Below the pieces are notes generated by a model. That model was not told the DNA's origin. It saw only the letters and a list, made by a program, of their open reading frames with translations, and searched no databases. A stretch of DNA of 64,000 nucleotides, from positions 2,461,372 through 2,525,371 of the forward strand of contig OZ252250.1 in assembly GCA_965249675.1 (NCBI GenBank), in the 5' to 3' direction. The position numbers and the translations under genes were made by a program. The number at the start of each line of letters is the position of its first letter. Within the stretch, counting starts at the first letter, position 1. The DNA comes from Dehalococcoidia bacterium (lineage in GTDB: Bacteria; Chloroflexota; Dehalococcoidia; UBA2979). Shown here piece by piece: positions 1 to 64,000 of this stretch.

Positions 1-3
1 GCC

Positions 4-534
4 ATGGAGGGGGCTGCAGCGGGGTCGAGTGACCGAGTCTCACTGGCAGTCGATTCCACCACGCTCCAACCACTCCACGGCGAGCGTGACGTCGTCCGGG
101 TGTCGGGGGAGGGCGGCGAGCGGCGCGAGTCCTACCAGTGGACGTACACGCCGGCGGCGTCAGGCGCGGTCTTGCGCTACCGCGCGACGAGAGATGGAGA
201 GGCGGAGCGGGGAAGTATCGACCTCAGGGAGCACTACTACGACAACGAGGCCTCGCTCTGGCTCTGGCGCACGCTTGCCTTCGATGCGGATTTTGACGGG
301 TCATACGTGTCGGCCAACCCGATTGCGGCGACGCAGCAGACGGTCAAGCTCCAGACGCCCTCGACGGAGACGATCCGGGTGCCCGCCGGCTCGTTCGAAG
401 TGTGGCGGCTCGTTGTCCGGAACGGTCGCTCACTCCGCAGTGCCTGGATTCACGCAGAGGCTCCTCATGAGGTCATACGGTGGGACAATGGCGATGTCGT
501 GTTCGAGCTGGTGAGCCGCGAGCCCGGCGGCTGA
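4..534 (+). CDS. hypothetical protein (probably 3' part of a gene starting upstream of the window)
   Basis: ORF open from the window edge; coding-like composition; no recognisable motif. Confidence 0.35.
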   Translation: MEGAAAGSSDRVSLAVDSTTLQPLHGERDVVRVSGEGGERRESYQWTYTPAASGAVLRYRATRDGEAERGSIDLREHYYDNEASLWLWRTLAFDADFDGSYVSANPIAATQQTVKLQTPSTETIRVPAGSFEVWRLVVRNGRSLRSAWIHAEAPHEVIRWDNGDVVFELVSREPGG

Positions 535-593
535 ACAGCATCGGGCCAGGACCAGCAGCGGTAAGTGCCGGCTCCAGTGCCGTTTCCGGGCAG

Positions 594-1205
594 TCAGGGA
601 GTTTCCGGCCCCTGCCGCCCGAGTCCCCCGAGCGGCCCGTCTACCCATGCATCCTCGAGCCGGTCCCCGAGGCTTGAGGAGCGCTCGCGGAGGCGCTTGA
701 GAGCGGCACGGAAGGGAACACGGGCGGCCTCCCCGAGCAGCACCGCACCGCCGGCGCGGTAGCGCTCGCGCTCCTCGACCGTCGGGCCCACCCAGGTGTC
801 ACCGGGCAAGCCCTCGAGCTCCAGCAGGAGCTCTCGTACCTCCCACTCAAAGACGCCGACCACCTCGGGAATGGCAAAGAGCCAGAGCGCTGCCGGCGTT
901 TCGGACGGGTGGGCCGCAGGGGGCGCTCCGTCGGCCGCCACTGAGGCGCTCCACATGCCACTGATCACCGGCGCGAGGCCACGCATGATGAAGCTCATGT
1001 GCGGTGCAGAGGCGGCGAACGGTTCGAGTGCTTCGGGGCCATCGAGCCAGACAGCCGCTACCAGCTGTCCGTCCGACTGCCCGCACCAGCAGGCGCGCAC
1101 ATCAGGGGCATCAGCAAGCAGTCGACCGAGCCTCACCCCCTTGGCAATGTCCTCTGCGGTGGCCGTTGGCCGGACCCGAGCGGCAACGAGATGGACCAGG
1201 CCCAT
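594..1205 (-). CDS. hypothetical protein, last gene of ABC transporter operon
   Basis: Start lies 2 nt after the stop of the upstream ABC ATPase gene on the same strand; no motif recognised. Confidence 0.4.
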   Translation of the reverse strand: MGLVHLVAARVRPTATAEDIAKGVRLGRLLADAPDVRACWCGQSDGQLVAAVWLDGPEALEPFAASAPHMSFIMRGLAPVISGMWSASVAADGAPPAAHPSETPAALWLFAIPEVVGVFEWEVRELLLELEGLPGDTWVGPTVEERERYRAGGAVLLGEAARVPFRAALKRLRERSSSLGDRLEDAWVDGPLGGLGRQGPETP

Positions 1206-1206
1206 T

Positions 1207-1965
1207 TCAAGTCACGCTCCCCTGGCCGCCTATTGCGCCGTCCGACATCTCGACCACGCGGTCGACATGCTCGATCACGAACGGATCGTGGGTCGCGGTG
1301 ATGACCGTCACGCCGGCGATCGCGACCTCCCGGAGGAGACCGAAGATCTGAGCGCCCGTCGCCGAGTCGAGCTCGCCCGTCGGCTCGTCGGCGATCACGA
1401 GTGGTGGCTGGTTGGCCAGCGCTCTCGCCACGGCCACGCGCTGCTGCTCACCGCCTGAGAGTTCGTATGGCCGATGGCCGGCGCGCGGGCTCAGCCCGAC
1501 CAGGTCGAGGAGTTCGGCGGTGCGACGACCGCGCTCGCGGAGGCCAACGCCAGCGATGCGCAGTGCGAGCTCGACATTTTCCGCCGCAGACAGCAGCGGC
1601 AAGAGCCCGAACGACTGAAAGACGAAGCCGATCTGTTGCCGGCGCAGCGCAGTCATCTCGGAATCACCGAAGGTGGTGATGTCATGGCCGTCGATCAGCA
1701 CCTCCCCACTCGTCGGCCGGTCGAGCCCGGCGATCAGGTTGAGGAGTGTCGTCTTGCCCGAGCCGGAACGGCCGACGACCGCGAGGAACTCGCCTCGAGC
1801 GACCTCGAGCGTGACATCACGCACGGCGTGGACCACCGCGCCGACCGTGTGGAACTCGCGGCTGACGCGTCTCGTCTCAACGGCGAGATCGGTCGTCCGG
1901 GCGACCCCGGTGGGGTTGGCCTCCAGCCGATCGACTGGCTGCCGGTCGCTCACGGTCTCTTCCAC
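1207..1965 (-). CDS. ABC transporter ATP-binding protein (MacB/LolD-like)
   Basis: Walker [16 protein letters not shown] signature [15 protein letters not shown], Walker [13 protein letters not shown]. Confidence 0.9.
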
Positions 1966-2876
1966 GGCGGTCCGTCGCCACCTGGCTCCAGCTCGGGCCG
2001 GACCTCGACATAACCATCGTGGCCGGTCACTCGGGCGCGACGCTCGATCCCGAGCACTTCCAGATGTTCGCGAGGAATCTGCAGTCGGCCGCTGCGGTCG
2101 ACCACCGCGAATTCCTCGACCGTCTCTCCCATCCCGCGAGAGAACTGCGCGTGGCGGACCAGTTCGGTGCTGGTGCGGCCGTCGCGCATCGACACCACGC
2201 GGTCAACCCGGGAGGTGATCTCGTGGTCGTGGGTGACCACCACGATCGTGACGCCAGTGTCCTCATTGAGGTGTCGGAAGACCTGGAAGACCTCGTCGGC
2301 GGTGGCGCTATCGAGTTCACCGGTCGGCTCGTCGGCGAGCAGCAGAGGGGGATTGTTGGCGAGCGCGACACCGATCGCCACACGTTGCTGTTCCCCACCG
2401 GACAGCTCGGTCGGCTGGCGGTCGCGCTTCTCGGCGAGACCGACGGCCGCGAGCAGGGCGAGGGCGCGTTCGCGGGCATCCTTGCGCCGGCGACCCTCGA
2501 GGATGAGCGGCACCTCGATGTTCTGAACCGCATTCAGGTAGGGAACGAGGTTGCGTCCGGTCTGCTGCCAGATGAAGCCGACCTCGGAGCGCCGGTAGTC
2601 GACGAGGTCGTCATCTGTGGCCGTCAGAAGGTCGCGAGAGCCAACGGTGACCCGGCCAGCTGAGGGCTGGTCGAGGCCTGCGAGGATGTTGAGGAGGGTC
2701 GATTTCCCCGATCCCGAGGCGCCGACGATCGCCATCATCTCGCCCGAGCGGACTCGCAGATCAAGGCCGCGGAGCGCGACCACCTCCAGCTCTTCAGACT
2801 TGTAGATCTTGAAGAGATCTTCACAGTGGATGTAGGGCCCGTCCCGCCCATCGGCGGAAGGCGACTGGCCGGTCAT
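1950..2876 (-). CDS. ABC transporter ATP-binding protein (second ATPase, C-terminal extension)
   Basis: Walker [40 protein letters not shown]; 16-nt overlap with the downstream ATPase gene. Confidence 0.9.
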   Translation of the reverse strand: MTGQSPSADGRDGPYIHCEDLFKIYKSEELEVVALRGLDLRVRSGEMMAIVGASGSGKSTLLNILAGLDQPSAGRVTVGSRDLLTATDDDLVDYRRSEVGFIWQQTGRNLVPYLNAVQNIEVPLILEGRRRKDARERALALLAAVGLAEKRDRQPTELSGGEQQRVAIGVALANNPPLLLADEPTGELDSATADEVFQVFRHLNEDTGVTIVVVTHDHEITSRVDRVVSMRDGRTSTELVRHAQFSRGMGETVEEFAVVDRSGRLQIPREHLEVLGIERRARVTGHDGYVEVRPELEPGGDGPPWKRP

Positions 2877-2894
2877 AGGGGGTGCACCATCGAT

Positions 2895-5800
2895 TCAGGC
2901 ATCGCCAATCCGCAGCGCACGATGCACTGCCAGCCGGAGATAGAGAAGGACCACGGCAACAATCGTCGCCGCGAACACGATTGCGAGGATACCCCAGACG
3001 AGGAACACCTCGGGCCACGCGACGGTCAGGAGGAAGGGAGGGAGCACCTCCGAACCGCGCTCGTCCGTGCCGAGGAAGTCCATCATCAGCCTGCCGATCT
3101 GGAGGCCGACCAGGGTGCCGAGGCCCATTCCGGCCAGCACGACGAATGATTGTTCGATGAGGACGACCGAGAAGACCTGCAGGCGCGAGAAGCCGAGCGT
3201 GCGGAGGATCGCGAACTCCAGCCCACGCTGCTGTGCGCTGAGATAGGAGTAGACGACGAACCCGATTGCGGAGAGCAGGAGAACCGCTCCGAACGAGATC
3301 GCCAAGATTCCCCGCCAGCCGGCTGCAACCAGCGGGTCTTCCTGCTGCCCGAGCTGCGTCCCCTGGACATCGGCGACTGTCGACGGGCCGAGCGAACCGA
3401 TTCCGGCGGTGGTCGCCTCTGGTTGATCGCTGGCGAACCAGAACTCGTTGAAGAGGGCCGGGCGATCGGCAACGGTCGCGTCGGCACTCTGGATCAGGCG
3501 GTTGACGTTGAGGAGGACGAGACCCTCGCCACGGTCGCCCGGGCGGTAGGTAGGGAAGAGCTCCAGAGGGCCGGCGTAGACGCCCTCGTGGAAGCGGGAG
3601 AGTGCGCTGAATCGGACCGGGTCTCCCTCGCGCAGCTCGAGCTGATCGGCAGCGGAGCGGGAGAGGTAAAGGGCGATCGGAGTGGGGTCGACCCGCTCGC
3701 GGATGCCGTGGATCTGGGCGGCTCGCTGCGGGCTCGACCAGTCGAGACGCGTCGAGCGGCGCGAGCCGGGTGGTGCATCTCCGGACTCGCCGAGCCGGTC
3801 GCGGCCTGCCACCACGCTCACGCCCTCCAGCGGTTCGTAGCGTGGGTCGTCGAAGGAGGTGACGAAGGTGGCGTCCGCGAAGGCGAGCGGCCGACCGCGG
3901 AACTGTTCAGGTGATGCCTCGGGTACGACGGTCGACTCCGTGCTCAGCAGTGGGCCGAACAACACCGTGCCGCCGGCAGCAGCGATCCGGCTCGCTGTAG
4001 CGAGCAGCACCGCCTCGAAGGTGATCGGCGCCTCGAGCGGAGAGCGATCGATCAGCCGGCCGCTTCGTGAGCGCTGTGCGCTGAGGCTGGTTGAGAAGAA
4101 GCGCCACTCCTCGCTGACGGCGTCTCTGGGCCTGAGGAAGCCAAGATGGTACTCGGCGGCGACGCCATTGGCACCGCGGAGTTGGAGGGTGAGGCTGAAC
4201 CCACCGCGAATCGTCGGGGCCTTGACCCAGAGGCCGACCTGGCGAGCACCGGCGGGAACGGACACGCCGCTGCGCGGCGGCGGTTCGTTCGCGACGAGCG
4301 TCGCGAGGATGTCATCGAGGGGTTGGGAGGCGAAGTCATCGCGCCAGAACCCGACGCTGGCGAAGCGCTCGGGCTCGATCCCGACCACCTCGACGCGCTG
4401 GAACCGGCCGAGCGTGTCCAATGACCCACTCGCCCTGATCACACCCATCGACTGCTGTGCCGGGACCGCCCGGGCGAGGCTGAGCAGATCGCCGTTGCCC
4501 AGCTCGCGCTGCCTGAGGTCGTAGGCCCGGATGTCGGCGCCGACCTCGTAGGCCGCGCGGTCGCTGTAGGAGCGGTCGAGTGTCGCTGAGAAGGTCGCCC
4601 CGAACATGCCGACGCCCGTTGCAAACATCAGCAGCAGGACCAGCCGCGTGTAGTGGCTCGGATTGCGTACCAGCGATCGCATGCTGACCACGGCTGCCAC
4701 GCTGTTGGTCCAGTTGACGGCCCACGCAATCGCTCGCAGGACAAGCGGGAAGAGCCGCAGGAAGACGATGCCGACGGTGAGCATGAAGACGGCCGGGGTG
4801 GCCAGCAGGAAGGGGTCAGCACGGACCTCCCCGAAGAGTGACTCGGTGAAGAGCTCTTCCTGCTGCGACAGTCGCCAGAAGACCAACGCCAACACGAGAA
4901 CCATCGCGACATCGAGGTAGTAGCGCAGGAAGGCGGGGGTCGGTTTCGGGCGGGCGATGCGTCGTTTGAACTCGACGACGGTCGTACGGGTGGCGATCCA
5001 GCAGGGAATGATCAGTGCCGCGAAGGCGATCAGGGCCCCGACGCCCGCGAGCACGTACGACTGGAGAGAGATGTGTACCTCGAGCGGCCCACCGCCTGAG
5101 ATGGCGGCGAATGCGGGGGTCGGCCCGAGCGCCGAGATCACCGTGGCTGCGATCGGCGGGCCCGTCGCAAAGGCGACGGCCGCGAGGATCACGCCCTCCA
5201 GCCCGTACTGGGCAAGTAGCTGACCGGTAGTAGCACCACGCGAGCGCAACGTGGCGATCTCGGCGGTCTGCCGCTCGGTCAGCATCGTGCTCACCATCAT
5301 CAGGTAGTAGGCGACGATGCCACCGACCTGCAGCAGCAGTACGAAGAGCGGGATGCGGGTGAAGAAGAGCTTCTGATCGAAGGTGCGGAGCACCTCGATC
5401 AGCTCGGTTCGAGCGCGTGTCCGCTCCTCCGTCTCACCCAGGTCGCGCGGCAGGCGCGCCAGAGCATCTGCCACTGGAACCGCGTTGCGCGCGTTGAGCG
5501 CACTCAGGTCGACCGAGTAGTAGCCGTCGAAGTCGGCGACGATCTCCGGGTAGCGGGCGGGGACGACACCGAAGAACGAGCTCTCGGGAATGTGGAAGAG
5601 GTACGTCTCCCACGAGCGAGAGGGCGCGTCGACGTGATGTTGCTCGCCGGACCAGTAGCGATCGGCAAGGTCAACGGGGTCGATGATGCCGACCACGACG
5701 GCCGCCAGCGGCGCTGCGTCTTCGTCCCAGAAGGGATGGAGGTCGAAGGCGCTGCCGACCGTGATCCCGGCGAGCTCGGCGGTGCGGCGCCCGACGGCGA

Positions 5801-6284
5801 CGGGCAACAGGCCCTGCTCTTCGGGCGGGACGGGGGCCGCGAGCTCCCCGGCGACGATCTCAATGTGGGGCTCAAGGTCCGAGCGGAAGACAAGGTTCGC
5901 CCTCGGTCTGGTGGCGTCGTCGAGGTCGGGCTCGCCGCCTTGCTCAACCGGATAGAAGGTGGCCGTGGATCCTGCGCGCACGAGGCCGGAGAAGCTCTCC
6001 CCCAGGGACGAGATGACGGCCCGGTTGACTGCCTCTTCGGACCGCTGGTAACTCCGGGCGTTGACCGTCTGCGTGCTGCGCGCGACCGAGACATCGAGCT
6101 TGGTCGGGTCGCGCCGCTCCAGCGCGAAGTCCAGTCCGAGGTCACGGATCGCGTCAGAGTAGATCACCGTGGCCGAGAGCACAGCACCGGCGATCATGGT
6201 GCCGAGCACGACGCTTGAGAGGAGGCGCCAGTTCCCGGCCATTCGCCTCAGTGCGAGCAGGGGTAGCGATCGATACCTCCCCAT
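2895..6284 (-). CDS. ABC transporter permease, fused double FtsX/MacB-type (1129 aa)
   Basis: Two FtsX-like transmembrane modules, each preceded by a large extracytoplasmic domain; co-oriented with and immediately upstream of two ATPase genes. Confidence 0.8.
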   Translation of the reverse strand: MGRYRSLPLLALRRMAGNWRLLSSVVLGTMIAGAVLSATVIYSDAIRDLGLDFALERRDPTKLDVSVARSTQTVNARSYQRSEEAVNRAVISSLGESFSGLVRAGSTATFYPVEQGGEPDLDDATRPRANLVFRSDLEPHIEIVAGELAAPVPPEEQGLLPVAVGRRTAELAGITVGSAFDLHPFWDEDAAPLAAVVVGIIDPVDLADRYWSGEQHHVDAPSRSWETYLFHIPESSFFGVVPARYPEIVADFDGYYSVDLSALNARNAVPVADALARLPRDLGETEERTRARTELIEVLRTFDQKLFFTRIPLFVLLLQVGGIVAYYLMMVSTMLTERQTAEIATLRSRGATTGQLLAQYGLEGVILAAVAFATGPPIAATVISALGPTPAFAAISGGGPLEVHISLQSYVLAGVGALIAFAALIIPCWIATRTTVVEFKRRIARPKPTPAFLRYYLDVAMVLVLALVFWRLSQQEELFTESLFGEVRADPFLLATPAVFMLTVGIVFLRLFPLVLRAIAWAVNWTNSVAAVVSMRSLVRNPSHYTRLVLLLMFATGVGMFGATFSATLDRSYSDRAAYEVGADIRAYDLRQRELGNGDLLSLARAVPAQQSMGVIRASGSLDTLGRFQRVEVVGIEPERFASVGFWRDDFASQPLDDILATLVANEPPPRSGVSVPAGARQVGLWVKAPTIRGGFSLTLQLRGANGVAAEYHLGFLRPRDAVSEEWRFFSTSLSAQRSRSGRLIDRSPLEAPITFEAVLLATASRIAAAGGTVLFGPLLSTESTVVPEASPEQFRGRPLAFADATFVTSFDDPRYEPLEGVSVVAGRDRLGESGDAPPGSRRSTRLDWSSPQRAAQIHGIRERVDPTPIALYLSRSAADQLELREGDPVRFSALSRFHEGVYAGPLELFPTYRPGDRGEGLVLLNVNRLIQSADATVADRPALFNEFWFASDQPEATTAGIGSLGPSTVADVQGTQLGQQEDPLVAAGWRGILAISFGAVLLLSAIGFVVYSYLSAQQRGLEFAILRTLGFSRLQVFSVVLIEQSFVVLAGMGLGTLVGLQIGRLMMDFLGTDERGSEVLPPFLLTVAWPEVFLVWGILAIVFAATIVAVVLLYLRLAVHRALRIGDA

Positions 6285-6354
6285 TCCGCCGAGTGTACGG
6301 GCACGGCCTGCTGGACTCGAACGGGGCGGCCACGGACACCGCTATACTGGCCGC

Positions 6355-9225
6355 GTGACACCCCCGACCGCGCCCCGCCCCCCAGTTGTCCGAGCGGGCG
6401 GTCTCGCAGCAGGCGAACGGTCTCCCCGGCTCGTGATCCTTGACTCCCATGGGATCATCTTCCGCTCCTACTTCGCCCTCCGAGATGTCCTCACCGTGCG
6501 CAGCACCGGGGAACCGGTCTCGGCTGTCTACGGCTACGCGAACAGCCTGCTGACCGTGCTCGACGAGCTGGAGCCGACCCACGTGATTGCGGCCTGGGAC
6601 GCCGCGTCTGCAACCTTCCGCCGCAGCCTCGACGAGGGATACAAGGCCCACCGTCCGCCGACGCCGCCCGATCTCTTGCCGCAGTTCGAGCGGGTCCGCG
6701 AGTTGCTGGGGGCCTTCCAGATCCCGCTCGTCGAACGGCCTGGTTTCGAGGCAGACGATGTACTCGGCACCTTCGCCAGCCAGGCGTCGGCGCAGGGCAT
6801 CGAGACGATTCTCGTGACCATGGACAACGATCTCGTTCAGCTCGTTGACGAACATGTTCGGGTGTACATGTACCGCCCCTACCAGCGCGACTATGTGATG
6901 TATGACGAGGCAGCTGTGCGCGATCGCTGGAGCTTCGAGCCGGTGCAGATGGTCGACTACAAGGCACTCGTCGGTGACGCCTCGGACAACATTCCGGGTG
7001 TCAAGGGGATCGGCGAGAAGGGTGCCCGCGCGTTGATCGCACGCTGGGGATCCCTCGAGGCGATGATCGAGCACATCGATGAGATTGCGCCGGCGAGGGC
7101 GCAGAAGGCGCTCGCGGCCGGGATCGAGCAAGGGAGGCTCTCGCGGCAGCTGGCCACCATCGTTCGCGACGTTCCCGGGCTCGAGCTCACACTCGACTCC
7201 GCCGAACTCGCTGACTACGACCGCGAGCGAGTACGCGCGCTCTTCCAGGAGCTCGACTTCCATTCGCTCGTTCGTCGGTTGCCGCCGTCGAGGCATGACG
7301 CTCCCGGTGGCCAGCGCGAGCGCGCTCCCGAAGACGTGGACTATCAGCTCGTCGCCGCGCCGCAAGAGCTTCGCTCGCTGGTGGCCCGGGTCCGAGAGAA
7401 GGGGCGCTTCTCCTTCCATGTCGTCGCCGACGACGCACACCCGATCCGAGCGCGAGACTCCCTGGTCGGGATCAGCATCGCCTGCACACCTGGTCAGGCA
7501 TGGTACGTCCCGCTTCCTCCCGAACAGGCGCCCGCGGTCGTCCAGCAGCCGGCGCTCCTCGCCGAGCCGGACGAGCGACCGGCGGGAGGTCCGCCTGCCA
7601 GTCCGCTCCCCCGTGCCGCGGTGATGGAGGCACTCTCACCGCTCTTCGCCGATGGAGAGCTGGGCGTCGTCGGTCACGATGCAAAGTTCGGGCTGCTGGC
7701 CCTGGCCGGGAGTGGCTTCCCGGTGCCTCTGGGAGCCGCGGACTTCGACACGCAGGTCGCCGCCTATCTGGTCGGCGACCCGAACATCTCGCTCGAACGT
7801 CTGGCACTCAGTCGCCTCGGCCTCGAGACCGTTGACACCCGGAGCTTCCTCGGTCGCGGACGCCAGGCGATCGGCTTCTCGCAGGCCAGGGTCGCTGATA
7901 TCGTCCAGGCCGCCTCGCAGCAGGCCGACTACACCCTGCGCGCGGCCGAGCCGCTGCGCCATGAACTCGAGAGCTCTGAACTGGCGACCGTCTTCCGGGA
8001 CATCGACTTACCGCACATCCCCGTGCTGGCTCGTATGGAACAGTTCGGCATCGCGCTCGAGACGGACGTCCTGACCGACCTCGCCAGAGAGCTCTCAGAA
8101 CAGATCGCGCTGGCCCAACAAGATTCCTACCAGGCCGTCGGGCACGAGTTCAGGCTGGGATCGCCGCAGGAACTGTCGACCGTGTTGTTCGAAGAGCTCA
8201 AGCTCCCGAGGACACGCAAGACGCGCACCGGCTACACCACCGACGCGGCGGCGTTGGAAGCGATGAGGCAGCTCCATCCCGTCATCGAGTCGGTGCTGCG
8301 CTGGCGCGAGCTCACCAAGATCAAATCGACCTACGTCGACTCGCTTCCCGGCCAGATCAACCCTCGCACGGGACGGGTCCACACCGTCTTCTCCCAGTCC
8401 ACAGCGGCTACCGGTCGCCTCTCGTCGAATCACCCAAACCTGCAGAACATCCCGGTCAGGACCCTCCTGGGCCAGAGAGTCAGAGAGGCCTTCGTCGCTC
8501 GTGATTGTGGTCCCGATCCCCTCTTCCTCTCGGTCGACTACTCGCAGATCGAGCTCCGCGTCCTCGCCGATCTCGCCGGCGATGACGAGCTGCGACGGGC
8601 CTTTCACGAGGGACAGGACATTCACACGGCGACCGCGGCCAATATCTTCGGTGGGGCGCTTGCCGATGTCACCGCGGACCAACGCCGTCGCGCCAAAGTC
8701 TTCAACTTCGGTGTCCTCTACGGCCTCACGGCCTTCGGCCTCTCCCAGCGGGAGGGGATCGATCCGGGCGAGGCGCAGGCCTTTATCGACGCGTACTTTT
8801 CCGCCTACCCTGCGGTCCAGCAGTGGCGCGAGCAGACGGTTGCTGAGGCCCGAGAACGGGGATTTGCCGAGACCCTGAGCGGCCGGCGGCGGCCGATCCC
8901 CGATCTCCACGCGACCAACTTCAATCGACGATCGGCCGCAGAACGGATCGCGATCAACATGCCGATCCAGGGCACGGCATCCGACATCATCAAGATCGCG
9001 ATGAACCGCATCGACGCCGAGCTGCGCGAGCGCCAGCGCCGCGGCAAACGCGCCCGGCTCTTGTTGCAGGTCCACGACGAGCTGATCTTCGAACTCCCTG
9101 AGAGCGAGCTGGCCGAGGTGCGAGAGATCGCGCAGCGGCTCATGCCCTCCTTGCCCCTTGCCGTGCCGCTCGACCTCGATGAACGCGTCGGCCCTTCGTG
9201 GGGCGACCTCGCTGCCATCCCGTGA
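6355..9225 (+). CDS. polA: DNA polymerase I
   Basis: 5'-3' exonuclease start RLVILDSHGIIFRSYFAL; polymerase motifs DYSQIELRVLA and QVHDELIFE. GTG start proposed at 6355, because the track ORF from 6169 would overlap the divergent permease gene. Confidence 0.9.
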   Translation: MTPPTAPRPPVVRAGGLAAGERSPRLVILDSHGIIFRSYFALRDVLTVRSTGEPVSAVYGYANSLLTVLDELEPTHVIAAWDAASATFRRSLDEGYKAHRPPTPPDLLPQFERVRELLGAFQIPLVERPGFEADDVLGTFASQASAQGIETILVTMDNDLVQLVDEHVRVYMYRPYQRDYVMYDEAAVRDRWSFEPVQMVDYKALVGDASDNIPGVKGIGEKGARALIARWGSLEAMIEHIDEIAPARAQKALAAGIEQGRLSRQLATIVRDVPGLELTLDSAELADYDRERVRALFQELDFHSLVRRLPPSRHDAPGGQRERAPEDVDYQLVAAPQELRSLVARVREKGRFSFHVVADDAHPIRARDSLVGISIACTPGQAWYVPLPPEQAPAVVQQPALLAEPDERPAGGPPASPLPRAAVMEALSPLFADGELGVVGHDAKFGLLALAGSGFPVPLGAADFDTQVAAYLVGDPNISLERLALSRLGLETVDTRSFLGRGRQAIGFSQARVADIVQAASQQADYTLRAAEPLRHELESSELATVFRDIDLPHIPVLARMEQFGIALETDVLTDLARELSEQIALAQQDSYQAVGHEFRLGSPQELSTVLFEELKLPRTRKTRTGYTTDAAALEAMRQLHPVIESVLRWRELTKIKSTYVDSLPGQINPRTGRVHTVFSQSTAATGRLSSNHPNLQNIPVRTLLGQRVREAFVARDCGPDPLFLSVDYSQIELRVLADLAGDDELRRAFHEGQDIHTATAANIFGGALADVTADQRRRAKVFNFGVLYGLTAFGLSQREGIDPGEAQAFIDAYFSAYPAVQQWREQTVAEARERGFAETLSGRRRPIPDLHATNFNRRSAAERIAINMPIQGTASDIIKIAMNRIDAELRERQRRGKRARLLLQVHDELIFELPESELAEVREIAQRLMPSLPLAVPLDLDERVGPSWGDLAAIP

Positions 9226-9255
9226 GGGCTGCCGGCCACGCTGGCGACCGGTCTG

Positions 9256-10077
9256 ATGCCCGAGCTCCCTGAGGTCGAGAGCACCCGTCGCACCCTGGCG
9301 CCCGGCCTGGTCGGCCGGCTGATCTCCGCTGTCGTGATCCACCCGGGCGCCGAGCGACTGGCGGTCACCCATGGCCCACGGGAGTTCGAGGAGGTGCTGA
9401 CCGGGAGGCGCATCCACTCACTCGGACGACATGGCAAGTACCTGCTGGCCGAACTGGACGGCGGGCTGACCTGGGTTGTGCACCTGCGCATGAGCGGATC
9501 GCTGATGCTTGCCGCACAGGGCGAGCCCGCCGACCGGTACGAGCGAGCGCGAGTGAGCCTCGACGGCGGCTCCGAACTCCGCTTCAACGACATGCGCAAG
9601 TTCGGTACCTGGCAGCTCGTCGACGATCCCTCGGTCGTGATCGCTCGGGTCGGACCAGATGCGCTCTCTCCAGAGTTCACGCCCGGTTGGTTGCGGGCAC
9701 AGCTGGCGCGCCGCACGGTCGCCGTGAAGAGCGCTCTCCTCGACCAGCGGGTGGCCGCGGGCGTGGGCAACATCTACGCCGACGAGGCATGTTTCTTCGC
9801 GGGGATCGATCCCCGCACACCGGCCTGGCGTGTCGGTCCCCGCCGCGTGGCGAGGTTGCACGAAGGCGTCGGCCGCGCTCTTGCACGGGCGCTCGCCGAT
9901 GGGGGCACCACCTTCTCTGACTATCGAGACGGAAGAGGACAGGCAGGCGCACACATCGCAAACGTCGAGGTGTTTCGTCGCGAAGGCCGGCCCTGCCATC
10001 GGTGCGGAACCGCAATCCGCAAGATCCGCGTGGGCGGCCGCGGGACACACCTCTGCCCACGATGCCAGCGCAGGTGA
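9256..10077 (+). CDS. mutM: formamidopyrimidine-DNA glycosylase
   Basis: N-terminus MPELPEVE; C-terminal zinc finger CHRCGTAIRKIRVGGRGTHLCPRCQ. Confidence 0.9.
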   Translation: MPELPEVESTRRTLAPGLVGRLISAVVIHPGAERLAVTHGPREFEEVLTGRRIHSLGRHGKYLLAELDGGLTWVVHLRMSGSLMLAAQGEPADRYERARVSLDGGSELRFNDMRKFGTWQLVDDPSVVIARVGPDALSPEFTPGWLRAQLARRTVAVKSALLDQRVAAGVGNIYADEACFFAGIDPRTPAWRVGPRRVARLHEGVGRALARALADGGTTFSDYRDGRGQAGAHIANVEVFRREGRPCHRCGTAIRKIRVGGRGTHLCPRCQRR

Positions 10078-10178
10078 CGGTGGCCCGGATGGTCGGCCAC
10101 CCGGGCGAGGGCCGGTTGCTGACCGCTGGACGTGACTGCTAAGGTGGGAGATCAATTCTGCTGTCCGGGTGGCCGACC

Positions 10179-11111
10179 TTGCTGATCTTCGGCGTCTTGA
10201 TCGTGAGTCTGTTGATCGCAGGTGGCTACGCTCTTGCCGGCCTCCACTACGCCGCTCTCCTGACGGGATCCAATCGACGGCGTCTTCGCGGCACCCCCGC
10301 CGACTTCGGGATGCGATTTCGGGAGGTCCGGTTCCTCAACGCCGATCAACTCACCCTTGCTGGCTGGCTCTTGGAATCACCTGGAGCGCGCGCCACAGTC
10401 GTGATCGTCCACAACCGCGACGGGAACCGATCAGATAGCCAGCACGCGTTACTGCGCTTGCAGACCGAATACGTGATGCGCGGCTTCAACGTCTTCGCCT
10501 TCGACCTCGCCGGGCGTGGCGAGTCGTCGGGACGGCGCGACCAGCTCGGTGATGCGGAGAGGCGTGATGTACGCGCCGCAGTCGCCTACGCCCACCGTCA
10601 GACCGCGGCGCTGCCAATCGTGGTCCACGGCTTCGGTTTCGGGGCTTCGCTGTCGCTCGATGTGGCGACTACGATGCCAGTCGTTGCCGCGGTGATCGCC
10701 GACTCGCCGATCGCCTCGATGCGTGACTTCTTGCGCGAGCACCACCGGCAGATTCCGCCGTTCCTCTTCCCGTTCACCTGCTGGCTGAGCCGCCGTATCT
10801 ACCGCTCCGACGTCGACGCTCTGGTGCCCATCGATCTGATGCACCGAGTGAAGCAACCGGTGCTCCTGATCCATGCCGAGGGTGACCCGGTGGTTCACCC
10901 GTCGCACACGCTCAATCTCGCGGCCGCATCCCTCAGCCCGAGAACGGAGACATGGCTGCTCGAGGGATGGGCGGGACACGCCACCTACTACCGCGAGCGA
11001 CCACATGCCTACATTCAGCGCTGCCTCGCCTTCATCGACCGTGCGCTACCGATGCGGCTCGTCGCTCCGGGGGTTCCCGCCGGCGCCCGCCCCGTCCCGT
11101 CGGCCGGCTAG
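10179..11111 (+). CDS. alpha/beta hydrolase with N-terminal membrane anchor
   Basis: N-terminal TM helix followed by hydrolase-fold segments (VVIVHNRDG, HGFGFGASL, HAEGDPVV). Confidence 0.6.
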   Translation: MLIFGVLIVSLLIAGGYALAGLHYAALLTGSNRRRLRGTPADFGMRFREVRFLNADQLTLAGWLLESPGARATVVIVHNRDGNRSDSQHALLRLQTEYVMRGFNVFAFDLAGRGESSGRRDQLGDAERRDVRAAVAYAHRQTAALPIVVHGFGFGASLSLDVATTMPVVAAVIADSPIASMRDFLREHHRQIPPFLFPFTCWLSRRIYRSDVDALVPIDLMHRVKQPVLLIHAEGDPVVHPSHTLNLAAASLSPRTETWLLEGWAGHATYYRERPHAYIQRCLAFIDRALPMRLVAPGVPAGARPVPSAG

Positions 11112-11133
11112 CGCACAGCCGATCACGAGGCTC

Positions 11134-12153
11134 ATGCCAGGCGCGACGCCGCAGCTAGCCGGTCTCCTCACCGATGTTGTGGGCATCCGGGTTGGGCACT
11201 GGACGAACCGGCGTGCGGCGACCGGCTGCACCGTCATCCTCTGTCCTCCTGGCACCGTCGGTGGCGTCGATGTGCGTGGCGCGGCCCCCGGCACGCGGGA
11301 GACCGATCTGCTCCGTCCAGGGAACACCATCGAGACGGTGCACGCGGTCCTGCTCTCGGGGGGCTCCGCCTTCGGCCTCGAGGCGGCGAGCGGCGTCATG
11401 GCGGAGCTGGCGGAGCGCGGCGTTGGCTTCGCCGTCGGGGAGCAGAGGGTCCCGATCGTGCCTGCGGCGGTCCTCTTTGACCTGGCCGTCGGCCGGCCCC
11501 TGCATCCTGACCAGATGGCGGGCCGCCGAGCGGTCCGGCGAGCGCGCCTGAGTCACTACGAACAGGGTTCGGTCGGTGCCGGCACCGGGGCGACGATCGC
11601 GAAGAGCGCCGGTCGCGAACACGCCCTCAAAGGCGGAATCGGTTCGGCCAGCGAGCAGCTTGGCGGCGGCGTCGTGGTGTCAGCCCTCGTTGCACTAAAC
11701 GCCGTGGGCGGGGTCCGCGACCCGAGAAGCGGCGCCCAGCTGGCCGCACCCCGCGCTGAACGAGGCCGCTTCCAGGACCTCGATAGCCTCGTGCGCAACG
11801 CGATCGGCCGGCCCGGGGCGGCGAGCGGGCCCGGGGAACACACGACACTCGCGGTCGTCGCCACCAACGCCCGTCTCACCAAGACCGAGACCAACCGCCT
11901 CGCGACGGTCGCTCACGACGGTTTCGGCGCGGCGATCTGGCCGGTCCACACGCGCGGAGACGGCGACGCGGTCTTTGCCCTGGCGACGGGACAGCTTGCG
12001 ATCGAGCGGTCGGATCTGACCAGCATCGAAGCCTACGCCGCTCTCGCGACCGAGCGGGCGATCATCAGCGCGGTCGAACACGCCGAAGGACTTGGCGGCT
12101 TCCCGTCGGCCTCTGAGTGGGCCCGACTCGGGGGCCTGCCTGCGGGTCGTTGA
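11134..12153 (+). CDS. P1/S58 family peptidase (DmpA-like aminopeptidase)
   Basis: GIRVGHWTNRRAATGCTVILCP and LLSGGSAFGLEAA motifs. ATG 11134 chosen because the longer track ORF (from 10873) overlaps the upstream gene. Confidence 0.7.
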   Translation: MPGATPQLAGLLTDVVGIRVGHWTNRRAATGCTVILCPPGTVGGVDVRGAAPGTRETDLLRPGNTIETVHAVLLSGGSAFGLEAASGVMAELAERGVGFAVGEQRVPIVPAAVLFDLAVGRPLHPDQMAGRRAVRRARLSHYEQGSVGAGTGATIAKSAGREHALKGGIGSASEQLGGGVVVSALVALNAVGGVRDPRSGAQLAAPRAERGRFQDLDSLVRNAIGRPGAASGPGEHTTLAVVATNARLTKTETNRLATVAHDGFGAAIWPVHTRGDGDAVFALATGQLAIERSDLTSIEAYAALATERAIISAVEHAEGLGGFPSASEWARLGGLPAGR

Positions 12154-12319
12154 CGGCCTCATCACCCGGCTTATACTGATCGCGCAGGCCGACCCCCCGG
12201 GGCGGTAGGCGTGTTCGTGGAGCCGCAGGCGAACCCTCTGTTGGGGCTGGCCTGCTCGCCTGAGACAGGGAGCGAGCGAAAGACCGCCTGGATCTCTCCG
12301 GGACCGGGACGGGAGTGTC

Positions 12320-13267
12320 ATGGCCAAGCGTGTGACCGTGCGAGATCTCCAGCGTCAGCGCGACCGCGGTGAACCGATCACGATGCTCACCGCGTACGAC
12401 TATCCCTCGGCGAAGCTCGCCGAAGAGGCCGGCATTCCGCTGATTCTGGTCGGTGACACACTGGGGATGGTGGTGCTCGGCTACGAGTCGACGATCCCGG
12501 TGACGGTCGATGAGATGATTCACCACGGTCGTGCGGTCGTGCGAGGGACCGCACGCGCCCACGTGGTTGTCGACATGCCATTCGGCTCGTACCAGGCGGG
12601 GTGGCAAGATGCGCTTCGCAACGCCACGAGGATCATGCAGGAGACGGGGTGCAGCTCGGTCAAGCTCGAAGGTGGTAAGCGCTCCGTCGAGACGGTTCGC
12701 CACCTCGTCGAGGCCGGCATTCCGGTGATGGGACACATCGGTCTCACACCCCAGTCCGTCAACCAGACCAGCGGGTTCCGGGTGCAGGGGAAGACCCCGC
12801 GCGACGCGGTCCACCTGATCGCCGATGCCAAAGAGCTGGCGGAGGCGGGCGCCTATGCGATCGTGCTGGAGCTCGTGCCGGCGGCGTTGGGCCAGATTCT
12901 GACGCAGCGCCTGACCGTGCCGACGATCGGTATCGGTGCCGGTCCCTTCTGCAGCGGCCAGGTCCAGGTCTGGCACGACATCCTCGGGCTCTACGACCAA
13001 CTCAAACCACGGCACGCTCGCCAATTCGCCCCGGTTGGACAGCTGATACGAGAGGCGATCACTCGCTACCGGACACAGGTCGAAGCCGGTGAGTTCCCCA
13101 GCGCCGCAGAGTCGTTCTATATGGATGAGCGCGCGCTCGCCTTGATCACGGCCCAGCTTCCCGGCCCGGATGCGGATCTGAGCGACGCCCAGCGGGTGCT
13201 CGCCGAGCACGACTACCACCTGGTCGCCCGTGCCGCCGAGTCCGCCGCGCCGCGCGAGGCGACCTAG
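12320..13267 (+). CDS. panB: 3-methyl-2-oxobutanoate hydroxymethyltransferase
   Basis: ITMLTAYDYPSAKLAEEAGIPLILVGDTLGMVVLGYESTIPVT; conserved panB-panC gene order. Confidence 0.9.
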   Translation: MAKRVTVRDLQRQRDRGEPITMLTAYDYPSAKLAEEAGIPLILVGDTLGMVVLGYESTIPVTVDEMIHHGRAVVRGTARAHVVVDMPFGSYQAGWQDALRNATRIMQETGCSSVKLEGGKRSVETVRHLVEAGIPVMGHIGLTPQSVNQTSGFRVQGKTPRDAVHLIADAKELAEAGAYAIVLELVPAALGQILTQRLTVPTIGIGAGPFCSGQVQVWHDILGLYDQLKPRHARQFAPVGQLIREAITRYRTQVEAGEFPSAAESFYMDERALALITAQLPGPDADLSDAQRVLAEHDYHLVARAAESAAPREAT

Positions 13268-13283
13268 CCCACCGGACGGGTAC

Positions 13284-14132
13284 ATGGAGATCGTTCGCAC
13301 GATTGCCGCCTATCGGCAGGCTCGTAGCGGCTTGCCCGGTCCAGTCGGCCTCGTGGCGACGCTCGGCGGCGTACACGAGGGCCATCTCTCGCTTGCCCGG
13401 GCGGCGCGGCGCGACTGTGCCAGCGTCGTCGGCTGGCTCTTCCTGAACCCCACGCAGTTTGGCGCTGGTGAAGACCTCGACCGCTACCCACGCGATGAGG
13501 AACGCGACCGGTCGCTGCTCGCTGAGAACGGCGTCGACCTCCTGCTGATCCCTGACGGGGCGGAGGTCTATCCCCCCGGCTTCGACACGCTGGTCCGGAT
13601 CGGGGGGATCACTGACCGACTCGAGGGTGCGCGCCGTCCCGGTCACTTCGACGGAGTCGCGACCGTAGTGCTCAAGCTGCTCAACATCATGCAGCCCGAC
13701 CGGGCCTACTTCGGGGAGAAGGACGCGCAGCAGCTTCGAGTCGTGCGCCAGCTCGTCCGCGATCTGAACCTGCCGTGCGAGATCGTCTCCTGCCCGACCG
13801 TACGCGACCCTGACGGGCTTGCACTCTCGTCGCGCAACGCCTACCTGACGCCCGATGAGCGGCGGCGCGCGCTCGCGATCCCGAGCGGCCTGAGGAGGGC
13901 CGAAGCGGCCTTCGAGCTCGGCGAGCGCGGCGCCCAGCGGCTCAGGCAGCTCGTCTCCGATGAACTCGACGCTACGTCGGGCCTGAGGGTCGACTACGTC
14001 TCGCTTGCCGACGACGACACCCTGGACGAGCTGGAGGGCGTGATCGAGCCTCCGGCACTACTCTCGGTGGCAGTCCACGTCGGCATGACGCACCTGATCG
14101 ACAACGTCACCCTGGGCGGCCCAGCGAGCTGA
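13284..14132 (+). CDS. panC: pantoate--beta-alanine ligase
   Basis: VATLGGVHEGHLSL (HxGH nucleotidyltransferase motif); YFGEKDAQQLRVV; internal ATG 13284 preferred over the ORF-track start. Confidence 0.9.
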   Translation: MEIVRTIAAYRQARSGLPGPVGLVATLGGVHEGHLSLARAARRDCASVVGWLFLNPTQFGAGEDLDRYPRDEERDRSLLAENGVDLLLIPDGAEVYPPGFDTLVRIGGITDRLEGARRPGHFDGVATVVLKLLNIMQPDRAYFGEKDAQQLRVVRQLVRDLNLPCEIVSCPTVRDPDGLALSSRNAYLTPDERRRALAIPSGLRRAEAAFELGERGAQRLRQLVSDELDATSGLRVDYVSLADDDTLDELEGVIEPPALLSVAVHVGMTHLIDNVTLGGPAS

Positions 14133-14239
14133 TGTCGGGGGCCGATGCCCTCCTCCCGGGTCTGGTGTGCGGGCTGCGCCCGAGTGGCTAAGATGGTGTG
14201 GGAGGGGGCCTGGGGCACTCCCTGGCACGGAGGTCAGCG

Positions 14240-14992
14240 ATGTCTGGTCACTCGAAGTGGTCGTCGATCAAACACAAGAAGGCGGCGATCGACTCGAAGC
14301 GGGGCCAACTCTTCACCAAGCTGGCACGCGATGTCACGATGGCGGCGCGGGGCGGCGCGGACCCGGAGATGAACGCGGCACTGCGTCTCGCGATCCAGAA
14401 GGCCAAAGACTCCAACATGCCCAACGCGAATATCGATCGCGCGATTCAGCGCGGTGCCGGTGGGAATGAGGCGGACCACCTCGAGGAGATCACATACGAG
14501 GGCTATGGTCCCGGCGGCACCGCCATCCTCGTCGACGCCGTCACCGAGAATCGCAATCGTACGGTCGCCGAGGTGCGGCTCGCCTTCTCTCGCGGAGGCG
14601 GCAGCCTCGCTGAGAATGGGGCGGTTGGGTGGCAGTTCAACCTGAAAGGCCTGATCACCATCGCTGTCTCAGGTGGCGATCGCGACGAGATCCAGCTGAT
14701 CGCGATCGAGGCCGGGGCAGAGGACGTCAGTCTCTCCGGTGACGGCGAGACGATCGAGGTGATTACCGAACCAGAAGCAACCGAGGCGGTCCGCGCATCC
14801 CTCACCGGCGCCGGCCTCAGTGTGGAGAGTGCCGAAGTCCTGCAGGTTCCCCAGAACACGGTGAGCCTCGAAGAGCGGGACGCGGCCGCCACCCTGAGAA
14901 TGCTGGAGCGGCTCGACGACCTCGACGATGTCTCGCGGGTCTACTCGAACGCGGAGTTCGCCGACTCCGTGATCGCGGCAGTCGGCGGATAG
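14240..14992 (+). CDS. yebC: YebC/PmpR family DNA-binding transcriptional regulator
   Basis: MSGHSKWSSIKHKKAAIDSKRGQLFTKL N-terminus typical of the family. Confidence 0.85.
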   Translation: MSGHSKWSSIKHKKAAIDSKRGQLFTKLARDVTMAARGGADPEMNAALRLAIQKAKDSNMPNANIDRAIQRGAGGNEADHLEEITYEGYGPGGTAILVDAVTENRNRTVAEVRLAFSRGGGSLAENGAVGWQFNLKGLITIAVSGGDRDEIQLIAIEAGAEDVSLSGDGETIEVITEPEATEAVRASLTGAGLSVESAEVLQVPQNTVSLEERDAAATLRMLERLDDLDDVSRVYSNAEFADSVIAAVGG

Positions 14993-15027
14993 GACCAGCC
15001 GCCGTGAGCGGAAGTGATCTGCCGGCC

Positions 15028-15528
15028 ATGCCCCGCCGCATCCTCGGGATCGACCCCGGACTAACGGTTAGCGGCTGGGCCGTCGTCGACGGCGACGGGA
15101 ACCTCGCGAGCGCGGTCGATTTCGGCACCATCAAGACCAGCAGCAAGGACCCGCGCTCTGCGCGGTTGGGACAGGTCGCCTCCCGTGTGCGAGATCTGAT
15201 CCGCCACTTCGGGCCGGCAGAGCTGGCGCTTGAGCAGCATTTTGTCGCCGTCAATGTCCGTTCGGCCATGGTGATCGGCGAGGCTCGTGCCGCGGCGATG
15301 GTGGCGGCGGCCGACTGCCGGATCCCGGTGCTGGAGTACTCGCCGACGAGCGTCAAGGAGGCGGTCACCGGCTGGGGTGGGGCCCCCAAGGAACAGGTCC
15401 GCCAGATGGTCACCGTCCAGCTCGGGCTGGCGGAGGAACCAAGCCCCCTGGACATCTCCGATGCGATGGCGATCGCGTTGACTCGACTCGCCGAGCTACG
15501 GCTCGAGCAGGCACTGGCTCGCTCATGA
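15028..15528 (+). CDS. ruvC: crossover junction endodeoxyribonuclease RuvC
   Basis: ILGIDPGLTVSGWAVVD catalytic start; family-typical length; alternative start 15004. Confidence 0.85.
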   Translation: MPRRILGIDPGLTVSGWAVVDGDGNLASAVDFGTIKTSSKDPRSARLGQVASRVRDLIRHFGPAELALEQHFVAVNVRSAMVIGEARAAAMVAAADCRIPVLEYSPTSVKEAVTGWGGAPKEQVRQMVTVQLGLAEEPSPLDISDAMAIALTRLAELRLEQALARS

Positions 15529-16145
15529 TCGTCTCGTTGGAGGGCACACTGACCCACTGGGACGCCGAGGGCTCGGTGGCCTGGGTGGAGGTCGGTGGTG
15601 TCGGCTACGAGGTGCGCATCCCGGCCTTCGCCCACAGCTGGGTCGAAGGCCACGAACTCGGTCAGGGGCTCCGTCTGCACACCTACTACCACGCCTCGGA
15701 GCGTCAGCCAGTACCGCTCCTGATCGGCTTTCAGCACGAGCAGGAGCGCCAGTTCTTCCGCAAGTTCATCGATGTCCCAGATGTTGGCCCAATCAAGGCC
15801 GTGCGAGCCCTCACACACCCGGTTTCTCAGATCGCCTCCTGGGTCGAAGCAGAGGATGCACACGCACTCCAGCAACTTCCCGGCATCGGGCTGCGTCTCT
15901 CGCAGACCATCATCGCAAACCTGCAGGGGCGTCTCGTCGACCTGCTCGGTACCGATTTCGAGGGCGACACAACGGTTACGACGGCGCGAGCGCTCGTCGA
16001 AGATGCCGTGGCCGCCCTCGAGGCCCTGCAGTTCCCTGCACGGGAGGCGGAACGACTGGTGACGGATAGACTCCGACGAGCGCCGCCGGTCACCGAGCTG
16101 GAAGAGCTACTCCGCCAGATCCTCGAAGAGCAGGCCCCGGCGTGA
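15525..16145 (+). CDS. ruvA: Holliday junction DNA helicase subunit RuvA
   Basis: MIVSLEGTL...VEVGGVGYEV N-terminal OB domain; 4-nt overlap with ruvC. Confidence 0.85.
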   Translation: MIVSLEGTLTHWDAEGSVAWVEVGGVGYEVRIPAFAHSWVEGHELGQGLRLHTYYHASERQPVPLLIGFQHEQERQFFRKFIDVPDVGPIKAVRALTHPVSQIASWVEAEDAHALQQLPGIGLRLSQTIIANLQGRLVDLLGTDFEGDTTVTTARALVEDAVAALEALQFPAREAERLVTDRLRRAPPVTELEELLRQILEEQAPA

Positions 16146-16227
16146 GCGTCGCCTCCTGGCGCGATGCGCAGGTCACCACGGGGAGCCCCGCCCGCGGCAG
16201 GCGAGCGGCCCGAGCGAGGTGTGAGCG

Positions 16228-18318
16228 ATGACCCAGACCGAACCCCGGGCGTCTACCGAGAGCGCGAACTTCCAGGTCGTGAGCGATTTCGAGATGACCG
16301 GCGACCAGCCCGGGGCAGTTGCGGAGATCGTCGAGGGGCTCGAACAGGGAGCGCGCGCGGTGACCCTCCTCGGCGCCACCGGCACCGGCAAGACCTTCAC
16401 AATGGCGAACGTGCTCGAGCGCTACCAGCGTCCGACGCTAGTGCTCGCGCCGAACCGGACCCTCGCCGCACAGCTGGTGAGCGAGCTCCGCGAATTCTTC
16501 CCACACAATGCCGTTGAGTACTTCGTCTCCTACTACGACTACTACCAGCCTGAGGCCTACATCCCCCGCTCCGACACCTACATTGCCAAGGATGCCGATA
16601 TCAACGACGAGATCGACAAGATGCGACACGCCTCGACGAAGGCGCTCTTCGAGCGGCGCGACGTGGTGATCGTGGCCTCGATCTCATGCATCTACGGCCT
16701 CGGTGAGCCGGGCGAGTACCAGGGGTTCGTGGTCAGGCTATTCCGTGGCAGGCACGTCAACCGCTCCTCGCTGATCCGCCAGCTGGTCGAGATGCAGTAC
16801 GCGCGCAACGATCTGAGCCTGCTCCGCGGCACGTTCCGCGTGCGTGGCGATTCGCTGACCATCTTTCCGGCCTACGAGGATCTGGCGGTGCGTGTTGATT
16901 TCTGGGGCGACGAGATCGAGCGCATCGCGACGCTCGATCCCCTGACCGGCGAGATCCTTGAGGAGACCGAAGAGTCGGCGATCTACCCGGCCAAGCACTT
17001 CGTCACCTCGAAGGAGCGACTTGAGGAGGCGATTGTGGCGATCGAGGCGGAACTCGGCGAGGAGGCTCCCCGTCTGCGTTCCGAGGGGAAGTTGCTCGAG
17101 GCGCAGCGGCTCGAGGAGCGCACACGCTATGACCTGGAGACGCTGCGCGAGGTCGGCTACTGCTCGGGGATTGAGAACTACTCGAGGCATCTCGCCGGTC
17201 GGGCCGCGGGATCGACGCCGTGGACGCTGCTCGACTACTTCCCCGACGACTGGCTGATCTTCATCGATGAATCGCACATCGCCATCCCGCAGGCAGGCGC
17301 AATGTACCGGGGCGACGCCTCGCGGAAGCAGACGCTCGTCGAGTACGGCTTCCGGCTGCCCTCGGCACTCGACAATCGGCCACTCACGTTCGAGGAGTTC
17401 GAGGAGCACATCAACCAGGTGGTCTTCCTCTCAGCGACTCCCGGTCCCTACGAACGAGCGGTCTCGACGCGGATCGTCGAGCAGGTGATCAGACCGACGG
17501 GCATCCTCGATCCGGAGGTTGACGTGCGGCCGACCCGTGGCCAGATCGACGACCTCCTCTCCGAGGTTCGCGCCCGCGCGGCCAGGGGCGAGCGGACGCT
17601 GGTAACCACGCTCACGAAGAAGATGTCCGAGGACCTCAACGATTTCCTGCAGGAGATGGGCGTCAAGTCGATGTACCTGCACTCTGAGATCGACACGCTG
17701 GGCAGGATCGACATCCTGCGCGACCTGCGGATCGGTGTCTACGACGTGATCGTCGGGATCAACCTCCTGCGTGAGGGGCTCGATCTCCCGGAGGTGTCGC
17801 TAGTCTGCATTCTTGATGCCGACAAGGAAGGTTACCTGCGATCTGGCGGTGCGCTGGTGCAGACCATGGGGCGGGCCGCCCGCCACCCGATGGGTCTGGT
17901 CATCATGTACGCGGACCGTATGACGGCGTCGATGCAGAACGCGATCGATGAGACCGAGCGTCGGCGCCAGGTGCAGCGTGCTCACAATGAGCAGCACCAG
18001 ATCACACCGCTGGGGATCTCCAAGGCAATTCGCGACATCACCGATACGATCCGCGAGGCGGAGCCCGAGGCGGCCTCCTACAGCCAGACCTCGGATCTGC
18101 CGCGAGACGAGTTGACGCGGCTGGTCAAGGAGCTCGAGCGTCAGATGAAGCAGGCGGCGAAGGAGCTCGACTTCGAGCGGGCCGCGCTCCTTCGTGACCA
18201 GGTAACTGAGCTGCGGCGGGAGCTCGTGGGTGGCGACTCGCCCGAGGCGCTGCGGTCCCTGGCGTCGAACACGCAACGTCCATCGCAGCGCCGGATCCGT
18301 GGCGGACGCAGCCGATAG
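16228..18318 (+). CDS. uvrB: excinuclease ABC subunit B
   Basis: Walker [10 protein letters not shown], helicase motifs, C-terminal UVR domain ([13 protein letters not shown]). Confidence 0.95.
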
Positions 18319-18332
18319 TCTCGCTCGTCTAT

Positions 18333-18354
18333 CGGCGACCTGCTCCCGTCGCCG
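18333..18354 (+). terminator. candidate uvrB terminator hairpin (CGGCGAC-loop-GTCGCCG), no U-tract
   Basis: Perfect 7-bp inverted repeat 15 nt after the uvrB stop. Confidence 0.3.
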
Positions 18355-18429
18355 ACGTGACTCGACACCGGGATGTCGAGCTGGAACGCGGGAGCTGTCT
18401 CCGGCATGTGAGTGGTCAGTTTCGCCTAG

Positions 18430-19623
18430 GGACGCTCTGAACTGGCCGCGAAATGCGGCCGATCAGGCTCTTCTGGGGCGTTCAATCGCTTGATGGTCAG
18501 GAATGCGGCCTGATCGGGGCTCGCGAGCGGCTCTGCGAGTGCCGTTTGGCGCTCGCTGCGGGATTCTGGGCGCACTGCGCCGTTGTTACGCAGCAAGTTG
18601 GCGCTCCGCTCGAACCATGTTGGCCAGCCCCAACAGCAACGCGAGCCGCTGCGTGTTCTTGAACAATCCGCGGTAGCGGACCTTGGCGTAGCCGAAGCGC
18701 ACCTTCACGATCTGGAACGGATGCTCGACCTTCGCACGCACGGAGGCCTTGCGCTTCTCTTCGAGCCACTCCTCACCCTCCCGGTCGAGCAGTCGCCGCT
18801 TGCCCGGTCGCATGGCAACCTGCCACTGCACCGCACGCTCGCGCTGCTCCAGACGTTTTCCGATGCCCTGGTAGCCCGCATCGCCACAGACCAGCCTTTC
18901 GTTGCCGTGCAGCAGGTCGGGCGCCGCGGTGATGTCGCTCACGTTCGCCGCCGTCGTGTGGAGGCTGTGCACGATGCCGCTCTCAGAGTCCACCCCGATG
19001 TGCAACTTCATCCCGAAGTACCACTGGTTTCCCTTGCGCGTCTGGTGCATCTCGGGATCCCGTGCTCTGGCCCGATTCCTGGTCGACGAGGGGGCGCTGA
19101 TGGTACTGGCATCAACCACAGTCCCCTGTCTCAACTGCAGTCCTTCCGCCTCCAGATGGCGGTTGATCTCCTCGAGCAATCCCCTCCCCAGCGCGGCCGC
19201 CTCCAGCCGGTGGCGGAAGTTGAGAATCGTCGTCTCATCGGGGATCGCGTCCGATAGCCTGAGCCCCACGAAGCGCTGCACGGTGAGATTCTCGTACAGC
19301 GCGTCCTCCATCGCCGGGTCGCTGAGGTTGTCGACCAGTTGCACGATGTGCACCCGCAGCATCAGTGACAGTGGGTAGGGCTGGCGCCCCCGTCCCGGCA
19401 TCGGGTAGTGGGGCGCAATGCGCTGCTCGAGTTGCCGCCACGGAACCAGCCGATCGAGTCGTTCCAGAAACCGCTCCCGGCGAGTCGTTCGCTTCTTCGC
19501 GTCGTAGTACAGCTCCGCGAACGTTGCCTCGCCCATCGCGCTCACCTCGTCATCTGGTCGAATGCCATACCATCCCGTGTAGGCATCTTAACAGATCATG
19601 CGGGTCTGTTCAGAGCGTCCCTA
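18430..19623 (-). mobile_element. IS5-family insertion sequence, copy 1 (1194 bp)
   Basis: Terminal inverted repeats GGACGCTCTGAAC at both ends; CTAG on one flank, CTAA on the other (shared with copy 2); near-identical to the copies at 45441 and 58921. Confidence 0.9.
18586..19545 (-). CDS. IS5-family DDE transposase (319 aa)
   Basis: Strong similarity to E. coli IS5 transposase (RPYPLSLMLRVHIVQ, DPEMHQTRKGNQWYFGMKLHIGVD, RAKVEHPFQIVKVRFGY). Confidence 0.95.
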   Translation of the reverse strand: MSAMGEATFAELYYDAKKRTTRRERFLERLDRLVPWRQLEQRIAPHYPMPGRGRQPYPLSLMLRVHIVQLVDNLSDPAMEDALYENLTVQRFVGLRLSDAIPDETTILNFRHRLEAAALGRGLLEEINRHLEAEGLQLRQGTVVDASTISAPSSTRNRARARDPEMHQTRKGNQWYFGMKLHIGVDSESGIVHSLHTTAANVSDITAAPDLLHGNERLVCGDAGYQGIGKRLEQRERAVQWQVAMRPGKRRLLDREGEEWLEEKRKASVRAKVEHPFQIVKVRFGYAKVRYRGLFKNTQRLALLLGLANMVRAERQLAA

Positions 19624-19627
19624 AGGA

Positions 19628-20785
19628 AGCTCTGAACTGGGAGCAGAATACGGCCGATCAGGCGGTTTCGGGACGTTCAGTCGCTTGATGGTCGGGGATG
19701 CGGCCTGATCGAGGCTCGCGAGAGGCTCTGCGAGTGCCGTTTGGCGCTCGATGCGGGATTCTGGGCGCACTGGGCCCTGGTTACGTAGCAAGTTGGCGCT
19801 CCGCTCGAACCACGTTGGCCAGTCCCAACAGCAACGCCAACCGCTGCGTGTTCTTGAACAGTCCGCGGTAGCGGACCTTGGCGTAGCCGAACCGCACCTT
19901 CACGATCTGGAACGGATGCTCGACCTTCGCGCGCAGCGAGGTCTTGCCCCGCTCCTCGAGCCACTCCTCACCCTCGGCGTCGAGCAATCGTCGCATCCCC
20001 GGTCGCATGGCAACCTGCCACTGCACCGCACGCTGGCGGTGCTCCAGACGTTTGCCGATGCCCTGGTACCCCGCATCGCCACAGACCAGCGTCTCGTCGC
20101 CGTGCAGCAGGTACGACACCTCGCTGATGTCGCTGACGTTCGCCGCCGTCGTGTGCAGGCTGTGCACGATGCCGCTCTCCGAGTCCACCCCGATGTGCAA
20201 CTTCATCCCGAAGTACCACTGGTTTTGGCGCGATTCCTCGTCGACGCCGGGGCGCTGATGATACTGGCATCGACGATCGTCCCGGACTGCGCTCGGAGCC
20301 GCAGCCCCTGTGCCTGCAGATGGCGGTTGATCTCTCCGAGCAAGCCCGTCCCCAGCGCGGACGCCTCCAGCCGATGGCGGAAGTTGAGAATCGTCGTCTC
20401 ATCGGGGATCGCGTCCGATAGCCTGAGCCCCACGAAGCGCTGCACGGTGAGATTCTCGTACAGCGCGTCCTCCATCGCCGGGTCGCTGAGGTTGTCGACC
20501 AGTTGCACGATGTGCACCCGCAGCATCAGTGAGAGCGGGTAGGGCTGGCGCCCCCGTCCCGGCATCGGGTAGTGGGGCGCAATGCGCTGCTCGAGTTGCC
20601 GCCACGGAACCAGCCGATCGAGTCGTTCCAGAAACCGCTCCCGGCGCGTCGTTCGCTTCTTCGCGTCGTAGTACAGCTCCGCGAACGTTGCCTCGCCCAT
20701 CGCGCTCACCTCGTCATCTGGTCGAATGCCATACCATCCCGTGTAGGCATCTTAACAGATCATGCGGGTCTGTTCAGAGCGTCCT
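19628..20785 (-). mobile_element. IS5-family insertion sequence, copy 2: diverged (~90% nt identity) with a 38-bp internal deletion
   Basis: Same terminal repeats (GGAAGCTCTGAAC / GGACGCTCTGAAC). Lies 4 bp (CTAA) from copy 1 in the same orientation; the other flank is the GUGCG 5' end of the group II intron. Confidence 0.85.
19781..20709 (-). pseudogene. IS5-family transposase, disrupted by internal deletion and frameshift
   Basis: N-terminal part (20203-20709) and C-terminal part (19781-20206) fall in different frames; compared with copy 1, 38 bp are deleted around STRNRA.../NQWYFGMK. Confidence 0.85.
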
Positions 20786-20786
20786 G

Positions 20787-21296
20787 TGCGTCCAGAAGTC
20801 AAAGGATGGTGACGAGATGACGTAACCAATCCGGAGACGTGCTCGTCGTTGCCAGCCGGTGGAAGTCCGGTCTGGGTAGCTGTCAGGAGGCCCCGTAGCA
20901 GGTCGGCGGCGCGGACGGGAAACGGTCCGTGTCGAAGCCCGATGTCGAAAGCCCATTTGGGGGAGCAACCAAGCGGTCCGCAGCATGAAGCGAAGCCTGC
21001 CGCACCGTGAATGACTCAAAGAGGAGCCGAGCCCGGGGGATCGGGGCGAAGACCATGGACGAGGTGAAGAGCCTCAAAGCGCAGCCTCAAGGAACCTCTC
21101 GGCGTAAGGGGCGTGGAACGTTTGGAAGGTAGCGACGGGAACTGGAGAAGCCCTCCCCGGCCCGGCACCCTGCGAAACGGTGTCGGAGCGAGGCGTCTTA
21201 TAACCGGTGATAAGCCGGGAAGTGGACAGCCAACCGGAGGGTGACGGAGGGGGCAGTAGTACCGCTGGAGCCGGACGGACAACAGAACTGCCGGTG
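20787..21296 (+). ncRNA. group II intron 5' RNA domains (putative domains I-III)
   Basis: Starts GUGCG, carries no long ORF, and is followed by the start of the intron-encoded protein. Confidence 0.45.
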
Positions 21297-21410
21297 ATGG
21301 GAAGGGCCCCTACTTTGTCTATGCGATGCGTTCAGGGAGGAATCGGGAGTGGCCACGGTCTACCAACCACCCGGAATAAGGTTCAAGAACTACAACGCAC
21401 GCTCTACCGG
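21297..21410 (+). pseudogene. group II intron RT/maturase, N-terminal fragment (...VQELQRTLYR) cut by IS3 insertion
   Basis: The reading frame continues at 25504 with AAKADPKRRFHALYDKVYRRDILERAWEQV, together reconstructing a canonical IEP N-terminus. Confidence 0.7.
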
Positions 21411-21440
21411 AAGCTGTCAACCTCTCCATGCCGGTCGAGG

Positions 21441-22466
21441 TCAGGGTGTTGTTGCAATGACGGGTTTGTTGATCCACGCCTCCTTCGGGGGTCTGGCGGC
21501 CCGCGGCGGTCCGTTGCGGAACCGCTCGGGCCAGACGCTGTAGGCGGCATCCAGGGTCTCCTGACGCGCCTGCACGGTCTCCAGGGCTTGCCCGCCGTGG
21601 AGCGTGGCGGGGTGCTGGTAGCCGACACCGGAGTGGTAGTGCTCGCGGTTGTACCAGTCGACAAACGGCGCCATCCAGCTCCGCACCTCCTCCAGCGAGT
21701 GGAAGCGGTCGGGGTAGTCGTGGCGGTACTTGACGGTCTTGAAGCCGGCCTCGGAGTAGGGGTTGTCGTTGCTCACGCGCGGGCGCGAGAGGCTGCGCGT
21801 GACAGCGAGGTCTTCGAGCAACTCCGCCAGGCTTGTCGACGTCATCTGGGCGCCACGGTCTGAGTGCAGCGTCAGTTGCTGCGGCGAGATCCCGTTGCGG
21901 TCGCAGGCGGTGCCCACCAGCGTCCTGGCAACCTCGGTCGACTCCGCCGTGTCGACCGTCCAGGCGACGATCTTGCGACTGAAGATGTCGATCATCACGT
22001 AGAGATAGAACCAGCTGCGGTGGTGAGGGCCGCGGAGCCGCGAGATGTCCCACGACCAGACCTCGTTCGGGCCGCTCGCCTGCACCTGGGGTGCATGGTG
22101 GGTCGTGCGTCGGTGACCGCGACGCCGTTCTCTGACCAGGCCGCGTTCCTCGAGGATGCGGTACATCTGGCGGATCGAGCAGACGTACGAGCCCTCGTCC
22201 AGCAGCTGATAGTAGACCTGGGCGGGCGCCTGGTCACGAAAGCGTGGTGAGCACAGCAGCTCGGCGATGTGATCGCGCAGCTGGTCGGGGATGCGTGACG
22301 GCTGCGGCTGGTGCTGCTCGCGCGGTTTCGCCTGTGACGGCCGCCTGTGTAGCCGGCCGGCGGCCGCCTGGCGGCGGCTGCGGTCGGTCCGCTCTGAGTA
22401 TCCGAAGGCTCGACAGGCGCGGGCACGGCCAACCCGCTGGGCCCATGCTTCCACAGCGGCGAGCAT
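21441..22466 (-). CDS. IS3-family transposase OrfB (integrase catalytic core)
   Basis: rve-type DDE domain (WSWDISRL, YLYVMIDIFSRKIV, HSDRGAQMTS, RPRVSNDNPYSEAGFKTVK). Confidence 0.9.
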   Translation of the reverse strand: MLAAVEAWAQRVGRARACRAFGYSERTDRSRRQAAAGRLHRRPSQAKPREQHQPQPSRIPDQLRDHIAELLCSPRFRDQAPAQVYYQLLDEGSYVCSIRQMYRILEERGLVRERRRGHRRTTHHAPQVQASGPNEVWSWDISRLRGPHHRSWFYLYVMIDIFSRKIVAWTVDTAESTEVARTLVGTACDRNGISPQQLTLHSDRGAQMTSTSLAELLEDLAVTRSLSRPRVSNDNPYSEAGFKTVKYRHDYPDRFHSLEEVRSWMAPFVDWYNREHYHSGVGYQHPATLHGGQALETVQARQETLDAAYSVWPERFRNGPPRAARPPKEAWINKPVIATTP

Positions 22467-22547
22467 CTGCGCCCGCCAGTTGGCGTATGCCTGGGAATGA
22501 CAACCCGTTCTGGCCCCACCTTGATCCTCTGAACTGGCCCCACCCCC

Positions 22548-23340
22548 GGGATGTGGTCAGCTGGTCGGAGCACCTCCCTTCGAGGCGGTGGTGACCCGCA
22601 GGCGATAGGACTCGCTGCCGGTCTCGATGATGTGGGCGCGGAACGTGAGCCGGTCGACGACCGCGGCGGCGAGGCGGGGGGTCGGCGAAGGTGCGGCCCC
22701 ACTCCGAGAACGGCGCGTTGGAGGCGACTGCCACCGAGGCCCGCTCCTCGCGCTCGGTGAGGACCTGGAAGAGCAGTTCGGCTCCGCGCGGGTCGAGGTG
22801 GACGTAGCCGAACTCGTCGAGGCAGAGCAGGTCGAGCCGGCCGTAGCGGGCGACCAGGCGTGAGAGCGTGCGCTCGTCGGCGGCTTCGGCCAGTTCGTTC
22901 ACGAGCTGTGCCGCCGTCGTGTAGCGCACCCGCAGCCCGCGCTGGCAGGCGGCCATGCCGAGCCCGATCAGCAGGTGCGACTTGCCGGTGCCGCTGTCTC
23001 CGAGCAGCACGACGGGCTGGCCCGAGGCGATCCACTCGCCGCGCTCGAGCGTGGCGAGCATGGTCGGGTCGACCGTGGGGGCCGCCGCCAGGTCGAAGTC
23101 GGCGAGGTGCTTGAGCCGGGGGAAACGGGCCTCGTGGATGCGGCGCTCACGGCGGCGCGCATCGCGGTCGTCGAGCTCGGATTGGAGCACCTCGGCGAGG
23201 TAGGCGAGATGGGTGAGCCGGTCGCGCAGCGCGGCCTCGGCGAGCGCGCCGGCCTGCTGACGGACCGTGGGGAGGTGCAGCGCACGGCTGGTCGCCTCGA
23301 CCTGAAGCGCCGCCGCCTGCTCGGTCACAGGTGTGCTCAT
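22548..23340 (-). pseudogene. IS21 IstB ATP-binding helper, frameshifted near C-terminus
   Basis: Walker A GDSGTGKSHLL and DEFGYV. After ...FSEWGRTFADP the frame is lost at a 6-G homopolymer (22676-22681); removing one base restores ...RLAAAVVDRLTFRAHIIETG... Confidence 0.8.
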
Positions 23341-24866
23341 CGCGTGCTCGCGGCGAGCAGCGCGTCGTAGCCGGCCAGGCTCGGCGCCGGGCGTTCGAAG
23401 CGCCTGAGCGCCGGCCGCTCCACAACGGCGGTCTCGCGGCGGCCGTCGGCGACGCGGCGCGCCTCGATGGCGATCAGCGCCGGGTCCACCGCGCCCAGCT
23501 GCTCCACCGCATCGAGTGCTGCGTGCACCGAGGCGGCGGGGAGGTGGCGGTGCAATAGCAGCACCTCGATGAGCGCCCGCGTCCCGGCGCCGTCACCGAG
23601 CTTGCGGCGGGCACGCTGCCAGAAGCGTTCGTGCGCGGCGGTGAAGCCAGCGCCTGAGCGCGCCTGCGCGAGCGCGATCGAGCCGGGCAGCGCCCCGGGC
23701 TTGCGGGACAGCACCTCGAGGAAGTGGTCCAGCACGAGGACCTCGGATCCCTTGTGCGCGCTGCGCTCGTGGCGGGCAACCACCCGGCCCGCGACGAGGG
23801 CGGTCACGGTCCCGCCGCCCAGGCGGACGTCCACCGTGCGGCCCGCGAACGCCGCGGGGACCGAGTAGCGCGAGCCACGCACGGAGATGCGCGCCTTGCG
23901 GTCGGCCTTCGCTTGCAGTGCGACCGTGGGGTCGAAGGGTTCGGCGGGGAGGGGCCGCAGCGCGGGCCGCTCTGCCTCCGCCGTCTGGCCGACGGTGGCG
24001 AGCCGGCCGGCGATGTGGCGGGCTCCGTCTGCGCGGTCGGCCGCCTCGAGCAGCGCGTTCAGCTCGGCCAGGCTCTCGCCGCGCGGGACCGGCACGAGGT
24101 GGCGCCGGCGGAAGCGCCCGACCTCACCCTCCACGCCCCCCTTCTCGTGCGCGCCCGCGATGCCGGGCTCGCAGAAGAAGCTGTCGAAGCCGTAGTGCGA
24201 GCGCAACGCGACGAAACGGTCGCTCTCGACGCGGTCGCGGCCGCGCAGCACGCGCGTGACGGCCGAGCTCAGATTGTCGTAGCGGATCCGCCGCGGCACC
24301 CCGCCGAGGCGCTCGAGGGCGAGCGTGTGGCCCTCGAGGAACGCCTCCTGGCCCTCGCCCGGGAAGCACACGTGGACCGCCCGCCCCGAGTGCGAGAGCC
24401 GCAGCACGAACATCGACAGCTCGGTCAGCACGCCGTCCAGCCAGACGCTGACCCCGCCGAAGTCGACCTCCGCCTCCTCGCCCGGCGGATGCAACTGGGG
24501 GATCGTCACGACTGAGCGACCGGACTCCAGCTCGCGGCGCACGCGGCCGACGTAGGCGCGCACCGTCGCCTCGGCGACCGTCGCGCCGTACTCATCGACG
24601 AGGCGCTCCCAGACCCGCCGCGCCGTGTGCCGCTGCTTGCGCGGCGCGCTCAGGTCGGCGACGAGCCACTCCCGGATGATCTCTACGTACGGACCGAGCT
24701 TCGGCGCCGCTCGAGACGCCTGCTTGCGTTGTGGCGGCAGCGCCGACTGCAGCGCCTGCCGTACCGTGCGCCGGTGCACGTGGTGGCGGCGCGCCAGCTC
24801 GCGTATGGGCAGCCCCTCCTCTCGCCATGCCCGTCGGATATCCTCGAACAACTCCACCCTCGACAC
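23337..24866 (-). CDS. IS21 IstA transposase
   Basis: N-terminal HTH (IRELARRHHVHRRTVRQAL), DDE core; 4-nt overlap with istB as is typical. Confidence 0.9.
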   Translation of the reverse strand: MSRVELFEDIRRAWREEGLPIRELARRHHVHRRTVRQALQSALPPQRKQASRAAPKLGPYVEIIREWLVADLSAPRKQRHTARRVWERLVDEYGATVAEATVRAYVGRVRRELESGRSVVTIPQLHPPGEEAEVDFGGVSVWLDGVLTELSMFVLRLSHSGRAVHVCFPGEGQEAFLEGHTLALERLGGVPRRIRYDNLSSAVTRVLRGRDRVESDRFVALRSHYGFDSFFCEPGIAGAHEKGGVEGEVGRFRRRHLVPVPRGESLAELNALLEAADRADGARHIAGRLATVGQTAEAERPALRPLPAEPFDPTVALQAKADRKARISVRGSRYSVPAAFAGRTVDVRLGGGTVTALVAGRVVARHERSAHKGSEVLVLDHFLEVLSRKPGALPGSIALAQARSGAGFTAAHERFWQRARRKLGDGAGTRALIEVLLLHRHLPAASVHAALDAVEQLGAVDPALIAIEARRVADGRRETAVVERPALRRFERPAPSLAGYDALLAASTR

Positions 24867-25025
24867 ACTCCTCTTCTTTCGCTCGGGGAGGTCTCAGTTG
24901 CCCGAGCGTAGCTGCTGGATGGGTCGGGGGTGGGGCCAGTTCAGAGGATCAAAACGGCTCCAGATGGGGCCAAATCAGAGTAGCGTTCCCATATGCCTGC
25001 GCTGGCCACTCGGCTCGGGTCGGCG

Positions 25026-25472
25026 CTACCCGTTCTGGCCACTCGGTCGCCGCTGCGACGCGCTCTTGCGGGCAAATCTTTGCAAGAGCGCCAAGGCTTT
25101 TCCCTGGGCCTCGATCAGCTCCTCTGCCGTCTCCAGCTGCTGCTCGGCAAGCATCGCCCGCTGCCGGTAGCGGTCGCGCTCAAGGGTCAGCCGGTTGGGC
25201 GCTCGTGGTCCCGGCGGCCGCTCGACGAGGGCACGGCGCGCCCCATCGTCACGCTGCTGGCGCCACCTGGTGATCAGAGAGGAGTACAGACCCTCGCGCC
25301 GACAGATGGCGCCGACTGCTCCCGGCTCTCCGCGGGCCTTTGCCTCGTCGATCTCCGCCAGGATGTCGAGCTTGTACTGCACTGGCCACGACCTGCGTGC
25401 TCGACGCACCTCAGTCTCTTCATCAACCACCATCGGTCTACGTCCACTTCTCCGCCCTCGTATCAATCGCAC
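25026..25472 (-). CDS. IS3-family transposase OrfA (HTH / leucine zipper)
   Basis: Identical to orfA of copy B except for a few substitutions; ends QRFARKSASQRRPSGQNG. Confidence 0.85.
   Translation of the reverse strand: MRLIRGRRSGRRPMVVDEETEVRRARRSWPVQYKLDILAEIDEAKARGEPGAVGAICRREGLYSSLITRWRQQRDDGARRALVERPPGPRAPNRLTLERDRYRQRAMLAEQQLETAEELIEAQGKALALLQRFARKSASQRRPSGQNG
25098..25104 (-). promoter_or_regulatory. -1 programmed ribosomal frameshift heptamer G GGA AAA of IS3 copy A
   Basis: X XXY YYZ heptamer in orfA frame; orfB lies in the -1 frame and stays open from the heptamer onward. Confidence 0.55.
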
Positions 25473-25503
25473 TACATCCGGCAGAGATGAGGTTGGCAGC
25501 TAG

Positions 25504-26773
25504 GGCCGGGCGGCCAAGGCCGACCCCAAGCGACGATTCCATGCGCTCTACGACAAGGTCTATCGCAGGGACATTCTGGAGCGCGCGTGGGAGCAGGTGC
25601 GTCGCAATCACGGCGCAGCCGGTATCGACGGCGTCACGCTCGCCGAGGTCGAGCGCTACGGCGTGGAGCGTCTGCTGGATGAGTTGGCCGCGGAACTGAA
25701 GGACGGAAGCTACAGGGTGCAGCCGAGCCGCCGAGTCTGGATACCCAAGCCCGGACGGACGGAGCAGCGCCCGCTCTCGATTCCCTCGGTCCGTGACCGC
25801 ATCGTGCAGGCGTCGCTGAAGCTGGTGACGGAGCCGGTCTTTGAGGCCGACTTCTTGCCATCGAGCTTCGGCTTCCGCCCGAAGCTCGCGGCCCATGACG
25901 CCCTGCAGGTCCTCATTGATGAGGCGTGGCGGGGCAGGCGGTGGGTAGTGGAAACGGACATCGTCTCGTGTTTCGAGTCGATATCTCACGACCGTTTGAT
26001 GGTGGCCGTCGAGGAAAGGATATGCGACCGCAATCTCCTGAAACTGGTACGGGCGATGCTGCGTGCCGGTGTGATGGAGTCGGGGGTCGTGCAGCACAGC
26101 GTGACGGGTACGCCGCAGGGCGGGGTGATGTCTCCGCTGCTGGCCAACGTCTACTTGCACCGTTTGGACCGGGAATGGGAGGCGAAGGGTACGGGCGTGC
26201 TGGTGCGCTACGCGGACGACCTCGTGGTGCTCTGCCGGGGAGGAAGCGGAGCAGGCCCTGGCCTTGCTGCGCGACCTGCTGGGTGAGCTCGGCTTGGAGC
26301 TCAAGGCGGAGAAGACGCGCATCGTGCGCCTGCGTGAGGGAGGCGAGGGACTGGAGTTCCTCGGCTTCGAGCACCGCTGGGTACGTGCGGAGCGCAACAA
26401 GAATATCCAGTTCCTCGCACGCTGGCCCTCACGGCGAGCGATGCAGCGGGCGCGAGACCGTATCCGTGAGCTCACGACGCGGTCGCGTCTATTGCTGAGT
26501 CCATCGACGGTCGTGGCGGACGTGAACCGCTACCTCCGTGGTTGGGTGAGCTACTTCCGCTACGGCAACTCGGCGCAGGCGTTCAATTCGCTTCGCTGGT
26601 ATGCCGGGTGGCGTCTCAAGGTGTGGTGGGGCAAACGGCTGGGATGGCGCCTCCGTCATCGCTACGGACCGTTTCCCCTTGCCCACCATCTGGGGCTCAT
26701 CCGGCTCGCTGGGCGCGTCGTTACGCCACGGCCGATGAGGCCGTGGCGGGGAGCGCCGCATGCCGCCCGGTGA
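25504..26773 (+). pseudogene. group II intron reverse transcriptase/maturase (IEP of intron 1), frameshifted
   Basis: RT domains (GIDGVT, IPKPG, SFGFRP, VRYADDLVVL) then maturase X domain (RYLRGWVSYFRY); an extra G in the run at 26237-26240 splits it into ORFs 25597-26286 and 26264-26773; no endonuclease domain. Confidence 0.8.
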
Positions 26774-27160
26774 AAGGCATCGGTGAGCCGTGTGCGGGGT
26801 GCGCCAAGCTAACTGGTGTTTGGACAGGGGGTGAAAGTCCGCCGCGGTGAAGGGGCTAGCCACCCCACACCGCTCCCCGAGCCGTGCGTGGGTCGCCGCG
26901 AGGCGGCACGCGAAGCGTCGGCAGGGGTACATGTGGGCAAGGCTATAGAGCGCCGAAAGTGGCATTGTTCGGAGTGCCGAGGCTTTCTCGCAGGCCGAAG
27001 GCAACAGCGGCGGCGGCGTTTTGGCGAGCCGTCGCCTTCTCCGCGGCGTCTAAGAACCATTGCACGCATGCACGTCCATCACCGGGACTTGGGAGAGCTG
27101 CGCGCCGCCCCGACGAGTCGTACGTCGGGGCCGCGTCGGGAAGGGAGGCAACCGTAGCTG

Positions 27161-28658
27161 ATGATGAACGACGCGCAGCAGTCTGATGGGGCCGTAGGAG
27201 CTATGAAGGTGACGAACAAAGGGGCGCGAGTCCCGGCGGAGTCGCTGGAGCAAAGGGCCCCAGCCGAGAGGAATCGGCGACGCTCCGGCACAGTCCGGTC
27301 TCAGAATCGGGGAGCTGTGTCACCCGGAGCGGAGCGGATACGGCAGTTCGCAGAGAAGAAGCCGGGAGAGAAACTCATCGCGCTCCTGCACCACATCACG
27401 TCGGAAACACTCAAGGAGGCGTACCACGCTTTGAAGCGTGACGCGGCTCCGGGCGTGGACGGGGTGACGTGGCGGGAATACGGGGACGGACTGGACGAGC
27501 GTTTGCTCGACCTGCACGGCCGCGTGCACCGGGGAGCGTATCGGGCGAAGCCTGTGCGGCGGGTAGAGATACCAAAGCCGGACGGGGGCGTACGACCGCT
27601 CGGTATCGTCTCGCTGGAGGACGAGATCGTTCAGCGGGCAGTGGTGGACAATCTTCTGAACCCGATTTACGAATCGGAGTTCTACGGCTTCTCGTACGGC
27701 TTCAGGCCGGGGCGCTCGGCGCATGACGCGCTGGACGCACTGGCCTACGCGGTCGAACGGCGCAAGGTCAGCTGGATTGTCGAGGTGGACATCCGGGGGT
27801 TCTTCGACAGCATCGACCGGGAACGGCTGATGTCGTTTCTGGAGATGCGCATCGGGGACCAGCGGGTGTTGCGCCTGATACGAAAGTGGCTGAACGCCGG
27901 AGTCATGGACGGGGGACTGGAAGTCGATTTCGTGCGGGGGACGCCGCAGGGAGCGCCGATATCGCCGCTGCTTGCGAACGTGTACCTGCACAACGTGCTC
28001 GATGACTGGTTCGCGCGCGAGTGGCGACCGCGGGAGGCCCGGGGCGAGGCGTACATCGTGCGGTATGCCGATGACTTTGTCCTGGGGTTTCAGCACCGCA
28101 GCGATGCGGTGCGTTTCATGGAGGCGCTTCGGGAGCGATTTGCGGCCTTCGGACTGGAGCTGCACCCGGAGAAGACGCGTCTTGTGGAGTTCGGCCGGTT
28201 CGCGATGGCGAACCGGCGTAAGCGCGGGGAGAGTCGGCCGGAGACGTTCGATTTTCTCGGGCTGACGCACTACTGCCGGACGACGAGCAAGGGGCGTTTC
28301 GGGCTGGGACGTAAGCCCTCAGCGAAGCGTATGCATCGCACGCTCAAGGCCATACGGGCCGAGACGCGGCGGCGCATGCACGACAACCCAGTGAGTGGCG
28401 CAGTGGCTTGGGCGTGTGCTGCGTGGGTGGCTTGGCTACTACGCGGTGCCGACGAGTTATCGGTTCCTCCACCGCTTTGTGCAGACCTTGCTCCGCATGT
28501 GGTGGCAGGTCTTGCGGCGGCGGTCGCAACGGGATCGTTTCTCGTGGGAGCGCCTCGACGCCCTGTGCCGGGACTACTGGCCTCGAATCTCCATCCTCCA
28601 CCCGTGGCCGACGACGCGGTTCGCCGTCAGGACTCAAGGCAGGAGCCGGATGCATTAA
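27161..28658 (+). pseudogene. second group II intron-type reverse transcriptase/maturase (RT2), frameshifted
   Basis: GVDGVTWREY, VRRVEIPKPDGGVRPLGI, YGFRPGRSAHDAL, IVRYADDFVLGF, then X domain LRGWLGYYAVP in a different frame (ORF 28395-28658) because of a 4-bp tandem duplication AGTGAGTG at 28390-28397. Confidence 0.8.
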
Positions 28659-28854
28659 CGTGCACGTCCGGATCCGTGCGGGGGGCGGCCAGCAATGGCC
28701 GTCCCTACCGCGAAAGAACCGCACGTCTGGTTCGAGGTGGCAGGGGCTGAAGACCGACGTTGCTACGGACGGGGAGTTGTGCACCACCGGGAAACCGGCT
28801 TGGAATCGACGCGCCCCGGCCCTACGGCACGCACCGCGCCAGCCCCTGACCCTA

Positions 28855-31296
28855 CTAAAGCGGTGGGCGGTCGCTTCGAGCCGCGCTCGTGTCTGTCTCC
28901 CCGGACTCTTCTTCATCCCGCGCCAGCAGCACCTCGCGGGAATTCGTGCCGTCTGGCGGCGCGACGATGCCGCGATCTTCCAGCTGATCCATCGTGCGCG
29001 CCGCCCGCGGATAACCGATGTGGAGCTTGCGTTGGAGCATCGAGGTGGAGAGCGTCTCCTGCGCTCGGGCGAGCTCGATAGCCTGGGCGAGCAGCGGGTC
29101 ATCTTCGCCGGAGATCTCGCGCTCCTGCCGGTCCTCAATCTCGCGCGCGGCCTCATGCAGCAGGTCGTCGAACGTCTCGGGGCGCAGTTCACTAAACCGA
29201 TCGGCGGTCCAAAATGACACCAGTCTCTGAATCTCCTGGTCGCTCACGAACACACCCTGGACGCGCAACGGCTTCTGCTCTTCCGGCGGCACATAGAGCA
29301 TGTCGCCGCGGCCGAGCAACTTCTCGGCGCCGCCCTGGTCCAGGACCGTGCGCGAGTCGACCGATGACGCCACGGCGAAGGCGATGCGGGTCGGGAAGTT
29401 CGCCTTGATCAGTCCGGTGATGACGTCGACCGACGGCCGCTGTGTTGCGACGACCAGGTGGATCCCCGTCGCTCTTGCCAGCTGTGCCAGACGCACGAGC
29501 TGCGTCTCGACCTGGAACGGAGCGGCGATCATGAGGTCGGCGAGCTCATCGATGACCACGACCCAGTAGGGGATCCGGGTCCCTGCCGGTCGGTCGTTAT
29601 AGGCCGCAACGTTGCGAACGCCGGCTGCGGCAAACTTGCGGTAGCGAGACTCCATCTCATTGATCACCGCCTGCAGCGTTCCGACCACTTCGTCCATCTC
29701 GACGACGATTCGTGAGAAGGCAAGGTGCGGAATCGCCGCGAAGTCGGCCAGCTCGACCCGCTTCGGGTCGATCATCACGAGCCGTAGCTGCTCTGGGGAG
29801 AGGTGCATCAGAAGTCCGCTGATGATCGCGTTCAGGCAGACCGACTTGCCCGCACCCGTGGTGCCGGCGATGAGGACGTGTGGCATCTTGGCGAGGTCAG
29901 CGATCACCGGCTCGCCTGATACGCCCTGGCCGAGTGCAATGGGGAGAGCCATCTTTGTCAGCGCCTCGCGGTACTGCGATGTCTGCATGACCTCACGCAG
30001 GGTCACCGGGACGGTGTCCCGGTTCGGGACCTCAATACCAACCATCGGCTTACCGGGCACGGGGGCCTCAATCCGCAGGGCCGGGGCCGCGAGAGCCAGC
30101 GCCAGGTCGTTATTGAGAGCGGTGATGCGGCTGACCCGGATTCGCGTACGCGCGGTCTCAACCTCACGCCGCACCGGTTGGCCATCGTCGTCGAGTATCG
30201 GACGCCCGGAGGCGTCCTGCTCGGTGACCAGTCGCGACTTCACATCCCACCCGGGCTCGACGCCGAACTGCGTGATGGTCGGACCTTCGTTGACCTGAAC
30301 GACCCGAGCATCGACACCGAAGGAGGCGAGCGTTTCAGTGATCAGTTCCGCCCGCCGCTGGTTGTCGACGGTGCGGGAGGGACCGGCGGGGGCCTCCTCA
30401 AGCACCGTGATCGGCGGGAGTGGCCATCCGTCCTCGGAGTGGCGGAGCTGATCGACCGGCGTCTCCATGTCCATGGGCATCTGCTTCGCCGGCCGATCTG
30501 GCGCATCCGGCGCGCTGCTGTCCGCGGCAAGGCCAGCCGCCGGCGGCGCTGATTGGTCGTCGGTGACAACAACAGGAGGCACCAGCTCTGGCATGGGCGG
30601 CCCTGCGATCTCTTCGATCGGGTCGGCAACAGGTGGCCCGGCAGCGGGGGAGGGGCGGCCCAGCCGCACCGAGGCCACCTGAGCGGAGACCCGGGTAATG
30701 GCGCGCCACGCGTGGCGGTCGAGGCGCGCTCTCCAGAGTTCGGTCAACCCCACTACGCCTGTGGCGAGCGTGCCTCGACCGAGTGCCGAGGCGGTGCGTG
30801 GCCATACCAGGGCGAAGCCACTCAAGCCCAGCAGAACCCAGACGGCGGTCCCGTCCGGCCAGACCGTCAGCGAGCGGCCGAGGTCCCCACCGACCGAGTG
30901 AATGGAAAGCGGGACCTCCCCGATCTCGCGATCAGGATGCCAGTGGCCGAGCGCCCCGGCCAGGAATCCGGCGAGCCCCACAGCGCCCACGAGCTGCCGC
31001 CGGTGCGCCAAGAGTCGGTTGATCCGCCGCGTTGCGATCAGGAGCCCCAGAACGCCTACTACCAGCACCAGCGTGAAGGCGTGGACACCAAGCAATCGCA
31101 CGAGCTCGTCGGCTGCATCAGAGAGGATGCCCGTGAGTGACCAGAGGAACGGGACGGTTGCCGCGGCCAGCACGACGAGCGCCGTCCCGATGACCTCGGG
31201 GCGGATCAAGAGTCTCAGGGACGCCAGGACCCGATTGCTCGACCCGTTCGCGCCCGGGCGAGACGGGGCACGGCGGGCGCCGCCACTGTGGGCCAT
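28855..31296 (-). CDS. ftsK: DNA translocase FtsK/SpoIIIE
   Basis: N-terminal TM helices, Pro-rich linker, motor domain with Walker A AGTTGAGKSVCLN, C-terminal gamma winged helix. Confidence 0.9.
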   Translation of the reverse strand: MAHSGGARRAPSRPGANGSSNRVLASLRLLIRPEVIGTALVVLAAATVPFLWSLTGILSDAADELVRLLGVHAFTLVLVVGVLGLLIATRRINRLLAHRRQLVGAVGLAGFLAGALGHWHPDREIGEVPLSIHSVGGDLGRSLTVWPDGTAVWVLLGLSGFALVWPRTASALGRGTLATGVVGLTELWRARLDRHAWRAITRVSAQVASVRLGRPSPAAGPPVADPIEEIAGPPMPELVPPVVVTDDQSAPPAAGLAADSSAPDAPDRPAKQMPMDMETPVDQLRHSEDGWPLPPITVLEEAPAGPSRTVDNQRRAELITETLASFGVDARVVQVNEGPTITQFGVEPGWDVKSRLVTEQDASGRPILDDDGQPVRREVETARTRIRVSRITALNNDLALALAAPALRIEAPVPGKPMVGIEVPNRDTVPVTLREVMQTSQYREALTKMALPIALGQGVSGEPVIADLAKMPHVLIAGTTGAGKSVCLNAIISGLLMHLSPEQLRLVMIDPKRVELADFAAIPHLAFSRIVVEMDEVVGTLQAVINEMESRYRKFAAAGVRNVAAYNDRPAGTRIPYWVVVIDELADLMIAAPFQVETQLVRLAQLARATGIHLVVATQRPSVDVITGLIKANFPTRIAFAVASSVDSRTVLDQGGAEKLLGRGDMLYVPPEEQKPLRVQGVFVSDQEIQRLVSFWTADRFSELRPETFDDLLHEAAREIEDRQEREISGEDDPLLAQAIELARAQETLSTSMLQRKLHIGYPRAARTMDQLEDRGIVAPPDGTNSREVLLARDEEESGETDTSAARSDRPPL

Positions 31297-31361
31297 GACT
31301 CTCTCCTCCCTGAGCGTGACTCGGCGGTGTTTCTCCGGCCGAGCCGAGCGGCTGGTCTGCC

Positions 31362-33032
31362 TCAGATCTCCAGCATGACGGGTAGCACCAGCGGGCGCCG
31401 GTGGGTCTCCTTGTAGAGGTAGCGTGCGATCTGATCCTTCAGGCTCTCGTGAAGCTGGCTCCAGTTGAGGGAGCGCGCATCAACGCTGAGGGTCTCACCG
31501 ACGATCCTCTGGGCACCAGAGTAGATCTTGTCCTCGTCGTCGGGGCCGATGAACCCGTGTGACATCACCTCCGGCGTTCCGATGAGATCGCCGGTATGGC
31601 GATCGACGGCCGCGATCACGACGAACATGCCGTCGGTCGCGAGATGCTGACGGTCGCGGAGCACGATGTGGTCGATGTCGCCCACGCCCAGGCCGTCGAC
31701 GTAGATGTAGTCGGCTGGCACCTCATCGACGATCTCCGCAAAATCCTGACCGATCTCAAGTACGTCGCCGTCCTTTAGCACGAAGGCCTGCTCAGGCTCC
31801 ATTCCGAGGTCGAGCGCGAGCTGGCCATGCAGTGCCAGGTGTCGATACTCACCGTGGATCGGCACGAAGTTCAGAGGCCGCACGATGCGGTGGATGATCT
31901 TGAGCTCTTCCCTAGCGGCGTGCCCTCGAACGTGGACGTCGTCGATGCGGTTGTAGATCACGTTCGCGCCGGCTTCGAAGAGGAGATTGATGTTTCGAGA
32001 CACCGACTTCTCGTTTCCGGGCACAGGATTTGAGGAGAGGATAACGGTGTCGCCCTCCTGGATCGCGATGTGCTGGTGCGAGCCCTTGGCGATGCGCGTC
32101 AGCGCGGAGTTCGGTTCCCCCTGCGAGCCGGTGCAGATCACGATGCTTTTCTCGGGTGGGTGGTTGCGCATCTCTCGCATCGACATCAGCACCTGGTCGG
32201 GCGCGGAGAGGTAGCCGAGGTCACGGGCCATCTGGACGTTGTTGATCATCGACCGCCCGGTGACGAAGACTCGCCGGTCGTACTTGACCGCGGCATCGAG
32301 CACCATCTGCACGCGCGAGATCAACGAGGCGAACGTGGTGACGATTACCCGCCCCGGAGCGTTCGCGACAGCGTGGTCTATCCGCTGCGCGACGCGTTGC
32401 TCCGAGGGGGTCGCCCCCTCGATCTCGGCGTAGGTGGAGTCGGCGCAGAGCAGCAGCGCCCCGTCCCGGCCGATCTCAGCGAGGCGAGTGAGGTCGGTGT
32501 GCTGCCCCATCACCGGGGTGTGATCGATCTTGAAGTCCCCGGTGTGGACCACCGCGCCCAGGGGCGTGTGGATGATCACACCGGCCGAATCGGGGATCGA
32601 ATGTGAGACTGAGAAGAACTCGACCTCGAACGGGCCAAGTTTCACCGTCTGTCCGGGCTCGACAACGCGCACGTCGATCTCGTCGAGGAGTCCGTGGTCG
32701 CGCAGCTTGACCTGGAGCAGCCCCCGCGTCAGGCGAGTGCAGAAGACTGGCACAGCAAACTCGCGCAACAGGAAGGCGGCAGCGCCGATATGGTCCTCAT
32801 GGCCGTGAGTGAGGAAGAGCGCCTGGAATTGCACGTCATCCTCTCTGAGGTAGCTGAAGTCCGGAATGATGATGTCGACGCCCATGTGCTGGTCGTCGGG
32901 GAACATCAGACCACAGTCGACGGCGATGGCCTCCCCCTCGATCTCGTAGAGCATCATGTTTCGGCCGATGTCGCCGAGTCCGCCGAGCGGGACAACGCGT
33001 AGCAGCTCGTCACCGGTCTCTGATCTGGTCAA
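31362..33032 (-). CDS. rnj: ribonuclease J
   Basis: Metallo-beta-lactamase motif LTHGHEDHIGA, beta-CASP and C-terminal domain; 556 aa. Confidence 0.9.
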   Translation of the reverse strand: MTRSETGDELLRVVPLGGLGDIGRNMMLYEIEGEAIAVDCGLMFPDDQHMGVDIIIPDFSYLREDDVQFQALFLTHGHEDHIGAAAFLLREFAVPVFCTRLTRGLLQVKLRDHGLLDEIDVRVVEPGQTVKLGPFEVEFFSVSHSIPDSAGVIIHTPLGAVVHTGDFKIDHTPVMGQHTDLTRLAEIGRDGALLLCADSTYAEIEGATPSEQRVAQRIDHAVANAPGRVIVTTFASLISRVQMVLDAAVKYDRRVFVTGRSMINNVQMARDLGYLSAPDQVLMSMREMRNHPPEKSIVICTGSQGEPNSALTRIAKGSHQHIAIQEGDTVILSSNPVPGNEKSVSRNINLLFEAGANVIYNRIDDVHVRGHAAREELKIIHRIVRPLNFVPIHGEYRHLALHGQLALDLGMEPEQAFVLKDGDVLEIGQDFAEIVDEVPADYIYVDGLGVGDIDHIVLRDRQHLATDGMFVVIAAVDRHTGDLIGTPEVMSHGFIGPDDEDKIYSGAQRIVGETLSVDARSLNWSQLHESLKDQIARYLYKETHRRPLVLPVMLEI

Positions 33033-33858
33033 AAGAGTCGCTCCTGAGCGGGTAGCGGTCCCCCCCGGTCGAAGACCGACTGGGATTCGAGACCGGCGTC
33101 TTCGGGTTCTGCAGATGATGGCAGGGGCATGAAGCCCTCCAGTGTCAGCCCCGGGGGGGCGTCGATGATGCCCTGTATCGGGGCCGCCTGGTCGGGAGGG
33201 CGCTCGCCCTCCATTCCGACCGGTCTCCCCCGACCGTCGTCGAGCGTGCTCTCCTCGGGGATGCCCTGGCGGTCCACAGCGGCCGTCGGATCGTCTCCCA
33301 GTAGCTCCCCGATCTTCCCGAAGTCGGCGATCATCACTTCACGGAGGCTGCCATTCCGCAGAGCCGCGGCCGGGTGGTACATGGGAATGACGTGGCGATC
33401 GTCGATCACGTGTGCCTGTCCGTGAATCTGACTGATCTTGGCTTGCGGGAACCACAGCGCCATCGAGAAGCGGCCAAGCGTCGCGATGACACTGGGATCG
33501 ACACGGGCGATCTGCTCCTGGAGGTAGTCGGCACAGGCCGCGATCTCCTCCGCCTGCGGATCACGATTCCCCGGTGGTCGACACTTCACGACGTTGGTCA
33601 CGTAGACGCTGCTGCGGGTCTCCCCGATCTCGGCCAGCAGCTGGTCGAGGAACTGTCCGGCACGTCCGACGAACGGGATGCCCTGCTCATCCTCGCGTTG
33701 GCCCGGACCCTCGCCGATCAGCATCAGCCGGGCGGTCACCGGGCCAGACCCGGGAACGGTCCGCGTCCGCGTGCGTGCGAGCGCGCAGCGCGGGCAGTCG
33801 GCAATGGTCTGGTAGAGCGGCACCAGCTCCGGCGGGGTCTCGACGGTGCTGTGGCGGT
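33029..33858 (-). CDS. uracil-DNA glycosylase, family 4, with ~100-aa acidic/Pro-rich C-terminal extension
   Basis: CPRCALA...[24 protein letters not shown]...[10 protein letters not shown] motifs. GTG start at 33858 chosen because the longer ORF would overlap tatC; stop overlaps the rnj start. Confidence 0.75.
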
Positions 33859-33860
33859 CA

Positions 33861-34628
33861 TCACTCACGGCGCACGATCCAGGCAAGCCCGATCCCGAAC
33901 AGGTAGAGGATGAAGAGCGGCCCACCGACCAGCGTCTGCGTGATCGGGTCAGGCGTCGGCGTCGCGATCGCCGAGATGGCGAAGGAGCCGACCAGCGCCC
34001 AGCGCCACCAGCCCAGCAGCTTCTTCGAGCTGACGACGCCGAACTTCGCAAGTCCCATGATCACCAACGGCGTCTCGAACACGAACCCCATTACTAAGAG
34101 CAATCGAATCGTCAGGTCCATATAGCTGCTGATCGTCGGCGTGACGTCGGCGAATTCGCTGCCGAAACTGAACAGGAAGGCATAGGCCGTCGGCAGGACG
34201 AGCAGGTATCCGAACACCAGGCCCGCGAAGAAGGAGAGCGTGGTGCCGATCACGATCGGCAATACCCAGCGTTTCTCCTGCGGGGTCAGTGCCGGCGTTA
34301 CGAACCGCAGCACCTGATAGATCAACATGGGCATGCCGAGCGTCACGCCACCGAGCAGTGCCACGCGGAAGTAGGTGAAGATGTTCTCCATCGGTGTGAT
34401 CGCCTGGGCCCTGAAGTCAGGATTCTGATCGAGCGCTGGTTCGGTCAGGAAGTCGATCGCCGCGATGCCGATCGGGAAGTAGAAGAACGGGACCATTCCG
34501 ACAACCACGGCGCCGGCGGACCAGGTGACGCGGCTCCGGAGTTCGAGCAGGTGATCGAGCAGCGACATCTCACCACCGGTGAGCTGCGGTTCGGTCACGC
34601 GCTCCGCCTCGGTCGGTCCCGAAGTCAT
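33861..34628 (-). CDS. tatC: twin-arginine translocase subunit TatC
   Basis: MSLLDHLLELRSRV start, six predicted TM helices, family-typical length. Confidence 0.85.
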   Translation of the reverse strand: MTSGPTEAERVTEPQLTGGEMSLLDHLLELRSRVTWSAGAVVVGMVPFFYFPIGIAAIDFLTEPALDQNPDFRAQAITPMENIFTYFRVALLGGVTLGMPMLIYQVLRFVTPALTPQEKRWVLPIVIGTTLSFFAGLVFGYLLVLPTAYAFLFSFGSEFADVTPTISSYMDLTIRLLLVMGFVFETPLVIMGLAKFGVVSSKKLLGWWRWALVGSFAISAIATPTPDPITQTLVGGPLFILYLFGIGLAWIVRRE

Positions 34629-34643
34629 CTGGCGCGCCCCACG

Positions 34644-35072
34644 CTACCGCTCAGTGGTGCGCTTCGACGGCCGAACCGACGGGGAAGCGGCGTCCTGGTC
34701 AGGTGGTGTCGTCTCGGTACCCTCGACCGCAGAGGCGGTGGGCCCGGTTGTAGTCGGCTGTGCCCCGTCGCTCACGGCCCCATCGCTCACGGCCTCGTCG
34801 CTCACGGCCTCGACATCCTCACGGACGGCCCGCAGATCCGAACTCACATCGCCAAGAGCACGCAGCTCGGCCGTCTCCTCGTTGATCTCGTGTTCGATCT
34901 CATCGACGGCAGCGCGAACGTCCCGCATCACCTCGTTGGTGTAGCGGCGGGCCACCCGGAACCAGCGACCGGCGTGCCGGGCGATCTCCGGGAAGCGTTG
35001 AGGGCCGACGACGATCATCGCCAGCACCATCACCACTAGGGCCTCCGAGGCACCGACACCGAAGAGATTCAT
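34644..35072 (-). CDS. tatA: twin-arginine translocase TatA/TatB-family protein
   Basis: MNLFGVGASEALVVMVLAMIVVGPQRFPEIARHAGR: TM helix plus amphipathic helix, then an acidic tail. Confidence 0.8.
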   Translation of the reverse strand: MNLFGVGASEALVVMVLAMIVVGPQRFPEIARHAGRWFRVARRYTNEVMRDVRAAVDEIEHEINEETAELRALGDVSSDLRAVREDVEAVSDEAVSDGAVSDGAQPTTTGPTASAVEGTETTPPDQDAASPSVRPSKRTTER

Positions 35073-35151
35073 TGGCCTTCACAATACGCAACGGCCAGCC
35101 TCTTTGGGGGTACACGGAGACTGCAGATCGCCCCAGAGGACATCTGAGTGG

Positions 35152-35412
35152 CTAGGAATCCTCGACGCCCGCGTCCTTCAGGAAGTCGATTGCGTCCTGA
35201 ACGGCCTGGATTTTCTCCGCATCATCGTCAGAGATCTCAAGGCCTTCAGCGTCCCCGGCGAACTCTTCCTCGATCGACATGATGAGTTCCACCAGATCGA
35301 GCGAATCCGCATTCAGGTCGTCGACGAACGAGGCGCTCGGCGCCACGTCTTCCTCGTCGACGCCGAGCTGTTCAACAATCAGCGCACGCACACGCTCGTA
35401 GATCGATGCCAC
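35152..35412 (-). CDS. acpP: acyl carrier protein
   Basis: [20 protein letters not shown] phosphopantetheine attachment motif. Confidence 0.9.
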
Positions 35413-35451
35413 TGTCGCGTCTCCTCACCATCTGCACACTTGGCTCTGGGT

Positions 35452-35886
35452 CTACGAGCCATCATCGCTTCTGCTGGCGACCTCAAGGGCGACCGCACCC
35501 AGCACACCATTCACAAAACGCCCTGATGACTGTGACCCGTACCCCTTGGCAATCTCGACGGCCTCGTTGATCGCGACCCGGAGCGGAGCGCCGCGATTAT
35601 CAAAGAGCACCTCGTAGATTGCAAGACGCAGGACGTTACGGTCGACTGGAGCCATCTGGTCCAGCGGGAACGCCGTAGCGTGGCGCTCGATCAACCGGTC
35701 GATCTCCTCGCGATGCGCTTCCACTCCGCCCGCCAGTTCACGAACGAAGGTGGCGTGAGTGGGGCCGAGCGATGACTCGCCGACACGCAGCGAAAGGACA
35801 TCGTGGAGGGGGCGACACTGCTGCTCGGCCTCGAAGAGGGTCTGAAACGCAAGGATCCGAGCTTGCCGTCGGGAGCCTGCTGGCAC
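35452..35886 (-). CDS. nusB: transcription antitermination factor NusB
   Basis: RRQARILAFQTLFEAE ... AINEAVEIAKGYGSQSSGRFVNGVLG. Confidence 0.85.
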   Translation of the reverse strand: MPAGSRRQARILAFQTLFEAEQQCRPLHDVLSLRVGESSLGPTHATFVRELAGGVEAHREEIDRLIERHATAFPLDQMAPVDRNVLRLAIYEVLFDNRGAPLRVAINEAVEIAKGYGSQSSGRFVNGVLGAVALEVASRSDDGS

Positions 35887-35896
35887 GATGCCCCCG

Positions 35897-36679
35897 TTAG
35901 GTCATCACCAGGCCGCCGTCGACGTTCAACGTCTGGCCGGTGATGTATGAAGCGGCGTCTGAGGCGAGGAACGCGACCAGGGGCGCGATCTCGTCGGGGG
36001 TGGCCGAGCGCTTCATCGGAATGCGCTCGCGAATCACCGCACGTTGCTCCTCTGAGAGCCCGGCGGTGAGGTCGGTCTCCACGAAGCCCGGCGCCACCGC
36101 GTTCACGGTGATCCCGCGCGCCGCGACCTCGAGTGCGAGTGAATGTGTGAAGCCGAGGATCCCCGCCTTCGCGGCCGCATAGTTTGCCTGGCCGGGATTG
36201 CCGGACTGACCGACCACCGAGGTGATATTGATGATCCTGCCCCAGCGGCGGCGAATCATCGGGCGGAGCACCGCCTTGGTCGCCAGGAAGGTCCCTCGCA
36301 GGTTGGTATCCATCACCCGGTCCCAGGCCTCCTCAGACATCCGCATCACGAGCTGGTCCTGAGTGACTCCGGCATTGTTGACCAGGATGTCGACGCTGCC
36401 GAAGGCCCGCTCGCAGTCCTTGACGATACGCTCGAGGGCACCGCTCTCTCGAACGTCGGCCTCCATGATCTGGCAACCGACACCGAGCGCGCGCAGTTCG
36501 CGGGCGGACGACTCCGCCAGCGCTGAATTCTGACGATAGGTGATCACGAGATCGGCGCCGGCGCGGGCCAACTCGGTCGCGATCCCCCGTCCGATCCCGC
36601 GCCCCCCGCCGGTGACAATCGCGGCACGGCCCCGCAGGGAGAGTCGTCCGTCGGTGCCACGCGTTTCGGCTCTCATCAC
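35897..36679 (-). CDS. fabG: 3-oxoacyl-[ACP] reductase
   Basis: SDR Rossmann motif [16 protein letters not shown], catalytic Y-x3-K (YAAAKAG). Confidence 0.85.
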
Positions 36680-37653
36680 TCCCCCCCGCTGCCTTCTGGA
36701 ACCAGATCGGCCTCGCTACCGAGACTGGCGGTGGTCAGGCCCCGATCGATGCGCCGTGCCAGGCCGGCAAGAATCCGGCCGGGCCCGAATTCTATCAGCG
36801 TGCTGATACCGGCGGCTTGCATTCTGGCCACGGAATCGGTCCACAGCACGGGGCTCGTCAGCTGGTCGACGAGCTCATCGGGGATCTCCTCAGGGCCCGC
36901 GAGTGGGATCGCAGTCACATTGGAAATCACCGGTATTGCAGGCTCTGTAAAGGATACGGAGGAGATAGCATCGCGCAGTCCCGGCGTAGCCGAGGCCATC
37001 AGCGGTGTGTGGAACGCCCCGGAGACGGCGAGCGGCAACACGCGACTGGCACCGGCCTCCTCGGCAGCGTGCGTGGCGTCATCAACCGCGGCCGCAGTGC
37101 CGCCGATCGTGATGTTGCCCGGTGCGTTGATGTTGCAGATCGCGGCGCCGGACCGGGCACAGATCTGCGAGAGCACGTGCGGCGCGAGCCCGAGGACCGC
37201 AGCCATCGTCCCCGGTTCCCGATCGCAAGCTTCCTGCATCAGGCGGCCGCGTTCTCGGACCAGACGCACGCCGTCTGCGAACCCGACTGCACCGGCGGCG
37301 ATCAGCGCCGCATACTCACCGAGCGAGTGTCCGGCGACGAAGGATGGGCGGGCAGTCACGATCCCCCGCTCCAGGGCGGCCGCCAGCGCCGCGATCGAGT
37401 GGGTCACGATCGCGGGCTGCGTGTTCACGGTGCGTCTCAGCTCATCATCCGGCCCTTCGAAGCAGAGCGATGAGAGTCCGATACCGAGCGCCTCGTCGGC
37501 TGAGTCGAAGACGGCTCGGGCCACGGCCGACCGCTCCGACAGGTCGGCGCCCATGCCAACGTGTTGCGCCCCCTGCCCGGGGAACACCCAGGCAACGTGC
37601 GGAGCCGGCGGCAGGCCGGCGATATCGCTCGCCAGGGTGGCGTTACCAGCCAT
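36676..37653 (-). CDS. fabD: malonyl-CoA:ACP transacylase
   Basis: [12 protein letters not shown] and active-site [10 protein letters not shown]. Confidence 0.9.
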
Positions 37654-37686
37654 CGGAGCCTCTCGAGCGCTCTGCCCGGGGCACGC

Positions 37687-37881
37687 CTATTCCGTCCCGG
37701 TGCCGAAGTCGGAGTCTTCCTCGATCGGATGGCCCTTACGGTCACGCGCGCCGCCCGCCGTATGGCTGACCTTCCAGCCACCGGTGGCGCGGTCACGAAC
37801 CAGGTTCGGCACGCTGAGCCGGTCGTGGCTGCGGCGCGATCCGCGCTTCGCCTTGGGCGTCCTTCGTTTAGGCAGGGCCAT
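37687..37881 (-). CDS. rpmF: 50S ribosomal protein L32
   Basis: MALPKRRTPKAKRGSRRSHDRL; internal ATG of the longer track ORF; classic yceD-rpmF pairing. Confidence 0.85.
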   Translation of the reverse strand: MALPKRRTPKAKRGSRRSHDRLSVPNLVRDRATGGWKVSHTAGGARDRKGHPIEEDSDFGTGTE

Positions 37882-38509
37882 CGTGATCCTCCTCGTGCAG
37901 TTCCGCGGTAAGTCCCGCCAGTGCTGACCACCGCTGGTCGACTGCTCGCGGCCTCGTCCCGGGACCGTCGGCCCTCGGCGGGATATCGGAGCCTCGGGCG
38001 CGCCGCTCCGGCGCCTCTGGCGCCTGCGGTCCGGCTCGGTCCGCATCACCTGCCGTCCCGACACCGTCGGGGGCAGCGAAGCCCGGGCAGTCGGGGCGAC
38101 AGAGCGGGACCAGCGGCACCGCTGACTCTTCATACTGCCGTACCGCCTCGCTGAGGTCGAGATGCCAGAACTCGTCGATCAGGAAATCATCCTGATCGTG
38201 CTGGGGTAGTTCGTGCGTCAGAGGATGGGGAGTACTCAGGACGAACTCCTCGTCGAACGCGATCTCGAGCCGGCGATCGAACATCCCCAGGCAGCGAGCA
38301 CACTCCAGCGGGACGCTCAGTGAGAGTCCGGCCGTCACGAGGACACCGCGTCCGGTGCGGATCAGCCGAGCCGTACCGTCAACTTCTCGTCGGTAGCCCC
38401 ACGACGGGACTTCCACCGCCTCCGCGGCGATCGTGAGATCGCGGGTGCTGCCGAGGCGTTCCTGAATCAGCGTCGCGACATTGACGAGCACCGGCGCCTC
38501 CGGAACCAT
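37868..38509 (-). CDS. yceD: YceD/DUF177 family protein
   Basis: Cys pairs CARC...CRPDC; position immediately upstream of rpmF; start taken at MVPEAPVL. Confidence 0.7.
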   Translation of the reverse strand: MVPEAPVLVNVATLIQERLGSTRDLTIAAEAVEVPSWGYRREVDGTARLIRTGRGVLVTAGLSLSVPLECARCLGMFDRRLEIAFDEEFVLSTPHPLTHELPQHDQDDFLIDEFWHLDLSEAVRQYEESAVPLVPLCRPDCPGFAAPDGVGTAGDADRAGPQAPEAPERRARGSDIPPRADGPGTRPRAVDQRWSALAGLTAELHEEDHDGPA

Positions 38510-38606
38510 CGTACGCCCGGCCGACCCGAGGGCTCCCGACGGGCGGTGTGATGAAGACAGCCCGTCGCCGGTGCTACGCTTCCGGGGCAGAAGGCTGGCG
38601 GAATCT

Positions 38607-39392
38607 GTGGGGGCGCGTTGCCTGGTGGGCTCGATAACCCGCGTACTGGCGCTCGCGCTCACCTGTCTCGGCATCGCTGCAGGGACCGCTGCCTGCAGCG
38701 ATCAGGAGAACGAACTGAGGATCTTCGCGGCGGCATCGCTCCAGGACGTGCTGCCCGCTCTGTTGCGCGACTACCAGAGCGGGGAGCGCGGCCAGCAGTT
38801 GCGGTTCGTCACCCGCTACGGCGGGTCGCAGGCGTTGGCCACCCAGATAGAACTGGGAGCCCAGGTCGACCTCTTCCTCCCGGCCAACCGAGAGCAGCTC
38901 GAACGGCTCGCCGGCGCCGGGATGGTCCGAGCCGCCGTGGCCTTCGCCGGAAATCGCCTGGTGGTTGCCGTGCCCGATGATTCGGAGATGGTGGCGATCG
39001 AAGATCTCGCGCGCCCGGGCACACGCATCGCCGCCGGGGCCCCGGAGGTTCCGATCGGCCTGCTGACCGCCCGAGCCCTGGCGCAGCTCGACCCCGGCCT
39101 GGCGGAGGCGATCGGGAGCCGGGTGGTCACTCGTGATCCGAACGTGCGGGTTGCGCTCTCTCGCGTCGAGCTCGGCGAGGTCGATGCGGCCTTCGTCTAC
39201 CAGACCGACCTGTCGTCCGCCACAGGCGTTCGCGCACTGAAACTGCCCCCCGCTCTCTCGCCCCTGACCAATCGGTACTGGGCTGCGACGCTCAGCGAGG
39301 CATCTCCCGAAACAGCATCCTTCGTCGCCTACCTCGCCGGCGACTCCGCTCAGTCGATCCTCGCGCGCGCTGGCTTCGAGTCGCTGCCATGA
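38607..39392 (+). CDS. modA: molybdate ABC transporter substrate-binding lipoprotein
   Basis: Lipobox LTCLGIAAGTAAC; ModA-like RIFAAASLQDVLPAL; GTG 38607 chosen to avoid overlap with divergent yceD. Confidence 0.75.
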   Translation: MGARCLVGSITRVLALALTCLGIAAGTAACSDQENELRIFAAASLQDVLPALLRDYQSGERGQQLRFVTRYGGSQALATQIELGAQVDLFLPANREQLERLAGAGMVRAAVAFAGNRLVVAVPDDSEMVAIEDLARPGTRIAAGAPEVPIGLLTARALAQLDPGLAEAIGSRVVTRDPNVRVALSRVELGEVDAAFVYQTDLSSATGVRALKLPPALSPLTNRYWAATLSEASPETASFVAYLAGDSAQSILARAGFESLP

Positions 39393-40176
39393 GGGTGACG
39401 GCCGCACTCTGGTCGCTGCCGCTGCTCTTCGGCGCCTTCTTTGTATTGCCGCTACTCGGCCTGGTCTGGTTCTCCCTGACCGATGGCGAAGTCGGCCAGG
39501 CGCTCGCCAGTGCGCAGACCTGGCAGGCCCTACGCCTCTCGTTACTGACGGCCACCCTCACCCTCGTGGTGGCCGTCGGGCTGGGAACACCGCTCGCCTA
39601 TCTGCTCGCGACCCGGGACGCCGCCTGGGCTCGGCTCGCCGCGACCTTCCTTGACCTGCCACTCGTGTTACCGCCGGTCGTCTCGGGGATCGCACTCCTG
39701 ACCGTCTTCGGACGACGGGGCAGCATCGGCGAGCCGCTGGCGGAGGCCGGGATCCCGCTCTCCCTGACGACGGCGGCGGTCGTGCTCGCGCAGCTCTTCG
39801 TTGCCGCTCCCTACTACATCCGCGCGGCCTACGCCGGCTTCCGTGCGATGGACCCGCGGTTTCGGGCAGTCGCCTACACCCTGGGGCTCTCAGGGCTGGC
39901 GACCTTCCGTCGCATTACGGTGCCGCTCGTCTGGCCGGCCCTGGCCGGCGGCATGGTGCTGTGCTGGGCGCGCGCCCTCGGGGAGCTGGGCGCGACCCTG
40001 CTCTTTGCCGGCTCGCTGCCTGGCAGGACGCAGACGATGCCGCTTGCGATCCTCTCCGCCTTTGAGTCGCGCGCCGGTCTGGCCGGAGCGGTGTCGATCT
40101 CGGTGGTGCTGGTCGTCTTCGCCCTCGCGCTGATGCTCCTGCTACACCGCTTGACCACGGCACACGGGGCCTACCG

Positions 40177-40180
<4 letters not shown>
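39389..40180 (+). CDS. modB: molybdate ABC transporter permease
   Basis: CysTW/ModB-type permease with EAA-like loop (ARALGELGATLLFAGSLPG); 4-nt overlap with modA. Confidence 0.8.
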
Positions 40181-41250
<1,070 letters not shown>

Positions 41251-41547
41251 TTGCCCTGGCGGTGTGAGGACAGGGGCCACCCACGATCAGCGGTCGGGAG
41301 GCGAGTCAGTCCCCGGCGCGAGGGACCGGGGGCCTGATCGAGCGGACCGTGACGGTGACGAGTGCGGCTGTAGTCGCCCGTCCGACTCCCGAGCTCGTGT
41401 CTCGTGGCTGCGCTGATTGGAATGAGATGATCGTCCCGCCCTGCTAGTATCGCCACCGCAGCACCGCAGAGGCGCCTCTCACGGGCCTCCGCTCAAGCGA
41501 GGGATCCCCAAACCGGGGAGCGAGCAGACAGACCGAGGGGACCGAGC

Positions 41548-41886
41548 ATGGAGCTAGAGACCTACCAGGACGGGCAGTGCCTGGTCCTCCTCACCACTGG
41601 CCGCGTGGATGGCACCAACGCGGCCGAGTTCCAAAATGCCGTCACGGAGGCGACTCACGAGAGCGACCTGCCGGTGGTGCTTGACCTCGAGAACCTGAGC
41701 TATATCAGCAGCGCCGGCCTTCGCGTGATTCTCTTGATCGCCAGAGAACTGCGGCAGAAGGATCAGGGCTTCGCCGCCTGCTCCCTCGTCACTTCCGTCC
41801 GGGAAGTGTTCGAGATCAGCGGGTTCGATAAGATCATCCCGGTTCACGACTCGCGCGACGCCGCGATCGACTCGCTCTCGGCGTAG
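41548..41886 (+). CDS. STAS-domain anti-sigma-factor antagonist
   Basis: SpoIIAA/RsbV-like ~110 aa with conserved LSYISSAGLRVIL phosphorylatable Ser region. Confidence 0.8.
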   Translation: MELETYQDGQCLVLLTTGRVDGTNAAEFQNAVTEATHESDLPVVLDLENLSYISSAGLRVILLIARELRQKDQGFAACSLVTSVREVFEISGFDKIIPVHDSRDAAIDSLSA

Positions 41887-41975
41887 TCACACGCCGTCCC
41901 GTTCAGACTCACAAGCACCGCGACCTGAGCGCCGGCCGACTCACCTCAAGCCGTAGGCTGTAGAGGATTCTGAAA

Positions 41976-43175
41976 TTGATGGATAGCACATTCAAGATCC
42001 TTGTCGTTGATGACGAGCCAGATCTCGAGCCCCTCATGTTGCAACGGATGCGGCGTCAGATCCGCTCCGGACAGTACAGTTTCGTCTTCGCTCATAACGG
42101 TGCCGAGGCTCTCGATATGTTGCAACAAGACGACGAGATCGACATGGTACTATCCGACATCAACATGCCGATCATGGATGGTCTCACGCTCCTGCAGCAG
42201 ATCCCGAAGATTGATCCGAACATCCGCTCGGTCATCATCTCCGCGTACGGCGACATGAAGAATATCCGCACCGCGATGAACCGTGGCGCTTTCGACTTTG
42301 TCACCAAGCCGCTTGACTTCGACGATCTGAGGATCACCATCGAGCGAACGGCCATTCATCTGGTCGAGTGGCGGGATGCGCTCTCCTCCCGCGATCAACT
42401 GGTCATGCTGCAGAACGAGCTGGATGTTGCGCGCAACATCCAGCAATCCATCCTCCCCACCCGGTTCCCCAGGGGTGCCGACTATCACTCGTATGCGAGC
42501 ATGCAACCGGCGCTGCAGGTCGGCGGAGACTTCTACGACGTGCTGCGGCTTGAAGGCGGCCTGATCGGCCTGACGATCGCCGATGTGTCTGGCAAGGGAG
42601 TGCCGGCGGCACTGTTCATGATGTCAAGTCGCATGCTCCTCAAGGGCGCTGCGATCGGACATCACGCCCCGGGCGAAGTCTTGCGGGAAGTGAATTCACT
42701 CCTTGCTGAAGACAACGAGTCGATGATGTTCGTGACGCTCCTCTATGCGATCTACAACCCGGCCACCGGGGCCGTCGTGTACACAAATGGTGGCCACAAC
42801 TCACCAGTCGTCAGACATAACGACGGCAGCTCCACGCTGCTCCCGCTGACGGGTGGCGTGGCGCTCGGAGTCACCGACGACTTTACTTACGAGCAGGACA
42901 CGGTCGTGTTGTCACCGGGGGAGACCCTGGTGCTGTACACCGATGGCGTGACGGAGGCGATGAACGCAGACGGTGAGGAGTTCGGGATGGAGCGGCTGTA
43001 CGACGTCCTGGCTACCGTCCGGTGCGACCAGCCGTCGGACATCAACGATGCGATCTTCGCTGGTGTACGGGAGTTTGCGGGCGATACGGCACAGTCCGAC
43101 GACATCACCCTAGCTGCCAACCTCATCTCTGCCGAATATAGTGCGATTGATACGAGGGCGGAGAAGTGGACGTAG
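41976..43175 (+). CDS. response-regulator receiver + PP2C (RsbU/SpoIIE-type) phosphatase; 3' end replaced by IS3 sequence
   Basis: REC domain (ILVVDDEP...DMVLSDINMP) and PP2C motifs (GGDFYDV, TIADVSGKG, YTDGVTEA, DDITL). The last 17 codons (AANLISAEYSAIDTRAEKWT) read into the IS3 left end, which begins at 43108. Confidence 0.85.
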   Translation: MMDSTFKILVVDDEPDLEPLMLQRMRRQIRSGQYSFVFAHNGAEALDMLQQDDEIDMVLSDINMPIMDGLTLLQQIPKIDPNIRSVIISAYGDMKNIRTAMNRGAFDFVTKPLDFDDLRITIERTAIHLVEWRDALSSRDQLVMLQNELDVARNIQQSILPTRFPRGADYHSYASMQPALQVGGDFYDVLRLEGGLIGLTIADVSGKGVPAALFMMSSRMLLKGAAIGHHAPGEVLREVNSLLAEDNESMMFVTLLYAIYNPATGAVVYTNGGHNSPVVRHNDGSSTLLPLTGGVALGVTDDFTYEQDTVVLSPGETLVLYTDGVTEAMNADGEEFGMERLYDVLATVRCDQPSDINDAIFAGVREFAGDTAQSDDITLAANLISAEYSAIDTRAEKWT

Positions 43176-43587
43176 AACGATGGTGGTTGATGAAGAGACT
43201 GAGGTGCGTCGAGCACGCAGGTCGTGGCCAGTGCAGTACAAGCTCGACATCCTGGCTGAGATCGACGAGGCAAAGGCCCGCGGAGAGCCGGGAGCAGTCG
43301 GCGCCATCTGTCGGCGCGAGGGTCTGTACTCGTCTCTGATCACCAGGTGGCGCCAGCAGCGTGACGATGGGGCGCGCCGTGCCCTCGTCGAGCGGCCGCC
43401 GGGACCACGAGCGCCCAACCGGCTGACCCTTGAGCGCGACCGCTACCGGCAGCAGGCGATGCTTGCCGAGCAACAGCTGAAGACGGCAGAGGAGTTGATT
43501 GAGACACAGGGAAAAGCCTTGGCGCTCTTGCAAAGATTTGCTCGCAAGAGCGCGTCGCAGCGGCGACCGAGCAGCCAGAACGGGTAG
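43141..43587 (+). CDS. IS3-family transposase OrfA
   Basis: HTH + leucine zipper; 148 aa. Confidence 0.85.
   Translation: MRLIRGRRSGRRTMVVDEETEVRRARRSWPVQYKLDILAEIDEAKARGEPGAVGAICRREGLYSSLITRWRQQRDDGARRALVERPPGPRAPNRLTLERDRYRQQAMLAEQQLKTAEELIETQGKALALLQRFARKSASQRRPSSQNG
43509..43515 (+). promoter_or_regulatory. -1 programmed ribosomal frameshift heptamer G GGA AAA (orfA to orfB)
   Basis: X XXY YYZ heptamer 72 nt before the orfA stop; the -1 frame is open from here through orfB (…TGKSLGALAKICSQERVAAATEQPERVAPTRAEWPAQAYANWRAQMLAAV…). Confidence 0.55.
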
Positions 43588-43640
43588 CGCCGACCCGAGC
43601 TGAGTGGCCAGCACAGGCATACGCCAACTGGCGGGCGCAG

Positions 43641-44666
43641 ATGCTCGCCGCTGTGGACGCATGGGCCCAGCGGGTTGGCCGTGCCCGCGCCTGTCGGGCC
43701 TTCGGATACTCAGAGCGGACCGACCGCAGCCGCCGCCAGGCGGCCGCCGGCCGGCTACACAGGCGGCCGTCACAGGCGAAACCGCGCGAGCAGCACCAGC
43801 CGCAGCCGTCACGCATCCCCGACCAGCTGCGCGATCACATCGCCGAGCTGCTGTGCTCACCACGCTTTCGTGACCAGGCGCCCGCCCAGGTCTACTATCA
43901 GCTGCTGGACGAGGGCTCGTACGTCTGCTCGATCCGCCAGATGTACCGCATCCTCGAGGAACGCGGCCTGGTCAGAGAACGGCGTCGCGGTCACCGACGC
44001 ACGACCCACCATGCACCCCAGGTGCAGGCGAGCGGCCCGAACGAGGTCTGGTCGTGGGACATCTCGCGGCTCCGCGGCCCTCACCACCGCAGCTGGTTCT
44101 ATCTCTACGTGGTGATCGACATCTTCAGTCGCAAGATCGTCGCCTGGACGGTCGACACGGCGGAGTCGACCGAGGTTGCCAGGACGCTGGTGGGCACCGC
44201 CTGCGACCGCAACGGGATCTCGCCGCAGCAACTGACGCTGCACTCAGACCGTGGCGCCCAGATGACGTCGACAAGCCTGGCGGAGTTGCTCGAAGACCTC
44301 GCTGTCACGCGCAGCCTCTCGCGCCCGCGCGTGAGCAACGACAACCCCTACTCCGAGGCCGGCTTCAAGACCGTCAAGTACCGCCACGACTACCCCGACC
44401 GCTTCCACTCGCTGGAGGAGGTGCGGAGCTGGATGGCGCCGTTTGTCGACTGGTACAACCGCGAGCACTACCACTCCGGTGTCGGCTACCAGCACCCCGC
44501 CACGCTCCACGGCGGGCAAGCCCTGGAGACCGTGCAGGCGCGTCAGGAGACCCTGGATGCCGCCTACAGCGTCTGGCCCGAGCGGTTCCGCAACGGACCG
44601 CCGCGGGCCGCCAGACCCCCGAAGGAGGCGTGGATCAACAAACCCGTCATTGCAACAACCCCCTGA
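43641..44666 (+). CDS. IS3-family transposase OrfB (integrase core); probably expressed as an OrfAB transframe fusion
   Basis: Same protein as 21441-22466. Confidence 0.9.
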   Translation: MLAAVDAWAQRVGRARACRAFGYSERTDRSRRQAAAGRLHRRPSQAKPREQHQPQPSRIPDQLRDHIAELLCSPRFRDQAPAQVYYQLLDEGSYVCSIRQMYRILEERGLVRERRRGHRRTTHHAPQVQASGPNEVWSWDISRLRGPHHRSWFYLYVVIDIFSRKIVAWTVDTAESTEVARTLVGTACDRNGISPQQLTLHSDRGAQMTSTSLAELLEDLAVTRSLSRPRVSNDNPYSEAGFKTVKYRHDYPDRFHSLEEVRSWMAPFVDWYNREHYHSGVGYQHPATLHGGQALETVQARQETLDAAYSVWPERFRNGPPRAARPPKEAWINKPVIATTP

Positions 44667-44733
44667 CCTCGACCGGCATGGAGAGGTTGACAGCTTCCGA
44701 TCACCTGCGTAACGCTGACCCGGAGCTAGATGC

Positions 44734-45153
44734 GTGAGTGACACTCAGACACTCGTCTTCCAGACCCGATCGGATGAACTGCAGCGGATCATGGACGCAG
44801 TGCAGGCGATCTCCGACGCGGAGCAATGGGCGGTGGACGTCTTCTTCAAGGTTCAGATGGTCCTGGAGGAGCTGAGCCTCAACATCATCAACTATGGGTA
44901 CGACGAGGGAGTCCATAGTTTCGAGATCCAGATCACCTCTGATCCGGAGCAGATCACGATCGAGATCAGTGATGGAGGCCGACCGTTCAATCCGCTGGAG
45001 GATAGTAAGCAACCGGTGACCGATGCCGCGATGGAGGACAGGCCGGTGGGCGGTCTCGGGGTCTATCTCGTACGAGAGATGACCGATGCCATGGAGTACC
45101 GTCGCGAGGGCGGTCGGAACCACTCGACGATGGTGATCCGCAATTCCCGATGA
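44734..45153 (+). CDS. anti-sigma regulatory factor / Ser-protein kinase of the RsbW/SpoIIAB family (HATPase_c)
   Basis: N-box EELSLNIINYG, G1 DGGRPFNP, G2 GGLGVYLVREM. Confidence 0.8.
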   Translation: MSDTQTLVFQTRSDELQRIMDAVQAISDAEQWAVDVFFKVQMVLEELSLNIINYGYDEGVHSFEIQITSDPEQITIEISDGGRPFNPLEDSKQPVTDAAMEDRPVGGLGVYLVREMTDAMEYRREGGRNHSTMVIRNSR

Positions 45154-45440
45154 GAGGGATGAGAGAGGCTCGGGCGGTCGATCTGCATACGAACGCGCGC
45201 AGTCCGCTCGTGCCTCGCGGTCGTGACCTCTCCGGAGCTGCGTGGGCGCTACTGGCCGCCACCGTCCTGATCGTTGCTGCCTGCACCGGGTCGGCTCAGA
45301 GGCAGGTGGGGGGTGGGGAGACGCCTGCCGAGGGGGCCGGCGGACCCGCTCCGGAGGTCGTGAGCGCTGCGGCACTTCCTCGGTCGACTGCCGGGATCTC
45401 CCACGAAGAGATCCTCTTTGGACAGTCGGCCGCCTCCTAG
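45150..45440 (+). pseudogene. N-terminal fragment (signal peptide/lipobox + start of mature domain) of a PBP1-type solute-binding protein split by IS5
   Basis: LLAATVLIVAACTGS lipobox ... ILFGQSAA then a stop created at the IS5 junction (CTAG). Confidence 0.7.
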
Positions 45441-46631
45441 GGACGCTCTGAACAGACCCGCATGATCTGTTAAGATGCCTACACGGGATGGTATGGCATT
45501 CGACCAGATGACGAGGTGAGCGCGATGGGCGAGGCAACGTTCGCGGAGCTGTACTACGACGCGAAGAAGCGAACGACTCGCCGGGAGCGGTTTCTGGAAC
45601 GACTCGATCGGCTGGTTCCGTGGCGGCAACTCGAGCAGCGCATTGCGCCCCACTACCCGATGCCGGGACGGGGGCGCCAGCCCTACCCACTGTCACTGAT
45701 GCTGCGGGTGCACATCGTGCAACTGGTCGACAACCTCAGCGACCCGGCGATGGAGGACGCGCTGTACGAGAATCTCACCGTGCAGCGCTTCGTGGGGCTC
45801 AGGCTATCGGACGCGATCCCCGATGAGACGACGATTCTCAACTTCCGCCACCGGCTGGAGGCGGCCGCGCTGGGGAGGGGGTTGCTCGAGGAGATCAACC
45901 GCCATCTGGAGGCGGAAGGACTGCAGTTGAGACAGGGGACTGTGGTTGATGCCAGTATCATCAGCGCCCCCTCGTCGACCAGGAATCGGGCCAGAGCACG
46001 GGATCCCGAGATGCACCAGACGCGCAAGGGAAACCAGTGGTACTTCGGGATGAAGTTGCACATCGGGGTGGACTCTGAGAGCGGCATCGTGCACAGCCTC
46101 CACACGACGGCGGCGAACGTGAGCGACATCACCGCGGCGCCCGACCTGCTGCACGGCAACGAAAGGCTGGTCTGTGGCGATGCGGGCTACCAGGGCATCG
46201 GAAAACGTCTGGAGCAGCGCGAGCGTGCGGTGCAGTGGCAGGTTGCCATGCGACCGGGCAAGCGGCGACTGCTCGACCGGGAGGGTGAGGAGTGGCTCGA
46301 AGAGAAGCGCAAGGCCTCCGTGCGTGCGAAGGTCGAGCATCCGTTCCAGATCGTGAAGGTGCGCTTCGGCTACGCCAAGGTCCGCTACCGCGGATTGTTC
46401 AAGAACACGCAGCGGCTCGCGTTGCTGTTGGGGCTGGCCAACATGGTTCGAGCGGAGCGCCAACTTGCTGCGTAACAACGGCGCAGTGCGCCCAGAATCC
46501 CGCAGCGAGCGCCAAACGGCACTCGCAGAGCCGCTCGCGAGCCCCGATCAGGCCGCATTCCTGACCATCAAGCGATTGAACGCCCCAGAAGAGCCTGATC
46601 GGCCGCATTTCGCGGCCAGTTCAGAGCGTCC
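45441..46631 (+). mobile_element. IS5-family insertion sequence, copy 3 (1191 bp)
   Basis: IRs GGACGCTCTGAAC; flanks CTAG / TTAG; splits the solute-binding protein gene. Confidence 0.9.
45516..46475 (+). CDS. IS5-family DDE transposase (319 aa, intact)
   Basis: Identical to the 18586-19545 product except two substitutions. Confidence 0.95.
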   Translation: MSAMGEATFAELYYDAKKRTTRRERFLERLDRLVPWRQLEQRIAPHYPMPGRGRQPYPLSLMLRVHIVQLVDNLSDPAMEDALYENLTVQRFVGLRLSDAIPDETTILNFRHRLEAAALGRGLLEEINRHLEAEGLQLRQGTVVDASIISAPSSTRNRARARDPEMHQTRKGNQWYFGMKLHIGVDSESGIVHSLHTTAANVSDITAAPDLLHGNERLVCGDAGYQGIGKRLEQRERAVQWQVAMRPGKRRLLDREGEEWLEEKRKASVRAKVEHPFQIVKVRFGYAKVRYRGLFKNTQRLALLLGLANMVRAERQLAA

Positions 46632-47683
46632 TTAGCGGTCCCGCCAGCGCGCTCGGTCAGGGCATGGAGGTCGGGATCAGGGCCGCGTTCGAGGAGGTCA
46701 ACCGCCTCGGCGGTGTCTACGGGCGACAACTCAGGCTCTCATCGGTCGACGACGCCTACGAACCTGAAGCTGCGATCGCCAACACCATGTACCTGATCGA
46801 GCGGGAGGAGGTCTTCGCACTGATCGGTGCGGTGGGCACACCCACCTCACGGTCTGCCGGCCCGGTCGCCGCCGAGGCCGGGGTGCCGTATATCGCCCCC
46901 TTCACGGGAGCCGCATTCCTCCGCGACCCGGGGTGGGAGAACGTTGTCAACCTCCGGGCCTCTTACTACCAGGAGACGGAAGAGATGGTTGAGCGCCTCA
47001 CGCGCGACCTCGGTCTGGAGCGGATCGCGGTCCTCTACCAGGACGACTCCTTCGGCCGCGCTGGTTACGAGGGCGCGGCGCAGGCGCTCGCCAGGCGCGG
47101 CATGACCCCGGTCTCGGTCGGGCTCTACACACGCAACACGCTGGCGGTCAAGACAGCACTGCTGGACGTACGCCGCGGGAACCCCCAGGCGGTGATTCTG
47201 GTCGGGGCCTACGAGCCGGTTGCAGAGTTCATCGCGTGGGCACGGCACACCAAGCTCGACGCGGTCTTCATGACGGTCTCGTTCGTCGGCAGCAACGCGC
47301 TGGCCGAGGCGCTCGGTGAGCAGGGCGCGGGCGTCTTCGTTACGCAGGTCGTGCCCTTCCCAACGGACGACTCGATCCCGGTCGTCCGGGCCTACCATCG
47401 AGCGCTTGCAGCCTTCGATCCACGGGCAGTTCCGGGGTTCGTCTCTCTTGAGGGATACCTCGCCGGAAGACTCGCGATCGCCGACGTGGAGAGCTGCGGT
47501 CGCGAGGTCGACCGGCGGTGCTTCCTTGACGGGCTGAAGCAGTCCGAGGCGATCGAACTCGATGGGTTTGAGTTGCAATACGGACCGGCGGACAACCAGG
47601 GGTCAGACGCGGTCTTCCTGACCGTGATTGGAGCAGATGGACAGTATCGGCCGACCGAGACGCTCGAGGATCCGGTCCCATGA
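46632..47683 (+). pseudogene. C-terminal 350 aa of the PBP1-type (LivK-like) solute-binding protein split by IS5
   Basis: Frame continues LSGPASALGQGMEVGIRAAFEEVNRLGGVYGRQLRL... (type-1 periplasmic binding fold); stop overlaps the kinase start (ATGA). Confidence 0.75.
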
Positions 47684-49875
47684 TGTTCGCGCGGGAGGTC
47701 GTGCGGAGTCGTTACCGGATCTCGACCCAACTCTACCTGGCGTTTGGCGGGGCGGTGCTGATGACGATCGCCGCTGGCCTGGTCGGGTGGTTCTCCTTCG
47801 ATCGGGTGGGGAGCGCTCAGAATCAGGTCAACGACGAGAGTATCCCGGAGATGGCGGCGGCCTTCGAGGTCGCCCAGTACAGCAGTCGTCTCGTTGCCGC
47901 GGCGCCGCAGCTGTCTGCAGCTGACACGCTCGCAGATCTGGACATCATCTACTCGGGCATCACGGAGTCGATCGACGCCCTCGAGACCCAGCTCCTCGTG
48001 CTGGGCGAGGCCGGCAGCCGAGATGACCGGTTCGATACGGTCCGGTCACGTTCGAGCACGATCATCGCGAATATCGACCAGATCCGAATCCAGCAGATCG
48101 AGGCCATCGCGCTCGCCTCGGGGCGCGCCAAGCTGAGCGTCGACCTGGCCGAGATACGCAGTGATCTCGATGGCATTCTCGTGCCGGCGATCGACGACCA
48201 GCTGTTCTTCACCATGACCGGCCTGCGGGACCGAACTACCCCAGCGCTGCCGACCTCGGAACACTTCTCCCGACCAGAACTCGACCGCTACCGCATCCTG
48301 GCGGAGCTGCATACCGATGCGAACATCGCAACCGAACTGCTGGCGAACGCGTTCTCGCTCTCTGAGGCCGCATCACTCGAGCCCCTGAAAGAACGCTTCG
48401 ATGCGGCGATCGCCCGCATCGACCGCAACCTCGATCCGCTCCGGGGTGGACCCAGCTATGACGCCCTCGTGCTGATCTTTGCTCGGCTGAGCGATCTTGG
48501 CAACGCCAATGAGAGTGGGTTCCAGCTGCTCGATCGGGAGCTACGCCTTGGCGAGCGACAGCGTGCGTTGCTGGCAGAGAACCAGCGGGAGGCCTCAGAC
48601 CTGGTCACCGTCGTGGACAGCCTCGTCGTGACCGCCCTCGCCAGCGCCGACGACGCGACCCGGGCCTCGAGCGAGGCGATCCTGACCGGTCGCACGCTGT
48701 TGCTGGCGATCAGTGTGATCAGCATCACCGGGGCTGTCCTCCTCGCCTGGCTGCTCGTCGGACGGATCCTGCTCCGCCGGCTCGAGCTGCTGTCGAATTG
48801 GATGCGACGGATGGCCGGCGGCGACCTTGAAGCCGGGGTGGATATCGGCGGAAGTGACGAGATCGCCGACATGGCCGCGGCGCTCGAGGTATTTCGGCGC
48901 CATGCACTTGAGGTGCAACGACTGAATCTCGTCGAACGGCTGGCCGAGGATCTTCAGCAGAAGAACGATCAGCTGGAAGTCGCGCTCTCCGACCTTGAGA
49001 ACGCGCAAGACCAGATCGTTGCGCAGCAGAAGCTGGCGAGCCTCGGTGAGCTCACTGCCGGCGTTGCTTATGAGATCAGGAACCCTCTGAACTTCATCAA
49101 GAACTTCTCAGAGTCTTCGGCCGAGCTGCTGACAGAGCTCCGAGAGACGATCGACGACGAGGGGATGGAGGAGGACGAGAGGCGAGAGCTTATTGTCGAG
49201 GTGTCGACAGACCTGACAGAGAATCTCGCTCGGATCATCAATCACGGCGACCGCGCCAACGGCATCGTCCGGGACATGCTGCTGATGAGCCGGGAGTCCG
49301 GAGATATCCAGTCCACCGACATCAACACGCTGGTCGACGAGCACTCTCGACTCGCCTACCACAGCGCCCGGGCCACCGATGTGGACTTCCAGCTTGACCT
49401 TCGGCCGAACTTCGACGAGAGCCTCGAGCCAATGGAGGTCGTCCCACAGGATCTGGGGCGGGTGTTCCTGAACATGGTCGGGAACGCCTGCTATGCGACC
49501 AATGAGAAACAGGTCGCCGCTCGAGCGGCTGGTGACGAGTACAGCCCAACGCTGGACCTGATCACCAGGCGTGCCGGGGAGATGGTCGAGGTCGCCATTC
49601 GCGACAACGGGGATGGAATGCCGCCTGAGGTGGTCGAGAAGATCTTCAACCCGTTCTTCACGACCAAGCCGACCGACCAGGGAACGGGGCTCGGGCTGGC
49701 AATATCGAACGACATCGTGCGTCAACACGGAGGAACGATCCGCGTCACTTCGGAGCCGGGGCAGTTCACCGAGATGGTGGTCTCGCTCCCGCTCGCACCG
49801 GTGATCGGGCAGAGCGAGCCGGCAGACCCCGCGGCCGAGCCCGCGGCGGGGGCCGCGGCCGCAGCGAACGTCTAG
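47680..49875 (+). CDS. sensor histidine kinase with ~300-aa extracytoplasmic domain, HAMP, HisKA, HATPase_c
   Basis: TM1 (res 15-37), second TM ~res 340, HAMP, H-box [15 protein letters not shown] boxes ([21 protein letters not shown]). Confidence 0.85.
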
Positions 49876-49934
49876 GCGTGCGGGGCCGTCCGTCCGTTCG
49901 TCGGCCCGCCAGCAGCCGGGGTCGCCAACCGCTC

Positions 49935-52190
49935 TCAGTGGGCCCTCGGAGCGGGCGACAGGTCCGAGGACACTTCGCCACCGAGACGCGAGGGCCACCA
50001 GTTCCAGCGGCCGAACAGGATGACCAGAGTCGGGACGATCACGGTGCGGGTGATGAAGGTGTCGATCAGAACACCCGCGGCGACGGCGAAGCCCAGCTGA
50101 GTGAGATCCTGCAGCGGTAGCGACATCAACGCTGAAAAGGTCCCGGCGAGGATCAGTCCGGCCGAGGTGATTACCGGGCCAGTACGCGAGAGCGCACGCC
50201 CGGTGGCCTCTGCGAGCGGGGCGTGGCGTGCCTCTTCCCGGACTCGAGACATCAGATAGATGTTGTAGTCGACGCTCAACGCATTTAGGAACACGAAGAG
50301 AAAGAAGGGAACGCTCTGGCCGATTCCGTTGTGACCCAGCAGTCCGATGAAGATGCCGGCGGCGAGCCCGAGCGTTGCGAAGTAGGTGAAGGCGATCGTC
50401 GCCATCAGGTAGAGCGGCGCGACCAGTGAACGCAAGAGAAGGGCCAGCACCACCCCGATCGCCAGCAAGATCAGTGGCAGGACCACGACCGTGTCGCGGT
50501 TCCCGGCGGATCGAGTGTCGGATCCCTCGGCCGTTTCGCCGCCAACCAGGATGTCGCCGGTGAGCCGGGCTTCAGCCGCGCTGGTGCGGGCAAGTTGGCG
50601 CAGTTGGGCTATCGCATCGAGCGCATCGTCGCCATAGGGATTCGTCGCGAGCACCACATCGATCCGCCCGACCGAGCCGTCTGGGGAGACGAAGCGCGAT
50701 CCCGGTTCGAGTGCTGACTGGGTGAGGAGGGGGGGGCCGGCCGTGCCGAACGGGCGGCTCGGGCCGGCGGCATCAGCGACCGCGGGATGCTCGGAGAGGG
50801 CGAGGGTGAGGGTATCGATCTGCCTGAGCCGCAGTGGATCGAGCACGGACTGGCCGGGAGGGAGCGCGACGTAGACCTGCGTTGGAGCGAGTTGACCGGG
50901 AGGGAATCCGGCCCGCAAGAGCTCAAAGCTCCGCACCGACTCCGTCTCAGTCGGCAGACTCTCGAGCGGATCGTAGTTCGGCTGGTAGACGAGCAGACCG
51001 GAGAGGAGCAGTGCCAGGCAGGCGGTCGTGACGCCGAGGACCGTGCGCGGCCGGCGGAGTACGATGCCGCCGATCCGGCCATAGACGGTGTGTCGCCAGT
51101 CGCTGTGTGCCGCTGCACCGGACGATGGGCGAGGCCGGGATGGCCAGTAGGCTCCTCTCCCCAGGATGGCCAAGAGGGCCGGCACGAGCGTCAGTGCGGC
51201 CAGCATCATCAGTGCGACCGCCAGTGCGATCACGGGCCCGAGCGCCTGATAGGAGCGGAGGGTGGCGAATGCGAGCGCTACCGAGGCGACGAGGATCGTC
51301 ATCCCAGCCGAGGCCACCGAACCGCCCACCGCGCGCATCGTGCGGCGCATCGCCTCATGTTGGCCGGTGCCGGTCGCAAGTTCCTCCCGGAACCTGGCCG
51401 AAACAAACAGTACGTAGTCGGTGCCGGTTCCGAAGAGCACGACGGTCATGATCCCGGTGGTCTGACCGGAGACCGGCAGATCGAACAGACCGGCAGTCCA
51501 GGCGGCGATCCCGCCGGCGAGTTGGAAGACGAGACCGACCGTGAGCAGCGGGAGCATGGCCATCACTGGTGAGCGATAGATCAGGACCAGCAGGACCAGC
51601 ACGACGGCGACGGTGACCAGCAGCAGGAACGTGTCGATCTGGGAGAAGACCCCGACCAGGTCGACGATCAGGCCACCCGGCCCACCGACCGCGACTTCAA
51701 CACCGGGAAGATCGAGCGCAGCAGTCCGCTCGCGAATTGCCTCGACGGTCGCCGCAAACGAGGCCTCGGCAGGCTCACCACCGACATCCACGTACACATT
51801 GAGCGTCGTGCCATCGGGGGATACGAGGCCGTGGTACGCCGCGGGACCAGCCCCCGGTACCCTCACCTGCTGGACGCCTGCAGGGGCCTCTGAGCCGGTG
51901 AGCCACATCGCAAGGTCGCCTGCGGCCGCGAACGTGCGCTCGCTCAGTCCGGCGGGTTCGCTGAAGACGACCAGCAGCGGCGTCCCGGCGGCGGGGAATC
52001 GCTCCCGCGCGAGCTCGAAGGCTCTGGTCGCCTCGGCATCCCTCGGCAGGAAGAGCGCCTGCTCGTTCTCCCGGACTTCATCAAGCCGGGGAAGCTGCGA
52101 GAGCAGCGCGGCCGAGACGAGGAGCCAGCCGACCAGCGTCAGCCACTTGCCCCGCCGACTACTGGCGAAGTCCGTGAGAAGGCTCAGCAT
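49935..52190 (-). CDS. MMPL-family (RND superfamily) membrane transporter
   Basis: Two 6-TM bundles, each preceded by a large extracytoplasmic domain; 751 aa. Confidence 0.8.
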   Translation of the reverse strand: MLSLLTDFASSRRGKWLTLVGWLLVSAALLSQLPRLDEVRENEQALFLPRDAEATRAFELARERFPAAGTPLLVVFSEPAGLSERTFAAAGDLAMWLTGSEAPAGVQQVRVPGAGPAAYHGLVSPDGTTLNVYVDVGGEPAEASFAATVEAIRERTAALDLPGVEVAVGGPGGLIVDLVGVFSQIDTFLLLVTVAVVLVLLVLIYRSPVMAMLPLLTVGLVFQLAGGIAAWTAGLFDLPVSGQTTGIMTVVLFGTGTDYVLFVSARFREELATGTGQHEAMRRTMRAVGGSVASAGMTILVASVALAFATLRSYQALGPVIALAVALMMLAALTLVPALLAILGRGAYWPSRPRPSSGAAAHSDWRHTVYGRIGGIVLRRPRTVLGVTTACLALLLSGLLVYQPNYDPLESLPTETESVRSFELLRAGFPPGQLAPTQVYVALPPGQSVLDPLRLRQIDTLTLALSEHPAVADAAGPSRPFGTAGPPLLTQSALEPGSRFVSPDGSVGRIDVVLATNPYGDDALDAIAQLRQLARTSAAEARLTGDILVGGETAEGSDTRSAGNRDTVVVLPLILLAIGVVLALLLRSLVAPLYLMATIAFTYFATLGLAAGIFIGLLGHNGIGQSVPFFLFVFLNALSVDYNIYLMSRVREEARHAPLAEATGRALSRTGPVITSAGLILAGTFSALMSLPLQDLTQLGFAVAAGVLIDTFITRTVIVPTLVILFGRWNWWPSRLGGEVSSDLSPAPRAH

Positions 52191-52505
52191 GAAGTGGGCG
52201 GGCTACACGGCCGGGCGCCGCAATCGGCCCCGGAAGACCATCCGTCCGCGCGGGATGCCCTGCCGCCGCCGCGAGGGCTGCAGCGCTCACCCCTGCGCAC
52301 GCGCGAAGGCCGCTGACCCGGCTGATGAGATCGTGAAGGAATCTGCGGGTCCTGCCTGCTCCACAGGTGACGTCCGGCCATGCTACCGCAGCCGTCGGCG
52401 CGAGCTGCGCCGACGGCTCTTACCGCGGTCTCTACACTGGAGATGCGCCGGTGGGGCTAGACGCGACGTTCCCTGGGTGCGCCGGCGCGCCGACAGACTG
52501 GAGGG

Positions 52506-52934
52506 ATGATGGACAATATCGATCTCGGGAGCTTGAACTACGTCGCGATCATCGTCGCCGTCATCATCAACCAGGTCGTCGGTGCGGCCTGGTATCGCGG
52601 CTTCGGCAGCCCCTGGATGGCCGAGGTCGGGATCACGGAGGAGAGCCTCAAGGGGATGAAGGGAACGTCCAGACAGTGGTACCCCTACGTCGTCGCCGTG
52701 GTCGCCGCGCTCATCTTCACGACCACCCTGGCGGTACTGGTCCAGGGGATGGAAGCCGACGGCCCCTTCGACGGCCTGATTCTCGGTCTCATCGCCGCGG
52801 TGGGCTTCATCCTGACCTCGAATGCCACCAGCTATACGTTCGAGGACCGCAGCCTCCGGATCTACGCGATCAACTGTGGATATCCGCTGGTCGCCTACGC
52901 GCTGATCGGCATCTTGCTGGCCGCCTGGCAGTAG
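52506..52934 (+). CDS. DUF1761-family membrane protein
   Basis: MMDNIDLGSLNYVAIIVAVIINQVVGAAWY N-terminus and four TM helices. Confidence 0.55.
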   Translation: MMDNIDLGSLNYVAIIVAVIINQVVGAAWYRGFGSPWMAEVGITEESLKGMKGTSRQWYPYVVAVVAALIFTTTLAVLVQGMEADGPFDGLILGLIAAVGFILTSNATSYTFEDRSLRIYAINCGYPLVAYALIGILLAAWQ

Positions 52935-53096
52935 GGTCACGGGGTCGTGCCCGGCCGCTCCCAGGCCACCGGGACGGGCGGCGGTTGAGAGCTCGGCTTG
53001 CCGCTGGCCATGAGCGGCGGACCGCTCCCACCGCTGTCGCTCGGGCTGCGCTTCGCCCACCGCCGGCTGAGGGCGGGCCCGCGGCGGCGCGCGGAG

Positions 53097-53930
53097 TCAA
53101 CGGACTCTGGCGACCAGGGCGGCAAGCGGGGAGCGATCAGTGCCAATCTCGCGGCGCTCGAACGCCAGGAGCGCCAGTACCGCGGCCACTCCGGCGGCAG
53201 CCAGCAAGAGGGCCTGGTGCCACCAGGTCACGCCGCTGGTCAGGACTCGCTGGGCGTCGGAGTAGAAGAACGGGCTGAGGTAGCGGACCCAGTCGAGACC
53301 CGCCACCAGGTCGGCAAGGGCATTGAGCAGGTAACTCATAATCACCGTGATGGTCATCAGTCCCGCCGCGAGCCCGCGGGCAGGTGTGATCGCCGCAGCA
53401 AGCACGCTCAGGGCCACACAGCAGAGGGCGAAGGGCGCGACGCTGAGCATCGCAGCGAACAGCTCGAGCGGTCCGATTTCGTCTCGCAGGTCCACAAATG
53501 GCGCGCTCAAGAGGAAGCCGAGTGCCGCGAGGAGGTGGATGGCGGCGGTGGCCGCGGCCAGCGCGAGGAGCTTCTGTGAGAAGACGCCGCGGCGCCGGAT
53601 CGGCTGCGCGAGCAGGATCTCAAGGGTTCCCGCGCCCTCCTCACCGGCGAGCAGAGCGGTGCCGTTGATCACGGCGAAGGTTGCCAGAATGAGTGGCACC
53701 CACGCGAAGAACTCGACCTGGAGGAAGGCGCGCGGCCGCGAGAAGTCTGTGACGCCTTCACCGAAGAAGGCTTCATAGACGGCGGGCAGTTCGATCTGTT
53801 CGGCCGTTGCAGCGTACGAGGGATAGATGGTCACGACCGCGGCGGCCAGGACGCCGAGACCCAGGCCGTAGCCGACCACGTGCCAACGCAGATCGCCTGC
53901 CGTCTTGCGGGCGACCGAGAGGTCAGGCAC
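53097..53930 (-). CDS. ABC-2 type transporter permease
   Basis: Six TM helices downstream of an ABC ATPase; GTG 53930 chosen (8-nt overlap) instead of the longer track ORF. Confidence 0.7.
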   Translation of the reverse strand: MPDLSVARKTAGDLRWHVVGYGLGLGVLAAAVVTIYPSYAATAEQIELPAVYEAFFGEGVTDFSRPRAFLQVEFFAWVPLILATFAVINGTALLAGEEGAGTLEILLAQPIRRRGVFSQKLLALAAATAAIHLLAALGFLLSAPFVDLRDEIGPLELFAAMLSVAPFALCCVALSVLAAAITPARGLAAGLMTITVIMSYLLNALADLVAGLDWVRYLSPFFYSDAQRVLTSGVTWWHQALLLAAAGVAAVLALLAFERREIGTDRSPLAALVARVR

Positions 53931-54882
53931 GGCCGCGTACCGCCGACGGGTCGTCCCGGTCGGCGGTCCCCGCTGGGGCAACGTCGTAGTAGGAGAGGAA
54001 GAGGTCCTCGAGAGACGGTTCGTGCGTTTCCAGCGCCTGCACCGGGTAGCGGGCCAGGACCTTGATCAAGGGATCAATCTGGTCGCGTGACTCGAACGTC
54101 GCCTGCCGCTCGCCGACGGCAACCACACGGACCCCAGCGATGGCCCCGAAGCCTCCGGCCGGCAGGGGTTCCCCGAACGTCACGGTGATACGGTGCGGCG
54201 CAAGCCGTCGCTCCTCGGCGAGATCGACCACCGCGACGATCTGTCCGGAGCGCAGCATCGCCACCGAACTGGCGATCGCCTCGACCTCCGCCAGGACGTG
54301 AGAAGAGAAGAAGACCGTGCGGCCGTCGACGACGACCTCCCGGAGGATCGACCCGACCTCCTCCTGTACCAGTGGGTCGAGACCTGAGGTCGGTTCGTCC
54401 AGCACGATCACCTCGGGTCGCATCATCAGCGCCTGCACCACGCCGATCTTCTGGCGGTTGCCCCTTGAGAGCGTTCCGATCGGTCGGGTCGGGTCGAGAC
54501 CGAGTCGGTCGACCAGCTCCGCCCGGTAGCGGGCGTCCGCGCGCTGTGCGGCGCCACGTCTGCCGCGGAATGATGCGACATAATCGAAGAACTCCATGCC
54601 GGTCATGTGCTCGTAGAGCGCGAGATCCCCGGGCAGATAGCCGCAGCGTCGGCGAGCCTCAACACTCTCACGCTGCGCATCGAAGCCGAGCAGCGAGACG
54701 CGTCCGCCTGTGGGACGGATGAGGTCGAGCAGGACTCGGATGGCGGTCGTCTTGCCAGCGCCGTTGGGGCCGAGGAAGCCGAACACCGTGCCCTGTGGTA
54801 CCTCGAGGTCGATCGCATCGAGCGCGCGCACTCCCCCGTAGTTCTTCTCAAGGCGTTCGAAACAGATCGCTGGAACGCTCAT
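53923..54882 (-). CDS. ABC transporter ATP-binding protein (ABC-2/CcmA-like)
   Basis: GPNGAGKTT, LSRGNRQKIGVVQAL, VIVLDEPTSGLD. Confidence 0.9.
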   Translation of the reverse strand: MSVPAICFERLEKNYGGVRALDAIDLEVPQGTVFGFLGPNGAGKTTAIRVLLDLIRPTGGRVSLLGFDAQRESVEARRRCGYLPGDLALYEHMTGMEFFDYVASFRGRRGAAQRADARYRAELVDRLGLDPTRPIGTLSRGNRQKIGVVQALMMRPEVIVLDEPTSGLDPLVQEEVGSILREVVVDGRTVFFSSHVLAEVEAIASSVAMLRSGQIVAVVDLAEERRLAPHRITVTFGEPLPAGGFGAIAGVRVVAVGERQATFESRDQIDPLIKVLARYPVQALETHEPSLEDLFLSYYDVAPAGTADRDDPSAVRGRA

Positions 54883-55029
54883 CAGGCAAGTATCGGTGCT
54901 GGGGCGCCGACCGCAAGGCGGGACTCCTGCCCGGCCCGTGGCGATGATCGCTCGGCGGCCGCCGGCTGTCGGCCTCGCTCGCCCCGGAGAGGAACACGGG
55001 GCTGCGCCGTCAGGGCCGCGCTGGGCGGG

Positions 55030-56229
55030 TCAGTAGGCTCCGCGATCGCGGAGCCTACTGATCTCATCCCAGCTGTATCCCGCTTCGCCGAGCACGGCTT
55101 CGGTGTCGTGACCGGCCTCCGGTGCCGGTCCGAAACGGAGCGGTAGGCCGCGCAGGTGGAAGGGGGGCGAGACGGTCTCGATGTGCCTCCCTGATCGATG
55201 CCGCTTGGCGACGATGTATCCGTTGGCTCGCGCCTGCTCGTCGCCGGCGATCTCGGTCGCGTTGAAGATCGGGGACCAGGGGAGGTCCTGGTCGTCGAGA
55301 CGCCGCGCGAGTTCATCAGCTCCCAGGGCACCGACCAGTTCATCGAGCAGAGCGATTGCCTCCGTGGCGTGCTCACCCAGTGCCGCGGCGTTGTGGAAGC
55401 GCTCGTCCTCCACCAGGTCCGACCTGTCGAGGGCGATGCAGAGGGGCCGCCAGTATCGATCGGGCTGCAACATCGCGAACTGCACCCACTTGCCGTCACG
55501 GGAGCGATAGGAGTGATAGAGCGGATTCGAGCCCGCAGCCCGCTCGCGCCGGGGGCCCTGCCCGCCAAGCAAGGCCTGCTGGAGCAGCCATCCGTTGGTC
55601 CACATCCCGCACTGATAGAGCGAGACGTCGACGATCGATCCCGTCCCGTCGCGCTCACGTCGGAGCAGCGCCATGGTCACGCCTGCGACGAGAGCGATCG
55701 CCGAAGGCAAGTCGCCCATCGCACCTGCCAGACCCACCGGCGGAACTGCCGGCGGTGTGATCGCATCAGCGATCCCGCCGCGGGACCAGTAGGCGAGTTC
55801 ATCGAACGCCGGCCGCCCCGAGTGAGGTCCCTCGGTGCCGTAGCCGGTCGCGTGGGCGATCACCAGCTGCGGGTAGAGCCGGCCAAGTTGGTCGGGGAGC
55901 AGCCCGGCGCGTTTGAGAGCTTCCTGCCGGACATTAGTGACGAACACATCGGCATCGGTGAGCAGGCGGCGAACCACCTCCCGTCCCGCATCGGTGCCGA
56001 GGTCGAGGTGGATACTCCGCTTGCGGTTGTTCGCCAATTCGAAGCCGGCTTCGATCGCCTCATCGCCGACTTCGAGGGTTGCTGCTCGGCTCGGGTCGCC
56101 GCTGCCGGCCGGTTCGATCTTGACGACGTCAGCGCCGTACGCGGAGAGGATTCCGGCGGCCGCGGGGGCCATCACCCACGAGGCCAGTTCAATGACGCGG
56201 AGACCGTCAAGCGGCAGTTGAGTTGTCAC
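55030..56229 (-). CDS. CoA-transferase family III (CaiB/BaiF-like)
   Basis: LDGLRVIELASWVMAPAAAGILSAYGADVVKIEP N-terminal fold; GTG 56229 chosen (track ORF extends 53 codons upstream). Confidence 0.8.
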   Translation of the reverse strand: MTTQLPLDGLRVIELASWVMAPAAAGILSAYGADVVKIEPAGSGDPSRAATLEVGDEAIEAGFELANNRKRSIHLDLGTDAGREVVRRLLTDADVFVTNVRQEALKRAGLLPDQLGRLYPQLVIAHATGYGTEGPHSGRPAFDELAYWSRGGIADAITPPAVPPVGLAGAMGDLPSAIALVAGVTMALLRRERDGTGSIVDVSLYQCGMWTNGWLLQQALLGGQGPRRERAAGSNPLYHSYRSRDGKWVQFAMLQPDRYWRPLCIALDRSDLVEDERFHNAAALGEHATEAIALLDELVGALGADELARRLDDQDLPWSPIFNATEIAGDEQARANGYIVAKRHRSGRHIETVSPPFHLRGLPLRFGPAPEAGHDTEAVLGEAGYSWDEISRLRDRGAY

Positions 56230-56251
56230 GCGAGCGCTCCCTGCTGACCGC

Positions 56252-57025
56252 TCAGGCGTCGTTGAACTGCGGGGTTCGCCGCTCGGCGAACGCACGTGTG
56301 CCTTCCCGGTTGTCCGCCATCGAAGAGGCGATGCGCCCGTATTCGTGGTAGAGCCTGAGCCCCTCGCTGAGAGGCAGGTCGCGACCACGGTAGGCGAGTT
56401 CCTTGATCAACCTCGCGGCGCCGGGACCGTTCCCGGCCACACGCCGCGCCAATTCCAAAGACTCGGCCTCAAGCCGTTCGGGTGGGAAGAGGTGGCTGAC
56501 CAGCCCCACGCGGAGTGCCGTCGCGGCGTCGATGAAGTCCCCGGTCAGGAGGAGGTACATCGTCTGGCTCATGCCGATCATATCGGGCAGTCTGAGGGCG
56601 CCATAGCCGTGGAGGATGTTCCACTTCACCTCTGGCGAACCGAACTGGGAGCGCGTCGAGGCGACACGAATATCGCAGAAGAGCGCGAGCTCCAGGCCGC
56701 CGGCCAGGCAGTATCCGTCGATCACCGCAACTGTCGGAGTTGCGCATTGAAGGCCACTGTCCCAGCGGCGGGCGCGGTACGGCTGCCAGGTTCGAGCCTC
56801 GCGGTCGCTCCCCAGTTCGTAGAGGTCGTGTCCCGCCGAAAAGGCACGCTCGCCGTTTCCGGTAACAAGAATGCAACGGACCACCGGGTCTGCGTCGGCC
56901 AGCTGTAGCAGGCGGCCGACCTCGTCGTACATCGCATCGGTCATCGCGTTCATGCGTTCTGGTCGATCGAGCGTGATCCTCGCGACTCGACCTTCTGTGC
57001 TGTACGTTACCTCGTCCACGGACAC
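56252..57025 (-). CDS. enoyl-CoA hydratase/isomerase (crotonase) family protein
   Basis: ITLDRPERMNAM, ILVTGNGERAFSAGHDL oxyanion-hole region. Confidence 0.85.
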   Translation of the reverse strand: MSVDEVTYSTEGRVARITLDRPERMNAMTDAMYDEVGRLLQLADADPVVRCILVTGNGERAFSAGHDLYELGSDREARTWQPYRARRWDSGLQCATPTVAVIDGYCLAGGLELALFCDIRVASTRSQFGSPEVKWNILHGYGALRLPDMIGMSQTMYLLLTGDFIDAATALRVGLVSHLFPPERLEAESLELARRVAGNGPGAARLIKELAYRGRDLPLSEGLRLYHEYGRIASSMADNREGTRAFAERRTPQFNDA

Positions 57026-57400
57026 TCCTCGCTCATGACGCCAGCGGGTCGCCAGGCGCCGACCAGCGCCCCGGGGTGGTGAGACCGAGCGGCAGACTCA
57101 GCGATCGCGCAACGCTCTGATCGATCCACACGGCGATGAGACCGGGCGCCAGCGCCCTTTGGTCGGCGGCAAATCGCGAAGTGACTCGACCGATCGCTTG
57201 CCGCCTCCCGTTGGCCCGTTCGGGGTGGCCTGAGGATATCCCCTGTGCGCAAGGACCGCCGGGAGCTGGCCTCGCTGAGAAGCTCACGTCCTGGCTGGCC
57301 CCCGGGCCCTCCGCGTGTGCTAGCTTCACTCTCTCGCCCGTAGTCTCCGGCGCGGCGGGGGGCGACCCGGGCTCGGCGCCGCTGGGGAGGGAGGAGTGAG

Positions 57401-58531
57401 ATGAGCGTCAGCGTCCAGGAGCGCCTCGATGCCCTCTTGCGGGACTTCGAGGCCGCCGGGCAGCAGCAGGTCGGCTACCCCTGCAACCAGAACTACGACT
57501 ACTCAGCCCTGTGGCCGTTTCTTCAGTACAGCGTGAACAACATCGGTGATCCGTTCCACGCCAGTAACTTTCGGAGTAACACACACGAGATTGAACGAGA
57601 AGTCGTCAACTTATTCTCCGACATGATGCGTCTCGATCGAGACCAGGCGTGGGGCTATGTCAGCTCGGGCGGTACCGAGGGGAACATGTACGGTCTGTAC
57701 ATGGGGCGCGAGCGTTTCCCCGACGGGATGGTCTACTTCTCCCAGGACACCCACTACAGCGTGGTCAAGATCCTGAGCGTCCTGAAGCTGCGTAACATCA
57801 TGATCAAGAGCCAGGACAATGGTGAGATCGACTACGCAGACCTCCACGAGACAATCCGGGTGAATCGCGACGTCCCGGTGATATTCATCGCGAACCTCGG
57901 CACGACGATGAAGGGTGCCGTTGATGACATCTCAAAGGTCACAGACATCTTCGCCGACCTGGCGATCACCAATCGCCATATCCATGCAGACGCCGCGCTG
58001 AGCGGCATGATCCTCCCCTTCGTGGACGATCCTCAGCCTTACGGCTTCGATGCGGGGGTCGACAGCATGGCGATCAGTGGGCACAAGATGGTCGGGTCGC
58101 CACTGCCTTGCAGGGTCGCTCTCACGAGGAGCGAATACGTCACCCGCATCTCTCGCTCGATCGAGCTGGTCGGCGTTCTCGATACCACGCTGACCGGATC
58201 GCGCAACGCCATCACGCCGCTGATCCTCTGGTACGCATTCGAGCAACACGGGCTGGACGGGTTTGGGCAGATCGTGCGTCAGTGCCTTGAGACCGCCGAG
58301 TACGCAGTCTCCCGCTTCAACGAGGCGGGGATCCCGGCGTGGCGAAGCAAGAACTCAGTGACAGTCGTCTTCCCGCGCCCGCCGGCGGCGGTCATTCGCC
58401 GATGGCAGCTCGCGCCCTCGGCCGAGATCGCCCATCTGATCACGATGCCGCAGGTCACGCCCGCTGTCGTCGACCAGGTGGTGGATGACTGTCTGCGTGA
58501 GTCAGGACAGGGGCAGGATCGAGCGGGATGA
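57401..58531 (+). CDS. hdc: pyridoxal-phosphate-dependent histidine decarboxylase
   Basis: Collinear similarity to Gram-negative HdcA: YVSSGGTEGNMYGLYMGRERFPDG, YFSQDTHYSV, HADAALSGMILPFVDD, PLP-lysine motif SGHKMVGSPLPC, TGSRNAITPL. Confidence 0.85.
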   Translation: MSVSVQERLDALLRDFEAAGQQQVGYPCNQNYDYSALWPFLQYSVNNIGDPFHASNFRSNTHEIEREVVNLFSDMMRLDRDQAWGYVSSGGTEGNMYGLYMGRERFPDGMVYFSQDTHYSVVKILSVLKLRNIMIKSQDNGEIDYADLHETIRVNRDVPVIFIANLGTTMKGAVDDISKVTDIFADLAITNRHIHADAALSGMILPFVDDPQPYGFDAGVDSMAISGHKMVGSPLPCRVALTRSEYVTRISRSIELVGVLDTTLTGSRNAITPLILWYAFEQHGLDGFGQIVRQCLETAEYAVSRFNEAGIPAWRSKNSVTVVFPRPPAAVIRRWQLAPSAEIAHLITMPQVTPAVVDQVVDDCLRESGQGQDRAG

Positions 58532-58920
58532 ACAGAATCATCGTGATGGCGAGAGACGAGGTCGGCGTGATTGCCGACATCAGCGGAGTGCTTGCGGCGA
58601 ACGAGCTCAACATCGAGTCCATTGATACTGAGTCCCTCAGCGGCCATGGCGCGATCTCACTGACCACGAACGACGACGACCGTGCGCTGCAGGTTCTGAC
58701 ACATGCCGGCTTCAAGGCGGTCACCGACGACTCGTTGCTCGTCAGGCTCCGCGACGAACCGGGCGCGCTTGCCAAGATGGCCGAGAGGTTCAGGCAGAAC
58801 GGCGTCAACATTCAGAGCCTCCACATTCTCGATCGACGCGATGACCACTCGACCGTGGCCGTATCGACGAACGACCGTGCGAAGGCCGAGAGCCTCCTGG
58901 ACGGCGAGTCGATCGTCTAG
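58528..58920 (+). CDS. tandem ACT-domain regulatory protein
   Basis: Two ~60-aa ACT-like repeats (VMARDEVGVIADISGVLA / VRLRDEPGALAKMAERFR); 4-nt overlap with hdc; the stop codon TAG is the IS5 target CTAG. Confidence 0.6.
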   Translation: MNRIIVMARDEVGVIADISGVLAANELNIESIDTESLSGHGAISLTTNDDDRALQVLTHAGFKAVTDDSLLVRLRDEPGALAKMAERFRQNGVNIQSLHILDRRDDHSTVAVSTNDRAKAESLLDGESIV

Positions 58921-60110
58921 GGACGCTCTGAACAGACCCGCATGATCTGTTAAGATGCCTACACGGGATGGTATGGCATTCGACCAGATGACGAGGTGAG
59001 CGCGATGGGCGAGGCAACGTTCGCGGAGCTGTACTACGACGCGAAGAAGCGAACGACTCGCCGGGAGCGGTTTCTGGAACGACTCGATCGGCTGGTTCCG
59101 TGGCGGCAACTCGAGCAGCGCATTGCGCCCCACTACCCGATGCCGGGACGGGGGCGCCAGCCCTACCCACTGTCACTGATGCTGCGGGTGCACATCGTGC
59201 AACTGGTCGACAACCTCAGCGACCCGGCGATGGAGGACGCGCTGTACGAGAATCTCACCGTGCAGCGCTTCGTGGGGCTCAGGCTATCGGACGCGATCCC
59301 CGATGAGACGACGATTCTCAACTTCCGCCACCGGCTGGAGGCGGCCGCGCTGAGGAGGGGATTGCTCGAGGAGATCAACCGCCATCTGGAGGCGGAAGGA
59401 CTGCAGTTGAGACAGGGGACTGTGGTTGATGCCAGTATCATCAGCGCCCCCTCGTCGACCAGGAATCGGGCCAGAGCACGGGATCCCGAGATGCACCAGA
59501 CGCGCAAGGGAAACCAGTGGTACTTCGGGATGAAGTTGCACATCGGGGTGGACTCTGAGAGCGGCATCGTGCACAGCCTCCACACGACGGCGGCGAACGT
59601 GAGCGACATCACCGCGGCGCCCGACCTGCTGCACGGCAACGAAAGGCTGGTCTGTGGCGATGCGGGCTACCAGGGCATCGGAAAACGTCTGGAGCAGCGC
59701 GAGCGTGCGGTGCAGTGGCAGGTTGCCATGCGACCGGGCAAGCGGCGACTGCTCGACCGGGAGGGTGAGGAGTGGCTCGAAAGAAGCGCAAGGCCTCCGT
59801 GCGTGCGAAGGTCGAGCATCCGTTCCAGATCGTGAAGGTGCGCTTCGGCTACGCCAAGGTCCGCTACCGCGGATTGTTCAAGAACACGCAGCGGCTCGCG
59901 TTGCTGTTGGGGCTGGCCAACATGGTTCGAGCGGAGCGCCAACTTGCTGCGTAACAACGGCGCAGTGCGCCCAGAATCCCGCAGCGAGCGCCAAACGGCA
60001 CTCGCAGAGCCGCTCGCGAGCCCCGATCAGGCCGCATTCCTGACCATCAAGCGATTGAACGCCCCAGAAGAGCCTGATCGGCCGCATTTCGCGGCCAGTT
60101 CAGAGCGTCC
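58921..60110 (+). mobile_element. IS5-family insertion sequence, copy 4 (1190 bp) with perfect CTAG target duplication
   Basis: IRs GGACGCTCTGAAC; CTAG at 58917-58920 and 60111-60114. Confidence 0.9.
58996..59954 (+). pseudogene. IS5-family transposase with 1-nt deletion near the 3' end
   Basis: Identical to copy 3 up to ...EGEEWLE; one G missing at ~59781 shifts the frame; the C-terminal 60 aa reappear in ORF 59772-59954. Confidence 0.8.
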
Positions 60111-60137
60111 CTAGCGGTGCGAGAGACCCCTCCGCCG

Positions 60138-61382
60138 CTACCAGGCTGCCTCCAGCAGCGAGATGGCCCGCGGAATGTGTCGCTCCGCGTCGCGAAGCCC
60201 GGCGTTTGAGTTGAACACCTTGAGACTGTCCCCGGCGATCGCCGGGAGGTCCTCCTTGGGGATCTTCAACTCCCGCAGGGTGGTCGGCATCCCCTCCGCT
60301 CGATAGATCCGCTCCACTTCGTCGGCGATCGCCATGTGAGTCTCCTCAAGACTCCGGTCGCCTCTCCAGATGCTGAGCTGCCGCGCGATCGCCTCCACCG
60401 CCTCGGGAGCAGGGGTCTTCGACTGCCGGATCACCGTGGCGCGCAGAGCTGACCCGGAGTCCTGTTGCCACACATGCGCGTACTTGATGTGCAGTGCGGT
60501 GTTGAGGCCGTAGTCGCTTTCGAACGCCTCGCCACCACCCATGTGGGCACCGCGCTGCGAATCGTCGGCGGCACGATTGGCGAGGAGCGCCCCGACGAAG
60601 AGGTCCAGGCGCCAGTCGATCGCATCCGGATCTTCGCGCATCCGGTGGTAGGCACGGTTCGCGAGTTTCCGGATGTGGTCGCGGTCGCCCTCGGCCAGCG
60701 AGTTCTCACTCCGGCGGCCAGCAGTGAGCGCTGCGCCGACAAACGAGTTGACGGCGAATCCGTGCATCATGCTGAACGGCGTCGCCATGATCGCTTCATG
60801 GTCCCAGATCAGCGCCCGCGGACGAGTCTTCGGGTCGAAGTACTCAAGCCGATTCTGGTCGAGGTGCGGGCTCGCAACGCCCTGACCGGCACGATTCATC
60901 GCTCCCGTCGGGGTCGTTGTGATGTTGATGGTCGGCAGCTTTGGCGCACTGAGCCGGGGGCTCACGGCCGGCTTCCCCTCCGGGTACTGGGTGGCCATCT
61001 CCTCATGATCGCCCGCCTCGCAGAGGTAGATGTTGATCACGCGCGTCGCCACGACCACTGTGCCCGCGCCCAGCGAGATCAAGAGGTCCGCTCCGGCCTC
61101 GCGCGCAGCGTTCGTGGCGGCCACGACATCGGGGTAGGGTGCTTCAATGCGGATGCCGTCAAAGTAGCCGGCAAACAGCGAGCCGAGCGCCGCCTGCACG
61201 CGTTCGACGCTGTTCGTCTTGCTCTTGATGGAGGGTGAGCAGATCACGAACGCGCGCTTAGCGCCGGCGCGGATCACTTCCTCACGCAGCCGGTCCTCGA
61301 TCGCTTCCGGTCCGACGTGCAAGCGCCAGTCGTAGCTGCGAGCCGTGAATGCGTACGGGTCCGAGAAGTCAGGGTGTCGCAC
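60138..61382 (-). CDS. iron-containing alcohol dehydrogenase-family protein (maleylacetate-reductase-like)
   Basis: Fe-ADH fold segments (ADLLISLGAGTVVVATRVI, conserved His-rich metal-site region HMGGGEA...H); family assignment from overall pattern only. Confidence 0.5.
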   Translation of the reverse strand: MRHPDFSDPYAFTARSYDWRLHVGPEAIEDRLREEVIRAGAKRAFVICSPSIKSKTNSVERVQAALGSLFAGYFDGIRIEAPYPDVVAATNAAREAGADLLISLGAGTVVVATRVINIYLCEAGDHEEMATQYPEGKPAVSPRLSAPKLPTINITTTPTGAMNRAGQGVASPHLDQNRLEYFDPKTRPRALIWDHEAIMATPFSMMHGFAVNSFVGAALTAGRRSENSLAEGDRDHIRKLANRAYHRMREDPDAIDWRLDLFVGALLANRAADDSQRGAHMGGGEAFESDYGLNTALHIKYAHVWQQDSGSALRATVIRQSKTPAPEAVEAIARQLSIWRGDRSLEETHMAIADEVERIYRAEGMPTTLRELKIPKEDLPAIAGDSLKVFNSNAGLRDAERHIPRAISLLEAAW

Positions 61383-61768
61383 ATCGCACCTCCTTGAGGT
61401 CGACCGGTCTGACGCGGCGATGTCAGTCGGTGGACCACACGTCCCGGCGCGGCGACCAGTGAGCCGGCTCGCGCTCGATGATATGCCATGGGAGCCGGCT
61501 GGGTAGCGGTCAGGCTTCAGGCGCGGGCAACCGGCGCACGCCGCTGACCGTCCGACGTTCAGGTCACTCCGGGGCGGCTCTCACCTCGTCGTCTGCGGGA
61601 TCTGGCCGCGGTGCGAAGCTCCTCCTCCGCGGCCCCGGGGGAGTCTCTCAGAGGCCGCCCACCGGCTACCCTGTCGTCGACGGGCCGGGTGCGCCACGCG
61701 TTCGATCCGTTTCCGGCAGCTGCTCATGTTCGTGCGAGGAGGGGGCCGTGCCGCAGTCCGTGTTGGTC

Positions 61769-63200
61769 ATGGGAGCGAGCGGGTATGTAGGTTCCATCTG
61801 GTCCCGTTCCTGATCGCTCGCGGCTACCACGTCCGCGCGGCGTCCCGACGGAGTGACACGCTCGAGGCTCGTGGGTGGCACGGCGTCGAGCTCGTCGAGA
61901 CAGATGCGCTCGACCCGGTGTCCCTGGAGCCCGCGCTCAGGGGCATCGAGACCGCCTACTACCTACCTGGTTCACTCCATGGCGGCTGTGCGCGACTTCG
62001 CCGCGCTCGATCGAGAGGCGGCGGATCACTTCCGGCTCGCAGCACAACGGGCGGGAGTGCGCCGCATCATCTACCTCGGTGGTCTACAGCCGAGCGAGGC
62101 CTCCTCAGCCCACCTGCGCTCGCGGCGTGAAACCGGGGATCGCCTGCGAGCGGGCCCGGTGCCCGTGACCAAGCTGCGGGTGGGCATCATCGTCGGGGCG
62201 GGCTCGGCCGCGTTCGAGGTGATCCGAGACCTCGTCTATCACCTGCCCGTGATGGTGACCCCTCGCTGGGTCCGGTCGCGAAGCCAGCCGATCGCCCTGG
62301 ACGACCTGCTCGAGATCCTCGTGCGCCTGCCCAACCACGAGGAGAAGACCGATCGAATCTACGATGTCGTTGGTCCTGAGACGCTGACGTACGAGGAGCT
62401 GCTCCGTCAGTTCGCCGAGGTGGTCGGGCGGCGGCTCTGGAAAAAGCCGGTGCGGGTGCTCAGCCCCCGGCTGTCGTCGTGGTGGCTGGACCTCGTCACA
62501 TCGGTGCCGGCGAGCGTGGCGAGGCCCCTGATCGACGGGTTGAAACACGACCTCGTCTCCACGCATCCGACCGAGCTGTGCGAACTGCTCCCCCGACGGC
62601 TCAGGACCTATGCGCAGGCCGCTCGTACGGCCGTCGAAGCTGAGACGACCGCAGCGATTCCCGCCCGCTGGACAGAGGGGGCGTTCCGTTTCCGACAGGA
62701 GCGACATGACATCTCGTATTACAGCAAGTCGGTCGGCTACCGGGCCGACAGCACGGCGCCGCCAGAGACGGCATGGGCCCAGGTCATCGCGATCGGCGGG
62801 GACCGCGGGTGGGTATTACGCGAACCCACTGTGGCGGCTACGCGGCCTGCTCGACCGTCTGGTGGGCGGCGTCGGGATGCGCCGCGGGCGACGTCATCCG
62901 AGTGAGTTACGCCCGATGGACCCGCTCGACTTCTGGCGGGTCGCCAGCATCGATGGAGGTGAGCGGCTGACCCTGATCGCCGAGATGAAGTTGCCCGGAT
63001 CGGCCGTCCTGGAGATCTCGATTGCGCCTCGGGAGGGCGGTTCAGCGGTCACTCTCCAGGCGCACTTCCACCCCGCGGGTGTGCTCGGACTGCTCTACTG
63101 GTATGCCCTCTGGCCGATCCATCGTCGCATCTTCGAACACCTCCCGCGCGCTATTGCCCGTCGTGCAGAGGAGTCTGTCGCCAACGCTCCGACCGGATGA
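61769..63200 (+). pseudogene. NAD(P)H-binding SDR-like protein with C-terminal DUF2867, three frameshifts
   Basis: MGASGYVGS | HLVPFLIARGYHVRAASRR...AYYL | VHSMAAVRDF... | GWYYANPLWRLRGLLDRLVGG...DFWRV reads across four frames. Breaks: 1-nt deletion ~61795, 4-bp tandem duplication ACCTACCT 61961-61968, 1-nt insertion ~62810. Confidence 0.75.
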
Positions 63201-63491
63201 CCACCACCGCGAGCCGCCGACCAGGAGCCGGCCTCCGGAGTGATCGCCTCTGACTGACGGCACGAACTCGCCCAAGCCGAGCGCCGTTGGGTCGGTGCTC
63301 CATCCCCAGCTGCGTCGGCCACACAGGCTCAGCGGAACGTGGGGGTCGAGGCGTCGGTCCGGTCGGTACCGCGGAACCCCTCCTAGAACCGTCTCGTCTC
63401 CATGTTGCAGTTGCCTTCGCCGGAGCGCTCGGCAATGATGCGAGCGTCTCGCAACTGTCGACATCAGCGACGCGAGAGTAGGGGCTCAAGC

Positions 63492-63980
63492 ATGCTGACG
63501 GACAAAACGGACCAACTCGGAGCCCTGGTGGGCGGCGTCGCCGTCATTGCGTTCGTGGCCGTCCTCTCGCTTGCTGCCGCTTGCGGTTCGGACGAGAGCA
63601 CGGAGCCGGCGGCAACTGCTGCATCGACGCCGGCACCGACCGCCACGCCGGCACCGACCGCCACGCCGACACCGACCGCCACGCCGACACCGACCGCCAC
63701 GCCGACACCGACCGCCACGCCGACACCGACCTCAACACCGACACCGACCTCAACACCGACACCGACCTCCACGCCGACACTGACCTCCACACCCGTGGGC
63801 TCGGTCAGCGACCTCGTCGTAAGCGAGAGCACCACGGTCCGGAACCTCACGTCCTACTTCTCCGACCCCGAGGTTGCCTGCATACGCGACGCGATCGGCG
63901 CGGCCATCTTCGACGTGATCCTCGACGCTCCTCTCCTGACGCTCCCGGGGGCCGTCGGCGACTTCCCCTTCCAGTGCCTC
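63492..63980 (+). CDS. secreted lipoprotein with (TPTPTA)n linker, 3' end beyond window
   Basis: ATG 63492; signal peptide + lipobox LSLAAAC. The ORF is open to the window end, and is absent from the ORF track because it has no stop. Confidence 0.65.
63627..63790 (+). repeat. 18-bp tandem repeat (ACGCCGACACCGACCGCC-like, ~9 units) encoding the Thr-Pro linker
   Basis: Direct tandem units visible in the sequence; no spacers, so not a CRISPR array. Confidence 0.85.
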
Positions 63981-64000
63981 GGGATGGAGAGCGCCATCGG

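Follow-up and report, generated by a model that had tools for sequence, protein, structure and literature searches.

Results

The window, the whole 64,000-nucleotide stretch of DNA that was analysed, contains the converging genes uvrB and ftsK with six mobile elements, dead or dying, stacked between them (Table 1). From the uvrB stop at 18318 to the ftsK stop at 28855-57, native DNA amounts to only about 110 bp of 10.4 kb, which bears out an earlier note's view that nearly all of this interval is mobile; the elements it named were all found, at essentially the coordinates given there and with strong statistics. The layout reads TA / IS5 copy 1 / TA / IS5 copy 2 / group II intron 1 (20786-28855) / TA. 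Convergent uvrB/ftsK synteny is conserved across 33 Chloroflexota/Dehalococcoidia MAG loci, and in these the gap between the genes, the ancestral state, ranges from 90 bp to 2.4 kb, with the nearest genomes in the comparison sharing only 56-73% FtsK identity. FtsK itself is full length relative to its homologues (aligned to residue 813 in L006); in its TAG stop, T28857 and A28856 are the right TA of the IS5 copy 2 duplication, and the third base is the complement of C28855, with which intron 1 ends.

Table 1. Positions of genes and mobile elements in the window.
Feature	Position	Strand	Remarks
uvrB	16228..18318	+	Left boundary gene; Pfam UvrB_inter, UvrB, Helicase_C, UVR
IS5-family copy 1	18429..19621	-	Intact; NF033581 match; terminal inverted repeats GGGACGCTCTGAAC / GTTCAGAGCGTCCC
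IS5 copy 1 transposase ORF	18586-19545	-	
IS5-family copy 2	19624..20785	-	Decayed; termini AGGAAGC...GCGTCCT; transposase broken
Group II intron 1 (outer)	20786..28855	+	2055 nt once healed; pieces 20786-21410, 25510-26798, 28715-28855
IEP1 pseudogene	21321..26773	+	RT + maturase X, without endonuclease domain; Pfam RVT_1, GIIM in two frames
IS3-family copy A	21411..25505	-	Own sequence 1589 bp; CCGG duplication 21407-10, 25506-09
IS3 copy A orfB	21441-22466	-	orfA part within 25000-25505
IS21-family element	22494..24991	-	8-bp duplication TATGCCTG at 22486-93, 24992-99
istB	from 23340 down	-	NF038214, 210 bits; frameshifted, extra G at 22676
istA	23337-24866	-	NF033546, 248 bits
Group II intron 2 (inner)	26799..28714	+	Complete, 1916 nt; in apical loop of intron 1 domain V
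IEP2 pseudogene	27161..28657	+	RT + X, without endonuclease domain; 2-bp deletion after 28394 shifts frame
ftsK	28855..31296	-	Right boundary gene; Pfam FtsK_SpoIIE, FtsK_alpha, FtsK_gamma
IS3-family copy B	43110..44699	+	Uninterrupted reference, outside the pile-up

Against NF033581 (cut-off 140), the IS5 transposase reaches 321.8 bits. Copy 1 has a TA on either side, at 18427-28 and 19622-23, and shares 99.6-99.75% identity with two further copies, one at ~45441-46632 and one at ~58920-60111. When ends and flanks are compared across the four copies, the TA-flanked reading yields perfect terminal repeats. Copy 2 aligns with copy 1 as two blocks of 90-94% identity and has a 37-bp gap relative to it, and its surviving ORF (20203-20709) comprises the N-terminal DUF772 part alone. 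The tandem adjoins the GUGCG 5' end of intron 1 at 20785, just as first described. The TA duplication of copy 2 lies at 19622-23 and 28856-57, the right TA being found beyond intron 1; since the intron separates copy 2 from its duplication, copy 2 must be the older of the two, a step absent from the first chronology.

Comparison of the region with group II RNA models gave matches to both RF02003 (20853-20988, 93.6 bits) and RF02005 (26834-27058, 162.4 bits), the former within intron 1 and the latter within intron 2. Intron 1 was aligned to Streptomyces and Rhodococcus relatives and to the loci L089 and L103; it ends in ...GACCCUAC, with a bulged A in domain VI. A relative in another assembly (L103) is 97-98% identical and encodes an intact 444-aa IEP, against which the indels of IEP1 were called. 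The GTG start of that intact copy is lost from IEP1 through a 1-bp deletion at 21346, a 5-bp deletion follows 26237, and the IS3 element cuts the gene after codon ...TLY; once healed, IEP1 scores 390 bits against TIGR04416. Both the IS3 site (CTCTACCGGGCGGCC) and the domain V loop (GCGGG/AGAACC) are uninterrupted in L103, and domain V is likewise empty in a further copy in L101.

The intron with its GUGCG 5' end is thus real, as the earlier note had it, but its 3' end is at 28855 and does not precede the second RT gene. That gene, thought to follow intron 1, belongs instead to a complete second intron inside it. Homology of the Streptomyces and Rhodococcus introns to intron 1 ends at 26798 and restarts at 28715, leaving the halves of domain V at 26785-26798 and 28715-28733, the insertion point at GAGCCGUGUGCGGG / AGAACCGCACGUCUGGUUC, and the intron 1 remainder (domain V half plus domain VI) 3' of intron 2 at 28715-28855. 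The healed domain V is invariant over the junction in a four-sequence alignment and identical to that of relatives, and the healed domain V-VI region folds as expected. Intron 2, whose ends were set by alignment to relatives, begins GUGCGCC and finishes ...CCCUACCGCGAA, with domains V-VI at 28641-28714 (32.7 bits against RF00029, under the gathering score). The natural TAA stop of IEP2 (28655-57) falls inside the intron's own domain V. Its frameshift was called against an intact copy (Y) in L089, and tblastn with the LtrA proteins of relatives returned two HSPs in different frames; the repaired protein scores 353.7 bits against TIGR04416 and is 94% identical to the 499-aa P0001. With intron 2 inside domain V of intron 1, the pair forms a twintron.

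The nest inside the maturase gene is as previously claimed: IS21 within IS3 within the intron, each junction with its own target duplication. With the IS21 element excised, the two pieces of IS3 copy A (21408-22493 and 24992-25505) align to the intact copy (43108-44699) at 99.6% and 96.7% identity. The IS3 transposase (192 bits against NF033516) has a -1 frame orfA/orfB arrangement, and the IS21 insertion site lies in the orfAB overlap region, corresponding to 43614-21 of copy B, whose orfB frame opens at 43503. Removal of 21411-25509 re-joins IEP1 in frame (LQRTLY/RAAKADPKRRF), gapless against homologues (LQHALYRAAKADPGRRF) and identical to the empty site of L103. The earlier note had named beforehand two observations that would speak against this nest, a maturase frame failing to re-join and mismatched IS ends; the frame re-joins and the ends match. 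Its order of intron, then IS3, then IS21 is likewise upheld by the duplications at each junction and by the empty site. The IS21 element carries an internal inverted repeat of 28 bp, and deleting G22676 restores a 260-aa IstB resembling the copy in L098. Its limits can be read equally well as 22492-24991, in which case the ends are TG..CA and the duplication is TATGCC, of 6 bp.

The three levels of nesting originally proposed all stand, but the intron within an intron adds a fourth relation, so that intron 1 holds two separate nests. The statement that each insertion inactivates its host holds for the splits made by IS3 and IS21, yet decay also includes indels in IEP1, IEP2 and istB, and an insert in domain V is in principle removable by splicing and thus not inactivating in the same sense. 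Only IS5 copy 1 is not inactivated and, judged by its sequence, it looks active, alone among the elements of the pile-up; every other element there is broken, the lesions affecting the maturases of the two introns, istB, the transposase frame of IS3, and the second IS5 copy.

Near-identical repeats in the window, with four copies of IS5 and two of IS3, are a classic source of mis-assembly, and the pile-up could in theory be a product of collapsed or mis-joined repeats. Such an artefact is extremely improbable, as every junction shows a target duplication that matches and, once healed, gives a sequence found intact elsewhere, the same kinds of junction occur in independent assemblies, and private mutations set the decayed copies apart from their intact relatives.

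Discussion

The arrangement is very probably the outcome of a chain of insertions at the 3' ends of uvrB and ftsK, in which every newcomer used a target that the element before it had made or brought along. What is directly observed comprises the boundaries and duplications, the empty sites, the covariation of EBS1 with IBS1, the recurrence and the lesions. In the proposed history, an IS5-family element would first have entered the TA of the ftsK stop codon (C-TA-A on the + strand), an insertion that leaves ftsK with a stop codon. We infer that a second IS5 copy then entered the regenerated left TA, producing the tandem. Intron 1, with no endonuclease domain and a 4-nt EBS1, would have reverse-spliced exactly where IS5 copy 2 meets its right TA, probably at a replication fork, as would intron 2. 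An IS3-family element then inserted into the intron 1 maturase ORF, generating the CCGG duplication, followed by the IS21-family element in the transposase frame of that IS3. Independently, and with no order implied relative to IS3, intron 2 would have reverse-spliced into the domain V loop through pairing of EBS1 CUCGCA with UGCGGG.

It is plausible that the preferred target of intron 1 is an IS5 end, a suggestion founded on one junction, as the only intact 5' junction of this subfamily is that in the window. The 4-nt EBS1 of the intron 1 type covaries with the 5' exon across four introns. In intron 1 it is GGGA (21037-21040); its pairing partner is UCCU, the IS5 terminus, and the canonical end UCCC would match it perfectly. 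Insertion was precisely between the IS5 terminal base and its TA duplication, the 3' exons of four other close copies begin TAR (TAG or TAA), as at every IS5 right junction, and the introns of L101 and L103 are flanked on their 5' side by IS5-like fragments. Conversely, the intron may be IIC-like and use any hairpin with a 4-nt match, the IS5 repeat having supplied one by coincidence. EBS1 is merely 4 nt long, the insertion point has small hairpins 9-14 nt upstream of it in 4/4 examples, other copies of this type are found within the ORF of an intron (L089) or behind a terminator-like hairpin (L002), and the three remaining IS5 copies of the window are unoccupied by intron; we consider this coincidence a serious contender that falls somewhat short of even likelihood.

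For intron 2 the case for a specific target is broader. EBS1 (26987-26992) pairs with the domain V strand with one G-U, and in 10 relatives it is found at intron positions 180-189, complementary in every case to the 5' exon of the intron concerned. The same junction, to the nucleotide, recurs in at least five other metagenome assemblies from ENA, at seven places (twice in L089 and once each in L098, L099, L100, L101 and L102), and the predicted target of the live copy Y in L089 is GGAUGCGAG/AGAACC. The two live copies in L089, X and Y, are 95.5% identical to intron 2 and 99.7% identical to each other, and occupy two different domain V hairpins, the sole complete host intron there being just 78% identical to intron 1. 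L089 is a live nested array in which an outer-type intron also lies inside the ORF of the inner type; such reciprocal homing would give rise to self-renewing nested arrays. The domain V loop therefore appears to be the normal homing site of the intron 2 lineage and not an accident. Relatives at 80-87% protein identity occupy other targets, such as IS21 terminal repeats, which restricts domain V homing to a narrow sub-lineage.

A single ectopic retrotransposition on a loose EBS1 match, with no wider meaning, would accord with the G-U pair in the window and with the many unrelated sites occupied by Proteobacterial and metagenomic relatives (50-87% identity). This reading is largely refuted by the recurrence at seven further places in five assemblies, by the occupation of two diverged hairpins in one locus by near-identical copies, and by the perfect Watson-Crick complementarity of EBS1 to one L089 site, UGCGAG, and we regard it as highly unlikely.

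It is also conceivable that intron 1 arrived already carrying intron 2, or that the block was copied as DNA, with no homing at this locus. Domain V is the catalytic centre of a group II intron and engages in a tertiary contact through its apical loop, so a 1.9-kb insert there should cripple reverse splicing, although a large loop need not keep the helix from forming, just as domain IV accommodates an ORF. The hosts of the twintrons in L098, L099, L101 and L102 are ~94% identical to that of the window, and in the first three the host with its inner intron occupies different genomic sites, next to different 3' exons; these four twintrons could in part descend from one ancestral homing event, spread as DNA or as a composite. 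That twintrons might move as a composite has been suggested (PMC2882425). Close intron 1 copies with empty domain V (L103, L101) and the nesting order in L089, which needs separate events, nevertheless make a ready-made arrival improbable here, and we favour homing of intron 2 into a resident intron 1.

Taken as a whole, the locus combines known biology, nested IS elements and twintrons, with an unusual, recurrent homing site; the pairing of these introns recurs, still alive, in related bacteria and is a fossil in the window. The internal intron of Euglena psbF is also located in domain V. Euglena chloroplast twintrons, as described by Copertino & Hallick (1991, cited in PMC4649490), resemble ours in that the inner intron breaks a part required for splicing of the outer, meaning that splicing must be sequential; as portrayed there they are organellar, degenerate and ORF-less, and are maintained in essential genes by splicing selection, whereas the window's is intergenic and dead. 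Trichodesmium erythraeum T.e.I7/I8 (PMC4649490) is, like ours, a bacterial twintron of two distantly related introns, each with an IEP ORF, but there the inner intron lies in domain I, a conserved protein gene is interrupted, and sequential splicing has been shown, while here both IEPs are broken and the twintron is known from sequence alone.

Nested group II intron arrays in Methanosarcina acetivorans (Dai & Zimmerly 2003, as recounted in PMC4424553 and PMC2882425) show the same site-specific homing into other group II introns, in nests outside host genes, and the outer-type intron within an inner-type ORF in L089 repeats the pattern of homing into intron ORFs described for that species. Such homing provides a perpetual homing site. 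According to the same accounts that host is archaeal, whereas ours is bacterial (Chloroflexota-like), one partner here is directed at the apical loop of domain V, the catalytic domain, and not at an ORF in domain IV, and our partners are of different RNA types (Rfam D1D4-4 and D1D4-6). Twintrons also occur in Thermosynechococcus elongatus, alongside introns targeted to IS elements (Mohr et al. 2010, PMC2882425); its inner copies are near-identical and the outer ones diverged, as with X and Y in L089, and the ORF of one outer intron is cut by an IS element, as here. Its inner introns are ORF-less and are inserted between the first and second ATG of the ORF in the outer intron, non-essential for catalysis (PMC2882425), whereas intron 2 has a protein gene of its own and interrupts domain V.

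The IS5, IS3 and IS21 elements resemble their families in ISfinder and NCBIfam in having family-typical transposases, terminal repeats and target duplications. Relative chronology is read from nesting in other IS-in-IS nests, as it is here, and there is nothing unusual about these elements except that IS3 copy B has three additional terminal bases, the same as the flank of copy A.

The twintron

Intron 1, the outer group II intron, begins at 20786 with GUGCG, directly abutting an IS5 terminus, and ends in ...GACCCUAC at 28855, as its relatives do. Its domain I-IV RNA matches RF02003 over 20853-20988 (93.6 bits against a gathering score of 49) and shares 81-85% column identity with relatives over 560 nt, and its repaired maturase, IEP1, scores 390 bits against TIGR04416 (cut-off 300) and is 97% identical to intact 444-aa proteins and also to P0121. 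The Rfam model RF00029 gives no match to intron 1 domain V in the unhealed window, and domains V and VI become recognisable only after in silico removal of 26799-28714. In the healed intron, domain V (GAGCCGUGUGCGGGAGAACCGCACGUCUGGUUC) is unchanged across the junction relative to three comparison loci (L001-L003) and folds as a hairpin; in domain VI, GGCAGGGGCUG pairs with CAGCCCCUG, followed by a bulged A and then CC, with the branch A 7 nt from the 3' end and a compensatory change from G-C to A-U relative to L003. A search of the plasmid collection returned no close relatives, the introns there being 64-73% identical.

Features of the uvrB-ftsK locus and the reference copy of IS3 (window coordinates)
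Feature	Position	Strand	Description
uvrB	16228-18318	+	ORF and Pfam scans
IS5 copy 1	18429-19621		319-aa transposase intact; 99.6-99.75% identical to copies near 45441-46632 and 58920-60111
IS5 copy 2	19624-20785		90-94% identical; 37 bp missing; transposase broken
Intron 1 (outer)	20786-28855		Group II intron; maturase IEP1
IS21-family element	22494-24991		2498 bp; inside IS3 copy A; encodes IstA and IstB
Intron 2 (inner)	26799-28714		Complete, 1916 nt; 5' GUGCG; RF02005 match of 162.4 bits at 26834-27058; maturase IEP2
ftsK	28855-31296	-	ORF and Pfam scans; converges with uvrB
IS3 copy B	43110-44699		Uninterrupted reference copy

The relatives of intron 1 on Streptomyces and Rhodococcus plasmids have a domain V that reads GGTGAGCCGTGTGCGGGAGAACCGCACGCACGG, and the window aligns with them only as far as 26798. 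The window junctions read GGTGAGCCGTGTGCGGG/GTGCGCCAAGC... at 26798/26799 and ...CCCTACCGCGAA/AGAACCGCACGTCTGGTTCGAGGTGGC... at 28714/28715 (a slash marks the boundary), placing intron 2 in the apical loop of intron 1 domain V, between G26798 and A28715. A four-way alignment shows no variation across the junction once both halves of this domain V are rejoined; the rejoined domain folds as the canonical hairpin, and it is uninterrupted in L103, a locus whose intron is 97-98% identical to intron 1, and in one copy in L101. A GTGCG at 26792 was rejected as the 5' end of intron 2, the alignment assigning this motif to intron 1 domain V and the true end to 26799. Both ends of intron 2 are those of its relatives (GTGCGCC... 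and ...CCCTACCGCGA(N)), and the 3' end aligns end to end with their ...CCCUACCGCGA(A/U/C). Its domain V/VI matches RF00029 at 28641-28714 with 32.7 bits, below the gathering score of 40, and IEP2 is 94% identical to a 499-aa protein.

As read from the sequence, introns 1 and 2 are a twintron: the inner intron is complete and its removal restores the outer one. Splicing, which in a twintron would be sequential and start with the inner intron, would require help in trans, because both IEPs are frameshifted in the window. The earlier note had a second reverse transcriptase gene following intron 1; the invariant rejoined domain V places that gene within intron 2, inside the domain V loop. The interpretation offered there was largely right overall, and missed the twintron, its most informative layer.

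Guided and recurrent homing into domain V

Close relatives were found by protein search on long metagenomic contigs and their junctions then read in the DNA. The same domain V junction is present in L089 (twice), L098, L099, L100, L101 and L102, from five ENA assemblies. The junction motifs are RAGCCGNNUGCGRG/GUGCGCC and CCGCGAA/AGAACCGC, the empty D1D4-4-type domain V loop being GCGRG-AGAACC. In each of 10 introns of this type, a 6-nt exon-binding site (EBS1) at intron positions 180-189 is complementary to the intron's own 5' exon, with EBS1/exon pairs that include TCAGAA/TTCTGA, CCGTCC/GGACGG, TGACGT/ACGTCA and CCAGTA/TACTGG. In window intron 2, CUCGCA (26987-92) pairs with UGCGGG through five Watson-Crick pairs and one G-U pair. 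Targeting of DNA hairpins as such by intron 2 (domain V, a CRISPR-like repeat) is unsupported, as EBS1 pairing explains the varied sites of the relatives.

L089 reads as a live three-layer nested array. A domain V fragment holds X, a copy of intron-2 type, at UGCGAG, to which EBS1 is fully complementary; the ORF of X is entered at CTCGGGT/TTACGC (window equivalent 28261/2) by an intron-1-type element whose 444-aa IEP is intact; and the domain V loop of that element holds Y, a second intron-2-type copy, whose 499-aa IEP is intact as well. The two copies share 99.7% identity and are 95.5% identical to window intron 2, and the complete host intron of L089 is only 78% identical to window intron 1. 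The nest (L089 1-21500; ENA ERZ25071132, a 6.98-Mb contig) adjoins type IV secretion genes (TrbL, T4SS pilin, PrgI, TraG) and an integrase, and because of these genes it is probably carried on an integrative conjugative element.

Relatives of intron 2 at 80-87% protein identity are found in IS21 terminal repeats, and Proteobacterial relatives at unrelated sites; homing into domain V is therefore confined to a narrow sub-lineage. When viral contigs were scanned for the domain V/intron junction, five matches arose by chance, none of them an intron. The IS21-targeting sister sub-lineage (5' end GAGCG; L077/L078, L091, L092) is inserted at CTGAACTGG/CCCCACC, a motif that is present and empty in the terminal repeat of the window IS21 (~22532-22548). 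Proteobacterial relatives of the inner intron lie directly after LexA-box-like palindromes, TACTGT-N8-ACAGT (L075 ~1455-1476 on a Pandoraea plasmid; L083 ~710-730 on a Ralstonia megaplasmid, upstream of imuA), which suggests that SOS boxes may be a homing site for this branch. A further pile-up in domain V loops is seen at L088 4340-6280, where an intron-2-type copy has its domain V loop occupied, after GCATT, by a 72%-identical D1D4-6-type intron, whose own domain V loop is cut at TAA by an IS5-like element.

TIGR04416 spans all but ~44 C-terminal residues of the IEPs, which leaves no space for an endonuclease domain in either. Insertion of endonuclease-minus group II introns depends on replication-fork priming (PMC4424553), and because both IEPs are of this kind, introns 1 and 2 would have inserted by this route. 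A broader reading, which we consider doubtful, makes the two introns a dedicated hyperparasitic pair of Chloroflexota-like bacteria, each perpetually creating targets for the other. According to this reading, the apical loop of another intron's domain V may be the sole homing site of the intron 2 lineage, and the outer lineage may home into IS5 ends and the inner intron's ORF. [quoted passage not shown]

Relation to known nested introns

Euglena supplies the classic twintrons whose inner intron disrupts something essential in the outer one. The part of the present locus that matters is the twintron, in which a bacterial intron lineage homes into the most conserved, catalytically essential hairpin of another intron. 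Homing into domain V is reproducible across genomes and live copies exist, providing a natural study system to which the window feature is a pointer. It opens the questions of whether a 1.9-kb insert in domain V is tolerated by a group II ribozyme or has to be removed for it to work, of how retroelements parasitise each other and of how nested arrays grow. Work on them has to date centred on Methanosarcina, Thermosynechococcus and organelles. The domain V target sequence is short, defined and testable, with a possible use in retargeting experiments.

Twintrons are rare in bacteria, where most of them lie between genes (PMC4424553, PMC4649490). Thermosynechococcus has introns that evolved specificity for a conserved site within an IS or another intron, and nested intron arrays have been described in Methanosarcina (PMC2882425, PMC4424553). 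The kind of system is already known and the observation is confirmed; what distinguishes the present variant from these twintrons and arrays is the recurrent use of the domain V apical loop for homing, the reciprocal nesting of two different intron types and a bacterial (Chloroflexota-like) host. We found no description of these features in the literature searched, which is weak evidence of absence.

The IS5 tandem and the target of intron 1

A 1193-bp IS5-family element is present in four copies in the window (self-BLAST). Compared across all four, its termini read RGGACGCTCTGAAC...GTTCAGAGCGTCCY, with 14-bp inverted repeats and TA flanks within a C-TA-R target; (C)TA(R) flanks occur at 4/4 copies, in keeping with a YTAR-type target. 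The transposase is of DDE_Tnp_1 type and matches NF033581 with 321.8 bits, as expected for the IS5 family. The two tandem copies have the TA at 19622-23 in common, and the second TA of copy 2 is at 28856-57. Copy 2 is older than intron 1, because this other TA sits on the far side of the intron. T20785 could have been an additional base, or a C that had mutated within a CTA duplication; both options were rejected once the ends were reread as RGGACGC...GCGTCCY plus a TA duplication, making it the last base of copy 2. Copy 1 appears to be the sole functional element of the pile-up. The copies at ~45441-46632 and ~58920-60111 have TA-flanked ends, and their potential intron 1 target junctions, GCGTCCC/TAG, are intact and unoccupied.

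The EBS1 of intron 1 occupies loop positions 3-6 of a GCCC-N9-GGGC hairpin and covaries with exon positions -4 to -1 in four introns (EBS1/exon GGGA/UCCU, AUCC/GGGU, AGUG/CACU and GAAA/UUUC). GGACG at ~21072 was rejected for this role, as it shows no covariation in L089. In the window, GGGA (21037-40) pairs with the IS5 terminus UCCU; a perfect match would be the canonical end, UCCC. The 3' exons of four other close intron 1 copies start with TAG or TAA; the junction predicted for IS5-end insertion is an IS5 end followed by GUGCGUCC. This suggests that intron 1 may home to IS5-end/TA junctions, but the window alone preserves an intact 5' junction of the subfamily, and roughly equal weight falls on simple insertion at a short IBS1 beside a hairpin. 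Class C introns have a short IBS1 of 3-4 nt and no EBS2, and insert after terminator or attC stem-loops; intron 1 is a candidate for this class, its EBS1 being 4 nt long, and in four cases small hairpins occur 9-14 nt upstream of the insertion point (a raw count). At L103 5499-5503, the terminal C of the intron and the adjoining TA form the TAG stop of a convergent gene (encoding a PHP_C domain protein), as at ftsK.

The IS3 and IS21 nest

The maturase ORF of intron 1 reaches ...QRTLY at 21407 and picks up again at 25510, IS3 copy A lying between and matching copy B in two parts at 99.6% and 96.7%. IS3-family elements carry orfA and orfB in a -1 frame and a DDE (rve) transposase, have TG...CA inverted repeats and duplicate 3-5 bp. 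In copy B, orfA occupies 43141-43587, and orfB, in the relative -1 frame, is open from 43503 onwards; the transposase matches Pfam rve (7e-24) and NF033516 (192 bits, cut-off 160). The TGYCAACCTC repeats are set back from the ends by 4-7 nt, a subterminal position, against a family norm of terminal repeats. A CCGG direct repeat stands either side of copy A (21407-10 and 25506-09), and excision of 21411-25509 gives LQRTLYRAAKADPKRRF, which aligns to homologues without a gap. L103, from another assembly and with an intact 444-aa IEP, reads CTCTACCGGGCGGCC at this point; on sequence grounds it is the true empty site, the decisive evidence for the IS3 insertion, and confirms a 4-bp CCGG duplication. 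The duplication at copy B can be read as 4 bp (TGAT) plus three extra bases or as 6 bp (ATCACC). We rejected the 6-bp reading because it left copy A without a duplication and with an extra Gly codon, and the L103 empty site gave the 4-bp CCGG.

Copy B interrupts a response-regulator/SpoIIE (PP2C) gene ~8 codons short of its stop (41976-44705). The three bases by which its end is longer, CGG, match the copy A flank (CCGG), and copy B may have descended from copy A, carrying donor-site flank bases along. Within the 160 bp adjoining the IS21 insertion (25000-25159) lie 12/21 of the differences between the copies, nearly all transitions, which may represent a conversion tract or local mutagenesis.

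Elements of the IS21 family encode an IstA transposase and an IstB helper ATPase, have multiple terminal repeats and duplicate 4-8 bp. The element inside copy A matches NF033546 (istA, 248 bits) and NF038214 (istB, 210 bits) and has TG..CA ends (TGGGAA.../...TTCCCA) with repeated CTGGCCCCACC motifs. It lies in the orfAB overlap region of IS3, flanked on both sides by TATGCCTG (a duplication of 6-8 bp), an octamer that is single in copy B. The target duplications and the L103 empty site thus uphold the nest of IS21 in IS3 in the intron, with the relative order given in the earlier note; the IEP re-joins across the IS3 excision as that note expected, gapless against homologues and uninterrupted in L103. 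Three assemblies (L098 1483-3984, L099, L100) carry an IS21 element 97-98% identical to this one within intron-2-type copies, at window-equivalent 27389-27396; the same IS21 and introns therefore co-circulate in related genomes.

Decay of the elements and the host gene ends

Compared with intact copies, IEP1 lacks 5 bp after 26237, and a 1-bp deletion at 21346 has cost it the GTG start; IEP2 has a 2-bp deletion after 28394, confirmed by tblastn matches in two frames. An extra G at 22676 disrupts istB, and its removal gives back a 260-aa IstB. The IS3 transposase frame is cut by IS21, and IS5 copy 2 is degenerate.

The gap between ftsK and uvrB is 10.5 kb in the window, and native sequence makes up ~110 bp of it (18319-18428). 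In 185,579 species genomes, scanned with protein guidance, the convergent pair is kept in 33 Dehalococcoidia/Chloroflexota MAG loci, with a spacing of 90 bp to 2.4 kb; no genome in that scan exceeded 73% FtsK identity, the best values being 66-73%. The original IS5 target, C-TA-A, is the complement of the ftsK stop codon. We infer that this stop would have been TAG before the insertion, TAA after IS5 and TAG now, via the complement of C28855, the last base of intron 1. A convergent gene terminus was able to absorb 10 kb of selfish DNA without harm, the ftsK stop being kept at each step, and the region is neutral junk for the host genome, a fossil with no evident host function. Elsewhere in the window, where GC content is 66.5%, self-BLAST revealed an 18-bp-period tandem repeat (63627-63793) and two perfect palindromes of 32 and 26 bp (55030-55061 and 42419-42444).

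What the first reader, a model, noticed from the sequence alone, without database searches (positions are those of the whole stretch)
21297..26773. Reconstruction of the split group II intron RT: ...VQELQRTLYR | AAKADPKRRFHALYDKVYRR...
The ORF fragment ending at the IS3 junction (21410) and the ORF resuming after the other junction (25504) together give a canonical IEP N-terminus. Removing the IS and one copy of a CCGG duplication restores the frame (acg ctc tac cgg gcg gcc aag). This shows the IS3 landed inside an already resident intron. The IEP also carries an extra G in a G-run at 26237-26240, splitting RT domain 5 from the maturase domain.
Basis: partly seen in the sequence, partly recalled or inferred. 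Interest (0 to 1): 0.6.

Follow-up and report, generated by a model that had tools for sequence, protein, structure and literature searches.

The report
Dead group II intron split by insertions
This is a decayed bacterial group II intron whose reverse-transcriptase gene was cut by an insertion sequence, which is an ordinary fate for such elements and interesting only as a well-documented nest of mobile DNA.

Summary
The split is real. Window 20786-28855 (+) is one group II intron, about 2,055 nt without its inserts. An uninterrupted relative, locus L001 from a Dehalococcoidia MAG, is 88-90% identical and collinear with all three window pieces. The repaired protein scores 389 bits on TIGR04416 (cutoff 300) and matches RVT_1 and GIIM.

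Two corrections are needed. First, the frameshift at 26237-26240 is not an extra G. All 17 relatives carry two more codons there, so the window has most likely lost 5 nt (AGCCG). That is not a homopolymer-type sequencing error. Second, the left CGG of the "CCGG duplication" is the IS's own terminus, because all four known copies begin CGGAAGCTG. The IS spans 21408-25505, and at most one base was duplicated.

There is more damage:
- The IS3-family element carries a nested IS21 (22492-24991).
- A second group II intron (26799-28714) sits in the domain V loop, so this is a twintron.
- The outer intron itself invaded the end of an old IS5 copy at the ftsK stop codon.

It is a known kind of thing and of low novelty.

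The parts
20786..21407 (+). Intron 1, 5' segment: GTGCG 5' end, domains I-III, start of domain IV, and the first 37-38 codons of the IEP.
   Evidence: Rfam RF02003 group-II-D1D4-4 at 20853-20988, 93.6 bits against gathering 49. 88% identical to L001 5470-6111, with homology starting exactly at 20786.
21297..21410 (+). IEP1 N-terminal fragment (MGRAPT...VQELQRTLYR).
   Evidence: Translation. The conserved part GHGLPTTRNKVQELQRTLYR is identical in L001.
21408..25505 (-). IS3-family insertion sequence, 1,592 bp of its own plus a nested IS21. orfB is 21441-22466 (-) and orfA is 25026-25472 (-).
   Evidence: orfB scores 190 bits on NF033516 transpos_IS3 (cutoff 160) and matches rve. An uninterrupted second copy lies at 43108-44699, 97-99.6% identical. 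Ends are defined by four copies: CGGAAGCTG...CAGCTAGGG.
22492..24991 (-). IS21-family element nested in the orfA-orfB spacer of the IS3 element. istA is 23337-24866 (-). istB is 22234-23340 (-), with +1 G in the run at 22676-22681.
   Evidence: NF033546 248 bits and NF038214 210 bits. TATGCC lies on both sides but occurs once in the uninterrupted IS3 copy. The istB indel was seen against the L060 relative.
25506..26798 (+). Intron 1, middle segment: the rest of the IEP (codon 39 to the stop at 26771-26773) and the 5' half of domain V (26785-26798, GAGCCGTGTGCGGG).
   Evidence: 89.8% identical to L001 6108-7405. RVT_1 maps to about 25741-26369 and GIIM to about 26441-26645.
26233..26240 (+). 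Frameshift site in the IEP, 5 nt shorter than relatives (AGCCG missing between GG and GG).
   Evidence: DNA alignments to L001, L063, L064, L002 and L058. Protein alignment of 17 relatives.
26799..28714 (+). Intron 2, a different group II intron inserted in the domain V terminal loop of intron 1. Its IEP (27161-28658) is itself frameshifted near 28400.
   Evidence: RF02005 at 26834-27058, 162 bits. RF00029 domain V/VI at 28641-28714, 32.7 bits, below gathering 40. TIGR04416 354 bits after repair. Boundaries follow from domain V collinearity with L001, L017 and L022 and from the end of homology with the L001 copy.
28715..28855 (+). Intron 1, 3' segment: 3' half of domain V (AGAACCGCACGTCTGGTTC) and a long domain VI ending ...CCCCTGACCCTAC.
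   Evidence: 87% identical to L001 7406-7542. The same 3' terminus is followed by unrelated flanks in more than 20 copies. The rejoined domain V folds as the canonical bulged hairpin.
19622..20785 (-). Old IS5-family copy (89% identical to the other three copies, transposase broken) whose right end forms the 5' exon of intron 1.
   Evidence: NF033581 322 bits for the intact copy. The intron's EBS1-like loop pairs with the 5' exon and covaries across insertion sites.

Best explanation
Window 20786-28855 is a single, now inactive, En-less bacterial group II intron (Rfam subfamily D1D4-4). It lies antisense to ftsK.

**Inferred history.** It reverse-spliced into the right end of an old IS5 copy that sits on the ftsK stop codon. 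It was then hit at least three more times:
1. An IS3-family element inserted by DDE transposition between codons 37 and 39 of the intron-encoded RT/maturase, separating the N-terminal 38 codons from the rest by 4.1 kb. An IS21 element later inserted into that IS.
2. A 5-nt deletion just after the YADD motif shifted the frame, cutting RT blocks 6-7 and the maturase (X) domain off from the RT.
3. A second, unrelated group II intron reverse-spliced into the terminal loop of catalytic domain V. It was guided by pairing of its own loop CUCGCA with UGCGGG.

**Consequence.** The outer intron can neither make its protein nor fold its catalytic core. It is a fossil inside a nest of mobile elements.

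**Shown:** the anatomy, the boundaries, the empty-site sequences and the protein family membership.

**Inferred:** the order of events (apart from each insert necessarily post-dating the element it interrupts) and the loss of activity.
For: - **Collinearity.** L001 carries the uninterrupted intron. Window pieces 20786-21410, 25506-26798 and 28715-28855 map to L001 5470-6111, 6108-7405 and 7406-7543, which is contiguous.
- **IS junction.** It is identical to L001 over about 130 nt.
- **Domain V junction.** It is collinear with L001, L017 and L022.
- **Intron ends.** The 5' end GTGCGTCC and the 3' end CCCTGACCCTAC are shared by many copies that have different flanks.
- **RNA family.** RF02003 scores 93.6 bits.
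- **Protein family.** The repaired IEP hits RVT_1 at 5.6e-35 and GIIM at 3.4e-13. It scores 389 bits on TIGR04416 against a cutoff of 300. Its best solved-structure match is the GsI-IIC RT at 9e-60.
- **Frameshift.** Relatives have 5 more nt and 2 more residues at the site.
- **Insertion sequences.** IS3, IS21 and IS5 identities come from NCBIfam.
- **Exon pairing.** The EBS1 loop covaries with the 5' exon in four insertion sites. Intron 2 shows EBS1-IBS1 pairing with the domain V strand.
- **Fold.** The rejoined domain V forms the canonical hairpin.
- **Literature.** Most bacterial group II intron copies are truncated or inactivated and surrounded by other mobile DNAs, and bacterial twintrons are known (PMC4424553).
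Against: - No identical or intact copy of intron 1 was found in the window or in the source genome, which is not in the collections searched. The empty sites therefore come from a relative that is 88-90% identical, not from the same lineage.
- The IS shows no convincing target duplication at this site, at most 1 nt. That is atypical for the IS3 family.
- Read support could not be checked, so an assembly error at 26233-26240 cannot be formally excluded.
- Loss of splicing and mobility is inferred, not measured. The inner intron could in principle splice out and restore domain V.
Confidence: 0.9

Rival explanations
1. The IEP frameshift is a sequencing or assembly artefact, an extra G miscalled in the GGGG run. 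Apart from the IS insertion the gene would then be intact.
For: The break lies in a G4 run. IstB in the same region has a +1 G in a G6 run relative to its relative, which is the kind of error long-read assemblies make. The closest relatives come from long-read-style MAGs.
Against: Removing one G leaves the protein two residues shorter than all 17 relatives. At the DNA level the difference from the closest relatives is a 5-nt gap, which is not a homopolymer-length error. The IEP2 frameshift is likewise a 2-nt gap. Large housekeeping ORFs nearby, such as the 813-aa ftsK, are uninterrupted.
Confidence: 0.07
2. The two IEP halves come from two different intron copies that were joined by homologous recombination between two IS3 copies, not by a simple insertion into one intron.
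For: The IS has no clear target duplication here, and three of the four copies lack one. That pattern is what inter-IS recombination produces. The window holds a second IS3 copy.
Against: The flanks abut exactly as in the empty site of L001, with no loss and only one extra base. Left, middle and right pieces are about equally distant from L001, at 88.1%, 89.8% and 87.3%. No other intron 1 copy exists in the window. Two independent IS hits at the same nucleotide of two intron copies would be required.
Confidence: 0.03
3. The upstream ORF fragment (21297-21410) is a chance reading frame in intron domain IV RNA, not the true N-terminus.
For: TIGR04416 and Pfam models only begin to align at residue 59 or later, downstream of the junction. 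The start codon itself is not conserved in L001.
Against: tblastn matches to relatives begin at residues 2-27 of the reconstruction. The motif KVQxLQRTLYRAAKADP spans the junction without gaps in 17 relatives from several phyla.
Confidence: 0.01

Closest known systems
Bacterial En-less group II intron retroelements (the Zimmerly classification places En-less IEPs in classes C, D, E and F); Rfam RF02003 group-II-D1D4-4
   Same: 5' GUGCG. A domain I-IV core matching RF02003. A 33-nt domain V hairpin with a 3'-strand bulge. Domain VI with a bulged A 7 nt before the 3' end ...AC. An RT plus X (maturase) ORF in domain IV with no HNH/En domain. EBS1-IBS1 pairing with the 5' exon. Residence in or next to other mobile DNA.
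   Different: This copy is non-functional. The ORF is split by an IS and frameshifted, and domain V is split by another intron. The class (C, D, E or F) was not determined here. Domain VI is unusually long, about 120 nt.
Uninterrupted relative in a Dehalococcoidia MAG, CAXXYI010000001.1 (locus L001 5470-7542)
   Same: 88-90% nucleotide identity and 87% protein identity. Same ends and the same domain order. Supplies the empty-site sequence for both insertions.
   Different: L001 has no IS, no inner intron and no 5-nt deletion. It has a different 5' exon and EBS1 loop, and an extra 18 nt in domain I.
Bacterial and archaeal group II twintrons (Trichodesmium, Thermosynechococcus, Methanosarcina acetivorans; reviewed in PMC4424553)
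   Same: One group II intron is inserted by reverse splicing into another, outside housekeeping coding sequence. The inner intron would have to be removed before the outer one can fold.
   Different: The inner intron sits in the domain V terminal loop rather than in the ORF or domain IV. Both IEPs are broken, so sequential splicing is unlikely. Only 1 of about 70 related domain V sites examined is interrupted in this way, so this is not a recurrent homing site.
IS3-family insertion sequences
   Same: An rve-type DDE transposase (orfB) preceded by a small orfA. Imperfect terminal inverted repeats. Multi-copy in the genome, with copies 97-99.6% identical.
   Different: orfA and orfB are separate ORFs about 53 nt apart, not overlapping -1 frameshift partners. 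The ends are CGGAAGCTG.../...CAGCTAGGG, not TG...CA. Only one of four copies shows a 3-4-bp flanking repeat.

Membership tests
Group II intron (ribozyme) | Conserved 5' end GUGYG and 3' end AY | tested here: met
   GTGCG at 20786 and ...CCCTAC at 28855. Both ends are shared by relatives that have unrelated flanks.
Group II intron (ribozyme) | Domain I-IV core matching a curated covariance model | tested here: met
   RF02003 scores 93.6 bits against gathering 49, full-length model match at 20853-20988.
Group II intron (ribozyme) | Intact catalytic domain V hairpin followed by domain VI with a bulged branch A | tested here: not met
   Domain V is split at 26798/28715 by a 1,916-nt insert, and no RF00029 hit covers it in the window. 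After in-silico removal of the insert, the sequence GAGCCGTGTGCGGGAGAACCGCACGTCTGGTTC folds as the canonical hairpin and domain VI has a bulged A 7 nt from the end. The relative L001 scores 39 bits on RF00029 against gathering 40.
Group II intron (ribozyme) | EBS1-IBS1 pairing with the 5' exon | tested here: met
   Loop GGGAU pairs with exon GUCCU. The same loop covaries with the exon in three other insertion sites: GGAA/UUCC, CAAUU/GGUUG and GUGGU/ACCGC. The helices are short (4-5 bp, some wobble), so this is suggestive and not proof.
Group II intron (ribozyme) | Self-splicing or retromobility activity | not testable with these tools
   Requires RT-PCR or mobility assays.
Group II intron reverse transcriptase/maturase (TIGR04416) | Score above the curated cutoff over the full-length profile | tested here: met
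   389.1 bits against cutoff 300, profile positions 2-352 of 353 in one stretch. This holds only after in-silico removal of the IS and repair of the frameshift.
Group II intron reverse transcriptase/maturase (TIGR04416) | RT domain with YADD, plus the X/maturase domain | tested here: met
   RVT_1 at 5.6e-35 (profile 1-204 of 205) and GIIM at 3.4e-13. YADD is at 26209-26220.
Group II intron reverse transcriptase/maturase (TIGR04416) | A single uninterrupted ORF in the genome as it stands | tested here: not met
   There are three pieces: 21297-21410, 25510 to about 26286, and 26264-26773.
IS3 family | DDE (rve) transposase passing the family model | tested here: met
   NF033516 scores 190 bits against cutoff 160. 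rve at 7e-24 and rve_3 at 6e-11.
IS3 family | 3-4-bp target site duplication | tested here: inconclusive
   With ends fixed by four copies, copy 2 has TGAT/TGAT, this copy has at most 1 nt (C), and L079 and L080 have none.
IS3 family | orfA/orfB overlap with programmed -1 frameshift | tested here: not met
   In the intact copies orfA and orfB are separate, about 53 nt apart (gene table). No slippery site was sought.
IS21 family | istA transposase plus istB helper ATPase, TG...CA ends, short target duplication | tested here: met
   NF033546 scores 248 bits against 160. NF038214 scores 210 bits against 200. The ends are TGGGAATG...GTTCCCA, and TATGCC is duplicated relative to the uninterrupted IS3 copy. 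istB is frameshifted.
Twintron | One complete group II intron inserted within another with precise boundaries | tested here: met
   Removing 26799-28714 restores the domain V sequence of relatives exactly. The inner element has an RF02005 core, domains V/VI and its own IEP.

The most novel reading that the evidence does not exclude
The inner intron (26799-28714) may belong to a lineage that uses the conserved domain V stem-loop of other group II introns as a homing site. Its EBS1 loop CUCGCA pairs with the near-invariant UGCGGG of domain V. That would give a self-renewing target, as in the Methanosarcina intron-in-intron system, and possibly a twintron that still splices sequentially with a maturase supplied in trans.
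Probability: 0.04. Interest if true: 0.5.

Novelty: new member of a known kind. Interest (0 to 1): 0.2.

Why it matters
**For annotation.** Three ORF fragments, an apparently orphan RT N-terminus and two half domain V sequences should be merged into one pseudogenised group II intron, 20786-28855, with nested IS3::IS21 and a nested second intron. The locus gives a relative order of five mobile-element insertions at the 3' end of ftsK, all of which preserve a stop codon for ftsK.

**For method.** It shows that an apparent homopolymer frameshift and an apparent target-site duplication can both be misread from a single sequence. Each was corrected only by comparison with relatives and with other copies of the IS.

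**For biology.** It adds no new principle. Bacterial group II introns are known to be mostly inactivated copies embedded in other mobile DNA (PMC4424553).

Tried and rejected
1. I looked for the source genome and an empty-site allele through exact look-up of the FtsK protein. It is not on record. The genome-contig scan found only relatives at 88% identity or less.
2. I first took CCGG as a 4-bp target duplication. I rejected this after four IS copies all showed CGG as IS sequence.
3. I first read an 18-nt gap in domain I (21012/21013) as a further lesion removing an EBS2-like loop. I rejected this because the outer OZ253555 copies lack the same 18 nt.
4. I tested whether domain V is a recurrent target of intron 2-type elements. 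Only the window copy among about 70 domain V-like sites is interrupted by an intron. L077 is interrupted by something else that I did not identify.
5. The L001 copy of intron 2 is 5'-truncated, so it could confirm only the 3' boundary.
6. I did not assign a Zimmerly class (C, D, E or F). PDB best hits are IIC RTs, but the 5' exons show no terminator-like hairpin, and PDB sampling is too sparse to decide.
7. My first insertion of AGCCG was placed 2 nt too far left and gave LCQPGEE. The correct placement, between 26238 and 26239, gives LCRSREEAE, the sequence used.
Full report
**1. Observation**

The ORF starting at ATG 21297 reads MGRAPT...NKVQELQRTLYR up to 21410. It then runs into sequence with a transposase on the opposite strand. 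After 25509 the same frame reads AAKADPKRRFHALYDKVYRR.... CCGG occurs at 21407-21410 and at 25506-25509. GGGG is at 26237-26240, and the frame changes there, 9 codons after YADD (26209-26220).

**2. Is the reconstruction real?**

A scan of one genome per species with the rebuilt protein found 78 related loci. The closest is L001, from Dehalococcoidia MAG CAXXYI010000001.1. It carries an uninterrupted element, and the three window pieces map to it contiguously:

| Window piece | L001 position | Nucleotide identity |
|---|---|---|
| 20786-21410 | 5470-6111 | 88.1% |
| 25506-26798 | 6108-7405 | 89.8% |
| 28715-28855 | 7406-7543 | 87.3% |

- Across the IS site L001 reads ACGCTCTACCGGGCGGCCAAGG. 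It is 100% identical to the rejoined window sequence for about 130 nt.
- In a protein alignment of 17 relatives from Chloroflexota, Actinomycetota, Gemmatimonadota and others, the block KVQxLQRTLYRAAKADPxRRFHALYDKV spans the junction with no gap.
- The rebuilt protein hits RVT_1 (5.6e-35, full-length profile) and GIIM (3.4e-13).
- It scores 389 bits on TIGR04416 against a cutoff of 300.
- Its best solved-structure matches are group II RTs, led by GsI-IIC at 9e-60.

**3. First correction: the frameshift**

L001 and the OZ253555 copies read CTCTGCCGGAGCCGGGAGGAAGCGG. The window reads CTCTGCCGGGGAGGAAGCGG. Every one of the 17 relatives has C-x-x-R-x-x-A-E here. The parsimonious event is a 5-nt deletion (AGCCG). 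The alternative, a 6-nt deletion followed by a 1-nt insertion, needs two steps. A 5-nt gap is not a homopolymer-length miscall, so it is probably a real mutation, although reads could not be checked. The break separates RT blocks 0-5 from RT blocks 6-7 and the X domain, not only RT block 5 from the maturase.

**4. Second correction: the "CCGG duplication"**

A second, uninterrupted copy of the IS lies at 43108-44699. Two more copies with an identical OrfB were fetched as L079 and L080. All four begin CGGAAGCTGTCAACC and end GGTTGGCAGCTAGGG, with unrelated sequence outside those ends.

- The CGG at 21408-21410 is therefore IS sequence, and the IS is 21408-25505 (4,098 bp).
- The target C|CGGGCGG happened to resemble the IS end, and at most one C was duplicated.
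- Only copy 2 shows a flanking repeat (TGAT).
CCGG should not be quoted as a 4-bp target-site duplication.

**5. Anatomy of the IS**

- OrfB (21441-22466, minus strand) passes the IS3-family model at 190 bits against a cutoff of 160.
- OrfA is 25026-25472 (minus strand).
- Between them sits a 2,500-bp IS21-family element (22492-24991) with ends TGGGAATG...GTTCCCA. Its IstA scores 248 bits and its IstB 210 bits.
- TATGCC flanks the IS21 on both sides but occurs once in the uninterrupted IS3 copy.
- IstB carries +1 G in a G6 run at 22676-22681 relative to its relative in L060.

**6. The whole intron**

- *Ends.* Homology with relatives starts exactly at GTGCG (20786) and ends at ...CCCCTGACCCTAC (28855). 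The same ends are followed by unrelated flanks in more than 20 copies.
- *Core.* Rfam RF02003 (group-II-D1D4-4) matches 20853-20988 at 93.6 bits.
- *Split domain V.* After the IEP stop at 26771-26773 comes GAGCCGTGTGCGGG, the 5' half of domain V. A different group II intron follows immediately, starting GTGCGCCAAGC....
- *Inner intron.* Its core matches RF02005 at 162 bits (26834-27058). It has its own RT/maturase (TIGR04416 at 354 bits after repair) and domains V/VI at 28641-28714 (RF00029 at 32.7 bits, below gathering).
- *Proof of the twintron.* At 28715 the outer domain V resumes with AGAACCGCACGTCTGGTTC. Removing 26799-28714 gives GAGCCGTGTGCGGGAGAACCGCACGTCTGGTTC. This is collinear with L001, L017 and L022 and folds as the canonical bulged hairpin.
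- *Guided insertion.* The inner intron's hairpin loop CUCGCA (26987-26992) can pair with UGCGGG (26793-26798), as expected for an EBS1-IBS1-guided reverse-splicing event.
- *Inner intron is also damaged.* Its IEP lacks 2 nt near 28400 relative to the L001 copy.
- *Not a recurrent site.* Among about 70 domain V-like sites in the related loci, only this one is interrupted by an intron.

**7. Genomic setting**

The intron is on the + strand and ftsK (28855-31296) is on the - strand. The ftsK stop codon TAG is the reverse complement of CTA at 28855-28857, and its first base is the last base of the intron.

The 5' exon of the intron is the right end of an old IS5-family copy (19622-20785). That copy is 89% identical to three other copies that are about 99.7% identical to each other. 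All IS5 copies are flanked by CTA.

The intron's GCCC[loop]GGGC hairpin contains GGGAU, which is complementary to the exon's GUCCU. The same loop covaries with the last 4-5 exon bases in three other insertion sites of this family. This suggests the intron really invaded the IS5 end, not that the IS5 later landed beside it.

The inferred order is:
1. IS5 inserted at the ftsK stop codon (target CTA).
2. Intron 1 reverse-spliced one base into the right-hand CTA.
3. In unknown order: the IS3 element, then IS21 inside it; intron 2; and the 5-nt deletion.

A stop codon for ftsK is preserved in every state (TAG, TAA, TAG). This order is inference.

**8. Mechanism and function**

As it stands, the outer intron cannot express a full-length IEP, because the ORF is in three pieces. 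It cannot form domain V unless the inner intron is first removed, and the inner intron's own maturase is broken. The outer intron also lies antisense to the only adjacent gene. It is therefore best read as an inactive fossil. This matches the general picture that most bacterial group II intron copies are truncated or inactivated and surrounded by other mobile DNAs, and that bacterial twintrons sit outside housekeeping genes (PMC4424553).

**9. Comparison and novelty**

- The element meets the sequence-level definitions of a group II intron and of a group II RT/maturase once the inserts are removed.
- It lacks an En domain. Only RVT_1 and GIIM were found, which is consistent with classes C-F. 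The class was not assigned.
- An IS inside an intron, and an intron inside an intron, are both known arrangements.
- The domain V loop position of the inner intron is less usual for bacteria, but it appears to be a one-off.

Verdict: the split IEP is confirmed, and the nature of the frameshift and of the duplication are corrected. It is a new member of a known kind, of low interest.

Noticed in passing
window 26799-28714 (junctions 26798/26799 and 28714/28715): A second group II intron (RF02005 type) is inserted precisely in the terminal loop of domain V of the outer intron, forming a twintron. Its 3' end is ...CCCUACCGCGAA, not the usual AY. Its IEP lacks 2 nt near 28400 compared with a relative in L001.
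   Followed up: yes
window 22492-24991: An IS21-family element (istA and istB) is nested in the orfA-orfB spacer of the IS3-family element, with TATGCC duplicated. istB has one extra G in the G6 run at 22676-22681.
   Followed up: yes
window 43108-44699 (-); L079 1968-3559; L080 1212-2804: These are further, uninterrupted copies of the same IS3-family element, 1,592 bp each. They show the true ends CGGAAGCTG...CAGCTAGGG. Only one of the four copies has a flanking direct repeat (TGAT), which is unusual for the IS3 family.
   Followed up: partly
window 18427-19623, 19622-20785, 45438-46634, 58918-60113: The window holds four IS5-family copies, all flanked by CTA. Two are in tandem and share one CTA. 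The second tandem copy is old (89% identical, transposase frameshifted), and its right end is the 5' exon of the intron.
   Followed up: partly
window 28855-28857: The ftsK (minus strand) stop codon TAG is built from the last base of the intron plus two exon bases. Without the intron it would be TAA, and without the IS5 it would be TAG, so every insertion state keeps the stop in place.
   Followed up: partly
window ~21035-21050 and the equivalent loop in L001, L062 and L063: A hairpin loop in domain I (GCCC[loop]GGGC) changes together with the last 4-5 bases of the 5' exon in four different insertion sites. It is probably EBS1 of this intron family.
   Followed up: partly
window 21012/21013: There is an 18-nt indel in domain I relative to L001 and the inner OZ253555 copies. 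The outer OZ253555 copies lack it too, so it is a family polymorphism and not damage.
   Followed up: yes
L046-L064 (OZ253555.1, Dehalococcoidia MAG chromosome): More than ten loci carry a full-length copy of this intron family with an ORF-less derivative of the same family nested inside its IEP ORF. The nesting site corresponds to about window 25985, target TTTCGAGTCGATACCGC|ACGACC. The outer copies all sit in one repeated target, GATATCCGGYGAGGTTG|TCAAGGATCTGG. In L051, L060, L062 and L064 an IS21 relative lies nearby.
   Followed up: partly
L077 1258: A domain V 5' half (GAGCCGTGTGCGGGAG) is followed by unrelated sequence. This may be another interrupted or truncated domain V in a Solirubrobacteraceae MAG.
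   Followed up: no

Follow-up and report, generated by a model that had tools for sequence, protein, structure and literature searches.

A decarboxylase gene translationally coupled to a tandem-ACT gene in a Dehalococcoidia genome: a histidine decarboxylase-like family with probably another substrate

The window analysed here, a stretch of 64,000 nucleotides from a Dehalococcoidia bacterium (contig OZ252250.1), contains a decarboxylase gene followed directly by a gene for a small stand-alone tandem-ACT protein (Table 1). The two genes form an operon with translational coupling, the stop codon of the one and the start codon of the other sharing the tetranucleotide ATGA; the same overlap is present at 16 of 86 loci of this kind, with a spacer of at most 44 nt at all the remaining loci but one. 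Both open reading frames in the window are full length, with no frameshift or stop codon. Rfam gave zero matches at E <=1 around the operon, and neither a consensus promoter nor a consensus terminator was seen in its surroundings. The gene structure is as described in the initial annotation, a 376-aa decarboxylase collinear with HdcA and bearing the PLP-lysine motif SGHKM, overlapping by 4 nt a 130-aa double-ACT protein: reading frame, motif, alignment to the structure 7ERV and domain matches all agree.

Table 1. Features of the decarboxylase-ACT locus and its neighbours (positions in the window)
Feature	Position	Strand	Remarks
Family III CoA-transferase gene	55030..56388		Neighbour of the pair
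Enoyl-CoA hydratase gene	56252..57025		Neighbour of the pair
Shine-Dalgarno GGAGGAG	57390..57396	+	4 nt 5' of the decarboxylase ATG; read from sequence
Decarboxylase gene	57401..58531	+	376 aa, ATG start
YPX motif Y26-P27-C28	57476..57484	+	X = substrate-specificity position
S226-G-H228-K229-M230	58076..58090	+	K229 = PLP Schiff-base lysine; aligned to AtSerDC His313-Lys314
Arg238 codon AGG	58112..58114	+	Otherwise invariant Gly position
Leu256 codon CTG	58166..58168	+	Catalytic-loop Tyr position (C-alpha protonation)
ATGA stop/start overlap, decarboxylase/ACT	58528..58531	+	Translational coupling
Stand-alone tandem-ACT gene	58528..58920	+	130 aa, ATG start
IS5 target duplication CTAG	58917..58920 and 60111..60114		Left copy holds the ACT stop codon
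IS5-family insertion sequence	58921..60110	+	1190 bp, 15-bp terminal inverted repeats
IS5 transposase ORF	58996..59835		Cut short
Fe-ADH-family gene	60138..61382		Neighbour, beyond the IS5 element

The CoA-transferase/crotonase and Fe-ADH neighbours named in the initial annotation are all present, and genes of the antiporter, NRPS and siderophore kinds are absent within ∼10 kb on either side, as had been said of the immediate neighbours. What had gone unnoticed is the IS5 element, which abuts the ACT stop codon and separates the ACT gene from the Fe-ADH gene. The element is missing from a 99%-identical contig; it is a recent insertion at the 3' end of the pair and no part of the system. Three further IS5 copies lie within the 64-kb window, and in comparison with locus L001 a neighbouring NmrA/DUF2867 gene has a frameshift. 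IS copies are numerous in the source genome, in which one or more genes are frameshifted.

The 376-aa protein matches PF00282 of Pfam with 78.9 bits (cutoff 27). Its closest PDB sequence is the histidine decarboxylase (HDC) of Photobacterium phosphoreum (7ERV, E 1.5e-105), with which it is collinear over residues 21-368; serine decarboxylase (SerDC, E 1e-88) and MetDC (E 9e-34) are also matched. The PLP site was defined by a Schiff-base lysine in S-x-H-K, an aspartate to the pyridine N1, a stacking histidine, an alanine, a Gly-Thr phosphate loop and a serine from the other subunit. In the alignment K229, H228, D197, H118, A199, G91-T92 and S267 take the places of K314, H313, D282, H201, A284, G174-T175 and S352 in AtSerDC, and these residues are invariant across the 81 loci of the clade to which the window protein belongs. 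These matches place the enzyme among the group II PLP decarboxylases, in the HDC/SerDC/MetDC-like family and with an intact PLP site; its YPX motif and partner place it in a 'YPC' clade that is always ACT-partnered. Roughly 480 representatives lie at E <=1e-30, and homologues are publicly annotated as 'histidine decarboxylase'.

PF01842 (ACT) matches the 130-aa protein in two stretches with 58.9 bits. In an AF2 model (pLDDT 86) it has two beta-alpha-beta-beta-alpha-beta units in the expected order, and Gly13 and Gly79, in the beta1-alpha1 ligand loops, are invariant in 49 ACT sequences. The best Foldseek matches, with probability 1.0, are the tandem-ACT protein 2F06, aspartate kinase beta-subunits and AHAS small subunits. 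Crystals of 2F06 reportedly contain a bound amino acid, which is given no weight here.

The pairing is strict. The ACT gene lies directly 3' of the decarboxylase gene in 80/80 GTDB species-representative genomes, in 5/5 metagenome contigs retrieved through the ACT alignment (ACT identity >=48%) and in the four distant family members looked up (Acidobacteriota, Planctomycetota and others), while ACT relatives with <=38% identity are located in other gene contexts. About 12 natural single-chain fusions (511-593 aa), P0252 and P0466 among them, have the decarboxylase first and a collinear tandem ACT after it. Split or fused, the pair is found in at least six phyla (Chloroflexota, Alphaproteobacteria, Nitrospinota, Acidobacteriota, Planctomycetota and Verrucomicrobiota), and pairwise identities between decarboxylases are correlated with those between their ACT proteins (r = 0.81). 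Clustering of flanking ORFs at 83 loci found nothing conserved beyond the pair itself: the most widely shared neighbours are an SDR (14 of 83, the maximum) and an ABC ATPase (12), and immediate neighbours such as a methyltransferase, a DMT-type transporter, a permease or an amidase occur at six loci or fewer each. The adjacency is far beyond chance, which answers the question of co-occurrence in other genomes that the initial annotation had raised, and from this distribution the pair reads as an old, self-contained unit in otherwise unrelated neighbourhoods. Some long database proteins had looked like further fusions and were rejected. P0095, P0090 and P0081 are merely N-terminal over-extensions; P0437, with the appearance of a branched-chain aminotransferase-decarboxylase fusion, has a low-complexity junction at which the aminotransferase sequence breaks off, probably reflects a frameshift or read-through in a metagenome assembly, and was set aside as substrate evidence. 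An uncalled ACT ORF is still present 3' of its decarboxylase part.

Strict co-occurrence, translational coupling and natural fusions mark the ACT protein as a genuine, dedicated partner of the enzyme and make an amino-acid-sensing, regulatory role the most reasonable one for it; by analogy it would be an amino-acid-binding regulatory subunit of the decarboxylase, interacting with it physically and controlling it allosterically. The regulatory half of the earlier suggestion, that the ACT protein is a histidine-sensing regulator, is thereby kept; histidine as the sensed ligand is unproven and, on the residue evidence given below, unlikely. We know of no ACT regulatory subunit described for any group II PLP decarboxylase, and the literature searched gave no report of an HDC with an ACT domain.

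The initial annotation had called the enzyme an HDC, a call to be dropped if other decarboxylases proved the best matches. The best PDB match is in fact an HDC, and the NCBIfam 'HDC equivalog' model NF002748 is passed with 466 bits against a cutoff of 305, but this test does not discriminate: AtSerDC, which has zero activity on histidine (PMC4177580), scores level with the window protein at 458.7 bits, and validated HDCs reach 577-626 bits. With four validated HDCs (PpHDC, Klebsiella HDC, AngH and BasG), which share 65-75% identity among themselves, the window protein has 42-45% identity, and with AtSerDC 40%. In a neighbour-joining tree the four HDCs and the ACT-linked clade form two separate monophyletic groups.

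The two groups also differ at particular residues. The X of YPX is Glu in 4/4 validated HDCs, Cys, Thr, Val, Gly, Ser or Ala at 81/81 clade loci, and Cys, Val or Ser in 121/121 distant ACT-linked members. MetDC has Gln64 one residue ahead of this position, reported to be its specificity residue (Okawa et al. 2021); the support for that role here is the Q64A entry among the PDB sequences only. The YPX position is Tyr in SerDC and Phe in AlaDC, and its role in specificity has been defined experimentally (PMC11407765). Where the HDCs have YP-Glu28, Trp51, Glu/Asp53, His/Arg260 and Gly270-His271, the window protein has Cys28, Pro51, His53, Leu260 and Ala270-Ile271. All five HDC-distinguishing residues are replaced throughout the clade and in the 121 distant members, with the loss of both acidic residues. 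Positions 53 and 260 carry no charge in the clade, and position 271, His in HDC and SerDC, is Leu, Ile, Phe or Val there, as it is hydrophobic in MetDC (Phe436). We infer that the residues shared by HDCs contact histidine and that the YPE glutamate binds it, the latter by analogy with the homologous SerDC/AlaDC position and the adjacent MetDC position rather than from an HDC-ligand structure. Judged by these substitutions the clade is distinct from the validated HDC group, marked by YP-Cys with hydrophobic residues at 260 and 271, and its substrate is, most likely, not histidine but a neutral amino acid, probably one that is hydrophobic or aliphatic. The initial annotation thus is supported as far as an HdcA-like group II PLP decarboxylase is concerned, and unsupported as to histidine as the substrate.

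The window protein departs from its own clade as well. Leu256 is aligned to AtSerDC Tyr341 and to MetDC Tyr421, the latter reported to be a catalytic-loop tyrosine (Okawa et al. 2021). In plant SerDC/AlaDC the catalytic-loop tyrosine (AtSerDC Tyr341) has been defined experimentally (PMC11407765). Position 256 is Tyr at 79 of 81 clade loci and in 240 of 241 database homologues; one Tyr256 pair is locus L002, at 6459-7978 of VXRN01000027.1 (GCA_009838465.1). All six members of the window's 90% cluster, from six assemblies and otherwise near-identical, have Leu256, so it is no sequencing error. The change from Tyr has arisen three times independently, each time to Leu and each time two nucleotide steps from TAC, and in all three lineages the ORF and the ACT partner are intact. 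Position 238 is Gly in the 81 clade loci, 241 database homologues, HDCs, SerDC and MetDC (>320 family members); Arg238 occurs in the window strain alone, the five other members of its cluster having Gly. A third departure is His193 in place of a near-invariant Tyr. Because Leu256 replaces the protonating tyrosine, with Arg238 in addition, the window copy is probably unfit for the normal decarboxylase cycle.

Between the window and L001 the decarboxylase gene differs by 6 synonymous and 3 non-synonymous changes (dN/dS ∼0.15, binomial p ∼0.007 against neutrality), an estimate from nine substitutions only by which the gene appears still to be under purifying selection; the ACT gene has 2 synonymous and 4 non-synonymous changes. 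The window protein is changed at two clade-invariant positions, within the range of Tyr256 loci, and at sites that do not otherwise vary the three Leu256 lineages are changed slightly more often than the median locus.

Four other explanations of these observations were weighed. A true HDC would make histamine, which could serve in signalling, in pH homeostasis or as a precursor, and the ACT protein would sense histidine. The closest solved structure, the NF002748 score and the public annotation of homologues all speak for this, and histamine supply by sponge symbionts has been proposed, though through a different, AADC-type HDC (PMC10570526). With NF002748 scoring a histidine-inactive SerDC alike and identity to HDCs barely above that to SerDC, the likeness loses its force. 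Antiporter, hisS and siderophore genes do not recur among the 83 neighbourhoods and are absent on both sides of the window locus; an ACT gene is lacking at validated HDC loci, and the catalytic Tyr is missing from the window copy. Since the HDC-distinguishing residues are missing from the whole clade, histamine production and a histidine-sensing ACT are distinctly unlikely, and the histamine production supposed in the initial annotation is unproven. We consider it very unlikely that the ACT protein shares the operon without binding the decarboxylase, as a small regulator or sensor in its own right. A complex of the two is putative; in the AF2 model of the natural fusion P0252 (pLDDT 86, a moderate pTM of 0.77) the linker 383-400 is disordered and a fixed interface is neither shown nor excluded; and for some tandem-ACT proteins that stand alone, 2F06 for one, a partner is not known. 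Independence accords poorly, however, with repeated natural fusion into one polypeptide, with strict adjacency in six phyla amid otherwise unrelated neighbourhoods, with the co-variation of the two proteins, and with an ACT subfamily that occurs nowhere else, its next relatives being at most 38% identical and in other contexts.

The other two explanations concern the leucine. The Leu256 lineages could be aldehyde synthases, in which, by analogy with the plant enzymes, a quinonoid carbanion would react with O2 to give aldehyde, ammonia and H2O2 and no amine. This is possible, although it is not what we expect. In its favour, Leu occupies the position of AtSerDC Tyr341 and MetDC Tyr421, where the plant parallel carries a Tyr-to-Phe change; every PLP-site residue is kept, the small-loop histidine H118 included; the variant is fixed in its lineage; three independent events of two nucleotide changes each have left both genes intact; and the dN/dS of ∼0.15 was reached after the change. 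Moreover, serine-decarboxylase-like aldehyde synthases of the same family act on Phe, Met, Leu and Trp (PMC4177580). On the other side, AtSerDC Y341F and CsAlaDC Y336F are inactive for amine formation, an 'abortive decarboxylation' in the words of PMC11407765, so that loss of the Tyr need not create a useful activity. The slight excess of changes at invariant sites would fit relaxed constraint equally, and the three Leu256 loci have no recurrent neighbour of the aldehyde- or alcohol-dehydrogenase kind: the Fe-ADH-family neighbour is found only in the window's lineage, and none was found beside the others. To our knowledge a Leu at the Tyr position is uncharacterised, and aldehyde-synthase chemistry in this decarboxylase family is known to us from plants only. 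Alternatively, the window copy may be a decaying, dead gene in an IS-ridden symbiont genome, with Leu256 and Arg238 inactivating and the pair nearing loss. Decay is plausible in such a genome, rich in IS copies and with one or more genes frameshifted; the IS5 element directly after the ACT stop, the three other copies in the window, the frameshift in the adjacent NmrA/DUF2867 gene, the replaced catalytic residue, Arg238 in one strain only at an otherwise invariant Gly, His193 and the 4 non-synonymous against 2 synonymous changes in the ACT gene all point to it. It is nevertheless unlikely, given that both ORFs are intact at full length, that six assemblies of the lineage, with otherwise almost uniform proteins, all have Leu256, that the substitutions in the decarboxylase gene depart from neutrality, that just two clade-invariant positions have changed, within the range of Tyr256 loci, and that Tyr-to-Leu recurs in two unrelated lineages retaining both genes.

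The reading that we favour, as reasonably probable, is that of an ACT-regulated decarboxylase family other than HDC, probably with a substrate other than histidine, of which the window copy has altered or impaired chemistry; on our best reading the family has not been described before. The decarboxylase would act on an amino acid that is neutral and probably hydrophobic or aliphatic, and the tandem ACT would bind an amino acid and control the enzyme in the manner of an aspartate kinase beta-subunit or an AHAS small subunit. In the window's lineage Leu256 would replace the Tyr that protonates the carbanion after loss of CO2, with Arg238 as a strain-specific addition, and the window copy may be impaired or, like the plant aldehyde synthases, may divert the intermediate. 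A bolder form of this reading, which we think rather unlikely, is that ACT-linked decarboxylases are systematically misannotated, have a non-histidine (probably hydrophobic) substrate, and have repeatedly given rise, through Tyr-to-Leu changes, to ACT-controlled aldehyde synthases, that of the window among them.

The gene is annotated as 'histidine decarboxylase' in hundreds of genomes, among them those of Chloroflexota, Alphaproteobacteria, Planctomycetota and Acidobacteria, both sponge-associated and free-living. Should it act on another substrate, annotation-based inferences of histamine from microbes, for example in host-symbiont signalling, would be wrong. An ACT module, whether split off or fused, would be a novel control of amine formation and a clean system for studying ACT recruitment, and three independent Tyr-to-Leu changes with both genes kept may be regarded as a natural experiment on the switching of reaction specificity in PLP enzymes.

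Among known systems, Gram-negative HdcA (7ERU/7ERV, Vibrio anguillarum AngH and Acinetobacter baumannii BasG) has the same fold, is of similar length (∼375-385 aa), is collinear with the window protein throughout and has the same PLP site (H118, D197, A199, S226-x-H228-K229, S267). It differs in YPE for YPC, Trp51 for Pro51, Glu/Asp53 for His53, His/Arg260 for Leu260 and Gly-His for Ala270-Ile271, and validated HDCs lack the Leu found in the window copy at the catalytic Tyr position. HdcA loci are without ACT, whereas the window clade has an obligatory ACT partner. Genes of the antiporter and the anguibactin/ABC-transporter types are typical of HDC loci; angH of pJM1 is surrounded by anguibactin and ABC-transporter genes, and neither these nor a histidine/histamine antiporter gene are found beside the window locus.

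Plant AtSerDC (8JG7) and CsAlaDC belong to the same family (40-45% identity) and have in common with the window protein a GDP, not GDW, motif. Their YPX position is Tyr or Phe and not Cys, SerDC keeps His271 and Arg260 where the window residues are hydrophobic, and a C-terminal zinc finger is present, an ACT partner absent. MetDC of Streptomyces sp. 590 (7CIF; 7CIG is Q64A), again of the same family, is much further from the window protein (E 1e-33, compared with 1e-105 for the HDC structure), with 557 aa and large insertions. It resembles it in the Y-[IV]-G loop after the catalytic Tyr position, in GSRN-x-[Phe/Leu/Ile], with Phe436 for Ile271, and in a specificity residue in the N-terminal G-Y-x-x segment, GYQA as against GYPC; we know of no ACT partner for MetDC. 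The plant aldehyde synthases AtPAAS, Rr4HPAAS, MtAAS and CaAAS are like the Leu256 lineages in having a hydrophobic residue for the catalytic Tyr, a preserved PLP site and repeated origins; AtPAAS and Rr4HPAAS carry Phe and the window protein Leu, and the bacterial variants show no conserved downstream gene for handling an aldehyde.

For the ACT protein the nearest likenesses are the aspartate kinase beta-subunit, the AHAS small subunit (IlvH/IlvN) and BT0572 (2F06). At 17-24% identity and TM-scores of 0.4-0.5 its domain arrangement differs from theirs, and its partner is a PLP decarboxylase, a pairing absent from the literature searched. All are nevertheless small proteins of two ACT folds with glycine-containing ligand loops in common, and the genes of the aspartate kinase and AHAS subunits, like the ACT gene of the window, adjoin and often overlap the gene of the catalytic subunit.

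The window decarboxylase gene and the tandem-ACT gene that follows it share the tetranucleotide ATGA (stop/start overlap), and a ribosome-binding site, GGAGGAG, lies 4 nt 5′ of the decarboxylase ATG. Both ORFs, overlap included, are confirmed where the initial annotation had placed them, as are the neighbours that it named: genes for a family III CoA-transferase, a crotonase-type enoyl-CoA hydratase and an Fe-ADH-family protein. The decarboxylase matches Pfam PF00282 and contains the motif S226-G-H-K229-M; its top solved-structure match is the histidine decarboxylase (HDC) of Photobacterium phosphoreum (PpHDC; 7ERV, E 1.5e-105), bearing out the collinearity with Gram-negative HDCs claimed earlier, and the second is Arabidopsis serine decarboxylase (AtSerDC; 8JG7, E 1e-88), likewise collinear. 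The enzyme falls within the group II PLP decarboxylase family, save for the catalytic tyrosine, which this copy lacks. Family and partner had been read correctly, but the histidine substrate and histamine product are doubtful, and both the catalytic lesion (Leu256) and the IS element after the ACT gene had been overlooked.

Coordinates of features in the window and at related loci
Feature	Sequence	Position	Strand	Remark
Decarboxylase ORF	window	57401-58531	+	376 aa
ACT ORF	window	58528-58920	+	130 aa
IS5-family element adjoining ACT gene	window	58921-60110		1190 bp; 15-bp inverted repeats, CTAG target duplication
IS5 copy	window	about 18430-19620	-	
IS5 copy	window	45441-46631	+	
IS5 copy	window	19629-20784		
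ORF with Mu-transposase C-terminal domain	window	23337-24866		
Reverse-transcriptase ORF (RVT_1)	window	27161-28750		
NmrA/NAD-binding/DUF2867 gene	window	61726-63200		three overlapping ORFs
18-bp tandem repeat	window	63627-63790		9.1 copies, 95% matches
Decarboxylase, first copy	L029 (Alphaproteobacteria MAG CBDDDJ010000004.1)	4555-5646		
Decarboxylase, second copy	L029	9001-10520		
Aminotransferase-decarboxylase ORF	L153 (ENA ERZ25039549 contig_82909)	5001-7516		717 aa
AA_permease_2 gene	L147	6206-7687		
AA_permease_2 gene	L153	9500-10873		

The decarboxylase alignment was searched against one genome per species and the best 80 loci (69–77% identity) were taken, mostly from Dehalococcoidia/Chloroflexota MAGs, with the rest from Alphaproteobacteria, Paracoccaceae, Nitrospinota and unclassified bacteria. 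In all 80 of these best species-representative loci an ACT gene lies directly downstream of the decarboxylase; the 4-nt overlap occurs in 16 of 86 loci, and the spacer is ≤44 nt in all others but one. A reciprocal search of metagenome contigs with the ACT alignment gave five loci with 48–67% ACT identity, each with the decarboxylase upstream, so that the pairing, whose co-occurrence in other genomes the initial annotation had proposed to check, is kept in 80/80 and 5/5 loci. Tandem-ACT proteins ≤38% identical in the metagenome search adjoin unrelated genes (a thioesterase-like gene, an MFS transporter and others). Pairwise identities of the decarboxylase and ACT proteins co-vary (r = 0.81). 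Clustering of every flanking ORF over 83 loci, with shadow ORFs overlapping the pair set aside, gave no further conserved neighbour, the commonest occurring in only 14. The ACT gene is absent at the validated HDC loci, namely pJM1 angH, the A. baumannii basG region and the Klebsiella plasmid HDC. One Alphaproteobacteria locus (L029) has two decarboxylase copies in opposite orientation within 6 kb; the ACT query matches it twice, the best match directly adjoining the second copy.

Among 1.84 billion cluster representatives we found two fusions (557 and 532 aa) that join a decarboxylase, 55% and 49% identical to that of the window, to a C-terminal tandem ACT module. The natural fusion P0252 as query yielded twelve decarboxylase-ACT fusions of 511–593 aa, one annotated from Opitutales, together with many homologues that are not fused (Bryobacteraceae, Planctomycetes, Pirellulales). 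The C-terminal module of the fusions aligns collinearly and at full length with the window ACT protein (E 1e-13 to 5e-28), and one fusion was verified on a 134-kb contig. All four distant unfused members looked up have a downstream ACT gene of 131–133 aa; the 4-nt overlap recurs in three of these pairs, and the ACT ORF of the fourth member is present, uncalled in the annotation. Given these fusions and distant pairs, the association is found in at least six phyla and in both architectures, split and fused. On comparative grounds these findings speak strongly for an ACT module that would work with the decarboxylase.

At one distant locus (L153) the ORF of a class IV branched-chain aminotransferase continues into that of the decarboxylase, and the two are called as a single protein, probably a frameshift artefact, followed by an uncalled ACT ORF; the ilvE-like neighbour points weakly to branched-chain amino acids. 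Two of five distant loci have a gene for an APC-family amino-acid permease (AA_permease_2) no more than about 2.5 kb from the pair, and nothing alike recurs among the 83 close loci. The AA_permease_2 superfamily includes amino-acid/amine antiporters.

On NCBIfam model NF002748 the window protein scores 466 bits and so passes the cutoff of 305 in the profile check suggested for the HDC subfamily; however, among proteins of known function scored as a control, AtSerDC (residues 38-386 of chain 8JG7_A) reaches 458.7 bits and validated HDCs 577–626 bits. Histidine activity of AtSerDC was not measurable (PMC4177580). Since this histidine-inactive enzyme scores about as the window protein does, NF002748 does not separate substrates. 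Identity of the window protein to four validated HDCs (PpHDC, Klebsiella HDC, AngH and BasG) is 42–45%, to AtSerDC 40%, and among those HDCs 65–75%; in a neighbour-joining tree the four HDCs and the ACT-linked clade with a YP-Cys motif are separate monophyletic groups.

In a study of plant enzymes (PMC11407765), mutagenesis showed that the third residue of Y-P-X, Tyr111 in AtSerDC and Phe106 in the alanine decarboxylase CsAlaDC, sets serine versus alanine. Gln64 of Streptomyces methionine decarboxylase (MetDC), mutated to Ala in 7CIG, aligns one position before that residue. This glutamine is said, after Okawa et al. 2021, to have a role in specificity. When 4 validated HDCs, 81 clade loci and 121 distant ACT-linked members were compared, both acidic residues that would suit an imidazolium side chain were found lost, and the differing positions hydrophobic.

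Residues at positions differing from validated HDCs (window decarboxylase numbering)
Position	HDCs (n=4)	Clade (n=81)	Distant members (n=121)	AtSerDC	Other
28 (X of YPX)	Glu 4/4	Cys 65, Thr 6, Val 5, Gly 2, Ser 2, Ala 1	Cys 111, Val 9, Ser 1	Tyr	CsAlaDC Phe
51	Trp	Pro	Pro	Pro	
53	Glu/Asp	His 79, Tyr 2	mostly Ala, Val, Ser, Asn; Glu in 2	Ile	
260	His/Arg	Leu	Leu/Val/Met/Ile	Arg	
271	His	Leu/Ile/Phe	Ile/Val/Phe/Leu	His	MetDC Phe436

From model scores, identities, tree and loss of HDC residues, histidine appears an unlikely substrate; a neutral amino acid, probably hydrophobic, would be the likelier one. The enzyme is not filed here as a histidine decarboxylase, and the existing annotation of the ACT-linked clade is probably wrong.

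When relatives, PpHDC, AtSerDC and MetDC are aligned, Leu256 (CTG) of the window copy falls on Tyr341 of AtSerDC, 27 residues after the PLP lysine, and Tyr421 of MetDC. This catalytic-loop tyrosine gives a proton to C-alpha once CO2 is lost, and AtSerDC Y341F and CsAlaDC Y336F no longer form amine (PMC11407765). A Tyr-to-Phe change is both required and enough to turn plant aromatic amino-acid decarboxylases into aldehyde synthases. Leu256 is no sequencing error, since it is common to L001, a 99%-identical contig, and to each of the six members that make up the window's 90% cluster. Position 256 is Tyr in 240 of 241 database homologues and 79 of 81 other loci, the two exceptions being Leu (L042, TTG; L085, CTG). 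When column 256 is masked, the Leu256 lineages branch at three separate places in the tree, each beside Tyr-bearing relatives, and TAC is two nucleotide steps from a Leu codon. Leu256 arrived three times independently, the ORF intact and the ACT partner kept each time, and such repeated two-step arrivals look more like directed change than random decay. That the window copy has an altered activity, such as that of an aldehyde synthase, is entertained only tentatively.

That this copy has simply lost its function would fit the Arg, found in the window only, at Gly238, a glycine invariant in every family member examined (MetDC included), the His of the window lineage at near-invariant Tyr193, and the many IS copies of the genome and its frameshifted gene near the pair. 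Leu256 lineages nevertheless keep an intact ORF and ACT partner, and the decarboxylase gene differs from that of L001 by 6 synonymous and 3 non-synonymous changes (dN/dS about 0.15, p about 0.007); we consider such loss improbable. Neither altered activity nor loss of this copy affects the family-level conclusion.

The left CTAG target duplication of the ACT-adjoining IS5 element includes the ACT stop codon; L001 is without this element, its ACT and Fe-ADH genes being 23 nt apart. Since four IS5-family copies lie within the 64 kb, three of them 99.7–100% identical and one degenerate (90–94%), they point to IS elements having expanded recently in this genome. The aligned part of the ACT-adjoining copy is 1186 nt, versus 1187 nt in two near-identical copies, and this missing nucleotide probably explains its truncated transposase ORF. 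The RVT_1 ORF, possibly of group II intron or retron origin, and the Mu-transposase ORF lie amid housekeeping genes (polA, uvrB, ftsK and the RNase J gene) and are further evidence of a high mobile-element load. The NmrA/DUF2867 gene, a single 475-aa ORF in L001 (97–99% identical here), is split in the window by a 1-nt deletion at 61793 and insertions at 61959-61962 (4 nt) and 62811 (1 nt), and is either a pseudogene or the product of assembly indels. The tandem repeat, of unit ACGCCGACACCGACCGCC, lies within a minus-strand ORF coding (VGVE/VGVA)n.

The ACT ORF product matches Pfam PF01842 in two stretches and is modelled by AF2 as a tandem ACT protein (pLDDT 86); it falls below every NCBIfam cutoff, and those sources that name it all list it as 'hypothetical protein'. 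On adjacency, fusions and structural likeness we predict it to be a regulatory subunit of the decarboxylase. The literature searched yielded no dedicated ACT module, split or fused, for a group II decarboxylase, nor any paper with 'histidine decarboxylase' and 'ACT domain' together. The nearest solved structure to the model is the stand-alone tandem-ACT protein BT0572 (2F06), and ACT beta-subunits of aspartate kinase and small subunits of acetohydroxyacid synthase are also near. The window ACT protein matches known stand-alone ACT regulatory subunits in structure and genomic setting; an ACT subunit on a metabolic enzyme is a familiar scheme, and what is new here is the enzyme class that carries it.
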